Source of the DNA: Eledone cirrhosa
Taxonomy: Eukaryota
Direction: 5' to 3'
Length of the DNA stretch: 64,000 nt
Assembly (NCBI GenBank): GCA_964016885.1
Contig: OZ024742.1
Location: 183,582,001-183,646,000, forward strand
The translations under genes were made by a program, and so were the position numbers. The first letter of the stretch is position 1. The number at the start of each line of letters is the position of its first letter. The notes under the pieces were generated by a model. That model did not search any database, was not told the DNA's origin, and worked only from the letters and a program-made list of their open reading frames with translations. Shown in pieces: positions 1-64,000 of this stretch.

Positions 1-48
1 ATGTATATACGCACATACATGCATACAAAAATTTGTGAAATTATAAAA

Positions 49-577
49 CCCCTACCGATGCGACTGTTTAGTCCAGCCAGCGACTTGAAAACTCTGGTAC
101 AAACACTACACTTGTGACAATTATTGACACATAGTGCTGGGCCCATGGTACCATGTGACGACAAGTGCAGAGAGATCTCCAGATATAAAGCAATGCCTGT
201 GCCGTGAAGCTTTTATAGTGAGCACTGCACAAAACCAGTCCCACTCTCTTAACCAAGATGATATTTACCAAAATGAAGAACAAGTCAACATCATTGGATA
301 CCATCAGAGTTGCAGGTGTTATATCAGAGTTTTCCTTCTCAGAATTCTGCCTTGACAAAGGCTAAGGGGTCATCTCTCCCGCTGATTTTGGATGGCCATT
401 GACTTTTAAGAGGTCCTTTACCCTTTGACAGGTTTTGTTTTTAGTCCTGCAGGATGTCCAAAGTCACCCTCCCCACCAAGAAACCTTGGTGGGGTTGCCA
501 GTTTAGTCGCCAACGACCCGACCATGGGACAGGTTGTATTGGGATACATGTTACCAGTAGCACCAGCTGGTGACCTA
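49..577 (-). mobile_element. Non-autonomous RTE-derived bipartite retroposon, tandem copy 1 (3' end eroded)
   Basis: The minus strand reads head + segment similar to the RTE 5'UTR at 45880-46060 (GATATAACACCTGC..GATGTTGA..GAGAGTGGGA..CACAGGCATTGC) + last zinc-finger codons. Near-identical to the copies at 595 and 1241. Confidence 0.75.
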
Positions 578-594
578 ACATACATACATACATA

Positions 595-1204
595 CATGGT
601 GGTTGCCAACTCGTTTTCGAGTACGGCCACTACTTTATATCCATGTAGGAGAACCCCTACCAATGCGCTGAACGAGTGTGACTTTTTAGTCCAGCCAGCG
701 ACTTGAAAACTCTGGTTAAAACACTACACTTGTAACAATTATTGACACATAGTGCTGGGCCCATGGTACCATGTGACGACAAGTGCAGAGAGATCTCCAG
801 ATATAAAGCAATGCCTGTGCCGTGAAGCTTTTATAGTGAGAAAAGGCACTGCACAAAGCCAGTCCCACTCTCTTAACCAAGATGATATTTACCAAAAAGA
901 AGAACAAGTCAACATCATTGGATACCATCAGGGTTGCAGGTGTTATATCAGAGTTTTCTTTCTCCTAGAATTCTGCCTTGACAAAGGCTAAGGGGTCATC
1001 TCTCCCGGTGATTTTGGATGGCCATTGACTCTTAAGAGCTCCTTTGCCCTTTGACAGGTTTTGTTTTTAGTCCTGCAGGATGTCCAAAGTCACCCTCCTC
1101 ACCAAGAAATCTTGGTGGGGTTGCCAGTTTAGTCGCCAACGACCCGACCATGAGACAGGTTGTACTGGGATACATGTTACCAGTAGCACCAACTGGTGAC
1201 CTGA
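595..1204 (-). mobile_element. Non-autonomous RTE-derived bipartite retroposon, tandem copy 2 (complete)
   Basis: Carries the 5'UTR-like middle and zinc-finger codons ..RVFKSLAGLKSHTRSAHW* (RTE C-terminus: CRLCARHFGSLAGLKSHIRSQHC*). Its 3' end GGCCGTACTCGAAAACGAG..CACCATG matches the RTE 3' end GGCCATACTCGATAACGAG..CATCATG. (TATG)n tail. Confidence 0.85.
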
Positions 1205-1240
1205 CATACATACATACATACATATATACATACATACATA

Positions 1241-1810
1241 CATGGTGGCTGCCAACTCGTTTTCGAGTACGGCCACTACTTTATATCCATGTAGGAGAAC
1301 CCCTACCGATGCGCTAAACAAGTGAGACTTTTTAGTCCAGCCAGCGACTTGTAAACTCTGGTACAAACACTACAGCTGTGACAATTATTGACACATAGTG
1401 CTGGGCCCATGGTACCATGTGACGACAAGTGCCGAGAGATCTCCAGATATAAAGCAATGCCTGTGCCGTGAAGCTTTTATAGTTAGCAAAGGCACTGCAC
1501 AAAGCCAGTCCCACTCTCTTAACCAAGATGATATTTACCAAAAAGAAGAACAAGTCAACATCATTGGATACCATCAGGGTTGCAGGTGTTATATCAGAGT
1601 TTTCTTTCTCCTAGAATTCTGCCTTGACAAAGGCTAAAGGATCATCTCTCCCGCTGATTTTGGATGGCCATTGACTCTTAAGAGCTCCTTTGCCCTTTGA
1701 CAGGTTTTGTTTTTAGTCCTGCAGGATGTCCAAAGTCACCCTCCTCACCAAGAAACCTTGGTGGGGTTGCCAGTTTAGTCGCCAACGACCCGACCATGGG
1801 ACAGGTTGTA
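1241..1810 (-). mobile_element. Non-autonomous RTE-derived bipartite retroposon, tandem copy 3 (slightly 5'-truncated)
   Basis: Same structure as copy 2, flanked on both sides by (CATA)n tracts. Confidence 0.85.
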
Positions 1811-1836
1811 CATACATACATACATACATACATACA

Positions 1837-1867
<31 letters not shown>

Positions 1868-1887
1868 GTTTGTGTGTTGAATGAAAA

Positions 1888-2050
1888 CCACAGGTGGTTA
1901 AGTTGGTCGTGTGACAGGTTTCTGACTGAAATATTAACCAAGTCGCAGCTGTGTGTCATTCGCATGTGATTTCAGTTTCGAGTTCCCTCTCAATGCATGG
2001 CACCGTGGCCATGTGCCTTCCGTTATAGATATAAACTGACCATTGCCTTT
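1888..2050 (+). mobile_element. Degenerate tRNA-derived SINE remnant
   Basis: A-box-like GTGGTTAAG and B-box-like GTTTCGAGTTCC, followed by a CORE-like GGCACCGTGGCCATGTGCCTT segment. Confidence 0.4.
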
Positions 2051-2168
2051 CCTTATAAGTTCATACTACTTTCTTGGTGCTGGTCTGAGCTGAAGTAGTA
2101 AGTAAAAGGTGCAAATAAATAAATGAGTATTCGAGAAATATAAAATACAAAAAAAAAAAAAATTTTTT

Positions 2169-3655
2169 TTAAAATGATAAATGGTGTTTGTTTGCTTTGC
2201 ACATTCTCCTTACTTCTTCAGCTCCAACCAGACCAAATTTAATATATCGTGTTTTGAATACCTCTTTCTTAGCGGTTGGAGCTAAAGTATCGAATGAATA
2301 ATTTGATGTGATGATTATTGTTGTCCGTTTTACAATTTGGCTCCTTTTGAATTTAATAGCCACCGCTGTATCTGCACTTTCGAAAATCTTTTTAAAAGTT
2401 TGGAGAGTCTCCATGATCATATTAGGTTCCTTGAAGAGACAAATTTCACAGCCTACCATGTCTTGAAAGGGGAAAAAAAAGTCCCTTGCATTGTCGACGT
2501 AACCTAAAATGTTTCTCTACAGATCTTGCGATAAAGGATTTGACGATAAGGGTTCACCTTTAAGTATCAATGTGTTCTGTTTAGGGTTATTTCTGATTTA
2601 AAATGTTCCATATATCTTGAACGAATTCGTCTATATCTATGTGACTTATAATTTTGAGTGATAAAGTAGTTGAATGATATTTATTAGTATTAAATTTGTG
2701 CCAGTCCATATTTATGTATTTGGTACGAAAAGGTGTATTTAGAGTCTGTCTTGCACATATCAGCCATGTTTTTAATTATTGTTTCGTATTATGGATGAGC
2801 TAACGCAGTTAAATTGTTTCCGTTCTTATGTATGTTGCATTTCATTTTTGTGTTCTTTCCTGTCATACAAAAATTTAAGATAATTAAAAAGATTCATGTT
2901 GACCTTTTGTATTCATGAATATACCGTATTTCCCGGCGTCGAAGACCCTACTTTTTTCCTAAAATAAGTCTAAAAAATCTACCATGCGTCCTGGAGGCAG
3001 AAAAAAAATAAACAACCATGCGTCCTGGATACCGAAGGTTGTTTATTTTTTTTCAAAATTTTGGTTGTCAAAATTAGGGTGCGTCCGGGAAATATGGTAA
3101 GTTCTTTAGGATTTTTTATTATTTTGCGAGGAGTAGAGGTGTAATGTTTATCTGGTTGAATTTGTTTTTCTAAGCGCCATTGTTCCGAATATTTTACAGG
3201 CCCAGTTATTATTGTGTACTAATATTTCCTTGATTCAAGGCAAAAGTAGCTTGCCAGTGCTGCAGGAAATTTAACTTGTTGACAAGGTGGAAATTTACTT
3301 TTGTAGTTTGTAGCTTTCCAATATTCTATTCCTATATTCTGCCAGGTACTGTCTTTTGGTGGTGTTTTATCGCTTGTCACACAACATATTATGTGGAAAT
3401 GGTTTACACCATCCCAAGCCTTATTTTGACAGAGTTCAGAATTAGATCCTGGGTGAAGTATTATTATTGCTTTTCTGTTTAGTATGAAACGAAGAAGACG
3501 AGCATTTTTGTTAGGAGTATCTTGACTATCTCTATCGTTATCGTCGACATTTATATGTATTGCTGAATCAAAAGGAATACTAGCTTTTTTATCCCAACTG
3601 AATTGCGGTGGAAAAATCCATGGCTATACTGCCGTATACAATTTCTCATTTGAAC
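2169..3655 (-). pseudogene. NS1: Endogenous parvovirus/densovirus-like NS1 (HUH endonuclease + SF3 helicase), disrupted
   Basis: Manual translation gives the HUH motif GVNHFHIIC (~3390-3415) and candidate catalytic Tyr LASYF (~3245). It then gives IDEFVQDIWNILNQK, PKQNTLILKGEP..KSFIARSV (frameshifted Walker A), FPFQDMVGCEICLFKEP (Walker B region), FKKIFE..VAIKFK (motif B') and TIIITSN (motif C). Several stops and frameshifts, plus a MITE insertion. Confidence 0.9.
2924..3097. mobile_element. Tc1/mariner-pogo (Tc2-like) MITE inserted in the NS1 pseudogene
   Basis: TIRs CCGTATTTCCCGG / CCGGGAAATATGG (1 mismatch) with TA on both sides (2922-23, 3098-99). Removing it restores the NS1 frame (..KNPKELIFMNTK..). 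Confidence 0.85.
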
Positions 3656-3680
3656 CTTTAAGAAAAATAAAGGAAACTTA

Positions 3681-5466
3681 TTAACGTGTTATTGGATACG
3701 CCTCACTAGAAACAGGTTGAGCATATGTACGATAGCCTTGAGGTCATTGACAAAGTTTCATTTTCTTTTCTGGGTTTAATGACATGATCTAGTACATGTT
3801 GGTATTCTAGGATAATATCCAATGAATTGTGGTGAACCACTTGGATACTCAAAGTCAATTTCTGAGAAATAATCAACTGTTAGCAAAAATATTGTTTTAG
3901 CTGTTTTATTTTTAGCATCTAAGAAAAATATTGGATCTAGTACAGTTACTGGTGATGGATTACTAGGATTAATAGGGAATTCTGTTAGAAGACTTCTACT
4001 TGGATTATTAATGTCTGTTATAAGTCTGTCTCATTTAACATCGCTAGTATTAAGTGTCCAAAGCTTGTTGTTTTCGTAATCATTGATTTCGTGAGGCACT
4101 AACTGCACTTATTTCATTAGGCGAGATGTGACCCGTGAAGGCATCAAATTGCATGGAATTGAACCATGATGGGCTTCTGCATACCCATGTGTACTCCCAC
4201 GTCTTAAAATCCATCATTGTCCAGTATTATACATGCTAAATAATTATTTTGCGTTTACTGTTTGTTCTGTAGCAGATGGATGTATTCTGTTGTTAAAGTT
4301 GAGTGTTTCATTAGGTACAGTTCTATTTTGTTGTTTCCCCACCTTCCCTGGTTCATAGTCGTTATTAAGTTGCTTGACAGTTCTTGTTTGATTTATGAAC
4401 ATAGCTGCGTTTGTATCTACGTATGTCATTATCCAAGGTCTTGTATTGAATGTAGTATTTGTTGTAGTTGTATTCTGTACTGTTGATAATTCATCAGTTA
4501 TAGGTATTACTGACGTGAAATCCGTAACTTCTTACTATCCATGATTCACGTGGATACCAGTATGTTGGGGCCTCGTTTGCCTTGAAAATATGAGGGGGAC
4601 AAACCAACATTTGTTGATTCTTAAAGGAGCATGTTAGTATTGCTTATGGTGCCTTTCCCGGACCTTTTCACATAGTAAAAATTTACACTAATAAGATTTT
4701 ATATAGTCAAATGAAGTTCAGATATAAAAAAATAAGCTTAAAAAAATTATTATATCAAATAAGCAAAAAATAAAACATAGACGTTTGAAAAAGTGGGCGG
4801 TTGTCCCCTGGCACCCCACTGAAACAAGGCCCTTGCTTGTATTATTGTAATTCAGTTTCAGTGCATGATGCTCGTAAGTCTTTGTATGGTATTTGTACAC
4901 ATCTATGTGTGATGTTGATGTCTGTATATTTTTAGTCTTTTGTATTCCATTTATATTTAGCAATATCAATTAGTTCTGTGAATACATCTACATAATGGAA
5001 CAAAGTTCTACAGAATTTCTTGGTTACAATAGGATTCTTATCGCCTACCTGAGGCGGTGTGTCTGTTGCTATTGTGATTCCAGAGCCACCGGTCGATACT
5101 CTACTTTCGGTTCAATCATTTCTACGCTTTCTACTAGTTGTTCGTCTGTATCGTTTGAGTTTTCGATTTCACTTGTTCGTGCTTCTTGTTCTACTCGTCT
5201 CTTTTTATGATAAGGTGGCATTCATACAATTGTGTCCGAAAGGTTATTAGTGTATTTATCGAAAACTGTTTTTGTTTTTATAGCGTATTTTACTATGTTT
5301 GCATCGAAAGTATTTATGTGTTCTATATCGTTTAACAAATCGTGTGTCATCTGAGTACTGAATATTGTGTTTGTAACATGCAACATCTAATTCATTTATT
5401 GTTTTATTTTTGGATAAAATCATTAGAAAAGGGACCACAGAAATTATAACCAAGTAAATGAGACAT
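3681..5466 (-). pseudogene. VP1: Endogenous parvovirus-like capsid VP1 with N-terminal PLA2 domain, disrupted
   Basis: ATG at 5466 gives MSHLLGYNFCGPF (PLA2 Ca-loop-like), then INELDVACYKHNIQYS..DTRF (HDxxY-like helix). Gly-rich STGGSG is followed by IVTKKFCRTLFHY (betaB-like), GLSPSYFQ (alphaA-like), SYGFHVS..IPITDELSTVQNTTTTNTTFNTRPWIMTYVDTN (betaD/E-like), NTGQ..WEYTW and NPSPVTVLDPI..LTVDYFSEIDFE (betaH/I-like). Stop at 3681-3683. Confidence 0.85.
4650..4836. mobile_element. Probable DNA-transposon fragment interrupting the capsid pseudogene
   Basis: AT-rich non-coding block ending in a GC-rich, transposon-end-like motif (GGGCGGTTGTCCCCTGGCACCCCACTGAAACAAGGCCCTTG) between two capsid-like segments. 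Boundaries approximate. Confidence 0.4.
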
Positions 5467-5563
5467 TACTTACAATAAGTTTTGCTATTAAAGGAGCAGC
5501 TTTTTCTTTGAAGTATTCTGATGACATTTTTGCTGTTTTTCTTTTTTTGGTATTGATGTAAAA

Positions 5564-5800
5564 CAGCGGACGCCAACCTTTCGGACTTCAGGACCACTAA
5601 ATTCATAATTTTTAATCTCGTGGACCACTAATATGAATGTTTTTAAAAAGATAAATACATTTCTAAATTAATGATCAGAAAACTTCCATTTTATTAAACA
5701 ATACATGGATAGATGATACATACATTCTTTCATGGATGTTAGTTCTTTACTGAGAAGAAACATTTGTTAGGGGTGTTATAAAATACATTTTAACCAAATA
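5564..5800. mobile_element. hAT (Charlie-type) transposon end fragment truncating the viral element
   Basis: Begins CAGCGGACGCCAACCTTT..GGACCAC..GTGGACCAC, typical of Charlie/Buster termini. Confidence 0.55.
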
Positions 5801-5809
5801 TTATTTAGT

Positions 5810-5995
5810 ATGGAGTTATAGCCCTTTACGTTCTGAGGTCAAATCCTGCCGAGGTTAACTTAGCCTTTCATCCTTACGGGTCGATCGGTGGATTGGGAGT
5901 ATCGGTAGAGGGTCGGACGCCATGCTTTCCAGCATAGTTACGTCCCTTTATGATCTGAGTTCAAATCCCGCCGAGGTTGACTTTGCCTTTCACCC
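5810..5995 (+). mobile_element. Two adjacent partial tRNA-derived Deu/Nin-domain-type SINEs
   Basis: GAGTTCAAATCCCGCCGAGGTTGACTTTGCCTTTCA core, shared with the full copies at 41305 and 63790. Confidence 0.85.
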
Positions 5996-6158
5996 CTTTC
6001 TAACTTCCCCTTTATTACTTTTTGTCCTTCTCTTGTAGAATCTACTGTGATCAGACCTGGAGTGGAATGGCCTCCCCTAAGCTTCCAATGGCCAAGAAAC
6101 ATCATATGTCACTGAGTCACTACTACTTCACCAGGAGTTGCGGTACCATACCATATAT

Positions 6159-8345
<2,187 letters not shown>

Positions 8346-8745
8346 ATATGAAATATGAAAAATGGCGTGCTGCGCTGTTGCACATGGGGTACATATGAAT
8401 AAAATTAGTGCTTCATCAGTGATCTTCCAACCGTTATTGGTATTTCTTCGCATTAAAGATCATATACCTCTGCAATAACTAAAGAAAGTTATTGGGACAC
8501 GTAAAATAGGGTGAAGCGAGCGAGACATGTAAACAAACAGAGATGGTAATGCAACGGAAGAGAAGAAACAAGTTCGTGATATCTATGAACTTAAGTTCGG
8601 TGAAATCATAGACGAGAGATACAGATCATCCGACCTGGGTGAGATGTGAGCGAGAAAAGGATTTCACACAGGTCAAACGGGAGGAAGTGAGAGAGGGGGA
8701 GTAGCAGATAGTGAGTGAGTGAAAGTGTGAGGAAGAGGCCAGATT

Positions 8746-8881
<136 letters not shown>

Positions 8882-9214
8882 CATAATTACATAAACGGAG
8901 AAAGCTAATAGCGATACTCCGAACAATTTCCAACTCACTCAACAACATATATATATATATATATACAAAGTGTTGTCTCGAAAATCGAGTTGAAGCAGAG
9001 GTGCATTAGATTTTATAGAATAATTTGAAACTCAACGTAAAGGAAAACTGCCAAGACATAAAGACTTACCTCAAGGACAGGAATAAGCGGCTGGAAGTGT
9101 GTAGGTCTAGAAAAGTGGAGCAGAGAGAGAAGATGGAAGAATGGAAAGGAACTAGACAAAACACACACACACCTACACACACACACACACAAACACATAT
9201 ATACACATATATGC

Positions 9215-9255
<41 letters not shown>

Positions 9256-9262
<7 letters not shown>

Positions 9263-9836
9263 TGTCTCCTAGTTATTGAGTATGGCCATTGCACGATATA
9301 CCATTATTAATAATTATTAATTAATTAATTCTATCGTGCAATGCCGGTGCGTGAAGTTATTTTTTAAAGTGAGGAAAGGCTGTGCACTGAGCCAATCCCA
9401 CTCTCTGAGCGACAGTAGCTATAACTCGAAAAGAAGAAAAGATCAACATCATCGGTAACTACTGAGCCGCATGTTTTATATCGGAGTTATCCCAGTTTCC
9501 TGAGTTGCCTTCTCCTAGAAGAATGCCTAGGGGTCTTTCACTCCCAGGGGTTTAACCGCGCGATCGGGTGTCCAGTCCGACTATTTCTATGTCCCCGCGC
9601 ATATACATACACATGTACATGTGCATATACATATTTACACACTTTTGGATGGCCGTTGACTCTTATGAGTTCTTCCGCCCTTTGTCATGTTTTGTTTTTT
9701 GTCCTGCAGGGTGTCCAAAATCACCCTCCTCACCAAGTAAACTTGGTGGTGTTGCTGGTTTAGTCGCCGACGACCCGACTATGCGACAGGGTGTACTGGG
9801 TTACATGTTACCAGTAACACTCAAGAGTGACCCGAC
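9256..9836 (-). mobile_element. Non-autonomous internally deleted derivative of the RTE LINE (head + 5'UTR + 3' terminus)
   Basis: 9333-9600 is the reverse complement of the RTE 5'UTR (45781-46058). 9256-9295 matches the RTE 3' end (49957-49996). 9643-9836 matches the head of the 49-1810 copies. (TA)n tail. Confidence 0.9.
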
Positions 9837-10014
9837 ACACACACACACTTATATATATATATATAAATAAATATATAAATGCGTGTGTGTGTGCATATAT
9901 ACATATATATATATATATATATAGGAACGATCGACTTTCGTCAAATCGGACCGAGGGAACAATGTTTCCGTTGGTCTTTCCAATTGCTAATACTATCTAT
10001 CGGTCGCAACTCCA

Positions 10015-10383
<369 letters not shown>

Positions 10384-10866
10384 TGTTATATTTGGAGAAG
10401 GTCAGGCTGCCAATATTGCCAATAAAACATGCAATATTTGATTTCTACTTCAGTTATTAGTTAATTCGTCGACGTTCTTTCTTCACGCATTCTGTGACCT
10501 TCCTGGTGGTTATTTTTTTCCTCAGTGCATCCTCTTCTTGACCTTCTGGGCTATGTTTCCCTGTTTACGCATGTATTTGCGTCTGCGCATGTCTGCCTTC
10601 GCACCCCCTTGTGTGCGAGTGTGTGTGTGTTTGTGGAGGTTGTATCTATATTTATCTGTCTTCCTATGCTTTTTCTCTAACTTGTCTGAATATTGTTTCG
10701 GTTTTATGTGTGGAATAATTGTTTCAACTCGCGATTTCACATCAAGAATCTTACTAAAGAAGTACACACAGGCGCACTCTCTCTCTCTCTGTCTGTGTCT
10801 CTATCTCTTTCTCTCCCTTTCTCTCTCTTTCTCTCTCCACTCTCTCTCTCTCTCTCACACACATTA

Positions 10867-10927
<61 letters not shown>

Positions 10928-10984
10928 AACACAGTAAAGAGAGACGAACACGGATATATATACGTGTTCAATTCACAACGACAA

Positions 10985-11046
<62 letters not shown>

Positions 11047-11379
11047 GCCTGTCTTCGTCTCTCTTTACTGTGTTATAAGGCTCTGAAATTTTTTTCCTTG
11101 AGACAATTTGATTATAAGGGACTTATCGTTGCCGTCGTTGGCAATCTACAAAAACCGCAGTTATCAATTTTAACCATATATTAGATATATATCAACACAC
11201 AAATATCACTGTTATTAATGAAATACCAGTTATCAACACCTAATGCCACTGTTACCAATCTACAAACACCACTATTTATCAACACGAAATGCCAGTTATC
11301 AATCGACAAATGTCTGAGTTATCCCCACCAAATACTACTCTTATAATCAATACTAAATGACACTGCTACCAAGTTATAA

Positions 11380-12330
11380 ATACCAAATACCACAGTTATA
11401 ACCACCAAATACCAGTTATCACCACCAAATACCAGTTATCACCACCAATAACCACAGTTATCACCACCAAATACCACAGTTATCACTATAATATACCACA
11501 GTTATCACTACCATATACAACAGTTATCACCACCATATACAACAGTTATCACCACCAAATACTACAGTTATCACCACCAAATACTGCAGTCATCACCATC
11601 AAACACCACAGTTATCACCCTCAAATACCAGTTATCACCACCAAATACCACAGTTATCACTATCATATACCACAGTTATCACTACCAAATACCACAGTTA
11701 TCACCATCAAATACCACAGTTATCACCATTAAATGCCACAGTTATCACCATCAAATACTATGGTTATCACCATCAAATACCATGGTTACCACCACCAAAT
11801 GCCACAGTTATCACCACCAAATACCAGTTATCACCACCAAATACCACAGTTATCACCACCATATATATCATAGTTATCACCATCAAATACCCAGTTATCA
11901 CTAACAAATACCACAGTTATCACCACCAAATACTACTGTTGCCACCACCAAATACCACAGTTATCACCATTAAATACCAGTTATCACCTCCAAATACTAC
12001 AGTTAACACCACCATATACCACAGTTATCACCACCATATACCACAGTTATCACCATCAAACACCACAGTTATCACCACCAAACACCACAGTTATCACCAC
12101 CAAATACCAGTTATCACCACCAAACTCCACAGTTATCACCCCCAAATACCACGGTTATTATTAACACTAAATGACACTGCTACTAGCTTACAAATACCAC
12201 AGTTATCACCGTACAAAAACCACCGTCATCAGCACTAAATATCACAGTTATAACCCTACAAATGTCACAGTTATCAACTTATACATCAGTTATCAACACC
12301 AAATACCACGATTATTCTCAACATCAAATG
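11380..12330. repeat. Degenerate ~20-22 bp minisatellite (AAATACCACAGTTATCACCACC)
   Basis: Dozens of tandem imperfect units, decaying at both edges. Confidence 0.9.
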
Positions 12331-12739
12331 ATACTGCTATCAACGTAAAAAGGCCGCCGTGTTTATCGAGAAACCAGAGCGGACTTCATAAGAATACTTG
12401 TATGTGTCGTTGTCAATGCCAGCGCTTTGTATTTCAGCAAATAACTAGAAGCAGTCTTACCGTTACGTCTTCATTACAGTTATTGATTGTCAGAATACAA
12501 CAACAACTACTACTACATCTATTGCTACAATCACTACTACTGTTACTACTGTTGCTATTGCTATTACTACTGCTATCATTACTACTGCAGGACTACGACT
12601 AACGATCTTAGCAGTCGCCACTAGTGCACTAAAGCTGTTCATAGTATGATAGCAAAACCAAACCAGCGCATCGCAGGCACACTAACATAAATTGTCTTTG
12701 ATAATAATGGAAAACTATTTAGTTCCGCCATCCCCACAT

Positions 12740-13084
12740 TTCATCACCACCACCATCATCACCATTACCACCATCAACCACCACCACCACCACCACCACC
12801 ACCATGTTATCTACACCATCACTATCATCATGGTCGTCGTTGTCATCATATTAGTCGTCACCAGGCTTATCGTCATGACCATCACCATCGTCCCCACCAC
12901 AACCACAACCACAACCACCACCGCCACTGCCACCAAGATCACCACCTTATCCTTATCATCGCTGTTCGTTGTCTTCTCCACCACCACCACCACCACCACC
13001 ACCACCACCACCACCACCACCACCACCACCACCACCACCGCTAACAACAACAACAACACCGCCACCACCACCACCACCACCACC

Positions 13085-13116
<32 letters not shown>

Positions 13117-13510
13117 CAACAACACCACCACCACCACCACCACCACCACCGCTAACAACAACACCACCACCATCACTATCATCATCATCATCATCAAAAC
13201 CATCATCATCATCACCATCACCATCACTATCATCATCATCATCATCACAACCATCATCATCATCATCATCATCATCAAAATCATCATCATCATTCTCATC
13301 CTCCTCCTCCTCACCATCATCATCATCATTGTGATTGCCATAATTACACAAGTCACAGAGTAGCCATCTCTCCATCTCTCCTCCCTCCACATCCCTACTC
13401 TACCTCCCCCTTACCCCCCCCCCCACTCACTCTACAATTATCATACAATAATCATTATACTTTGATTTCTCGCTGTTGTTGCTGCTACAACAACAACAAC
13501 AATAACAACA

Positions 13511-13561
<51 letters not shown>

Positions 13562-13566
13562 GCTGC

Positions 13567-13651
<85 letters not shown>

Positions 13652-13656
13652 GCTGC

Positions 13657-13732
<76 letters not shown>

Positions 13733-13753
13733 GCTGCTGCTACAACAACAACA

Positions 13754-13801
<48 letters not shown>

Positions 13802-13862
13802 GCTGCTGCTACAACAACAACAACAACAACTACTACTATTGCTACTACTACTACTGCTGCTG

Positions 13863-13897
<35 letters not shown>

Positions 13898-13915
13898 GCT
13901 GCTGCTACAACAACA

Positions 13916-13984
<69 letters not shown>

Positions 13985-14045
13985 GCTGCTGCTACAACAA
14001 CAACAACAACAACTACTACTATTGCTACTACTACTACTGCTGCTG

Positions 14046-14090
<45 letters not shown>

Positions 14091-14460
14091 CTGCTGCTGC
14101 TGCTCTTGCTACTACTACTACTATATTTATACCAATCTACCACTTCCTACTTCTAATGGTACTGCTGTTACTATATTACATTATACCGGCTCACCACCAC
14201 CACCACCACTCATTACTACTACCACCACCACCACCACTCATTACTACCATCACCACCACCACCACCACCAACACCACCACCACCACTCATTACTACCACC
14301 ACCACCACCACCACCACCACCACCAACACCACCACCACCACTCATTACTACCACCACCACCACCACCACCACCAACACCACCACCACCACCACCACCGCC
14401 ACCACCACTCATTACCACCACCACCACCACCACCACCACCACCACCACCACCATTGCAAT
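12740..14460. repeat. Compound trinucleotide repeats (CAC/CAT/CAA/CTA/CTG)n
   Basis: Directly visible; the source of the low-complexity ORFs here. Confidence 0.95.
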
Positions 14461-14649
14461 AACAATGATAATTGTTTCTACTGCAAGCACAAGGCCAGCA
14501 ATTTGGGTGGAGGGGAAACTCGATTAAATTGAACCCAGTGTATTACTGGTACTTTATTTTATAGACCCTGTAAGGATGCTGCAAAGTATGATGTCTGACG
14601 CTCTACCGATAATATTAATAATAATTATTACTATTATTATTTCTTTATT

Positions 14650-14815
14650 GAGGGTTGGCTGCCATGCTTTCTAGCATAGTTACCTCCCTTTACGGTCTGA
14701 GTTCAAATCCCGCCAAGGTTAACTTTGCCTTTCATCCTTACGGGGTCGATAAAATAAAGCACCAGTAATGTACTGGATAATTGCTGGCCTTGTGCCTAAA
14801 GTAGAAACAATTATT
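14650..14815 (+). mobile_element. tRNA-derived Deu/Nin-type SINE; a degenerate minus-strand copy lies at ~14465-14610
   Basis: B box GAGTTCAAATCCCGCC, domain TTTGCCTTTCATCCTTACGGGGTCGATAAAATAAAG, and 3' GCTGGCCTTGTGCCTAAAGTAGAAACAATT. Confidence 0.85.
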
Positions 14816-15870
14816 TCTTTATTGACCTCAAAAGGGCCCAGACATTGGGGACTATACAAGGACGAAGTCATCACAACAAAAAGTGGGGTTTACATCAAGC
14901 AAAGGAAAGAGGACATCACCGAAGTAAAACTAGCAGGAATAACTATAATAGACATTGTAATAAATATACATAACAACAGAAAAAATAGAGAAAGCAATAA
15001 CAGATGTCATTAAAGACAATTTCTTCAATAGCGGGGTTAATAATTTTTAGGGCAATTCCAGGGAGAAACTCCACACAAGGCTCCAGTTTACTCTGTTGCC
15101 TCACGGGCATTGAAAGTGTCCTCTCCCGGTTTCCTTCCCCCTACATTTCGTTCGCCCGCGTCAATCTTATCTTACCCATCTTTCATAAAACACATTAAAA
15201 GGCAGCAACTCCCTCTTCAAATGGAACTTGAAGAAGTTCAGGAAGATTACTGTCTTCAATCCTTTTAGAGTCACCATACAGCTTCCTTCACCATAGCTAC
15301 CAGATAGAGGAAGACTTACCACAACTCTCTTCTAAAAGAAGGTGGTGACTCAATCTTCACTGTACACCCGGCTAATAGCTTCATCGGCCCTACACGTGAG
15401 AGAAGTTGTTCGACTCAAGCCCACAACTCTGCAATGCATGAGCACTCCGACAGGTCCGGCTGTTGGCACTTCCGTGCCTGAAGAGCTTCTCTCGAACTAG
15501 AAGTATCACTTTGTAACATTATCATACCAGTGAGTTTTGGAAATTGACCATGATCACCGACATGAAAGCCCCCCCCCCCCCGTTCAGATTGTCCTCGTCA
15601 ACGCCCGAAGCTGCTCCCAAGCCTTCCACTAAGCCGCAAAAGAACGCAGAACGCAAGTGTTGTTTACTGTCCGTCTATCCTGTTGTTCAGCTGGTAAAGT
15701 ACCGTGAGCGCCAGACAACACTCTAAATATCAGTCACCCAACCTTGGTCTGTACTTCACCCACAACTCTAGCTCGACCAGGGAGACAAGCTGCGGTACGA
15801 TACATAGCACGAAAGGTGCCTACACTGGTTGAGCTTCACTTCCGCTGTCATCGTCGTTGCTAGACTTCAA
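14812..15870 (-). mobile_element. L1/Tx1-clade LINE 3' remnant (ORF2 C-terminus + 3'UTR)
   Basis: Minus-strand translation NFQNSLV..CYKVILLVREKLFRHGSANSRTC..AHAL..ELWA.VEQLLSRVG..YLVAMVKEAVW..NFFKFHLKR resembles the Tx1 zf-RVT region. Ends in AATAAAGAAATAA. Confidence 0.7.
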
Positions 15871-16081
15871 TTAGTTCCACATTTACATTAGCAATTGCAC
15901 ATGTATGCACATAATAATAATAATTATAATAATCTCCGCCACCATCACCATCACCATCAGCATCGTTAACACCATCAATATTACAAGTAAGGCTAACACT
16001 AACACTTCCGACGTCACCAACAGGACTACCGTGACCATCACAACAACGAATATAGCCTTGGTGTATGTTATCATCATACTA

Positions 16082-16450
16082 ATAATTGTTTCTACTATTG
16101 GCACAAGACCAGCAATTACCCAGTACATTACTGGTACTTTATTTTATCGACCCCCGTAAGGATGAAAGGCAAAGTTAACCTCGGCGGGCGGGATTTGAAC
16201 TCAGACCATAAAGGACCGTAACTCTATGCTGCAAAGCATGGTGTCCGACTCTCTACCGATACTGCCAATAATTGTTTCTACTTTAGGCACAAGGCCAGCA
16301 ATTATCCAGTGCATTACTGGTACTTTATTTTATCGACCCCGTAAGGATGAAAGGCAAAGTCAACCTTGGTGGGATTTGAACTCAGATCGTAAAGGGACGT
16401 AACTATGCTGGAAAGCATGGCGTCCGACCTTCTACCGATACTGCCAATAC
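16082..16450 (-). mobile_element. Two tandem tRNA-derived Deu/Nin-type SINEs
   Basis: Two consecutive reverse-complement copies of the SINE consensus. Confidence 0.9.
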
Positions 16451-16803
16451 TGCCAATAATGATGATGAATCCTCCGTCACCGTTGATAATGATGGACATT
16501 CAGTCGATCAATCACCTGAACACCCTAATGTATGTGCAAGTGGTTGAGTATTCCCTAAATACATGTACTCTTATGTGACATACTTGAGATGACTCAAGGC
16601 TAAGGCATTTGACCAATATACAACGCAGTGGGATCGAACTCGGTCATGATGTGTGGTTATATTGTAGATCTATGAGTAACATATAAGATATGAAGTAGAG
16701 TTAATCTATCTATAGAATATGAGAGTTTTAGTTGTGTGGCCATGGTGAGTGGTGAGGTAGTGTTTTATGTACTTTCTTCATATGTTTAATAACTCTATCT
16801 GAT

Positions 16804-17426
16804 CTGTGGTTCACAAACTGTGCGGCTCGGTACACTGGTGTATCATCCATTTTTCTCTAATATCTTGGATCGAAAGATTCTTAGCATACATCATTCACCT
16901 AACCCCATTCTGTTAACCTGGTGTAATGCAGGATTCATTTATATCTCCCACGACGGGATAACATACGTATAAGACACTTTAAATCTGTTGGAGCCCACCC
17001 TCTTTCCAGGTCTGAACACATCCGATTTCTTCCCCGATGTGTAATTATGTGCGCCATAAAAGTGTTAAAATTTTATCTCAAAATGTGAAACATACAAATT
17101 CAAACACGCAATAAAGTTCAATGTGAGGAAACAACTATATTAAAAATTAAGAATAAAAACATTACCCCCCCCCCCCCCCCCAAAAAAAAAAAATCCACCG
17201 AACACATGTTCCTCATTGATAAGCGATAAGCTTGCTCCAGTTATTGATTATGGAAAAAAGACAATATTTCTGTATTTTCAATTATCTGTATTTTTACTTT
17301 ATGCTATGCTAACATGTATAATTACCACTTTTGAATAGATTTTTCAATTTAAGTAGAAAGAGCGCCAAAATATTTTTACTTGTTCTAAAGTGTACCGTGG
17401 GTAAAAAATGAGTTAGTGAACTACTG
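16804..17426. mobile_element. Non-autonomous hAT (Charlie-type) MITE
   Basis: Imperfect TIRs CTGTGGTTCACAAACT / AGTTAGTGAACTACTG. Confidence 0.55.
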
Positions 17427-18022
17427 GACAAGATTACCACTGTTGAAGGAGTTTAGATATTCATACCCTCTTTGTAGAGTATATCTTAGGTCAATCGTCA
17501 TAGAAGTTGTGTAGAGCATATGTAGAGTATACGTAGGTTATATCTTAGGTCTATCCTTCATAGCCGTTATTTACTTCCTGGCGATTGATGTCTAGATCAT
17601 GTGCAGATGATAGAAGAATGTTAGAGATAACAACAAGCAACTCTTTATTATATCGAATTAAGTGAATTGGAGGATCCTTAGAATGATGGATAAAATGATC
17701 TGTGGTATTTGTTATGGCACTTTGCTCTTTGAGTTCAAATCCTCCCGAGGTCGATAAGAACAAGTAGCATGCCAGTACTGAGGCCGATTCCCCCTCTAAA
17801 TCTCTTTTTCACTACTTCTCTATCACACACTCCTTCTTTAGATGAAATCGGTGTGTTCAGACCTGGAAAGGGGGTGGGCTCTACCATATTTAAAGTGCCC
17901 TATACGTATGTTATCCCTTTGTGAGATATAAATGAACCCTGCATTACACCATGTTAACAGAATGGGATTAGGTGAATGATGATCTTTCAATCCAAGAAAT
18001 TAGAGAAAAATGGATCATACAC
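16837..18022. repeat. Diverged ~190-bp inverted repeat pair (16837-17030 / 17843-18022)
   Basis: For example CCAGGTCTGAACAC vs GTGTTCAGACCTGG, and CATTCTGTTAAC vs GTTAACAGAATG. Confidence 0.8.
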
Positions 18023-18308
18023 CCTTTAAATAATTTACTGTTAGTGAAAGTAATAAAGTTATCAAGAGCACGAAACCACTTATTGGGGATATATTCAGTC
18101 ACTTGGTTTAACACCACCAACTGGTCCTTGGCTAACTTTAGCGGAGTCTGTTCCTTTGCAAATAATAAGATTAAATCTCTGGTTTCTCCATCCCTTCGTT
18201 TCTCCATCCCTTCAGTTTCAGAGGCCTTGAAAATTGTTATGGGCAATGCTATTCCAGTCCTATTGGAAAACCCCAATATTACCATACATATACTATATAT
18301 ATATAGAT

Positions 18309-18345
<37 letters not shown>

Positions 18346-18346
18346 A

Positions 18347-18378
<32 letters not shown>

Positions 18379-18664
18379 TTGTTTGTTTGTATGTAGCAAT
18401 ATCCGTAGGTGTGAAAAGAAAAAAAATAGGAAAACACTGCTCAATCGGGAAGAGAGCTGAAATGTTATATTATTTTATTTATTTGTGTTCATACACGGAA
18501 CAAAAGCACTACCCAAGGTTTCAAGACCCACATTTAACCATACCTCCAGAATACAAGAGGCATCAAATTTGTGACCTTTCTTCAAGCGTTTATACGAATG
18601 ACTAGTAAAACCATTATTCAACTTAATACTCTATATTTAAGTAAAGTATAGTATAGAATCTATA

Positions 18665-21120
18665 TTATACTTCTCAACGTGGTCCAGGTGGACCACCGGT
18701 GGTCCACATAGCATTTCTAGTGGTCCACAGAGAATTCGTAGCCATAAAAAAATTGTAGCCATTTCACAAAAATGTAACTAATATAATATTTTGTTTAATT
18801 ACACACATGTCCATTATATTTGAAAATTTCGAAATTACGTAGGTATTATGCAGTGCTATATTTATTTCATTTTTTTTATTCATATAAAAAATGGTACTTG
18901 TAACGAATGTACGTACCGTGAAATCTTCTTCGTTGATAACTAAAACGGACAGACAGACGGACATTCGGCAAATTATAGTAAGATATTCAAGAGAATAGCA
19001 AAGACTCGGTACATATATCCGCCACAAGGGCCAATAGAACACTACACAATATTGTTTGATAATAAATTTGATATTTCTAATTTATAGAAATAAAGTATTT
19101 ATTTTTTTTTTTTTTTCATATCAGTTGTAAGAATGTCTGAACCAACTGCTAAAAAGGCAAAACTGAGGAATTACACAGAAGAATTTATCATGTTTGGCTT
19201 TGTATTTGTAAACTCATAACCTATGTGTCTTGAATGTGGTGCCATCTTGACAAATCATTCCATGAAGAAAGTTAAGCTGGAGCAGCACCAGAAATCAAAG
19301 CATCCATCATCTGTTGGTAAAGATAGGGAATATTTTGAGAATAAAAATAAAAGACAGCCAGTCAAACTATCCGACTTTGTAAAGAAGACGAATTCTGCAA
19401 AAGCAAAGACACTCAAACCAAGTTATTTGGCCTCTGAAATTATTGCCAAGGTTGCAGCACCTCAGATTTATGGTGTGAAGCTTGTCAAGCCTTCTATGAT
19501 AGCTTGTGCAAATGAGGTTCTGGGAAAAGATGCTGCATCTACCCTGAGTACAATTCCACTTTCAAATGACACTATTACAAGAAGACAGGATGAAATGTCT
19601 AATTTTGTTGAGGAGAAGATGGTGGAAATTCTGCAAAAGACAAAGTTTTCTATCCAGGTTGATGAGAGCACAATTCATAACCAAGCTATCCTTCTGGTCT
19701 ATGTCAGATTCATCCATGATATAAGGGAAGAAATGTTATTCATTAAAAGTTTGCCTGAAACTACTAATGGAGAAGATATATTCAATGAAGTAATGCAGTA
19801 TTTTAATGATAAAAATATTCCATTGACTAATTTGATCAACATTGCATCAGATGGAACTGCAGCCATGACTGGAAAAGTGAAAGGCTTTGTTTCTAGAATG
19901 AAATCAGTTGCTCCTCACATCTTTTATATACATTGCATTATCCACAGACAGCATTTGGTTGCTAAGAATATTGGAGGAGACATGCAAGAAGCACTCAACA
20001 CTGCCATACATGCAATTAACTTTGTAAAATCAAACTCAGTGAATAATAGATTTTTTGTGCAATTCTGTGAAGATGAAAATTTTAAAACCCTATTGCTTCA
20101 CACAGAAGTAAGATGGTTGTCAAAAGGCCTGAGCCTTGAAAGACTAGTGAATTTGTGGGAACCATTAACCAACTTTCTCATGTTCAAGTCCCAAATGACT
20201 CATTACAACTCCAAGAAGCAAGCTGATACAGCGAAGGAAATTTTGGAAAGACTTCCTGAGTTTAAATCAAAAATATTCTACCTGAGTAATATTTTTAAAA
20301 CAGTGAATCTGTTTAACTTGGAGCTGCAAGGAAGAAGATCAGATTTAGTCACCTGTGCTCAGAAGATAAAAGGCTATATGGGGAAATTGAAATTTTGGAA
20401 AAAACAGTTTGAGAAAAAAAATTTAGCATCATTTCAAAATTTCAACACCACTGCTCCTACATCAGAATGCATTGCTGCATGCATTACCCATCTTGAAGGT
20501 CTTCATGTAGACTTTGAGAGAAGATACAATGATCTATTAAAGATGGATTATCCACTTTGGTTTGTAGACCTAGAAAATTATGAGCCAGGAGATGAAAATG
20601 TTGAGTTGGCTGAAATGTTGTTGGACTTGAAAGAGAATGTAAAACTGAGAAGAGTTGACAAAGAAGGTGTCATTGCCTACACATCGATAAAGGACTGACA
20701 CCCAAATATTTTTCAACATGTAGAAGCAAGCATCATTTCTTTCCCTACCACATGGATGGTGGAATCTGGATTTTCAGCTGTTGTGGATGTTTTCAGTAGA
20801 AAAAGAAATAAATTAGATCTCAACAGCAGAGGAACTATCAGACTAAGACTGAATGACTTCATCAAATTTATTATGATATCTTGTGTCAGAAACACCAAGA
20901 TCAAGGTAGTCACTAGCTGAATGGACTAAAACTGAATGACTTCATCAAAATTGATTTTGATATCCTGTGTTTATCCTTGTTTACTAAAATAAATTTTAAA
21001 GTGTAAATAGACTATTTTGTCTTTTCATTAAGTATTTTAGTGTGAAAATGGAACAGCTTAAAAGTAAAAGTAGGAGTGAAGAAAAAATGGTCCATGGGCT
21101 GAAAATGTTGAGAAGTACTG
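18665..21120 (+). mobile_element. hAT superfamily (Buster/Charlie/SPIN-like) DNA transposon, near full length
   Basis: TIRs TACTTCTCAAC.. / ..GTTGAGAAGTACTG, subterminal GGTCCA motifs, and an internal transposase. The right flank GCATAGAT fits nnnTAnnn. Confidence 0.9.
19133..20917 (+). pseudogene. hAT/Buster transposase with premature stops (largest open part 19223-20698)
   Basis: MSEPTAKKAKLRNY..FGF..*PMCLEC..HQKSKH (BED finger), FSIQVDEST, ASDG, HCIIHRQHL, HTEVRWLSKG. After TGA at 20696 the frame continues with FPTTWMVESGFS..KRNKL (dimerisation region). Confidence 0.9.
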
Positions 21121-21188
21121 GCATAGATATTATTATATGGTTTCTTTGTTCTTTGGTTAAGCTTGTACCGTTTCGATACTAAATGACA

Positions 21189-21242
<54 letters not shown>

Positions 21243-21408
21243 ATATATATATGTTTTATGTGTTACGTAATTCCAAAGGAAAAGCAAAGGAAAAAAGAGT
21301 GCTCTATGTATAGAACAGAGCTATTTAATTAGAAAGTGAACACAAAATATAACTACTCCATTACCAAAGGTTTCTGGATCATAGACGATAATACTATAGA
21401 CGTCTGGA

Positions 21409-21480
<72 letters not shown>

Positions 21481-22249
21481 GAAGTTAATATGCCCACGGG
21501 TACTAAGTACCTCTGGAAATATATAGGGTGTCTATGAAACAGGGTTGTTCAATGGTATTACTTTGACATACCAGAACTATAATATTGAGAGAAGCAGAAC
21601 AAGCAAAATTCAAACAATTTTTTTAAAAAATTTAAAAAATAAAATTTAAATATTTACCCACTCCAGTGATTTTACTGATCAGTTTCACTTCACAAAACAT
21701 TAGAAATCCATGGGATCTCCAATGGGTCTTTGTGTGTATGTTTGTGTGTGTAATGGATGAGGTTCTACGAATCCATTCCAATGGTCACTTAGTAGGGAAA
21801 TTAACTCAAACTGAGAGACATAGGCAAGAGATAGTTAGTAAAGTAAGATGCTTTCCGCTTCTATTGAATCATGTTTCTACAACTTTTTTGATAAAAATGA
21901 AAATATCCAAGAATTCCTTTATGATATCTGATTGGAAGAAGATATAGAAATCAAGAAATTGCCATAAGACTAATTTTGGATATGACTCGGAATAAATAAA
22001 CAAGACCATTATCAATACCAGAGAATAATAGAAAACATTAAATAACTATATTTATAATCGTATTAACCATTTTGTTATTATATTTCTATTAATGTATGTA
22101 TCGACTCGTAACTCCTGATAGAGTCTTAATTTCTATTAATGTATGTATCGACTCGTAACTCCTGATAGATTCTTAGGAGCGCCGTAGTGACATTTAAAAC
22201 AAGAGCCCATCCTTTCTCCAAGTCGAAACACAGTTGATTTCTTCCAGAT

Positions 22250-22298
<49 letters not shown>

Positions 22299-22669
22299 TG
22301 TAGATGAAGAAGTGACCCCATTACCGGCAGGATTTGAACTCAGGACATAAAGATCCATAACAAATACTGTAAAACATTTTATTCGATGTTCAAACGATTC
22401 GCCCAATCTACCGTCTATAATAGAAATAGTGTTAATTGTTTGAAATAATCTTTTTTCTCCGTATCCATTTAACAAAAATTGGCAAAGGTGGACGAAAGAA
22501 AGTATTCAAAAATCTTTCGCCTAGTCAGTAAGTTAGGTCAGTCAAACATAGTCTCTCACAACCGAGAGACAGCCCAAGATATATGCAAATGCTGACAATG
22601 CGTTTCCAGTTTATAACTTTGATTTATGCCATGGGATATATGGGTAAAAATAAAAAAAAAAGGCTGAGA

Positions 22670-22705
<36 letters not shown>

Positions 22706-23067
22706 TGACCTGATTGTTCATACCCAAAAGACTTACACACAAACGAGTACACTGACGCATATAGCTAAATCTTCACGTACCTAAAATTATAAATTACAGA
22801 CGCACTGAAATTATTTCGACACATCGCCAGAAATACTACGTACATACATCTGTATAAACATGAAAAAGGCGGTGAAAAAATGCTGAAGGAAAAAAATGAT
22901 TCTATGAATTCATAACCTTAAGCAGATGCATAAGTAACATCGAATCTTATCAAGATTTCTTTGGGGAGAAAGGGAACACAATCGGTACAACTGTATTGTG
23001 TACACACCCTTTCCTTACTATGTTTATATGGAAACAAACCGCCTGTCGTCTTTCAAATAATTTAGAA

Positions 23068-23253
23068 AATAATTGTTTCTACTTTAGGCACAAGGCCAGC
23101 AATTACTCAGTGCATTACTGGTACTTTATTTTATCGACCCCGTAAGGATGAAAGGCAAAGTCAACCTCGGCTAGATTTGAACTCAGATCGTAAAGGGACG
23201 TAACTATGTTGGAAAGCATGGCGTCCGACCCTCTACCGATACTGCCAATCCAC
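23068..23253 (-). mobile_element. tRNA-derived Deu/Nin-type SINE
   Basis: Reverse complement of the SINE consensus, with A and B boxes. Confidence 0.9.
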
Positions 23254-23356
23254 CTTGAAAATAATGAAAAATTTGAAGGGATTTAGAAATTATTTCTTCA
23301 AGTCTGTTACTTTTTATCGACTCTTTTTATCAAATCGCATAAGATATCACACACAC

Positions 23357-23475
<119 letters not shown>

Positions 23476-23482
23476 AAGACCG

Positions 23483-23528
<46 letters not shown>

Positions 23529-23819
23529 CGGTCTTCTGTGCAGTTTCCTGCTATCAAATTTAATTCAGAAGGCATTGGTAACACGGTATGAGAGAGAGGG
23601 AAAAAAAGAAGACGAAGGCATTTCTGTTTTTGTTTAATTCTATGAAAGCTTGTTGGAATTACAAGTGAATTCTGAGACTCAGACATTTAGTTATGCAATA
23701 GAGCTTACATTGTCGAGGGGACACCAATCTATTGGCTATTTGTATACAAGTACAAAATGGTGCTATGACTACATCACGTGAAACATTAAAGCCTGTACGC
23801 TGACACTGCCTATTTTCAC

Positions 23820-24975
23820 AGCAGTCCACTGCTTAAGATACTATAAAAATTTGAATTGACAAATCTGGTTTTAGATATTTTCTGGTAAATCATTACAGAA
23901 TGTTAAGAGTCAATTAACAACAACACATACATAACATTATTTTTGGTGAATTGGCAGTATCGGTAGAGGCTCGGGCATGCTTTCCAGCATAGTTACGTCC
24001 CTTTATGATCTGAGTTCAAATCCCGCCGAGGTTAACTTTGCCTTTCATCCATACGGGGTCGATAAAATAAAGTACCAGTAATGTACTGGGTAATTGCTGG
24101 CCTTGTGCTAAAAGTAGAAACAATTATGTTTAGCACAAATGAGAGTGCTTCAATTGCAGTTTAATACTGCAAATTTTCGCAATAATTTGTCTCTTAGTAA
24201 AGTTACTATAAACATTTGAATTAACAAACCTGCTTTTAGATATTTTTTGTTAAACCATTACTGGATGTTAAGAAATAATACTGGTAATTTTCCCAATAGT
24301 CCGTCCACTAGTAAAAACATAAACATTTGAATTAACACACCTGTTTTTATATATTTTTCAATTGCCAATGCCTTACAGGATGATAAGAGATAATGCTGCT
24401 AATTTTCACAAATATACTATAAACATTTGAATTAACAAATCTATCTTTAGATATTAAAAAATAATATGCAAATTTTCCCAATAATCTGACCATTTGAATC
24501 AACAAATCTAATTTAGATATCTTCTGTTAAATCATTACAGGATATTAAGAGATAATATTACAAACTTCCCAGCATTAAAGATACTATAAACATTTGAATT
24601 TACGAATGTGTTCTTAGATATTTTCTATGAAATAATTACGTGTTGTTAAGAGATAATCATGCGAATTCCTCAGAAATCTGTCCCCCAGTGAAAATACTAC
24701 AAACAATTGAATTAACAAATGTTTTTAGATATTTTGTGAAGTCATTACAGGCTAATTTCCTTACAATCTATCCACCAGTAAAGATAATATAAACATTTGA
24801 ATTAACAAACCTGTTTTAAAATATTTTCTGTTAAATCATTAACAGGGTGTAAAGAAATAGTAACGTAACGTTTCATAAAAACCTGTCCAATAGTAAAGAC
24901 ACTATAAATGTTTGAAATGACAAGCCTGTTTTTAGATATTTGCTGTGAAATCATTCATACAGAATGTTAAGTGTT
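23820..24975. repeat. Old degenerate ~100-120 bp tandem repeat
   Basis: Recurrent ACTATAAACATTTGAATTAACAAA..TTTTAGATATTTT..AAATCATTACAG..TTAAGAGATAAT units, interrupted by a SINE. Confidence 0.85.
23945..24126 (+). mobile_element. tRNA-derived Deu/Nin-type SINE
   Basis: A box TGGCAGTATCGG, B box GTTCAAATCC, conserved domain and tail. Confidence 0.9.
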
Positions 24976-25217
24976 AAATAGAAATAAAAAGGGAAGAAAA
25001 TATACAATGAATAGATAAAAATAAAAGAGAAAAAACTAATAACTCCAACTGTTTAATGCTTTTGTTATGCCTTAATGTTATTTAGCAGGAATAATAGGAA
25101 AGATTCGTAGCATTTATTTAGTGTGAAATAAACATTGACTCACATAACTGATTGGTCGTGGCTTTGTTTTTATCAGACATAGATAATACACACTTCTGAA
25201 AAGACGAGAACATTGAT

Positions 25218-25289
<72 letters not shown>

Positions 25290-25611
25290 TAAGTGTATTT
25301 ACGCGTGTGTGTAAGTGTATATTTACACATGTGTGTATAAGTATGCATTTACACATGTGTGTATAAGTGTGTATTTACACACGTGTTTATCAGACATAGT
25401 TACACACATCTGAGAAGGGTAGTATATAGATAGTGTGTGTATAAATGTGTGTCTTTACGCATGTGTTTGACAGATATAGATACTCACATATATAGTATAT
25501 GTGTATAAGTGTGTGTCTCTACCCATGTGTTTATCATATACACAGCTGAAAAGTCTAGTGTACATAAGTGTGAGCTTTTGCTTTATTTTACTCAGAAATA
25601 GACACACATTT

Positions 25612-25889
25612 GTATCGGAACGTCAGCAACCAGTCTGAAGAACGAGCCCCACGAAGTGGGGTCGCTGTCCATTGTCCGGGGAAATGCTTTTGCGGTTTTG
25701 TCAGCGGGCCCGAGCCCCAACATCACCGCGCCCTAGGTCTAGAGCCCATCACCCTCCCTCTTCCCTCTGTCATTCTTCTGTGACCCTAAAACCCCCGCTC
25801 TGCCCTTCATTTCCCGTTTTAAAATGTCTATTGTGTTGTTATTTGAAATAGATTTCTTTATGATTTTTTAATTTTTTTTAATTAATAAA
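25612..25889 (+). mobile_element. 5'-truncated CRE-type non-LTR retrotransposon 3' end
   Basis: GTCGCTGTCCATTGTCCGGGGAAATGCTTTTG (..SLSIVRGNAF) matches the 41490-42260 element. AATAAAA tail; 8-bp direct repeat ACACATTT at 25604-11 and 25890-97 (TSD). Confidence 0.7.
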
Positions 25890-25905
25890 ACACATTTAGC
25901 TGATG

Positions 25906-28900
25906 AATATAGATAGTATGTGTGTCTAGAGTGTGTTTACGGCTGTGTCTGTCAGACAGGAACACGTCTGTAAAGGTTACAATATAGATAGTATGTGTGT
26001 CTAGAGTGTGTTTACGGCTGTGTCTGTCAGACAGGAACACGTCTGTAAAGGTTACAATATAGATAGTATGTGTGTCTAGAGTGTGTTTACGGCTGTGTCT
26101 GTCAGGCAGGGACATGTCTGTAAAGGTTACAATATAGATGGTATGTGTGTCTAGAGTGTGTTTACGGCTGTCTGTCAGACAGGAACATGTCTGTAAAGGT
26201 TACAGTATAGATAGTATGTGTGTCTAGAGTGTGTTTACGGCTGTGTCTGTTAGACAGGAACATGTCTGTAAAGGTTACAATATAGATAGTATGTGTGTCT
26301 AGAGTGTGCTTACGGCTGTGTCTGTCAGACAGGAACACGTCTGTAAAGGTTACAATATAGATGGTATGTGTGTCTAGAGTGTGTTTACGGCTGTGTCTGT
26401 CAGACAGGAACACGTCTGTAAAGGTTACAATATAGATGGTATGTGTGTCTAGAGTGTGTTTACGGCTGTGTCTGTCAGGCAGGGACACGTCTGTAAAGGT
26501 TACAATATAGATGGTATGTGTGTCTAGAGTGTGTTTACGGCTGTGTCTGTCAGACAGGAACACGTCTGTAAAGGTTACAATATAGATAGTATGTGTGTCT
26601 AGAGTGTGTTTACGGCTGTGTCTGTCAGGCAGGGACACGTCTGTAAAGGTTACAATATAGATAGTATGTGTGTCTAGAGTGTGTTTACGGCTGTGTCTGT
26701 CAGGCAGGGACACGTCTGTAAAGGTTACAATATAGATGGTATGTGTGTCTAGAGTGTGTTTACGGCTGTGTCTGTCAGACAGGAACACGTCTGTAAAGGT
26801 TACAATATAGATAGTATGTGTGTCTAGAGTGTGTTTACGGCTGTGTCTGTCAGGCAGCAACACGTCTGTAAAGGTTACAATATAGATAGTATGTGTGTCT
26901 AGAGTGTGTTTACGGCTGTGTCTGTCAGACAGGAACACGTCTGTAAAGGTTACAATATAGATAGTATGTGTGTCTAGAGTGTGTTTACGGCTGTGTCTGT
27001 CAGGCAGGGACACGTCTGTAAAGGTTACAATATAGATGGTATGTGTGTCTAGAGTGTGTTTACGGCTGTGTCTATCAGACAGGAACACGTCTGTAAAGGT
27101 TACAATATAGATAGTATGTGTGTCTAGAGTGTGTTTACGGCTGTGTCTGTCAGGCAGGAACACGTCTGTAAAGGTTACAATATAGATAGTATGTGTGTCT
27201 AGAGTGTGTTTACGGCTGTGTCTGTCAGACAGGAACACGTCAGTAAAGGTTACAATATAGATAGTATGTGTGTCTAGAGTGTGTTTACGGCTGTGTCTGT
27301 CAGGCAGGGACACGTCTGTAAAGGTTACAATATAGATGGTATGTGTGTCTAGAGTGTGTTTACGGCTGTGTCTGTCAGACAGGAACACGTCTGTAAAGGT
27401 TACAATATAGATGGTATGTGTGTCTAGAGTGTGTTTACGGCTGTGTCTGTCAGGCAGGGACACGTCTGTAAAGGTTACAATATAGATGGTATGTGTGTCT
27501 AGAGTGTGTTTACGGCTGTGTCTGTCAGACAGGAACACGTCTGTAAAGGTTACAATATAGATAGTATGTGTGTCTAGAGTGTGTTTACGGCTGTGTCTGT
27601 CAGGCAGGGACACGTCTGTAAAGGTTACAATATAGATAGTATGTGTGTCTAGAGTGTGTTTACGGCTGTGTCTGTCAGGCAGGGACACGTCTGTAAAGGT
27701 TACAATATAGATGGTATGTGTGTCTAGAGTGTGTTTACGGCTGTGTCTGTCAGACAGGAACACGTCTGTAAAGGTTACAATATAGATAGTATGTGTGTCT
27801 AGAGTGTGTTTACGGCTGTGTCTGTCAGACAGGAACACGTCTGTAAAGGTTACAATATAGATAGTATGTGTGTCTAGAGTGTGTTTACGGCTGTGTCTGT
27901 CAGGCAGGGACACGTCTGTAAAGGTTACAATATAGATGGTATGTGTGTCTAGAGTGTGTTTACGGCTGTGTCTATCAGACAGGAACACGTCTGTAAAGGT
28001 TACAATATAGATAGTATGTGCGTCTAGAGTGTGTTTACGGCTGTGTCTGTCAGGCAGGAACACGTCTGTAAAGGTTACAATATAGATAGTATGTGTGTCT
28101 AGAGTGTGTTTACGGCTGTGTCTGTCAGACAGGAACACGTCAGTAAAGGTTACAATATAGATAGTATGTGTGTCTAGAGTGTGTTTACGGCTGTGTCTGT
28201 CAGACAGGAACACGTCTGTAAAGGTTACAATATAGATGGTATGTGTGTCTAGAGTGTGTTTACGGCTGTGTCTGTCAGACAGGGACACGTCTGTAAAGGT
28301 TACAATATAGATGGTATGTGTGTCTAGAGTGTGTTTACGGCTGTGTCTGTCAGACAGGGACACGTCCGTAAAGGTTACAATATAGATGGTATGTGTGTCT
28401 AGAGTGTGTTTACGGCTGTGTCTGTCAGGCAGGAACACGTCTGTAAAGGTTACAATATAGATAGTATGTGTGTCTAGAGTGTGTTTACGGCTGTGTCTGT
28501 CAGACAGGAACACGTCTGTAAAGGTTACAATATAGATGGTATGTGTGTCTAGAGTGTGTTTACGGCTGTGTCTGTCAGACAGGGACACGTCTGTAAAGGT
28601 TAAAATATAGATAGTATGTGTGTCTAGAGTGTGTTTACGGCTGTGTCTGTCAGACAGGGACACGTCTGTAAAGGTTACAATATAGATAGTATGTGTGTCT
28701 AGAGTGTGTTTACGGCTGTGTCTGTCAGGCAGGGACATGTCTGTAAATGTTACAATATAGATGGTATGTGTGTCTAGAGTGTGTTTACGGCTGTGTCTGT
28801 CAGGCAGGGACATGTCTGTAAATGTTACAATATAGATGGTATGTGTGTCTAGAGTGTGTTTACGGCTGTGTCTGTCAGAGAGGGACATGTCTGTAAAGGT

Positions 28901-31900
28901 TACAGTATAGATGGTATGTGTGTCTAGAGTGTGTTTACGGCTGTGTCTGTCAGACAGGGACATGTCTGTAAAGGTTACAATATAGATGGTATGTGTGTCT
29001 AGAGTGTGTTTACGGCTGTGTCTGTCAGACAGGGACACGTCTGTAAAGGTTACAATATAGATAGTATGTGTGTCTAGAGTGTGTTTACGGCTGTGTCTGT
29101 CAGGCAGGGACACGTCTGTAAAGGTTACAATATAGATAGTATGTGTGTCTAGAGTGTGTTTACGGCTGTGTCTGTCAGACAGGAACACGTCTGTAAAGGT
29201 TACAATATAGATAGTATGTGTGTCTAGAGTGTGTTTACGGCTGTGTCTGTCAGGCAGGGACACGTCTGTAAAGGTTACAATATAGATGGTATGTGTGTCT
29301 AGAGTGTGTTTACGGCTGTGTCTGTCAGGCAGGGACACGTCTGTAAAGGTTACAATATAGATGGTATGTGTGTCTAGAGTGTGTTTACGGCTGTGTCTGT
29401 CAGACAGGAACACGTCTGTAAAGGTTACAATATAGATAGTATGTGTGTCTAGAGTGTGTTTACGGCTGTGTCTGTCAGGCAGGGAGACGTCTGTAAAGGT
29501 TACAATATAGATAGTATGTGTGTCTAGAGTGTGTTTACGGCTGTGTCTGTCAGACAGGAACACGTCTGTAAAGGTTACAATATAGATAGTATGTGTGTCT
29601 AGAGTGTGTTTACGGCTGTGTCTGTCAGGCAGGGACACGTCTGTAAAGGTTACAATATAGATGGTATGTGTGTCTAGAGTGTGTTTACGGCTGTGTCTGT
29701 CAGGCAGGGACACGTCTGTAAAGGTTACAATATAGATGGTATGTGTGTCTAGAGTGTGTTTACGGCTGTGTCTGTCAGACAGGAACACGTCTGTAAAGGT
29801 TACAATATAGATAGTATGTGTGTCTAGAGTGTGTTTACGGCTGTGTCTGTCAGGCAGGGAGACGTCTGTAAAGGTTACAATATAGATAGTATGTGTGTCT
29901 AGAGTGTGTTTACGGCTGTGTCTGTCAGACAGGAACACGTCTGTAAAGGTTACAATATAGATAGTATGTGTGTCTAGAGTGTGTTTACGGCTGTGTCTGT
30001 CAGGCAGGGACACGTCTGTAAAGGTTACAATATAGATGGTATGTGTGTCTAGAGTGTGTTTACGGCTGTGTCTGTCAGGCAGGGACACGTCTGTAAAGGT
30101 TACAATATAGATGGTATGTGTGTCTAGAGTGTGTTTACGGCTGTGTCTGTCAGGCAGGGACACGTCTGTAAAGGTTACAATATAGATGGTATGTGTGTCT
30201 AGAGTGTGTTTACGGCTGTGTCTGTCAGACAGGGACACGTCCGTAAAGGTTACAATATAGATGGTATGTGTGTCTAGAGTGTGTTTACGGCTGTGTCTGT
30301 CAGGCAGGAACACGTCTGTAAAGGTTACAATATAGATAGTATGTGTGTCTAGAGTGTGTTTACGGCTGTGTCTGTCAGACAGGAACACGTCTGTAAAGGT
30401 TACAATATAGATGGTATGTGTGTCTAGAGTGTGTTTACGGCTGTGTCTGTCAGACAGGGACACGTCTGTAAAGGTTAAAATATAGATAGTATGTGTGTCT
30501 AGAGTGTGTTTACGGCTGTGTCTGTCAGACAGGGACACGTCTGTAAAGGTTACAATATAGATAGTATGTGTGTCTAGAGTGTGTTTACGGCTGTGTCTGT
30601 CAGGCAGGGACATGTCTGTAAATGTTACAATATAGATGGTATGTGTGTCTAGAGTGTGTTTACGGCTGTGTCTGTCAGGCAGGGACATGTCTGTAAATGT
30701 TACAATATAGATGGTATGTGTGTCTAGAGTGTGTTTACGGCTGTGTCTGTCAGAGAGGGACATGTCTGTAAAGGTTACAGTATAGATGGTATGTGTGTCT
30801 AGAGTGTGTTTACGGCTGTGTCTGTCAGACAGGGACATGTCTGTAAAGGTTACAATATAGATGGTATGTGTGTCTAGAGTGTGTTTACGGCTGTGTCTGT
30901 CAGACAGGGACACGTCTGTAAAGGTTACAATATAGATAGTATGTGTGTCTAGAGTGTGTTTACGGCTGTGTCTGTCAGGCAGGGACACGTCTGTAAAGGT
31001 TACAATATAGATAGTATGTGTGTCTAGAGTGTGTTTACGGCTGTGTCTGTCAGACAGGAACACGTCTGTAAAGGTTACAATATAGATAGTATGTGTGTCT
31101 AGAGTGTGTTTACGGCTGTGTCTGTCAGGCAGGGACACGTCTGTAAAGGTTACAATATAGATGGTATGTGTGTCTAGAGTGTGTTTACGGCTGTGTCTGT
31201 CAGGCAGGGACACGTCTGTAAAGGTTACAATATAGATGGTATGTGTGTCTAGAGTGTGTTTACGGCTGTGTCTGTCAGGCAGGGACACATCTGTAAAGGT
31301 TACAATATAGATGGTATGTGTGTCTAGAGTGTGTTTACGGCTGTGTCTGTCAGGCAGGGACACGTCTGTAAAGGTTACAATATAGATAGTATGTGTGTCT
31401 AGAGTGTGTTTACGGCTGTGTCTGTCAGGCAGGGACACGTCTGTAAAGGTTACAGTATAGATAGTATGTGTGTCTAGAGTGTGTTTACGGCTGTGTCTGT
31501 CAGACAGGAACACGTCTGTAAAGGTTACAATATAGATAGTATGTGTGTCTAGAGTGTGTTTACGGCTGTGTCTGTCAGGCAGGGACACGTCTGTAAAGGT
31601 TACAATATAGATGGTATGTGTGTCTAGAGTGTGTTTACGGCTGTGTCTGTCAGGCAGGGACACGTCTGTAAAGGTTACAATATAGATGGTATGTGTGTCT
31701 AGAGTGTGTTTACGGCTGTGTCTGTCAGACAGGAACACGTCTGTAAAGGTTACAATATAGATAGTATGTGTGTCTAGAGTGTGTTTACGGCTGTGTCTGT
31801 CAGGCAGGGAGACGTCTGTAAAGGTTACAATATAGATAGTATGTGTGTCTAGAGTGTGTTTACGGCTGTGTCTGTCAGACAGGAACACGTCTGTAAAGGT

Positions 31901-34900
31901 TACAATATAGATAGTATGTGTGTCTAGAGTGTGTTTACGGCTGTGTCTGTCAGGCAGGGACACGTCTGTAAAGGTTACAATATAGATGGTATGTGTGTCT
32001 AGAGTGTGTTTACGGCTGTGTCTGTCAGGCAGGGACACGTCTGTAAAGGTTACAATATAGATGGTATGTGTGTCTAGAGTGTGTTTACGGCTGTGTCTGT
32101 CAGACAGGAACACGTCTGTAAAGGTTACAATATAGATAGTATGTGTGTCTAGAGTGTGTTTACGGCTGTGTCTGTCAGGCAGGGAGACGTCTGTAAAGGT
32201 TACAATATAGATAGTATGTGTGTCTAGAGTGTGTTTACGGCTGTGTCTGTCAGACAGGAACACGTCTGTAAAGGTTACAATATAGATAGTATGTGTGTCT
32301 AGAGTGTGTTTACGGCTGTGTCTGTCAGGCAGGGACACGTCTGTAAAGGTTACAATATAGATGGTATGTGTGTCTAGAGTGTGTTTACGGCTGTGTCTGT
32401 CAGGCAGGGACACGTCTGTAAAGGTTACAATATAGATGGTATGTGTGTCTAGAGTGTGTTTACGGCTGTGTCTGTCAGGCAGGGACACGTCTGTAAAGGT
32501 TACAATATAGATGGTATGTGTGTCTAGAGTGTGTTTACGGCTGTGTCTGTCAGGCAGGGACACGTCTGTAAAGGTTACAATATAGATGGTATGTGTGTCT
32601 AGAGTGTGTTTACGGCTGTGTCTGTCAGGCAGGGACACGTCTGTAAAGGTTACAATATAGATGGTATGTGTGTCTAGAGTGTGTTTACGGCTGTGTCTGT
32701 CAGACAGGAACACGTCTGTAAAGGTTACAATATAGATGGTATGTGTGTCTAGAGTGTGTTTACGGCTGTGTCTGTCAGGCAGGGACACGTCTGTAAAGGT
32801 TACAATATAGATGGTATGTGTGTCTAGAGTGTGTTTACGGCTGTGTCTGTCAGACAGGAACACGTCTGTAAAGGTTACAATATAGATAGTATGTGTGTCT
32901 AGAGTGTGTTTACGGCTGTGTCTGTCAGGCAGGGACACGTCTGTAAAGGTTACAATATAGATGGTATGTGTGTCTAGAGTGTGTTTACGGCTGTGTCTGT
33001 CAAACAGGAACACGTCTGTAAAGGTTACAATATAGATAGTATGTGTGTCTAGAGTGTGTTTACGGCTGTGTCTGTCAGGCAGGGACACGTCTGTAAAGGT
33101 TACAATATAGATGGTATGTGTGTCTAGAGTGTGTTTACGGCTGTGTCTGTCAGACAGGAACACGTCTGTAAAGGTTACAATATAGATGGTATGTGTGTCT
33201 AGAGTGTGTTTACGGCTGTGTCTGTCAGGCAGGGACACGTCTGTAAAGGTTACAATATAGATGGTATGTGTGTCTAGAGTGTGTTTACGGCTGTGTCTGT
33301 CAGACAGGAACACGTCTGTAAAGGTTACAATATAGATAGTATGTGTGTCTAGAGTGTGTTTACGGCTGTGTCTGTCAGGCAGGGACACGTCTGTAAAGGT
33401 TACAATATAGATGGTATGTGTGTCTAGAGTGTGTTTACGGCTGTGTCTGTCAAACAGGAACACGTCTGTAAAGGTTACAATATAGATAGTATGTGTGTCT
33501 AGAGTGTGTTTACGGCTGTGTCTGTCAGGCAGGGACACGTCTGTAAAGGTTACAATATAGATGGTATGTGTGTCTAGAGTGTGTTTACGGCTGTGTCTGT
33601 CAGACAGGAACACGTCTGTAAAGGTTACAATATAGATGGTATGTGTGTCTAGAGTGTGTTTACGGCTGTGTCTGTCAGACAGGAACACGTCTGTAAAGGT
33701 TACAATATAGATGGTATGTGTGTCTAGAGTGTGTTTACGGCTGTGTCTGTCAGACAGGGACACGTCTGTAAAGGTTACAATATAGATAGTATGTGTGTCT
33801 AGAGTGTGTTTACGGCTGTGTCTGTCAGGCAGGGACACGTCTGTAAAGGTTACAATATAGATGGTATGTGTGTCTAGAGTGTGTTCACGGTTGTGTCTGT
33901 CAGACAGGGACACGTCTGTAAAGGTTACAATATAGATGGTATGTGTGTCTAGAGTGTGTTTACGGTTGTGTCTGTCAGGCAGGAACACGTCTGTAAAGGT
34001 TACAATATAGATGGTATGTGTGTCTAGAGTGTGTTTACGGTTGTGTCTGTCAGACAGGAACACGTCTGTAAAGGTTACAATATAGATAGTATGTGTGTCT
34101 AGAGTGTGTTTACGGCTGTGTCTGTCAGACAGGGACACGTCTGTAAAGGTTACAATATAGATGGTATGTGTGTCTAGAGTGTGTTTACGGTTGTGTCTGT
34201 CAGGCAGGAACACGTCTGTAAAGGTTACAATATAGATAGTATGTGTGTCTAGAGTGTGTTTACGTCTTTGTCTGTCAGACAGGGACATGTCTGTAAAGGT
34301 TACAATATAGATGGTATGTGTGTCTAGAGTGTGTTTACGTCTGTGTCTGTCAGACAGGGACATGTCTGTAAAGGTTACAATATAGATGGTATGTGTGTCT
34401 AGAGTGTGTTTACGGCTGTGTCTGTCAGACAGGGACATGTCTGTAAAGGTTACAATATAGATGGTATGTGTGTCTAGAGTGTGTTTACGTCTGTGTCTGT
34501 CAGACAGGGACACGTCTGTAAAGGTTACAATATAGATAGTATGTGTGTCTAGAGTGTGTTTACGGCTGTGTCTGTCAGACAGGAACACGTCTGTAAAGGT
34601 TACAATATAGATAGTATGTGTGTCTAGAGTGTGTTTACGGTTGTGTCTGTCAGGCAGGGACACGTCTGTAAAGGTTACAATATAGATGGTATGTGTGTCT
34701 AGAGTGTGTTTACGGTTGTGTCTGTCAGACAGGAACACGTCTGTAAAGGTTACAATATAGATGGTATGTGTGTCTAGAGTGTGTTTACGGCTGTGTCTGT
34801 CAGACAGGGACACGTCTGTAAAGGTTACAATATAGATGGTATGTGTGTCTAGAGTGTGTTTACGGCTGTGTCTGTCAGACAGGGACACGTCTGTAAAGGT

Positions 34901-37900
34901 TACAATATAGATAGTATGTGTGTCTAGAGTGTGTTTACGTCTGTGTCTGTCAGGCAGGAACACGTCTGTAAAGGTTACAATATAGATGGTATGTGTGTCT
35001 AGAGTGTGTTTACGGCTGTGTCTGTCAGACAAGAACACGTCTGTAAAGGTTACAATATAGATGGTATGTGTGTCTAGAGTGTGTTTACGGCTGTGTCTGT
35101 CAGACAGGGACACGTCTGTAAAGGTTACAATATAGATGGTATGTGTGTCTAGAGTGTGTTCACGGCTGTGTCTGTCAGACAGGGACACGTCTGTAAAGGT
35201 TACAATATAGATGGTATGTGTGTCTAGAGTGTGTTTACGGTTGTGTCTGTCAGACAGGAACACGTCTGTAAAGGTTACAATATAGATGGTATGTGTGTCT
35301 AGAGTGTGTCTAGCGCTGTGTCTGTCAGACAGGGACACGTCTGTAAAGGTTACAATATAGATAGTATGTGTGTCTAGAGTGTGTTTACGGCTGTGTCTGT
35401 CAGACAGGGACACGTCTGTAAAGGTTACAATATAGATGGTATGTGTGTCTAGAGTGTGTTTACGGTTGTGTCTGTCAGGCAGGAACACGTCTGTAAAGGT
35501 TACAATATAGATAGTATGTGTGTCTAGAGTGTGTTTACGTCTTTGTCTGTCAGACAGGGACATGTCTGTAAAGGTTACAATATAGATGGTATGTGTGTCT
35601 AGAGTGTGTTTACGTCTGTGTCTGTCAGACAGGGACATGTCTGTAAAGGTTACAATATAGATGGTATGTGTGTCTAGAGTGTGTTTACGGCTGTGTCTGT
35701 CAGACAGGGACATGTCTGTAAAGGTTACAATATAGATGGTATGTGTGTCTAGAGTGTGTTTACGTCTGTGTCTGTCAGACAGGGACACGTCTGTAAAGGT
35801 TACAATATAGATAGTATGTGTGTCTAGAGTGTGTTTACGGCTGTATCTGTCTGACAGGGACACGTCTGTAAAGGTTACAATATAGATAGTATGTGTGTCT
35901 AGAGTGTGTTTACGGCTGTGTCTGTCAGACAGGAACACGTCTGTAAAGGTTACAATATAGATAGTATGTGTGTCTAGAGTGTGTTTACGGCTGTGTCTGT
36001 CAGGCAGGGACACGTCTGTAAAGGTTACAATATAGATGGTATGTGTGTCTAGAGTGTGTTTACGGCTGTGTCTGTCAAACAGGAACACGTCTGTAAAGGT
36101 TACAATATAGATAGTATGTGTGTCTAGAGTGTGTTTACGGCTGTGTCTGTCAGGCAGGGACACGTCTGTAAAGGTTACAATATAGATGGTATGTGTGTCT
36201 AGAGTGTGTTTACGGCTGTGTCTGTCAGACAGGAACACGTCTGTAAAGGTTACAATATAGATGGTATGTGTGTCTAGAGTGTGTTTACGGCTGTGTCTGT
36301 CAGACAGGAACACGTCTGTAAAGGTTACAATATAGATGGTATGTGTGTCTAGAGTGTGTTTACGGCTGTGTCTGTCAGACAGGGACACGTCTGTAAAGGT
36401 TACAATATAGATAGTATGTGTGTCTAGAGTGTGTTTACGGCTGTGTCTGTCAGGCAGGGACACGTCTGTAAAGGTTACAATATAGATGGTATGTGTGTCT
36501 AGAGTGTGTTCACGGTTGTGTCTGTCAGACAGGGACACGTCTGTAAAGGTTACAATATAGATGGTATGTGTGTCTAGAGTGTGTTTACGGTTGTGTCTGT
36601 CAGGCAGGAACACGTCTGTAAAGGTTACAATATAGATGGTATGTGTGTCTAGAGTGTGTTTACGGTTGTGTCTGTCAGACAGGAACACGTCTGTAAAGGT
36701 TACAATATAGATAGTATGTGTGTCTAGAGTGTGTTTACGGCTGTGTCTGTCAGACAGGGACACGTCTGTAAAGGTTACAATATAGATGGTATGTGTGTCT
36801 AGAGTGTGTTTACGGTTGTGTCTGTCAGGCAGGAACACGTCTGTAAAGGTTACAATATAGATAGTATGTGTGTCTAGAGTGTGTTTACGTCTTTGTCTGT
36901 CAGACAGGGACATGTCTGTAAAGGTTACAATATAGATGGTATGTGTGTCTAGAGTGTGTTTACGTCTGTGTCTGTCAGACAGGGACACGTCTGTAAAGGT
37001 TACAATATAGATGGTATGTGTGTCTAGAGTGTGTTTACGGCTGTGTCTGTCAGACAGGGACACGTCTGTAAAGGTTACAATATAGATAGTATGTGTGTCT
37101 AGAGTGTGTTTACGTCTGTGTCTGTCAGGCAGGAACACGTCTGTAAAGGTTACAATATAGATGGTATGTGTGTCTAGAGTGTGTTTACGGCTGTGTCTGT
37201 CAGACAAGAACACGTCTGTAAAGGTTACAATATAGATGGTATGTGTGTCTAGAGTGTGTTTACGGCTGTGTCTGTCAGACAGGGACACGTCTGTAAAGGT
37301 TACAATATAGATGGTATGTGTGTCTAGAGTGTGTTCACGGCTGTGTCTGTCAGACAGGGACACGTCTGTAAAGGTTACAATATAGATGGTATGTGTGTCT
37401 AGAGTGTGTTTACGGTTGTGTCTGTCAGACAGGAACACGTCTGTAAAGGTTACAATATAGATGGTATGTGTGTCTAGAGTGTGTCTAGCGCTGTGTCTGT
37501 CAGACAGGGACACGTCTGTAAAGGTTACAATATAGATGGTATGTGTGTCTAGAGTGTGTTTACGGCTGTGTCTGTCAGACAGGGACACGTCTGTAAAGGT
37601 TACAATATAGATAGTATGTGTGTCTAGAGTGTGTTTACGTCTGTGTCTGTCAGGCAGGAACACGTCTGTAAAGGTTACAATATAGATGGTATGTGTGTCT
37701 AGAGTGTGTTTACGGCTGTGTCTGTCAGACAAGAACACGTCTGTAAAGGTTACAATATAGATGGTATGTGTGTCTAGAGTGTGTTTACGGCTGTGTCTGT
37801 CAGACAGGGACACGTCTGTAAAGGTTACAATATAGATGGTATGTGTGTCTAGAGTGTGTTCACGGCTGTGTCTGTCAGACAGGGACACGTCTGTAAAGGT

Positions 37901-38000
37901 TACAATATAGATAGTATGTGTGTCTAGAGTGTGTTTACGGCTGTGTCTGTCAGACAGGGACACGTCTGTAAAGGTTACAATATAGATGGTATGTGTGTCT
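25906..38000. repeat. Homogeneous 75-bp tandem satellite, about 161 units
   Basis: Unit AATATAGATRGTATGTGTGTCTAGAGTGTGTTTACGGCTGTGTCTGTCAGRCAGGRACACGTCTGTAAAGGTTAC. Degenerate monomers flank it at ~25385-25610 and ~38000-38100. Confidence 0.98.
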
Positions 38001-38256
38001 CAATGCATGTGTTTGTCAGACATAGATATTGATGAAAGGACCAGTATGTGGATATTGCGTGTGTTTATACATATTTTATCATAGATATATGTATGGAACT
38101 GTAATACCCGTTGGAGTCGCTGGAGCAATGTAGTGAGAAGTGTGTGAGAGAGAGGGAGAGAGGGCAAAACAAAGAGGTAGAGAGAGAGAGAGAGTATTGG
38201 CCACAAGTTCAGTTAATATTGCCTAGACAAAATGCATCGAAGACTATGCCTAGATT

Positions 38257-38339
<83 letters not shown>

Positions 38340-38426
38340 GTGTGTGTGTGTGTGTGTAATTGGTGTGAGATGCTTAAAGCGTCCGTAAGCGGTATGCCGC
38401 TTGGAAACTCTGCTTCGTAGAATCGA

Positions 38427-38521
38427 GACATATCTGAGGATCTTGCGATTTCAGAGTAAGGTTCGATCATTGCATCGATCGTGCCTCGAGCTGCTCGCCA
38501 GAGAAACGATTGTAATATGTC
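38427..38521 (+). ncRNA. Type I hammerhead ribozyme motif (HHR-A) with extended stem II
   Basis: Stem I GACATAT/ATATGTC, core CTGAGGA, stem II TCT.GCGA/TCGC.AGA, GAAAC-GATT-GTA cleavage triplet, followed by AATAAA and (TA)n. Confidence 0.7.
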
Positions 38522-38636
38522 TAATAAATCTTATTCGTCGCACCACTGATTCTCCGTTTCTTATGTGATATATATATATATATATATATTAATGAAAAAG
38601 AACAAAGGAACTATTATGACATTATAACAAGTTTAT

Positions 38637-38683
38637 TGCCGACAGCCGTTTCGTCCGACCATATGGTGGGACTTTTCAAGGCA
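38637..38683 (-). ncRNA. Minimal type I hammerhead ribozyme motif (HHR-B, mirror copy)
   Basis: Reverse complement of 40758-40804. Confidence 0.7.
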
Positions 38684-40757
38684 TATAACATGTGATTGTA
38701 AGTTCATTATTTACATCAACGTATCACTTAAGACTAGCAGTTTGAAATTGTGGTATACATCAGCAGCTCCGCTTGTATATTTGGGGTCTATATTCTAAGG
38801 GGGCTCTTTTATATTAGTTGTCGGAATTGTAAAAGGGATGGGTTATGGGGAGTTAAGAGAATTTGAAAATGGCCTGAGAGTCAGGGATTGAAGGTTAAAA
38901 ATTAGATAATTTATAATTTACGCAGTAAAAGTAAAAGACTTGGGATCTCGTAGAAGCACCTTAAAAAATCCCCCAATAAGTGCATAAAGCTTACAAGCCC
39001 CAATAAACTTAACAAACTAGAAGAGATTAAGAGACTAATAAAATAAAATAAAATAAAATAAAATAAAATAAAATAAAATAAAAAAATAAAGATATAAAGT
39101 TTCCCTAAAAAAATATATAAAGTTTCCCAAGAAGTTCCCTCGAGAGAAAAAAATTTCTTTCGAAAGAAAAAAACTTTCTTCCCCAGAGATCTCGTTAAAA
39201 AATTTCAGAAAATTTACGAAGTTTTGATAATCTCTACTAAGTTGAAAGAAACTAATCAATTAAAGGTTAATCCAAAAAACCTTCAATAAACTCAGAAAAG
39301 GCCCCTTTAATATTTTTAATAGGAACCTCCTCCGAGAGACACATAATGGATATCGCGCCCACAAGGTCACCTGTATTGTTTATCCTGCTGTATGTGTGTA
39401 AAGTATCCGTGCGTGGGATATCCCTGAGTACATTTTCTTGACTACCAATTGTTAATTGATTGTTTGTTAATTACGCAGGTGTATACCATTATGTCTTTGT
39501 TAATCATATGTGATGCTGTATGTGTGTAAAGTATCCGAGAGCGGGATATCCCTGAGCTAATTTTGCTTGACCGTTAATTGTTTATTGATTTTTTGTTAAT
39601 TAGGCAGGAATATATTATTATGTCTATGTTAATCCTGTATCAATAATTTTATAGTAATTTTTTAATCCTGTATCAATAGTTTTGTGATAATTTTGTAATA
39701 ATTTTATAATAATTTTATAATAATTTTGTGATAATTTTATAATAAATTTTTGATAGTACATTATTAGATTACTGAAGCTACCTTATACCTTCTTAAAAAT
39801 ACATTTTATAATTATTGTTTTTTAAAAATACATTTTATAATTATTGTCTTTTTGCTTATGTATTTTCTTACTTATAATTTTCTTTAATCTTGCCCAACTT
39901 GATAAGCTCTTTGAATTGCTCCCTAATTAAATTACTTAAATTACTTAAATTATTTTATCTATTATACTTAAGTTGTATCTGTTGAAGCAGCCCTTTGAAA
40001 ATTCCTCGGATATGCCAAATACCGTAATTTTTAACTTTTAATTTATAATTTTCCTCAATTCGTTTTTATATATCCTTAAAGGCTCTCTAAAATTTTAATT
40101 CTTCGAAGGGTCTCTCGGAGGAGGTTCCTATTAAAAATATTAAAGGGGCCTTTTCTGAGGGGTTTATTGAAGGCTTTTTGAATTAACTTTTAATTGATTA
40201 GTTTCTTTCAACTTAGTAGAGATTATCAAAACTTCGTAAATTTTCTGAAATTTTTTAACGAGATCTCTGGGGAAGAAAGTTTTTTTCTTTCGAAAGAAAT
40301 TTTTTTCTCTCGAGGGAACTTCTTGGGAAACTTTATATATTTTTTTAGTGAAACTTTATATCTTTATTTTTTTATTTTATTTTATTTTATTTTATTTTAT
40401 TAGTCTCTTAATCTCTTCTAGTTTGTTAAGTTTATTGGGGCTTGTAAGCTTTATGCACTTATTGAGGGATTTTTTAAGGTGCTTCTACGAGATCCCAAGT
40501 CTTTTACTTTTACTACGTAAATTATAAATTATCTAATTTTTAACCTTCAATCCCTGACTCAGGCCATTTTCAAATTCTCTTAACTCCCCATAAACCATCC
40601 CTTTTACAATTCCGACAACTAATATAAAAGAGCCCCCTTAGAATATAGACCCCAAATATACAAGCGGAGCTGCTGATGTATACCACAATTTCAAACTGCT
40701 AGTCTTAAGTGATACGTTGGACAAGACGACAAAATGAACTTACAATCACATGTTATA

Positions 40758-40804
40758 TGCCTTGAAAAGTCCCACCATATGGTCGGACGAAACGGCTGTC
40801 GGCA
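40758..40804 (+). ncRNA. Minimal type I hammerhead ribozyme motif (HHR-B)
   Basis: Stem I TGCC/GGCA, core TTGAAAA (U3-A8 covariant of CUGANGA), stem II GTCC/GGAC, GAAAC-GGCT-GTC, then AATAAA and (TA)n as in Penelope-like 3' ends. Confidence 0.72.
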
Positions 40805-40848
40805 ATAAACTTGTTATAATGTCATAATAGTTCCTTTGTTCTTTTTCA

Positions 40849-40908
<60 letters not shown>

Positions 40909-40967
40909 TATATATATATATCACATAAGAAACGGAGAATCAGTGGTGCGACGAATAAGATTTATTA

Positions 40968-41062
40968 GACATATTACAATCGTTTCTCTGGCGACCAGCT
41001 CGAGGCACGATCGATGCAATGATCGAACCTGACTCTGAAATCGCAAGATCCTCAGATATGTC
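40968..41062 (-). ncRNA. Hammerhead ribozyme motif (HHR-A, mirror copy)
   Basis: Reverse complement of 38427-38521. Confidence 0.7.
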
Positions 41063-41128
41063 TCGATTCTACGAAGCAGAGTTTCCAAGCGGCATACCGC
41101 TTACGGACGCTTTAAGCATCTCGCACCA

Positions 41129-41224
<96 letters not shown>

Positions 41225-41304
41225 AATCTAGGCATGGTCTTCGATGCATTTTGTCTAGGCAATATTAACTGATCTTGTGGCCAATACATTAAAGTATCTA
41301 ATTA

Positions 41305-41495
41305 GGGCGGTGGATTGGCAGTATCGGTAGAGGGTCGGACGCCATGCTTTCCAGCATAGTTACGTCCCTTTACGATCTGAGTTCAAATCCCGCCGAGGTT
41401 GACTTTGCCTTTCATCCTTACGGGGGCGATAAAATAAAGTACCAGTAATGCACTGGGTTATTGCTGGCCTTGTGCCTAAAGTAAAAACAATTATT
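41305..41495 (+). mobile_element. Full-length tRNA-derived Deu/Nin-type SINE
   Basis: GGCGGTGGATTGGCAGTATCGGTAGA (A box), GAGTTCAAATCCCGCC (B box), GTTGACTTTGCCTTTCATCC..GATAAAATAAAGTACCAG. Confidence 0.9.
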
Positions 41496-41622
41496 TCTTT
41501 TATGTGATGCAGCCTTAGTATTTTTATATACAAATATACATGTTTATTTTCAATATAGAAATAATAAAAAAGAAGGGGAAGTAAAAGGGAAGAAAGAATA
41601 GGGAAATATATAAAAAAAAGGA

Positions 41623-41682
<60 letters not shown>

Positions 41683-42260
41683 AAAACATCAGGAACGGGA
41701 AAGGATGGTAAGAGCTCTGGTGTCGCAGAAGAGAGGGGAGGAGTGAAGCTGGAGGGTCATTGGGCTTTGGGCCTTGGGCAAGGGGACAGAAGTGCTGCAC
41801 CCCGCTGACAAGACGACAAAAGCATTCCCCCGGACAATGGCCAGTGACACCCGCTCTAACAGCTACCCAGCCTCGTGAGGCTCCCTCCTCAGATGGGCCG
41901 CCAACGCTCCGATCTTGCGGAGGAGCTGGGCAGTACGGGGTCCAAGTACGGGGCCTGAGTTCTCGACGGCGACCGGTGCGAAGCGGATGCGGCCTGACAA
42001 ACCCCGGTATTTGTTTATTTTACGTTCTTCTGTGAGGCGGGATGCGATGCCGGGATTTGTAGCCGAAGAGACTAAGCTGGAGGCAGAGAACGTGTTGCAG
42101 CAGGTGGCGTCCCAGATGAGGGATCTACCTCCTTCGAATGGGAAGAGGGTGATTCCGTTGAGAGCTTGCCATCTCCGTGGTCAAGGCCTGCTGGCTCCAG
42201 TTGAGATGGAAAGCCATCTGCGTCCAGGCTTCTGAATATGTCGTTAAGAGCGGCGTGTCG
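41490..42260 (-). mobile_element. CRE-clade-like non-LTR retrotransposon 3' remnant with restriction-like endonuclease domain
   Basis: Minus strand: RHAALND..EPAGLDHGDGK..GITLFPFEGGRSLIWDATCCNT..EERKINKYRGL..FAPVAVENSG..LERVSLAIVRGNA, the RH/PD-D/KxxKY RLE signature. Contains frameshifts and a stop. Confidence 0.8.
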
Positions 42261-43176
42261 GTTAGCTCTTGCCGTTTCAACAGCTAGTCCAGAACTACCT
42301 GTTGAAACGGCAAGAGCTCAGCCGTCCTGTCCCGACTCTTTATTATATATATATATATATATTTAATACAATAACAGAGATAGTTTAAAGCTAAACTCTG
42401 ACTGGTAACCATCTCACTCAACAAACACTAGGTTATATTAAAATATAAACCCAATTTAAGTGTTTGGGGTGCTAACAATATGTATAATGTGGAAAAACCA
42501 GTTGTATTATTTTATGAGATATAATTAAAGTTAAAGTATATCTCTCTTTCCAAACAATTGTTTCATTATAAGTTTTCTACAAGTTTGGGAGAATGTTTCC
42601 AGTTTATGTAGAAGCCTAATATATATTCATGTAAGAATATATTTAGGTGGGCACTTATAAATCGTCAGTGGAAGCCCATTAAACATTGATATAAGAAAAC
42701 AATTTCTTACCGCTGTCAAAAATCATGTCCGTAAAGTTTGTCTCTCTCACCTCGAATGACCGCTAAATTTGAAATTCCAGCAGTTTTTGACTGAGGAAGT
42801 ATCATAGCGACACGAAGCGGGAAGGGGAGACAACCCACGAAATGAGGAAAAAAATAATAATATACACGCGGGTTAATTAGTTTTTTTGAAAACATTATCA
42901 ATCCAACGTGTTTAAGAACTCAATTGAAAATAAAAAAATAAATATATGCTTGTATAAATTACACACGCATATAGATATTTTCTTAGGCTAAATCAGAAGT
43001 TGTACCCGAATAAGAACCGCTTCTCATAACCGCAGTAAATGCAGAAAGTTATGCTATAAAGGGCAAATGGGAATATAATTCTCCGGCCGAATTATTAAGA
43101 GTAAAATATAAAACACACGTGGGTTAATTAGTTATTTCAAAACCAATATTAATTCCTCGTGTAAAGAACTCAATTA

Positions 43177-43241
<65 letters not shown>

Positions 43242-43438
43242 AGTGTGTGTGTTTGTGTCTATTATATGGATATGGATATATATATATTCGCACAAACAAG
43301 TGCACTTAATAATGATCTATCTATGTTTTTTTTTCATTAATAAACGATTACTGAAAATAACAGACATGTTTCAATGTGTAAGATAAATTCAAATATTTCT
43401 CGTGAAAATATTGACTGTGGGCTCAAAGTTTTTTGTGT

Positions 43439-43545
<107 letters not shown>

Positions 43546-44189
43546 CATACAGAACTTCTATACGATAGCGAAAATCCATCGATATCTAAAGGAAAGAATA
43601 GCTGATAACCAGTAACTGTTTGTTTGTTCCGTTTGTATCGTTACACAAAACATTTATAATTATCACTTATTTCTGCCAAAATTTCCATCACCCTGTTTGC
43701 GATCTGGTCACTAACACAATTCCACGCCACAAAGTATAAAAAACATTTTGAAACAAATAAATAAATGATAAATGTAAGGTGAATTTAAGAGTTTTGTGTT
43801 CATCGCCTAATGGTTATGGTGTTGGACTCACGATCTTAAGGTCGCGGAGTCTTTGTGTTCATTTGCAATATATTTTTCTGGTATCAGCAACGGAAAAACC
43901 ACGGGAAGCATTGCTTCCTTGAGTCGATCCGAAAACCGACTATCTCTTTTCCTTTTAATAAAATTACTTTTTTATAGTCTAATTGCAATATTTGAGTCAT
44001 TGTATTTTGAATATACGGGATAGTTTTCTGGGTACACATGAGAGACCATTAATCACGATAACGTGTTATTGGTGGGGGAAAATGAGATAAATCCTAAAGC
44101 GTATACTAAACCTTGGAGAAGAATTACATCTTAGAAAACTTCTTGTTATTGTGTGATTAACTGTTGTTTGAAACGTTTGGGAAGACACA

Positions 44190-44610
44190 TATCTTACTGT
44201 TTAGGGACGTTCAACTGACGATCTTGAAGTCCCGAGGTCGATCAACGGAGGCACATTGTGTTCTTGAGCAAGACACTTTATTTCATATCACTCCAATTCA
44301 TTCACCTGGTAAAAATAAGTTGTTCAAGGGCCAGCCCCTGTTTCACGTTGAATCTTCCCGTGATCTATTATAAGGGTGCACGTGTCCGAGAAATGCTCAA
44401 CAATTTGCACGTTAATTTGACGAGCTGGCTGTTGTAGTTGTTCAAACAACTGGAACACGCGTCGCGGAAACCGACGGAGATCCAGCGTCATTTGAATTTT
44501 AGGCCAACTGGAACACTCGCCGACGGAACCGATGGAAATCCAGCTTTGTGTGAATATTCGACCAACTGGAACACTCGTCGTCGGAACCGACGGAGGTCCC
44601 AGCTTCATGT
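44190..44610 (+). mobile_element. Degenerate CORE-type SINE with a triplicated 3' segment
   Basis: TGTGTTCTTGAGCAAGACACTTTATTTCA; three copies of CAACTGGAACAC.CG.CG.CGGAACCGA.GGA at 44447-44600. Confidence 0.6.
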
Positions 44611-45032
44611 GAATGAGTGAAAGAAAGTGAAAGGAAGCGGTGATATTAAAAAGAGTGTGGAAAGGTTTGTTAATGAGGCCTGTAATAGAGCAGTCAGAGG
44701 AGGAAAAATCAGTCAAGTGAAAAGTGAAAAGGAGTCTGGTGGGTTTGTTAGCTGAGCGGCACAGTATATAAATACATTGTTTACATTGCTCTTTAGAGCA
44801 TTTAGTTTGTCTAGACATTTATACTTTTATCATGGCGTAAATCTATAGCTGTTTACTAATGTTAAACAAAATGGTCAAAATAAAGAAACTTATTTTTGTT
44901 AGCAAGCTTCGATGGCATGTCTCTTTATAACACAAAATATTCCATCACTATTTCTTAAACCATTTACGAATTACTTATACAGTATCTCCTTATATTTTAC
45001 CAACCTGAATGGTCAACAAGCTAATTGCGAGT

Positions 45033-45105
<73 letters not shown>

Positions 45106-45106
45106 G

Positions 45107-45200
45107 TAGGGGGTGTCCCAAAAAATGTTTCCACACTTTGATTACCTGTACAGGCAATATTTATAAGAATGGTGTATACATTAGTTTGGGAAACCCTGTA
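45107..45200. mobile_element. Short Tc1/mariner MITE
   Basis: TA-GGGGGTGTCCCAAA .. TTTGGGAAACCCTG-TA terminal inverted repeats. Confidence 0.6.
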
Positions 45201-45255
45201 TATATATTGCTTATATATATATATATATGTTAAAAAAAAAAAAACTCAAAATAAC

Positions 45256-45298
<43 letters not shown>

Positions 45299-45735
45299 CG
45301 GAACAACAACATCAACTGCCACCACCACCACCACCGCCACCGCCGTCGCCATCACCATCACCAGCGACCTTAAGAACAACTTTAATAATAATTTTTCTGC
45401 TTTTGGCACGGATCCAGCGACTGGCCAGCGCATCACTGGTACTCTCTTTTGTTGACTCCGTGGAGAGCCATAACTCTATGCTGTAAAGCAATTATAGTAA
45501 TACTGGACTGTAATACGATCGGCTTCAACTATACAAACTCTTGAAAGTCAACAGTTGACATAATCTGGTAATCTTGTATCAGTAATGACGGTAATATATA
45601 TATATATATGTGTGTGTGTGTGCGTGTAAGTGAGTAGAGTAGCGTGTGTGTGTGTTTGTTGTGTGTGTGAGTGTTGCTGTGTGCACGCATATGTATGCGT
45701 GTGTGTGTATGTCGTACGTATAAGTGTCAATAAGT

Positions 45736-49998
<4,263 letters not shown>

Positions 49999-50255
49999 TT
50001 ATATTCACGGAAGATCCCGTAAAAGGGTGAAAGAAGCGATTATTTGCTTAAACTTTAATCCGTACTTATAATAATTATTTGCTCTATGGGATTTTATATA
50101 TATATTTTATATAGAATATATATATAACCCTTATCGAGCCCTCTTTGGATTTTAGTCTTCACATTTATTATTACTATATATATATATATATATATATATT
50201 TCGTTTCTGAATTTGTTTAGCAAGATTCTTTATCTGAAATCGTGTGTTGAAACCG

Positions 50256-50315
50256 ATATTGTTATACTTTGGGAGGGTCATGTTGCCTATTGGCAACATG
50301 ACCCTCCCAAAGTAT

Positions 50316-50323
<8 letters not shown>
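50256..50323. repeat. Perfect 32-bp fold-back hairpin abutting (TA)n
   Basis: ATATTGTTATACTTTGGGAGGGTCATGTTGCC-TATT-reverse complement. Confidence 0.9.
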
Positions 50324-50373
<50 letters not shown>

Positions 50374-50567
50374 GCGTTGGGAATATTTGAAATTCTTCGA
50401 CGAAGGGAGCCAAACTCAGAAAATAACTAGCTAAATTCGATTGCTATAAACAATAGATTAGGGATTTGAGAAAAGTACCCCTTGAGATGGGAAAAGAGGA
50501 CAAGCAATTAACTGTGGCTTCAGTTATGTACTATGTTTGAGATTCCTACATCTTGTAATTTATATAT

Positions 50568-50669
<102 letters not shown>

Positions 50670-50779
50670 ACACACACATGTATATAGTATATTACATTAT
50701 ATTATTTAATTTTGTTCGTAAACTGAATAAAAGTGATAATTGGGTCGATTATGACCATACATCTATATCTATGGGCCTT

Positions 50780-51028
50780 CACTGTACATCAGACTATAGT
50801 TGAGGAAGATGAAAGACCAAGGGAGCACCCCTTCTCTGTGCTCCCGAGGAAAAGGGTTGCACACTTTTTTTCGGGGGTGTGTGCGACCCCCCAAGGCGCC
50901 TCCTCTATATTGAGGACTTTGTTATAAATTTTATTTTTTGTTATATTTTATTTTATTTTTATATATTTGTAAACTCCCCCATTGTACTTGTCCCACTTTT
51001 GATGCCCTGGTGGCAAATAAAAGAAACA
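50780..51028 (+). mobile_element. Probable LINE (Tx1-like) 3'UTR ending in an (ATCT)n/(AT)n tract
   Basis: Ends TGTCCCACTTTTGATGCCCTGGTGGCAAATAAAAGAAAC, similar in form to the 14812 3' end. Confidence 0.4.
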
Positions 51029-51056
51029 TATCTATCTATCTATCTATATATCTATC

Positions 51057-51089
<33 letters not shown>

Positions 51090-51090
<1 letters not shown>

Positions 51091-51469
51091 CACATCTCCC
51101 CTCTTCCGACCAACCCAACCACGGATTACACACATTGGACATCGCTCCCACGAATCAACTCCATCACTAGGAAAATATCCGGCATCCCACCACACCCTCT
51201 ACGGAACTACCTTAGGAACTTACCCACGGACATACACTCACAAACATTTTTTTTTCCCACACGCCACTCACATCCAAAATACGTATAAATACCACCCACA
51301 CTAGCGTACCCCCACATATTTACACACTCAGCCTCCGGAATCCTCTCCCTCCTCCCCAACCCCTCCTCCCCACCCCCATCCACACACGCAAACACACACA
51401 CCTTCCTACACCCGACTCCACACACATTTTTTCCTGAACAAGGAACCCCGTTCTTCCCCCAACTCTCAT

Positions 51470-51503
<34 letters not shown>

Positions 51504-51866
51504 ACACCTACACACACCACCTTCAGCCCTCCCCGCTCGGACACCCCGCCTCCCTCTCCCCACCCCACCCGTCATCACCCCTACACGCCCCACACCCTTC
51601 CATCACTTGTTTATCTTCATGTTTATTTTAAATTTTATTATGTTTTTCTATTTATTTTCATTTGTAGCCCTTCCACCGTTTCCTGTCACCCCCTTTTTTC
51701 TAAATGTTTCTCCCCCATTCCCCTTACATACCCTCGGAACTCTCTTCCCACACACTTTTCGCCTGAAGAAGGGCTTATGCCCGAAACGTCGCCCCCCACT
51801 CTCAAGAGCGTGAAACTAATAAACCTTTGTTTGTACTGCCTCTCTGTTTTGTTCCCGTTCCATTTT

Positions 51867-51870
<4 letters not shown>
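51090..51870 (+). mobile_element. Penelope-like element 3' remnant with a minimal hammerhead (51760-51793)
   Basis: CTGAAGA-AGGGC TTAT GCCC-GAAACGTC, then AATAAA and (TA)n; bounded by (TA)n on both sides. Confidence 0.7.
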
Positions 51871-51907
<37 letters not shown>

Positions 51908-51957
51908 CTATGTATCTATATATATATCTATGTATCTATCTATATATATAGATATAA

Positions 51958-52014
<57 letters not shown>

Positions 52015-52413
52015 TATATATATATATATATACATATACATTTATATAAGTTATATTGATATATAACAAGATATATATCAATATAGAAACTACCAATATT
52101 TTGTACATGCATACCTGCTTATGAGGAGATAGTAATTGCTGAAATGCGTAAAGATTTTAGCTTAAATGTTTCTTTCTGTGGACAGAGGAGGAAAATGGAA
52201 AGTGATTACACTTCAATCTTTTCAAAATGAGACTTATAATTAGGAAAAAGCTGTAGTCATAGCTTCATTAAATTCATCTTAAATCTGCAAATAGTCGCTG
52301 CATTTTGCATAAATATTTATTTTACACACACTCACACACACACACTGACTCTCTCCCTCTCTCTCTCACACACACACAAATACATACATGCACACACATG
52401 CGTGTATATATGT

Positions 52414-52454
<41 letters not shown>

Positions 52455-52539
52455 AATACACACTAACACACATGTATGTAGCGATGGAAAAGGAAAAAAG
52501 CGTTCTCTCTGTATAAAAGAGCTAAATTATTTTTTATAG

Positions 52540-53090
<551 letters not shown>

Positions 53091-53235
53091 TAAAATATTA
53101 AACAAATAATGAACAAACAATTCCTTATATTAAACAAAAAAAGTTCACTATTTAACGATCAGATCGTTAAATAGTGAACTTTTTTTGTTTAATATAAGGA
53201 ATGAATTGTTTGTTCATTATTTGTTTAATATTTTA
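53091..53235. repeat. ~70-bp fold-back hairpin abutting (TA)n
   Basis: ..GTTCACTATTTAACGATC-A-GATCGTTAAATAGTGAAC..; one small indel in the right arm. Confidence 0.9.
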
Positions 53236-53365
53236 TCTTGACTCTGTATACCGTTTATCTTTCACCGAAATTGGATTTTCATTACATCTCTTCTTTCCAT
53301 GATATCCGGAATACATTGAGTTCTTCATACGGATTGGATACTACCGTAAACTCTTGGTAGATTTA

Positions 53366-53401
<36 letters not shown>

Positions 53402-53459
53402 ACACATAATATCAAAAGAAAAAATCAAATATCGTGAGAAAAACAACCAAAAAACTAAA

Positions 53460-53650
53460 TAATTGTTCTACTTTAGGCACAAGGCCAGAAAATTACCCAG
53501 TACATTACTGGTACTTTATTTTATCGACCCCGTAAGGATGAAAGGCAAAGTTAACCTCGGCGGGATTTGAACTCAGAATGGCAAGGGCCGTAACTCTATG
53601 CGTCAAAGCATGGCGTCCGAACCTCTACCGATACTGCCAATCCACCGCCA
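53460..53650 (-). mobile_element. tRNA-derived Deu/Nin-type SINE
   Basis: Full reverse-complement copy. Confidence 0.9.
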
Positions 53651-53959
53651 TTCAATCCACCAAAAAAGTAAATAATATGTGAGAGAATGAAGAAAATCAT
53701 TTGTAGATGTGTGTGGAATGTGGTGGGGTATGGTGTAGGGTGAGGTGTATGAATGGGAAATGGAGTGGTTATAGGGGAGCATGGATGAGGGGTGGGGGCA
53801 GAGATGGGTTGAGGTGGTGATGGACTGGTTGGGAGTGATGTGGGTATATGGGAAATAGAGATGGGTTGAGGTGGATAGGGAATGGAAGAATGAATATGGG
53901 AGGAGGGAAGAAAAGAAGCAGAAATGCAGACTCTCGGTAACACAGTAGCAACAGCGCTA

Positions 53960-54088
53960 GTTGTAGTAGTGGTGGTGGTGGTGGTGGTGGTGGTGGTGGT
54001 GGTGGGAGTAGTAGTAGTAGTAGTAGTGGTGGTGGTGGTAGTGGTAGTAGTAGTAGTAGTGGTGGTGGTGGTGGTGGTGGTGGTAGTG

Positions 54089-54120
<32 letters not shown>

Positions 54121-54265
54121 GGTGGTGGGAGTAGTAGTAGTGGTGGTGGTGGTGGTGGTGGTGGTGGTGGTGGTGGTGGTGGTGGTGGTGGTGGTGGTGG
54201 TGGTGGTGGTGGTGGTAGTGGTAGTAGTAGTAGTAGTGGTGGTGGTGGTGGTGGTGGTGGTAGTG

Positions 54266-54297
<32 letters not shown>

Positions 54298-55569
54298 GGT
54301 GGTGGGAGTAGTAGTAGTAGTGGTGGTGGTGGTGGTGGTGGTGGTGGTGGTGGTGGTGGTGGTGGTGGCGGTGGTGGTGGTGGTGGTGGTGGTGGGAGTA
54401 GTAGTAGTGGTGGTGGTGGTGGTGGTGGTGGTGGGAGTAGTAGTAGTGGTGGTGGTGGTGGCGGTGGTGGTGGTGGTGGTGGTGGTGGGAGTAGTAGTAG
54501 TGGTGGTGGTGGTGGTGGTGGTGGTAGTAGTAGTAGTAGTGGTGGTGGTGGTGGCGGTGGTGGTAGTGGTAGTAGTAGTAGTAGTTGTGGTGGTGGTGGT
54601 GGTGGTAGTGGTAGTAGTAGTAGTAGTAGTGGTGGTGGTGGTGGTGGTGGCGGTGGTGGGTGTGGTGGTGGTAGTGGTAGTGGTAGTAGTAGTAGTAGTA
54701 GTGGTGGTGGTGGTGGTAGTAGTAGTGGTAGTAGTAGTAGTTGTGGTGGTGGTGGTGGTGGTAGTACTGGTAGTAGTAGTAGTAGTGGTGGTGGTGGTGG
54801 TGGTGGTTGTCGTCGTGGTCGTGGTGGTGGTGGTGGTGGTGGTAGTAGTAGTAGTAGTAGTGGTGGTGGTGGTGGTGGTGGTGGTGGTGGGCGTGGTGGT
54901 AGTAGAAGTGGTAGTAGTAGTAGTGGTGGTGGTTGTGGTGATGTCGATGGTGGGGGTAGTGGTAGTAGTAGTAGTATGAAGAGGGGGAGTAGGAGGAGTG
55001 TGGGGGGGGGGGGGGGGTAGTGGCGACAAAAACGACGTCGATAATGTTGATGTCGAAGAAGGAAGGAGAAAAGAAGAAGAAAAAGAAGAAAGTAAATGAA
55101 GAAAGAGAAGAAGAATAAAGAAAAAAGAAGGTAAAAAAGAAAAAAAGAAGTGGAAGAAAATAAAAAAGACAAAAAAAGAAGAAAAAAGAAAAACGAAGAA
55201 GAAAACAAGAAGAAGAAGAAGAAAACGAAGAAGAAAAAGAAAACGAAGGAGAAAAAAGATGAAAACGAAGAAGAAGGTAAAAGAAAAAGAAAAAGAAAAA
55301 GAAAAAGAAAAAGAAAAAGAAGGAAAAACGAGAAGAAAAAAAGCAGAGGATAAAAAGAAGAAAAAAAGATGAGAAAGAAGAAAATAAAACAGAAAAAGAA
55401 AAGGAAGGAAGAAGAAGAAGAAAAAAGAAGAAAGAAGAAGAAAGAAGAAGAAGAAGAGGAAGAAGAAGAAGAAGAAAAAGAAGAAAAAGAAGAAGAAGAA
55501 GAAAAAGAAGAAAAAGAAGAAGAAGAAGAAGAGGAAAAAGAAGAAAAAGAAGAAGAAGAAGAAGAAGAA

Positions 55570-55601
<32 letters not shown>

Positions 55602-57448
55602 AGAAGAAGTAGAAGAAAAAGAAGAAGAAGAAGAAGAAGAAGAAGAAGGAAAAAAGAAGAAGAGGAAGAAGAAGAAGAAGTAAAAGAAAAAGAAGAAGAA
55701 GAAGAAGAAGAAGAAGACAAGATGATCAATAAAAGACTAGTGATGAGACACGTGAAAGTCATGTCATGCTGATGTTGATGTTTGTAGCTGTCTTGTATTA
55801 TCAACAGCACTACTGCTGTCTGGTGGTGTGGTGGTGGTGTGGTGGTGTGGTGGTGGTGTGGTGTGGTGGGGGTGTGGTGGGGGTGTGGTGTGGTGGTGGT
55901 GTGGTGGTAGTGTGGTGGGGGTGTGGTGGTGTGGTGAGGGTGTGGGGGTGTGGTGAGGGTGTGGTGGTGTGGTGGTGTTGTGGTGGTGTGGTGGTGTGGT
56001 GGTGTGGTGGTGGTGTGGTGGTAGTGTGGTGGTGGTGTGGTGGGGGTGGGGGTGTGGGGGTGGGGGGTGGGGGTGGTGTGGTGGTGGTGGTGTGGTGGTG
56101 TGGTGGTAGTGTGGTGGTGTGGTGGTAGTGTGGTGGTGTGGTGGTGGTGTGGTGGGGATGTGGTGGGGTGCGGTGGGGGTGTGGTGGGGGTGTGGTGGGG
56201 GTGTGATGGTAGTGTGGTGGTGTGGTGTTGTGGTGGTGGTGGTGTAGTGTGGTGGTGTTGGTGTGGTGTTGGTGGTGTGTTGGTGTGTGGTGGTGGTGGT
56301 GTGGTGTAGTGTGGTGGTGGTGGTGGTGTGGTGTGGTGTGGTGGTGTGTGGTGTGGTGGTGGTGTGGTGGTGTGGTGTAGTGTGGTGGTAGTGGTCGTGT
56401 TGTGTGGTGTGTGGTGTGGTGTGGTGGTATGGTGGTGTGGTGGTGTGGTGGTGTGGTGTAGTGTGGTGGTAGTGGTGGTGTTGTGTGGTGTGTGGTGTGG
56501 TGTAGTGTGGTGGTGGTGGTGGTGGTGTGGTGGTGTGGTGTAGTGTGGTGGTAGTGGTGGTGTTGTGTGGTGTGTGGTGTGGTGTAGTGTGGTGGTGGTG
56601 GTGGTGGTGGTGTGGTGTAGTGTGGTGGTAGTGGTGGTAGTGGTGTCGTGTGGTGGTAGTGGTTGTGTTGTGTGTTGTGGTGGTGTGGTGTAGTGTGGTG
56701 GTAGTGGTGTAGTGTTGTGGTAGTGGTGGTGTTGTGTGGTGTGTGGTGTAGTGTAGTGGTGGTGGTGTGGTGTGGTCTGGTGGTGGTGTGGTGGTGTGGT
56801 GGTGTGGTGTAGTGTGGTGGTAGTGGTGTCGTGTGGTGGTAGTGGTTGTGTTGTGTGGTGTGGTGTAGTCTGGTGGTAGTGGTGTCGTGTGGTGGTGTGG
56901 GGTGTGTGGTGATGTGGTGTGGTGGTGTGGTGGAGTGGTGTCGTTTTGGTGTAGTGTGGTGGTGTGGTGTAGTGTGGTGGTGTGGTGGTGTGTGGTGGAG
57001 GTGTGGTGGAGGTGTGGTGGAGTGGTGTGCTGTGGTGTAGTGTGGTGGTAGTGGTGTAGTGTGGTGGTAGTGGTGGTGTAGTGTGGTGTGTGGTGTGGTG
57101 GTGTGTGGTGGTGTGGTGGTATGGTGGTGTGGTGGTGTGGTGGAATGGTGTGGTGTGGTGGTAGTGGTGTAGAGTGGTGGTAGTGGTGGTGTGTGTGGGG
57201 GGTGGGGTGGGGGTGGGGGTGGGGGATGTGTGGGGGTGGGGTGGGGTGTGGTGTCGTGTTGTGGGGGGGGGGTGTAGTGGTGTGGGGGGGTTGTGTGGTG
57301 TGGTGTGTGGTAGTGTGGTAGTGGTGTGGGTTGGTGGTAGTTGGTGGTGGTGTGGTAGTATAGGGTGCTGTGGTGGTGTGGTGGTGGTGGTGTGTTGATA
57401 GTGTGGTGTGGTGGTAGTGAAGTGGTGTTGTGGAGATGGGGTCTACTG

Positions 57449-57493
<45 letters not shown>

Positions 57494-58700
57494 TACTACT
57501 GCTGTTGCTGCTGCGATTGCTGCCACTAACATATACACACACATGTACACACACACACATATATATATATATGCACGATGGCAACAACATACGTAGCTAG
57601 TGCTACTGCTGCTGCTGTTGCTGTTGTTACTACTACTACTACTACTACTACTACTTTGCTGCTGCTGCTGCAATAGACCTTGAAGCCATCGAACGAAATT
57701 GCGCTAGCGGCTAAAACTAGAATGATGGCGTGAACAACAACAGCAGCAGCGCCCTCTGTTGGCTGAGTTGCTGCCTTTCCTTGTAGCACACACACAACAC
57801 ACATACTTACACACATACACACACACACACACACATACACACTCTCTCTCTCTCCCACTCCATCTCATAAACACACACACAGAGTAAAAAGGTCGGTGGT
57901 AAACCACACCATACCACACCTCTTCGCACCAAACTAGACCGCACCACACCAGACCACACCCCACCGCACACCACCAGACCACACCAGACCACACCACACC
58001 TCACCAGACTACACCACACCACACCTCCCCAGACTACACCCCCACCACAGGCCACTAGACCACACCACACCACACGCCACCAGACTACACCACACCTCAC
58101 CAGACTACACCCCATCACACGCCATCAGACTATACCACACCTCATCAGACTACACCCCATCACACGCCACTAGACCACACCACACCACACACCTGCACAC
58201 CACTCCACACTACACCACACCACTACATCACAGTACACCACACCACAACACTCCACACAACACCATACAACACCACCATACCATACTACTCCCCACTACA
58301 ACACACCACACCACACAGCACTAGACCACAGTACAACACACCACATTAAAACGCACCACAACACAGCACCATACAACAGTACACCACACCCCACACCACA
58401 ATACATTGCACACCATTACAACCCACCACACTTCACTACACCATCCCACACTTCACTACATCACACTACACCCTACCACCCTACCTCCGCCACAACCCCA
58501 CAGCACTACACCATAGTACAACACACCACCACACCCCACACTATCAGACCACACCACACTGCATTACACTGCACCACACCACGCTACTCCCCACCACAAC
58601 ACCACAACACTACACCACAGTACAACACACCACACCACGCCTTACTCTACCAGACCACACCACGTTACAACTCACCACACTACACCACACCACCAACCAC
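53960..58700. repeat. Series of simple-repeat fields: (GGT/AGT)n 53960-54975, (GAA)n 55055-55720, GT-rich (GTG/GTGTG) 55820-57420, CA-rich 57900-58700
   Basis: Directly visible. Confidence 0.95.
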
Positions 58701-58714
58701 AGTACACCATACCA

Positions 58715-61400
58715 CACTACATTACACTACACCACACCCCGCACCACATGACACTACACTACATGACACTACACCACACCCCACACCACATGACACTACA
58801 CTACATGACACTACACCACACCCCACACCACATGACACTACACTACATTACACTACACCACACCCCACACCACATGACACTACACTACATGACACTACAC
58901 CACACCCCACACCACATGACACTACGCTACATTACACTACACCACACCCCCGCACCACATGACACTACACTACATTACACTACACCACACCCCACACCAC
59001 ATGACACTACACTACATTACACTACACCACACCCCACACTACATGACACTCCACTACATTACACTACACCACACCCCGCACCACATGACACTACACTACA
59101 TTACACTACACCACACCCCACACTACATGACACTCCACTACATTACACTACACCACACCCCACACCACATGACACTACACTACATTACACTACACCACAC
59201 CCCACACCACATGACACTACACTACATTACACTACACCACACCCCACACCACATGACACTACACTACATTACACTACACCATACCCCACACCACATGACA
59301 CTACACTACATTACACTACACCACACCCCACACCACATGACACTACACTACATTACACTACACCACACCCCACACTACATGACACTACACTACATTACAC
59401 TACACCACACCCCCGCACCACATGACACTACACTACATTACACTACACCACACCCCCCACACCACATGACACTACACTACATTACACTACACCACACCCC
59501 CGCACCACATGACACTACACTACATTACACTACACCACACCCCCCACACCACATGACACTACACTACATTACACTACACCACACCCCACACCACATGACA
59601 CTACACTACATTACACTACACCACACCCCACACCACATGACACTACACTACATTACACTACACCACACCCCACACCACATGACACTACACTACATTACAC
59701 TACACCACACCGCACACCACATGACACTACACTACATTACACTACACCACACCCCCGCACCACATGACACTACACTACATTACACTACACCACACCCCCC
59801 ACACCACATGACACTACACTACATTACACTACACCACACCCCACACCACATGACACTACACTACATTACACTACACCACACCCCACACCACATGACACTA
59901 CACTACATTACACTACTCCACACCCCACACCACATGACACTACACTACATTACACTACACCACACCGCACACCACATGACACTACACTACATTACACTAC
60001 ACCACACCCCACACCACATGACACTACACTACATTACACTACACCACACCCCACACCACATGACACTACACTACATTACACTACACCACACCGCACACCA
60101 CATGACACTCCACTACACTACACCATACCACACCCCACACCACATGACACTACACTACATTACACTACACCACACCCCACACCACATGACACTACACTAC
60201 ATTACACTACACCACACCCCACACCACATGACACTACACTACATTACACTACACCACACCGCACACCACATGACACTCCACTACACTACACCATACCACA
60301 CCCCACACCACATGACACTACACTACATTACACTACACCACACCCCACACCACATGACACTACACTACATTACACTACACCACACCCCACACCACATGAC
60401 ACTACACTACATTACACTACACCACACCGCACACCAGATGACACTACACTACATTACACTACACCACACCGCACACCACATGACACTCCACTACACTACA
60501 CCATACCACACCCCACACCACATGACACTACACTACATTACACTACATCACACCCCACACCACATGACACTACACTACATTACACTACACCACACCGCAC
60601 ACCACATGACACTCCACTACACTACACCATACCACACCCCACACCCCACACCACATGACACTACACTACATTACACTACACCACACCCCACACCACATGA
60701 CACTACACTACATTACACTACACCACACCCCACACCACATGACACTACACTACATTACACTACACCACACCCCACACCACATGACACTACACTACATTAC
60801 ACTACACCACACCGCACACCACATGACACTCCACTACACTACACCATACCACACCCCACACCACATGACACTACACTACATTACACTACACCACACCCCA
60901 CACCACATGACACTACACTACATTACACTACACCACACCCCACACCACATGACACTACACTACATTACACTACACCACACCGCACACCACATGACACTCC
61001 ACTACACTACACCATACCACACCCCACACCACATGACACTACACTATATTACACTACACCACACCCCACACCACATGACACTACACTACATTACACTACA
61101 CCACACCCCACACCACATGACACTACACTACATTACACTACACCACACCGCACACCACATGACACTCCACTACATTACACTACACCACACCGCACACCAC
61201 ATGACACTCCACTACACTACACTACACCACACCCCACACCACATGACACTACACTACATTACACTACACCACACCCCACACCACATGACACTACACTACA
61301 TTACACTACACCACACCCCACACCACATGACACTACACTACATTACACTACACCACACCCCACACCACATGACACTCCACTACACTACACCATACCACAC
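58715..61400. repeat. 42-bp minisatellite (CCACACCACATGACACTACACTACATTACACTACACCACACC)
   Basis: About 60 or more tandem units; gives the 14-residue periodic pseudo-ORFs. Confidence 0.95.
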
Positions 61401-61618
61401 CATAGTATTCCACCTCTGTACTCCCAGCCGCCCCGTGGTTTCATCAGGAAAGCTTACTGAAGCGAAATGTTTATTATCTCAGCCATGTCTTTCCCGTTGG
61501 CCTTCATCTTGTATATATATATCACCATAGCTATCTTTAACTTCGGTGTAGTATTTCTAGCTTATCATCGACCTAGTCTACATTTTCAGGGACCAAGGAG
61601 GTGTTTTAGGTGGTGGGG

Positions 61619-61700
<82 letters not shown>

Positions 61701-62024
61701 TGTACACATACTCACGTAAACACAAACACACACATACCCCCCTCATGCGCACACGTACACGCATACACATACACACACAAACACACACACACGTACACAC
61801 ACACGCGCACATACACCTACACACGCACACATACACCTACACACATACACACACGCACACACAAACACTCACACATCCACAAACAAAAACACACACAAAC
61901 ACACACACGCACACACATACACGCACACATACACACACACTTACACGTACGCACACACACACACACATCTATATGTTGAGGTGCTAAAATACCAAATATT
62001 TTTAAACTGTGCCTCACTATTATT

Positions 62025-62165
62025 ATACGGCCCTTTATGGTCTGAGTTCAAAACCCTCCGAGGTTAACTTTGCCTTTCATCCTTACGGGGTCGATAAAAT
62101 AAAGTACCAGTAATACACTGAGTAATCGCTGGCCTTGTGCCAAAGCCAAAAGTAAAAACAATTAT
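62025..62165 (+). mobile_element. 5'-truncated Deu/Nin-type SINE
   Basis: B-box region, conserved domain and tail. Confidence 0.85.
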
Positions 62166-62296
62166 TTTCTTTAATGGAACGTTGGTAGGTGGGGGTGGGG
62201 CATATACCCCCCCCCCCCCCCCCTGCCACCCCCACAAACACACCCACCCACAGCTCCATGGTCCTTGATTTTAGCATATCCTGTTTACCGTCCTAC

Positions 62297-62345
<49 letters not shown>

Positions 62346-62668
62346 GCAACAACAACAGCCTTCAATCTTTTGTCCTCCTTCGTCCACTTTTTACTACGCA
62401 GTAACATTAATATAATATCATGTGTTTCATTTTCTTTCCTTATCCACCTCCCCCCACTCCCTTATTCTCTCTTTCTCTTTCTGTGTCGCTCTCCCCCCCT
62501 CCCTTTACTCCCATTTCTTCCCCCTCCATTGATGGCATTGTACTTGTTATTCTCTTTGTGAAATCAAGCCTACCAATAGCCAGCCAATCAAAATGCAAAT
62601 AGCAAATCATCTCTTGGGATTAAAGATGTATTTACACTTACTGAGACACTATATAGCTAGAGGTGTGG

Positions 62669-62890
62669 GTGTGAAGGGACGTGGTTTAGTGGTTAGGGTG
62701 TTTGCCTTATAATCTTAACATCATTTCAAAGGGCAGCCATGTCACACACACACTGTCACGCTGAATATCCCCGAGAATTTACGTTGTTGCATGTTTTTAT
62801 AGAAAGCTTACACGTTAATCTAACGAACATGATGTTCCTTTCATTGAATCAACCGGAACGCTCATCGTCGTATTCGACGGAGGTCCTACT
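62669..62890 (+). mobile_element. Degenerate CORE-type SINE
   Basis: GTGAAGGGACGTGGTTTAGTGGTTAGG head; 3' segment like 44330-44600. Confidence 0.55.
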
Positions 62891-63059
62891 TCGATGTGGG
62901 TGTCTTCAAGAATGTTCTATGTTCCTTCATAGTAATGTTATTAAATTAAAGAGAACTGTACAATATAAATTTTAATAAGGAAACGGAACGTATGAGAAGG
63001 AAAAGAAAAAATAAAGAAATTAAGCAATGAAAGAAAGCGAAACGAGGCGGGAGCGTTAG

Positions 63060-63330
63060 ATTCTACACCCCTGTCTGAGCAGTACGTTTCAGCTGCACCC
63101 TAGAAACAAAATGGCGAATGGATATTTGCAAAGAATGGCCAGTGACATCCTCTACAATACCTACCAACCTCACAGAGCTCCTTTCTCAGATGGGCTACTA
63201 CGCTTCCTATTTCAAGGAGGAAAACACCAGTTGGGGGACCGAAAACATCTGAACTCTTGACTCTGACCGACACGAAAAGGAAGCAATCGATTAAGCCCTG
63301 GTATTTGGTTATCTTCGTCCACTCTGCAAA
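63060..63330 (-). mobile_element. Degenerate CRE-type RLE fragment
   Basis: Similar to 41835-42035 (TGGCCAGTGACA..CTCAGATGGGC..GGTATTTG); minus-strand AEWTKITKYQGL. Confidence 0.6.
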
Positions 63331-63589
63331 TTTTCCAACTTCTACTAATTATGGTGGGGTTTCCGTTTGCTCCTTCCGGGCTCAATCAAATAAAGTACCA
63401 GTGAAGTACTGAGGTTGATTTAATCGACTTTCCATCTTACCACCACCAAAGTTATGAATGTGTGCTAATTTAGAAACCATTATCTAACACACACACACAC
63501 ACACAGACACACATATAGTCAACATTTATGTATCTAATTAACATACATATATTCACATACACACACACACACACACACACAAATATATA

Positions 63590-63976
63590 ATCGGGGTCGA
63601 TAAAATAAAGTACCAGTAATGTACTGGGTAATTGCTGGCCTTGTGCCTAAAATAGAAACAATTAATGTATCTAATTAACATATACACATATACATATATT
63701 CACACACACACACACACACACGCACACACACACACATAGACACACACACACACACATATATATATAGTCGACATTAAAGTATCTAATTAGGGCGGTGGAT
63801 TGGCAGTATCGGTAGAGGTTCGGACGCCATGCTTTGACGCACAGAGTTACGGCCCTTGTCATTCTGAGTTCAAATCCCGCCGAGGTTAACTTTACCTTTC
63901 ATCCTTACGGGGTCGATAAAATAAAGTACCAGTAATGTACTGGGTAATTGCTGGCCTTGTGCCAAAAGTAGAAACC
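63590..63976 (+). mobile_element. Partial (63590-63665) and full (63790-63976) Deu/Nin-type SINEs
   Basis: Consensus match. The full copy is flanked by CATTAAAGTATCTAATTA / CATTAATGTATCTAATTA (TSD-like). Confidence 0.88.
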
Positions 63977-64000
63977 ATTAATGTATCTAATTAACATGTA

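Follow-up and report, generated by a model that had tools for sequence, protein, structure and literature searches.

In the genome of Eledone cirrhosa, a parvovirus-like element carries its capsid (VP) gene upstream of its NS1 gene on the same strand, which raises the question of whether this order was native to the virus and, if so, how NS1 would be expressed from behind the capsid gene. The window, the whole stretch of 64,000 nucleotides that was analyzed (GCA_964016885.1 OZ024742.1:183582001-183646000), contains a dead, host-integrated parvovirus copy in which VP is followed by NS1 on one strand. As described in the first-pass annotation, VP runs on the minus strand from 5466 to 3681, and after about 25 nt it is followed by the NS1 frame, which extends to 2169. 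The copy very likely derives from a VP-first parvovirus, whose genome was likely linear, hairpin-ended and about 4 kb long and whose NS1 was likely made via an 18-codon exon spliced over the capsid gene.

The decayed copy in the window

The following features were recognized.

5553..5760, no strand assigned: flanking high-copy host repeat (40 scored genome-wide matches stop at query 189-210, i.e., ~5572-5551; depth jump)
5474..5527, minus strand: predicted NS1 exon 1, 18 codons from an ATG, phase 0 (length and phase shared with 13 distinct relatives)
5468..5473, minus strand: splice donor GTAAGT, 7 nt ahead of the VP ATG (from sequence and from conservation in relatives)
3681..5466, minus strand: decayed VP1 capsid gene, within the predicted intron (homology to the Octopus vulgaris capsid and to open paralogs)
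4567..4836, no strand assigned: host repeat inserted in VP after integration (39 other genomic matches with 86-91% identity, query 845-1148)
3656..3676, minus strand: pyrimidine tract and decayed splice acceptor
2169..3656, minus strand: decayed NS1 frame (exon 2), interrupted by stops and frameshifts (Parvo_NS1 match; identity to paralogs and external relatives)
3393..3401, minus strand: HUH endonuclease motif H-F-H (from sequence; same motif in three open paralogs)
2922..3099, no strand assigned: MITE-like host element in NS1, 178 nt with 15-nt terminal inverted repeats (from sequence and depth)
2298..2507, minus strand: remnant of the SF3 helicase core, Walker B to motif C (Pfam PF01057 residues 384-453)

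Host repeat lies upstream of ~5552, i.e., it starts about 25 nt upstream of the ATG at 5527; the viral promoter and the 5' hairpin are both absent from this copy. VP starts with the ATG at 5466 and stops at 3683-3681. Behind it, the pyrimidine tract begins at 3676, and the AG is at 3657-3656. Both VP and NS1 are interrupted by several stops and frameshifts, with stops in every matched segment, and the Walker A motif is degenerate. Contig depth is very high in bins 2788-3155, around the MITE-like element. In three public runs from one sample, which may be the assembly's own, individual contigs (3057-4614) extended across the VP/NS junction at single-copy depth and with two alleles. Thus, the junction belongs to the host DNA and did not arise during assembly. 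When DNA runs were mapped to the window and to one relative (L042), no splice-like joint appeared, as would be predicted for DNA. A look-up of RNA runs for 3120-4560 of the window listed none, which bears on splicing in neither direction. The 3' flank in the window had no hairpin (fold z -0.76). Palindromes at 7250-7353 and 7393-7590 were considered as viral termini and rejected, as they are 1.7 kb off and beyond host repeats.

The pieces of VP in the window were 45-55% identical to a 536-aa protein of O. vulgaris (P0183), whose NCBI name is 'capsid [Octopus vulgaris]', as far as the final residue ahead of the stop, and the two proteins end at the same residue. Because its relatives match in this way, VP was identified as a capsid protein. 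Its identities to the open paralogs ranged from 30 to 49%. This agrees with the earlier assignment of the frame as a PLA2-containing VP1 capsid gene. The PLA2 part was weak in the window, where the VP N-terminus matched the PLA2-like family PF08398 at E 0.087, under the cut-off, and clear in the open paralogs, where the E value was 1e-13. Against solved capsids, the VP core matched 6wh3 (E 4e-9), 9nek (E 4e-6), and 3n7x (E 0.03), each over one stretch of 56-72 profile positions; the closest ones, over these short stretches, were those of Penaeus monodon metallodensovirus (PmMDV; Metalloincertoparvovirus, now Metallovirinae), Syngnathus scovelli chapparvovirus (SsChPV), and PstDV. In the Atlas, VP matched parvovirus capsid clusters at 0.93-0.95 and likewise one smacovirus capsid cluster at 0.95. 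The AlphaFold model of VP had a pLDDT of only 29.

NS1 is a parvoviral HUH-SF3 protein. With X at its stops, the NS frame of the window matched Parvo_NS1 (PF01057) at E 1.2e-5 and 24.9 bits (cut-off 20), and the open paralogs matched at E 7e-16 and 6e-18. In three paralogs, NS1 possesses a Walker A motif GxxxxGKS and EEP, together with H-F-H at residue 88 and a conserved Tyr downstream. The best PDB match of NS1 was AAV Rep, and its top Atlas matches were NS1 at 0.97-0.98. The identities of NS1 in the window ranged from 29 to 40% with the open paralogs and from 30 to 55% with external relatives. When 5.8 billion proteins were searched, none of the 2585 candidates returned for the NS frame of the window (X at stops) was homologous, and 6 of the 3216 returned for the NS of an open paralog were.

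Gene order and splice signals in the relatives

The same genome was searched with the helicase piece and the C-terminal piece of VP, which identified at least 29 NS1-like and at least 23 VP-like matches, respectively. Sixty stretches were taken around the best matches from the first and later searches, and the census covered these and the window (61 in total), of which 32 contained both genes. A VP end next to an NS start was recorded in 24 rows, which after removal of three rounding duplicates represent 21 distinct junctions in 19 of the 61 stretches. Eighteen of them belong to lineage A, which is the lineage of the window, and 3 to a second lineage, lineage B; the window itself fell below the census cut-off, because the end of its VP lies in a different frame. 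An NS end next to a VP start was recorded in 12 rows that represent 2 junctions, both in one cluster on contig C12. Each of these two joins viruses of different lineages and has terminal or host sequence between the genes; no NS-end-to-VP-start junction within the same virus was found in the 61 stretches. The 21 VP-to-NS junctions versus 2 NS-to-VP junctions, which come from related copies and are therefore not independent events, depart from the customary rule that NS is on the left or on the opposite strand, as worded in section 1.1.1 of a recent review (PMC11357303).

In the open copies, VP is 522-538 aa long, and an NS frame of 474-567 aa lies directly behind it. Open loci are located, for example, on contigs C998, C12 (9.07-9.09 Mb), C14, C10, and C5. 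The gap between the VP stop and the NS frame in the relatives is ~25-45 nt. Conservation of the VP-then-NS1 order and of the donor and acceptor, which had been set beforehand as the test of the first-pass annotation, was thus borne out, and the order is almost certainly native to the virus. Near-identical open copies, with 0-4 differences in 1569 nt, were found at several loci, suggesting recent invasion of the germ line. A living virus of this host group likely exists.

Ahead of VP, 13 distinct relatives (identical copies removed) possess a frame of exactly 54 nt that ends at the donor; from there, it is 7 or 10 nt to the start of VP. This frame opens with ATG in 12 of the 13. The donor GT is present in 12 and positions +4 to +6 (AGT) in all 13; at three further loci, the donor GT was present in two and absent in one. 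The counts of synonymous and nonsynonymous single-base codon differences were 240 and 139 in the exon 1 frame versus 136 and 325 and 118 and 331 in the other two frames, which indicates a direction and carries no p-value, as the counts are pairwise and the pairs are not independent. The other two frames over exon 1 contain stops in 13 and 5 of the 13 copies, respectively. In the window, a frame of this length starts with the ATG at 5527, and the spacing to the VP ATG is likewise 7 nt. By itself, the hexamer GT[AG]AGT is uninformative, as 1.26 are expected per shuffle of the region. The full pattern of ATG, 51 nt, donor, and ATG within 7-10 nt, which was defined from the relatives, occurred in 5 of 5000 shuffles.

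On the acceptor side, CAG lies in phase 0 right before the NS frame and behind a T-rich tract in all 12 distinct relatives whose NS N-terminus could be aligned, and the positions flanking this CAG vary among them. The acceptor is also in phase at two further loci (CAG in L090 and TAG in L099); in L056, the site was lost to a host repeat. Given that exon 1 ends in phase 0 and that CAG is in phase 0, a join between exon 1 and NS1 keeps the reading frame in the relatives. The AG of the window is shifted by one base from their register, so that the acceptor of this copy is broken. The donor GTAAGT at 5473-5468, the pyrimidine tract, and the AG had been located correctly by the first-pass annotation. 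The frame ending in SFNSKTYCK that it had proposed as the exon upstream of the donor was replaced: the sole ATG of that frame is inside the flanking host repeat, and the predicted exon 1 is 5527-5474 in phase 0. Its in-phase join to the NS1 frame, which is in phase 1, is a coincidence of decay, the relatives being joined in phase 0.

Termini, expression and alternative explanations

The unit of L042 is ~3.95 kb long and contains, from 5' to 3', a hairpin remnant with (CCCT)n, two TATA-like boxes, exon 1, VP, NS1, AATAAA, a T run, a complementary (GGGA)n, and a palindrome centre. The folds of the 5' hairpin had z values of -13.6 (L055) and -12.4 (L057), and those of the 3' hairpin had z values of -19.2 (L042), -7.0 (L045), and -4.4 (L048). 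Moreover, two types of inverted arrangements were found, head-to-head in L041 and tail-to-tail in L042 and L055. Such arrangements together with hairpins have the look of the rolling-hairpin intermediates of a linear genome (PMC6537627). A linear genome of ~4-6 kb with terminal hairpins was thus found in the paralogs only and not in the window copy. The viral genome was likely linear, hairpin-ended, and ~4 kb in size; of the earlier suggestion of a linear or circular lineage, the terminal hairpins and inverted dimers of the relatives favor the linear part.

Lineage B adjoins two lineage-A copies on C12, and its NS1 and VP are 23 and 25% identical to those of lineage A, respectively. In the genome, it accounts for 33 VP matches and for 38 NS matches, a few of the latter being lineage A. 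Similar to lineage A, VP and then NS lie on one strand in lineage B, and a 5' hairpin was found (z -8.6). Lineage B has no exon 1: its VP ATG is close behind a TATA-like box, its NS starts from its own ATG soon after the VP stop, and TATAAA lies between VP and NS in three of the nine contexts examined. In a quick SF3 tree, the backbone of which is weak, lineage B was not sister to lineage A. The inverted order would therefore either be old or have arisen twice.

Conservation of exon 1, donor, and acceptor argues for a model in which, in lineage A, NS1 is very probably made mainly by splicing out VP, as had been proposed in the first-pass annotation along with the production of VP from the unspliced RNA. 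One left-hand promoter would give rise to one pre-mRNA. The unspliced RNA would yield VP1 with its PLA2 domain by leaky scanning past a uORF that begins in exon 1; in unspliced RNA, this uORF is 27-29 codons long (27 in the window) and overlaps the VP start in all 14 rows compared (the window and 13 relatives). Later ATGs, such as that of Met77, which is present in three open copies, might yield shorter VPs. AATAAA is present 2-5 times inside VP of the open copies, which makes separate polyadenylation of VP possible. Removal of the ~1.6-kb intron would place exon 1 in frame with the HUH and SF3 domains of NS1. The ratio of NS1 to VP would then be set by splicing efficiency, and the early-to-late switch would be intron retention. 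Replication would proceed by rolling hairpin, the intermediates of which would have been integrated many times in the host germ line.

A normal NS-VP parvovirus permuted by concatemer integration or local rearrangement would agree with the scrambled or partial state of several loci (L059, L049, L061, and L065) and with clusters in which several insertions are side by side. However, unrelated loci on many contigs share this short VP-NS spacer, in viruses that are 45-100% identical over the compared N-terminal stretches. In the relatives, the promoter and the terminus precede VP, and neither is ever found between the two genes, so that a concatemer no longer explains the order. This reading is thus largely refuted and extremely improbable. 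That the genome was circular, or that circles persisted, with the VP-before-NS order merely reflecting the point at which they opened, is also very improbable. The 25-nt gap between VP and NS would fit a compact circle, but the units are bounded by a 5' hairpin with promoter and by AATAAA with a 3' hairpin, the head-to-head and tail-to-tail dimers are those predicted from rolling-hairpin intermediates, and the NS-to-VP junction within one virus was never encountered in the census.

A further alternative accepts the native order and differs in how NS1 is expressed, in that NS1 would come from its own internal promoter in the 3' end of VP and start at a conserved Met, splicing being minor or giving an isoform. 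All 12 of the relatives compared have a Met eight codons past the acceptor, from which NS1 could start without exon 1, and the arrangement of lineage B, with its own NS ATG and intergenic TATAAA, points the same way. Nevertheless, TATA[AT]A was absent from the 400 nt ahead of the acceptor in all three open copies tested, and an internal promoter would not account for the constraint on the 18-codon exon, for the donor, or for the invariance of the in-phase CAG. This alternative is therefore considered unlikely. The splicing model is favored because the constrained exon, the donor, and the in-phase acceptor have no other use.

Relationship to known parvoviruses

Of 1.84 billion representative proteins, 1813 matched the NS1 profile at E <= 0.001. 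The quick tree contained 88 rows, with three in four of the lower-ranked matches above P0075 dropped, had no classified references, was midpoint-rooted, and was used solely for the clade around the window. The window was on a long branch within a clade of 23 rows (SH-aLRT 99) that also included lineage A, L050, and Logan/ENA proteins. Among the rows looked up, the sole named member of this clade was an SF3 protein of Octopus bimaculoides, and one named unclassified bird-virome parvovirus was outside it. The O. bimaculoides SF3 protein and the O. vulgaris capsids suggest a cephalopod host group. Searches of IMG/VR and JGI metagenomes, made with either the NS1 alignment or P0029, yielded no related locus.

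According to section 1.1.1 of the review cited above, the left-hand part of every parvovirus genome carries NS and the right-hand part VP (PMC11357303). This rule is descriptive there and is absent from the ICTV characteristics as listed in PMC6537627. Among the layouts given in the available text of a 2026 paper, which comprise monosense, ambisense, and bipartite ones and two new odd lineages, none is VP-first (PMC13426907), and no VP-first genome is present in the accessible portions of PMC10267136, PMC12115719, PMC12451622, and PMC11945456. In the literature searched, in which coverage of subscription papers was thin and which did not include the primary papers on PmMDV, GmDNV, and ZmBWV, no description of a VP-first parvovirus was found. 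The VP-first lineage is thus probably undescribed, as the first-pass annotation had supposed. It has the NS1 and the termini of the family and departs from its customary gene order.

Similar to the monosense Parvoviridae, as characterized in PMC6537627 and in section 1.1.1 of PMC11357303, the lineage has two cassettes, an NS1 with HUH and SF3 domains, an N-terminal PLA2 in VP1, short terminal hairpins, a genome of ~4 kb, and predicted splicing and leaky scanning. Different from them, in which NS is on the left, VP is the gene next to the promoter and is flanked by the predicted NS1 exons. Removal of an entire ORF by splicing to reach downstream NS ORFs is also described for the ambisense densoviruses in the portions available of PMC5818608. 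For instance, the intron of AdDNV (223-855) spans NS3 (225-866), and in PcDNV a first exon of 57 nt is joined to a downstream NS ORF (PMC5818608). In those viruses, however, the intronic gene is the small nonstructural NS3 and VP is on the opposite strand, whereas here it is the capsid gene and is on the same strand. The densovirus intron thus provides, as far as that account goes, a precedent for the mechanism with a different passenger (PMC5818608).

As summarized in the review, PmMDV (GenBank MK028683) is aquatic, has a genome of 4.4 kb with an organization said to be unique, and has no PLA2, whereas VP1 of the window lineage has PLA2, as found in the open paralogs; the same review, which covers PmMDV, places NS on the left in all parvoviruses (PMC11357303). 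The PLA2 of the window lineage is carried on a capsid core whose nearest counterparts are those of aquatic parvoviruses without PLA2, which speaks against the limitation of VP-borne PLA2 to two subfamilies in the account of PMC13426907. The Swazi bat megaparvovirus-like clade of the same account is likewise unclassified, known partly from EVEs, and predicted to be spliced, and it has a PLA2 ORF upstream of NS1. In that clade, however, the PLA2 ORF is separate, the capsid gene follows NS1, and the genome is ~6.4 kb (PMC13426907).

A new genome architecture within the parvoviruses is well supported, and it would be a third basic layout beside the monosense and ambisense ones. That NS lies to the left of VP is called universal in the review (PMC11357303, section 1.1.1), and the temporal program of the family is read from this order. 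With the capsid gene promoter-proximal and in an intron of NS1, one promoter and one splice choice could run the cycle in a reversed layout. We lean toward the broader view that these copies represent an undescribed, subfamily-level group of capsid-first mollusc parvoviruses whose invasion of octopus germ lines continues. In this view, the replicase would have the capsid gene as its intron, retention of that intron would be the early-to-late switch, and a second deep lineage, which attained or retained the same order, would use an internal NS promoter. A free virus would be worth seeking in cephalopod viromes. Parvovirus-related sequences of molluscs that fall outside known genera are presented without gene maps in the available part of PMC5013282, and those in its Table S2 may include members of this lineage.

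Capsid relatives and near-identical copies

The closest full-length relative of the VP in the window was a capsid of Octopus vulgaris. Five near-identical capsid gene models, two of them full-length, were found on one O. vulgaris chromosome (P0183 and P0185–P0188), and their accession numbers are near-consecutive (CAI9722210–CAI9722215).

In the genome of Eledone cirrhosa, a single virus variant was found at four loci, which were L042 on contig C998, L055 on C14, L080 on C5 and L041/L098 on C10. The four VP copies compared (one from C998, two from C14 and one from C5) showed 0–4 differences per 1569 nt, and several copies of this variant were inverted dimers. This points to very recent integration or post-integration copying.

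A distant capsid-first lineage and insertion clusters

A second parvovirus lineage, whose NS1 was only 23% identical to that of the window's lineage, was likewise capsid-first. The predicted 18-codon first exon of NS1 was absent from this lineage, and its NS is probably expressed from an internal promoter. Its loci were:

L045:2907–1 and L046:9900–9361, corresponding to about 9,077,460–9,080,910 of C12 (assembly G000)
L070, L073–L076, L078, L083 and L086, further loci

Several insertions of both lineages also lay side by side amid transposon fragments, an arrangement as might be expected of piRNA-cluster-like EVE hot spots. These clusters in G000 were:

C12, 8.97–9.09 Mb
C25, 7.43–7.46 Mb
C2, 345.36–345.38 Mb
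C841

Tandem expansions and host repeats

Pieces of both viral genes were tandemly expanded inside host DNA, those of NS1 with a 108-nt period and ~1000 open codons (L047:753–3911) and those of VP with a period of ~80 nt (L054:6830–8410). The window itself contained the following repeats:

1–1870, host repeat with a unit of ~630 nt, at least three tandem copies, 86–97% identity
7250–7353 and 7393–7590, two near-perfect palindromes with arms of 52 and 94 nt, respectively, among AT microsatellites
25906–38000, tandem satellite with a 75-nt unit, at least 161 copies, 96% matches

The palindromes are probably host repeat remnants. The ~630-nt repeat array adjoins the downstream side of the element, and reads indicated a very high copy number for this repeat.

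Follow-up and report, generated by a model that had tools for sequence, protein, structure and literature searches.

Background

The genes of Densovirinae and Parvovirinae are usually laid out NS then VP, in monosense or ambisense order, and in AAV (Dependoparvovirus) rep precedes cap. The only solved capsids that match the PLA2-free core of the capsid protein discussed below are those of PmMDV (Penaeus monodon metallodensovirus, Metallovirinae) and PstDV/IHHNV (Penstyl genus), the latter belonging to a subfamily that we take to be Penbrevirinae. Both capsids lack PLA2, and the ITRs of PmMDV are 416 nt long (PMC11357303). Another arrangement is found in the SwaBA-MePV-1-like megaparvoviruses, which have an ORF with PLA2 ahead of NS1 (PMC13426907). 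In these genomes of ~6.4 kb and four ORFs, the PLA2 ORF stands by itself, and the VP, which lacks PLA2, comes after NS1. The same 2026 paper treats the capsid PLA2 as a derived trait, confined to two subfamilies apart from one transfer.

For cephalopods, the relevant rows of the supplement of Francois et al. 2016 (PMC5013282) give parvovirus-related sequences of O. bimaculoides, O. vulgaris, Sepia and Euprymna. The Octopus records in these rows, namely the O. bimaculoides proteins KOF62817 and KOF81493/A0A0L8GWZ8 and the O. vulgaris VP transcript JR446908, are single fragments (172–246 aa; 565 nt), whereas at the locus described here both genes adjoin and their layout can be read. The KOF62817 row resembles P0002, one of the O. 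bimaculoides relatives retrieved in our searches.

A dead parvoviral element with two collinear genes

We analysed a stretch of DNA of 64 kb (hereafter the window), in which a first-pass annotation had proposed an endogenous parvoviral element at positions 2169–5466. Taken alone, this identification is almost certain. The element is genuine: tblastn matches its VP with E = 3.6e-52 and its NS1 with E = 2.3e-35. Both genes persist as collinear pieces, as had been proposed. VP aligns with 493 of the 536 residues of an O. vulgaris capsid protein (P0115; 50.1% identity, seven frame changes, six stops and one insertion of ~280 nt) and reaches its last residue at 3684. NS1 aligns with 370 of the first 430 residues of its best full-length relative (P0001, 593 aa; six frame changes, two stops and one insertion of ~180 nt). 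As in parvovirus genomes of 4–6 kb, NS and VP form separate cassettes; here they span ~3.2 kb, of which insertions make up ~0.45 kb, and the tail of NS1 is lost. They are alike in strand, GC content (0.32–0.35) and degree of decay, and the closest named relatives of both are proteins of Octopus genomes, which makes a cephalopod host probable. We counted ~13 frameshifts, 8 stops and 2 insertions overall, numbers that vary with the alignment penalties. The earlier description of an old, non-functional element with a VP1u-type PLA2, a capsid, an HxH motif and an SF3 helicase is thus borne out, with frameshifts and stops across both genes. The element is dead and encodes nothing at present.

The best matches are to parvoviral NS1/Rep and VP. 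A better match to a CRESS Rep or to a Polinton, named beforehand as the contrary outcome, did not occur, and no CRESS Rep was listed in the Pfam or PDB searches. Seven relatives searched across the window gave no match outside the element. Rfam gave no match in positions 1–10000, and the tRNA scan found none. The features are collected in Table 1.

Table 1. Features of the parvoviral element and its surroundings (positions in the window).
Feature	Position	Strand	Details
Imperfect palindrome, 163 nt	2074..2236		NS1 homology stops there; stands in place of the conserved tail
Broken NS1 gene, 3'-truncated	2235..3668	-	370 residues of P0001 aligned, 41.9%
SF3 helicase	2235..2750	-	Walker A region 2582-2521 broken by frame changes; Walker B-like LFKEP 2438-2424; motif C IITSN 2315-2301
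MITE in NS1	2922..3099		TA at both ends, terminal inverted repeats, alignment jump
Probable HUH nuclease motifs	3243..3404	-	NHFH 3404-3393 and downstream Tyr (ALASYF, 3260-3243)
VP-stop/NS1-start junction	3649..3683	-	Stops 3683 and 3680, ATG 3649
Broken VP gene	3681..5466	-	ATG 5466, N-terminal PLA2, capsid core, stop 3683-3681
Capsid-core stretch like PmMDV (6WH3) and PstDV (3N7X) capsids	4433..4556	-	Sequence match of the relatives
Non-viral insertion in VP, ~270-280 nt	4563..4836		Ends approximate; P0115 alignment jumps 223->224 across ~4840-4560
PLA2 catalytic helix ELDVACYKHNIQY	5355..5393	-	HN where intact relatives have catalytic HD
PLA2 calcium-loop motif GYNFCGP	5431..5451	-	Aligned with YKYCGP of P0115/P0116
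AT-rich (28% GC) stretch upstream of VP	5467..5806		Candidate viral leader or host DNA
Dispersed host repeat, SINE-like, partial copies	5807..5995	+	Bounds the element

The capsid gene

The two VP1u PLA2 motifs that had been pointed out, the calcium loop and the catalytic helix, are confirmed in differing frames of the minus strand. Together they match the PLA2 of the relatives (tblastn E = 5.7e-8), where this domain is the N-terminus of the capsid ORF (P0115 and P0116). Pfam PF08398 is matched with E = 4.5e-13 by P0115 and with E = 0.0014, below the curated cut-off, by the catalytic-helix frame of the window. The VP1u carries a PLA2 whose catalytic pair has decayed in this copy.

The capsid core of the relatives weakly matches the PmMDV structure 6WH3 (E = 7.2e-5 by sequence, 1.4e-6 by profile) and the PstDV structure 3N7X (E = 0.0066) over 53–63 residues, and Pfam IHHNV_capsid gives E = 0.0029. 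For the window's own core piece 6WH3 is also the top match, with an E of only 0.26, and the window's capsid pieces have no match in Pfam. The PmMDV and PstDV capsid chains have 329–369 aa, whereas the VP of the element has ~535 aa and an N-terminal PLA2. AAV is the top PDB match for both PLA2 (E = 1.2e-8) and SF3 (E = 7.7e-19, from the profile of NS1 relatives against AAV Rep), but has no match in the capsid core.

The five O. vulgaris 'capsid' models (CAI9722210/12/13/14/15) share with the window VP 50% identity over 493 residues, the PLA2-plus-core layout and the length. They include two intact ORFs of 536 aa with the catalytic HD, and their copies differ by 0–2 residues. The window VP, in contrast, is long dead and, judged by similarity, is not their ortholog.

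The NS1 gene

Pfam Parvo_NS1 (PF01057) is found above the cut-off on the natural open frame 2172–2513 (E = 2.4e-6) and in the relatives with E down to 1e-29. The full HMMER search with NS1 retrieved 98 relatives at E ≤ 0.001 (best 4.3e-32); a word-index search with a single NS1 frame retrieved none among 1901 candidates. In the SF3 tree, for which 96 of 100 relatives were retained (P0004, P0013, P0025 and P0032 had too little SF3), the window groups with P0001, P0006 and the O. bimaculoides sequences P0002/P0099 (support 99/91) within a clade of 18 rows (100/100). Both O. bimaculoides proteins belong to the latter clade, and P0002 and P0099 are 52–53% identical to the window NS1 over ~115 residues. 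Among the 30 matches that were looked up, the one classified virus is a chaphamaparvovirus, which falls outside this clade.

The proposal of a compact NS1 of ~440 codons has to be abandoned. Homology stops at RYIKF (2235), and the last ~21 codons, down to 2172, are read-through into the palindrome. Close full-length relatives have 500–605 aa, and their conserved tail (LNPxxWxxLF) was not found near the element: this NS1 is truncated, not compact. A circular permutation inside NS1, with the tail upstream of VP, was considered and rejected, as the hint at 5587–5516 (E 0.49–4.4) is at chance level by profile (1.0 bit).

Both histidines of the HxH motif are invariant in 10 of 10 rows, and the tyrosine in the 8 of 8 rows that reach this site, with near-duplicates among the rows. 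The N-terminal NS1 domain has no Pfam match. AlphaFold models the HUH region as strand and helix with low confidence (pLDDT 50), and this model has no Foldseek match at E ≤ 0.001; its best VIA Z, 4.4, is to an unrelated fold. The model of P0115 reached pLDDT 32. It failed because the capsid alignment stayed shallow: the profile search returned only its two source proteins (2 of 4242 candidates). The jelly-roll capsid and HUH nuclease named in the earlier description are putative assignments from sequence evidence, and the low-confidence fold models argue neither for nor against them.

Gene order and its explanation

On the minus strand, which carries both genes, VP precedes NS1 with a gap of only 12–31 nt. 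The first-pass annotation had mentioned neither this order nor the two insertions, the palindrome and the shrimp-densovirus-like capsid core. The range reflects the weakly placed NS1 start, with similarity beginning at 3668–3649: residue 1 of P0113 aligns at 3668 (E = 0.10) and residue 1 of P0004 at 3649 (E = 7.3e-4). The junction has no hairpin (fold z −1.4 and 0.2), no AATAAA/ATTAAA and no TATA-like box. Hence, it leaves no room for telomeres. No host repeat stands between the genes. This order, observed at one locus, does not fit the usual layout of the Densovirinae or Parvovirinae, and we did not find a capsid-first arrangement with NS1 directly after it described for monosense parvoviruses in the open-access literature searched. 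The megaparvoviruses are similar in having a PLA2-bearing ORF before NS1, but in the element the PLA2 is within the capsid ORF, and it is this ORF that abuts NS1. A single ENA contig of 4017 nt is the source of P0001, and one of equal length is that of the second capsid relative (P0116, 525 aa). The two ORFs add up to 3360 nt; should both contigs be the same record, this would suit a genome of two genes.

We consider, with a probability of about 60%, that the element preserves a marine, unclassified lineage of parvoviruses in which the capsid-first order was native. The named members of this lineage are Octopus genome sequences. In this reading, a small parvovirus-type ssDNA virus inserted into the germline. 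It would have replicated through an HUH/SF3 NS1 and been enclosed in a T=1 jelly-roll shell, with the PLA2 for endosomal escape carried by the largest capsid protein. Its monosense genome would have had VP and, 12–31 nt further on, NS1, possibly expressed by splicing, from a promoter internal to VP or by re-initiation. Integration probably occurred through host repair, and selection would never have retained the copy. The locus itself shows the two genes, their order and decay, the flanking host repeats and two later insertions that resemble transposons; the tail of NS1 is gone.

Several other histories could produce the same order. An ordinary NS-then-VP virus may have integrated as a head-to-tail concatemer or circularised replication product, with junction telomeres, promoter and poly(A) signal deleted. 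AAV is known to integrate as concatemers from which ITRs have been deleted, arrays occur in the lineage (near-identical capsid models under consecutive accessions in one O. vulgaris record), and the lost NS1 tail implies at least one deletion at the locus. Yet on either side the deletion would have had to stop no more than ~30 nt from an ORF end and to leave intact the final codon of VP and the start of NS1, and the junction of an NS-VP virus would contain two telomeres (compare the ITRs of PmMDV, PMC11357303). Moreover, the NS1 tail expected before VP was not detected at 5466–5830 (1.0 bit, rank 15 among matches from 3192 tiles). We regard this history as unlikely. More improbable still is a circular, CRESS-like source genome that encoded an NS1 of parvovirus type and a capsid with PLA2, opened upstream of VP at integration, in which case gene order would depend merely on the cut point. 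The short intergenic gap and the lack of paired terminal repeats are consistent with it, as are the Atlas neighbours, where the helicase scores equally against Cressdnaviricota and parvoviral clusters (0.93 vs 0.93) and Smaco_capsid is tied with Denso_VP4/VP1_2 for the capsid (0.96 vs 0.96). However, the sequences matched are parvoviral NS1/Rep, the PLA2 of AAV VP1 and the capsids of shrimp parvoviruses. Upstream of VP there is no origin stem-loop (z −0.5 to −0.9).

The region is repeat-rich and rearranged, so unrelated VP and NS1 pieces could in principle have been brought together by independent insertion events or when the host DNA was rearranged afterwards. This is very improbable, as the abutting genes share relatives (Octopus proteins; equally long ENA contigs) as well as strand, composition and decay. 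Chance motifs, or a transposon or Polinton-type element, might be invoked from the missing Pfam matches of the N-terminal domain and capsid pieces and from the empty fold searches. This reading is effectively refuted already by the matches to full-length proteins, with E-values of 1e-52 for the capsid and 1e-35 for NS1, and by the lack of polymerase, integrase or protease in the seven other long ORFs scanned.

A broader proposal can be made: a lineage at subfamily level, infecting cephalopods as well as other marine hosts, whose single-strand genome, be it linear or circular, is natively capsid-first. Its capsid would join a shrimp-densovirus-like core to a VP1u PLA2, and its activity would be continuing or recent. 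We hold this proposal as tentative, at somewhat short of even odds. Recent activity is suggested by the intact proteins of the 4017-nt contigs and by the near-identical O. vulgaris capsid copies.

As a record of a parvovirus-like infection in the host lineage, the element stands as a fossil but is not the first, since cephalopod sequences are given in the 2016 supplement (PMC5013282), and an octopus parvovirus fossil as such adds little to these comparable sequences. The joined genes, on the other hand, expose the layout, capsid first and NS1 straight after, and this layout may be the sign of a type of parvovirus genome not yet described. The fusion of PLA2 to a core like that of PmMDV and PstDV would, if true, be another independent case, on a capsid type that otherwise lacks PLA2. 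Through the element, an environmental virus and the undamaged capsid genes of O. vulgaris are also linked to what is probably a cephalopod host.

Insertions and flanks

Host repeats on both flanks and a MITE inside the element indicate integration into host DNA. The NS1 MITE, which by the TA rule we presume to be of the Tc1/mariner-pogo type, matches at 14 of 16 terminal nucleotides and folds with z −7.6. The insertion in VP, probably an old MITE, has imperfect terminal repeats (10 of 14 nt match), no clear target duplication and a single copy in the window. The palindrome has arms that are 83% complementary (−30.9 kcal/mol, z −4.9, with none of 200 shuffles as stable); it may be a MITE or a viral end hairpin. 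It does not recur at the opposite end, and no matching terminal repeats were found at the two ends of the element. The AT-rich stretch upstream of VP has neither a hairpin nor an NS1 tail. Since the insertions are nested, the element can be dated using orthologous loci. The SINE-like repeat that borders it, and thereby places it in host DNA, is ~190 nt long and has 13 matches in the window and none in four supplementary files of PMC4758252; we assume it to be typical of Octopus genomes.

Identity and decay of the element

The minus-strand sequence at 2169–5466 is a real, decayed endogenous parvoviral element, flanked by tandem repeats and by a dispersed repeat that we take to be of a SINE-like kind typical of Octopus genomes (Table). 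In a Pfam scan of 14 pieces of the window, a natural open frame at 2172–2513 matched Parvo_NS1 above the cut-off (E = 2.4e-6) and 5259–5462 weakly matched the parvoviral PLA2 family below it (E = 0.0014); three other pieces matched unrelated families only (E = 0.05–0.2). Frameshift-aware comparison aligned 493 of the 536 residues of the capsid relative P0115 at 50.1% identity (~5450 to ~3680), with seven frame changes, six internal stops and one insertion of ~280 nt. For the replication gene, the alignment takes in 370 residues within the first 430 of the NS1 relative P0001, at 41.9% identity (~3540 to ~2240), with six frame changes, two stops and one insertion of ~180 nt.

Both PLA2 motifs that the first-pass annotation reported are indeed present, at 5451–5431 and 5393–5355, in different frames; the PLA2 has HN where HD is expected, and the Walker A region of NS1 is split. 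The NS1 insertion has TA at each end, terminal inverted repeats matching at 14 of 16 nt and a fold z of -7.6. It is a MITE, assigned to the Tc1/mariner-pogo kind by the rule that TA ends mark that kind. In the VP insertion the terminal repeats are weaker (10 of 14 nt), and inspection of its ends found no clear duplication. Given the frame changes, stops, altered PLA2 and split Walker A, the element is dead. It is also old, since the two insertions that it later received have had time to decay themselves.

Table. Repeats and other features of the window
Feature	Position (strand)	Description
~640-bp tandem repeat with microsatellites	59–1866	Bounds element on low-coordinate side; three tandem copies at 92–95% in 59–1810; parts recur at 9313–9876 and 45780–46078
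Imperfect palindrome, 163 nt	2074–2236	Fold z -4.9; AT-rich (30% GC)
Dispersed ~190-nt SINE-like repeat	5807–5995	Bounds element on high-coordinate side; 13 matches in window at 87–97% identity
Copies of the ~190-nt repeat	5807–5995, 14650, 16081–16448, 23067, 23945, 41307, 53457, 62026, 63592–63980	
Local inverted duplications	7190–7370, 7441–7590	Perfect, beside TA microsatellites (by eye)
492-codon open frame	19220–20698 (+)	Weak DUF659 match, E = 0.0035
75-bp satellite	25906–38000	161 copies; 3945-codon minus-strand ORF
1.15-kb inverted repeat	38194–39340, 40110–41287	92%; flanks 770-nt AT-rich spacer
1249-codon open frame	45974–49723 (+)	Endonuclease, reverse transcriptase, C2H2 zinc fingers

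The replication and capsid genes

NS1 homology ends at RYIKF (2235), precisely at the start of the palindrome, which has no partner at the element's other end and may be either one more MITE, the third, or a hairpin from a viral end carried in by deletion. Ten of 13 excised relatives extend beyond the position of an LNPxxWxxLF-like tail, recognisable in nine, and a profile search found no such tail beside the element. NS1 is truncated, and not the compact protein of roughly 440 codons that had been proposed; about 21 of those codons are read-through into the palindrome. The SF3 domain is parvoviral: a profile built from the relatives scored better against AAV Rep (E = 7.7e-19) and another parvoviral NS1 (5.4e-17) than against papillomavirus E1 (1.6e-11), and the matches listed include no CRESS Rep. 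In the N-terminal domain HxH is invariant (10/10 rows) and a Tyr follows after ~50 residues (8/8), some rows being near-duplicates; both fall on a predicted strand and helix, arranged as in HUH motifs II and III. Pfam, PDB-sequence and fold searches gave no supporting match for this domain.

The PLA2 of the capsid relatives matches AAV VP1u (E = 1.2e-8). Over spans of 53–72 residues, their core matches the shrimp parvovirus capsids of PmMDV (6WH3, E = 1.4e-6) and PstDV (3N7X, 0.06 by profile and 0.0066 with a single sequence), as well as 9NEK (0.01). The window's own core piece also has 6WH3 as top match, yet at E = 0.26 only. Atlas neighbours of the capsid are clusters of ssDNA-virus capsids, parvoviral and smacoviral equal at 0.96. 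A jelly roll is likely; the capsid model reached a pLDDT of only 32. The combination of PLA2 with a shrimp-densovirus-like core differs from PmMDV, IHHNV and HPV, which PMC11357303 describes as without PLA2. AdSDV is presented in PMC10267136 as the first member of its group with PLA2, acquired by transfer and carried as a separate ORF.

Gene order

At this one locus the two genes share a strand and VP comes first, upstream of NS1. Similarity to the capsid extends as far as the C-terminal residue of P0115, at 3684; stops come next, at 3683 and 3680, and NS1 similarity starts at 3668 (residue 1 of the relative P0113, E = 0.10) or 3649 (residue 1 of P0004, an ATG, E = 7.3e-4), leaving 12–31 nt. 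The junction has no hairpin (fold z -1.4, 0.2), and a signal scan found no AATAAA/ATTAAA and no TATA-like box in it. Ordinary monosense parvoviruses, in contrast, carry NS before VP, and telomeres part the end of VP from the start of NS. Those of PmMDV measure 416 nt each, according to PMC11357303.

Such a short, hairpin-free junction suggests that the ancestral virus was natively capsid-first, a reading to which we give a probability of about 0.6, the order being known from one locus. An ordinary NS-VP virus integrated head-to-tail would also place the VP of one copy beside the NS1 of the next, and would keep the usual gene order. It is an unlikely source, as the junction would have to be stripped of nearly all non-coding DNA with both ORF ends spared. 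A concatemer or permutation would moreover be expected to leave an NS1 tail upstream of VP, where none was detected, though decay could hide it. A circular source genome would also account for a junction of this kind, and we consider it improbable. With its capsid-first junction, and with PLA2 on a shrimp-densovirus-like core, the element is a candidate for recording a type of genome not yet described. Searches of the open-access literature for a capsid-first parvovirus and for cephalopod parvoviral elements gave no account of such a gene order among the entries listed. PMC13426907 recognises six parvovirus subfamilies and places a PLA2 ORF upstream of NS1 in megaparvoviruses. A term search of PMC10433990 returned no mention of cephalopods, and the portions consulted of PMC6950620, 10.1101/166488, PMC4824008 and PMC4758252 (four supplement files of the last) added nothing further.

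Relatives

When a single frame of the NS1 region was searched by HMMER against 1.84 billion representatives, 98 proteins matched at E ≤ 0.001. The best were P0001, a 593-aa ENA protein, and P0002 from Octopus bimaculoides, named parvovirus NS1 helicase, whose cluster includes XP_014789984; P0008 is a second O. bimaculoides relative. Among the clusters of 30 proteins looked up (28 NS1 hits and two capsids), five carried names: three Octopus, one Hymenolepis and one chaphamaparvovirus. A query from a single frame of the region upstream matched two of 2611 candidates, P0115 (O. vulgaris 'capsid' CAI9722213, 536 aa) and P0116 (an ENA protein of 525 aa). P0001 derives from an ENA contig 4017 nt long, and so does P0116; the two contigs may be one and the same. 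Both proteins are intact, and they possibly belong to a single, almost complete genome from an exogenous member.

The SF3 tree comprised 97 rows: the 92-residue open frame of the window, together with 96 of 100 relatives. The window groups with P0001, P0006 (another NS1 relative) and the O. bimaculoides pair (support 99/91). This group is nested in a clade of 18 rows (100/100), of which P0008 is a further member; the chaphamaparvovirus and Hymenolepis rows fall outside. The tree holds one classified virus and hence supports no subfamily assignment. Judged by these relatives, the host is probably a cephalopod. The element had been valued as a record of parvovirus-like infection; it is real, but this reason is weakened because its kind is already known. 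PMC5013282 records NS fragments from O. bimaculoides, of which one adjoins a transposable element on a genomic contig, as well as a VP transcript from O. vulgaris and ESTs from Sepia and Euprymna, with mollusc sequences branching outside known genera.

Five O. vulgaris capsid gene models with near-consecutive accessions (P0115 and P0117–P0120; CAI9722210, 12, 13, 14 and 15) lie on one 176.7-Mb record and differ mutually by 0–2 residues. In two of them the 536-aa ORF is full-length and keeps an intact PLA2 catalytic pair; the copies are either a young tandem array or a host gene that has been kept. In the same clade, eight near-identical NS1 proteins of 489–535 aa (P0012/P0105–P0111) lie, several together, on ENA contigs as long as 1 Mb and are an amplified endogenous family in another eukaryote.

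Other features of the window

The 1249-codon frame is an apparently intact LINE, as judged from its domains, and the 492-codon frame is probably a hAT-type transposase, the family to which we take DUF659 to belong. The 1.15-kb inverted repeat is a foldback-like element, and the local inverted duplications are possibly assembly artefacts. The long ORF of the satellite requires no selection, because only 4 of 225 single changes in its frame create a stop.
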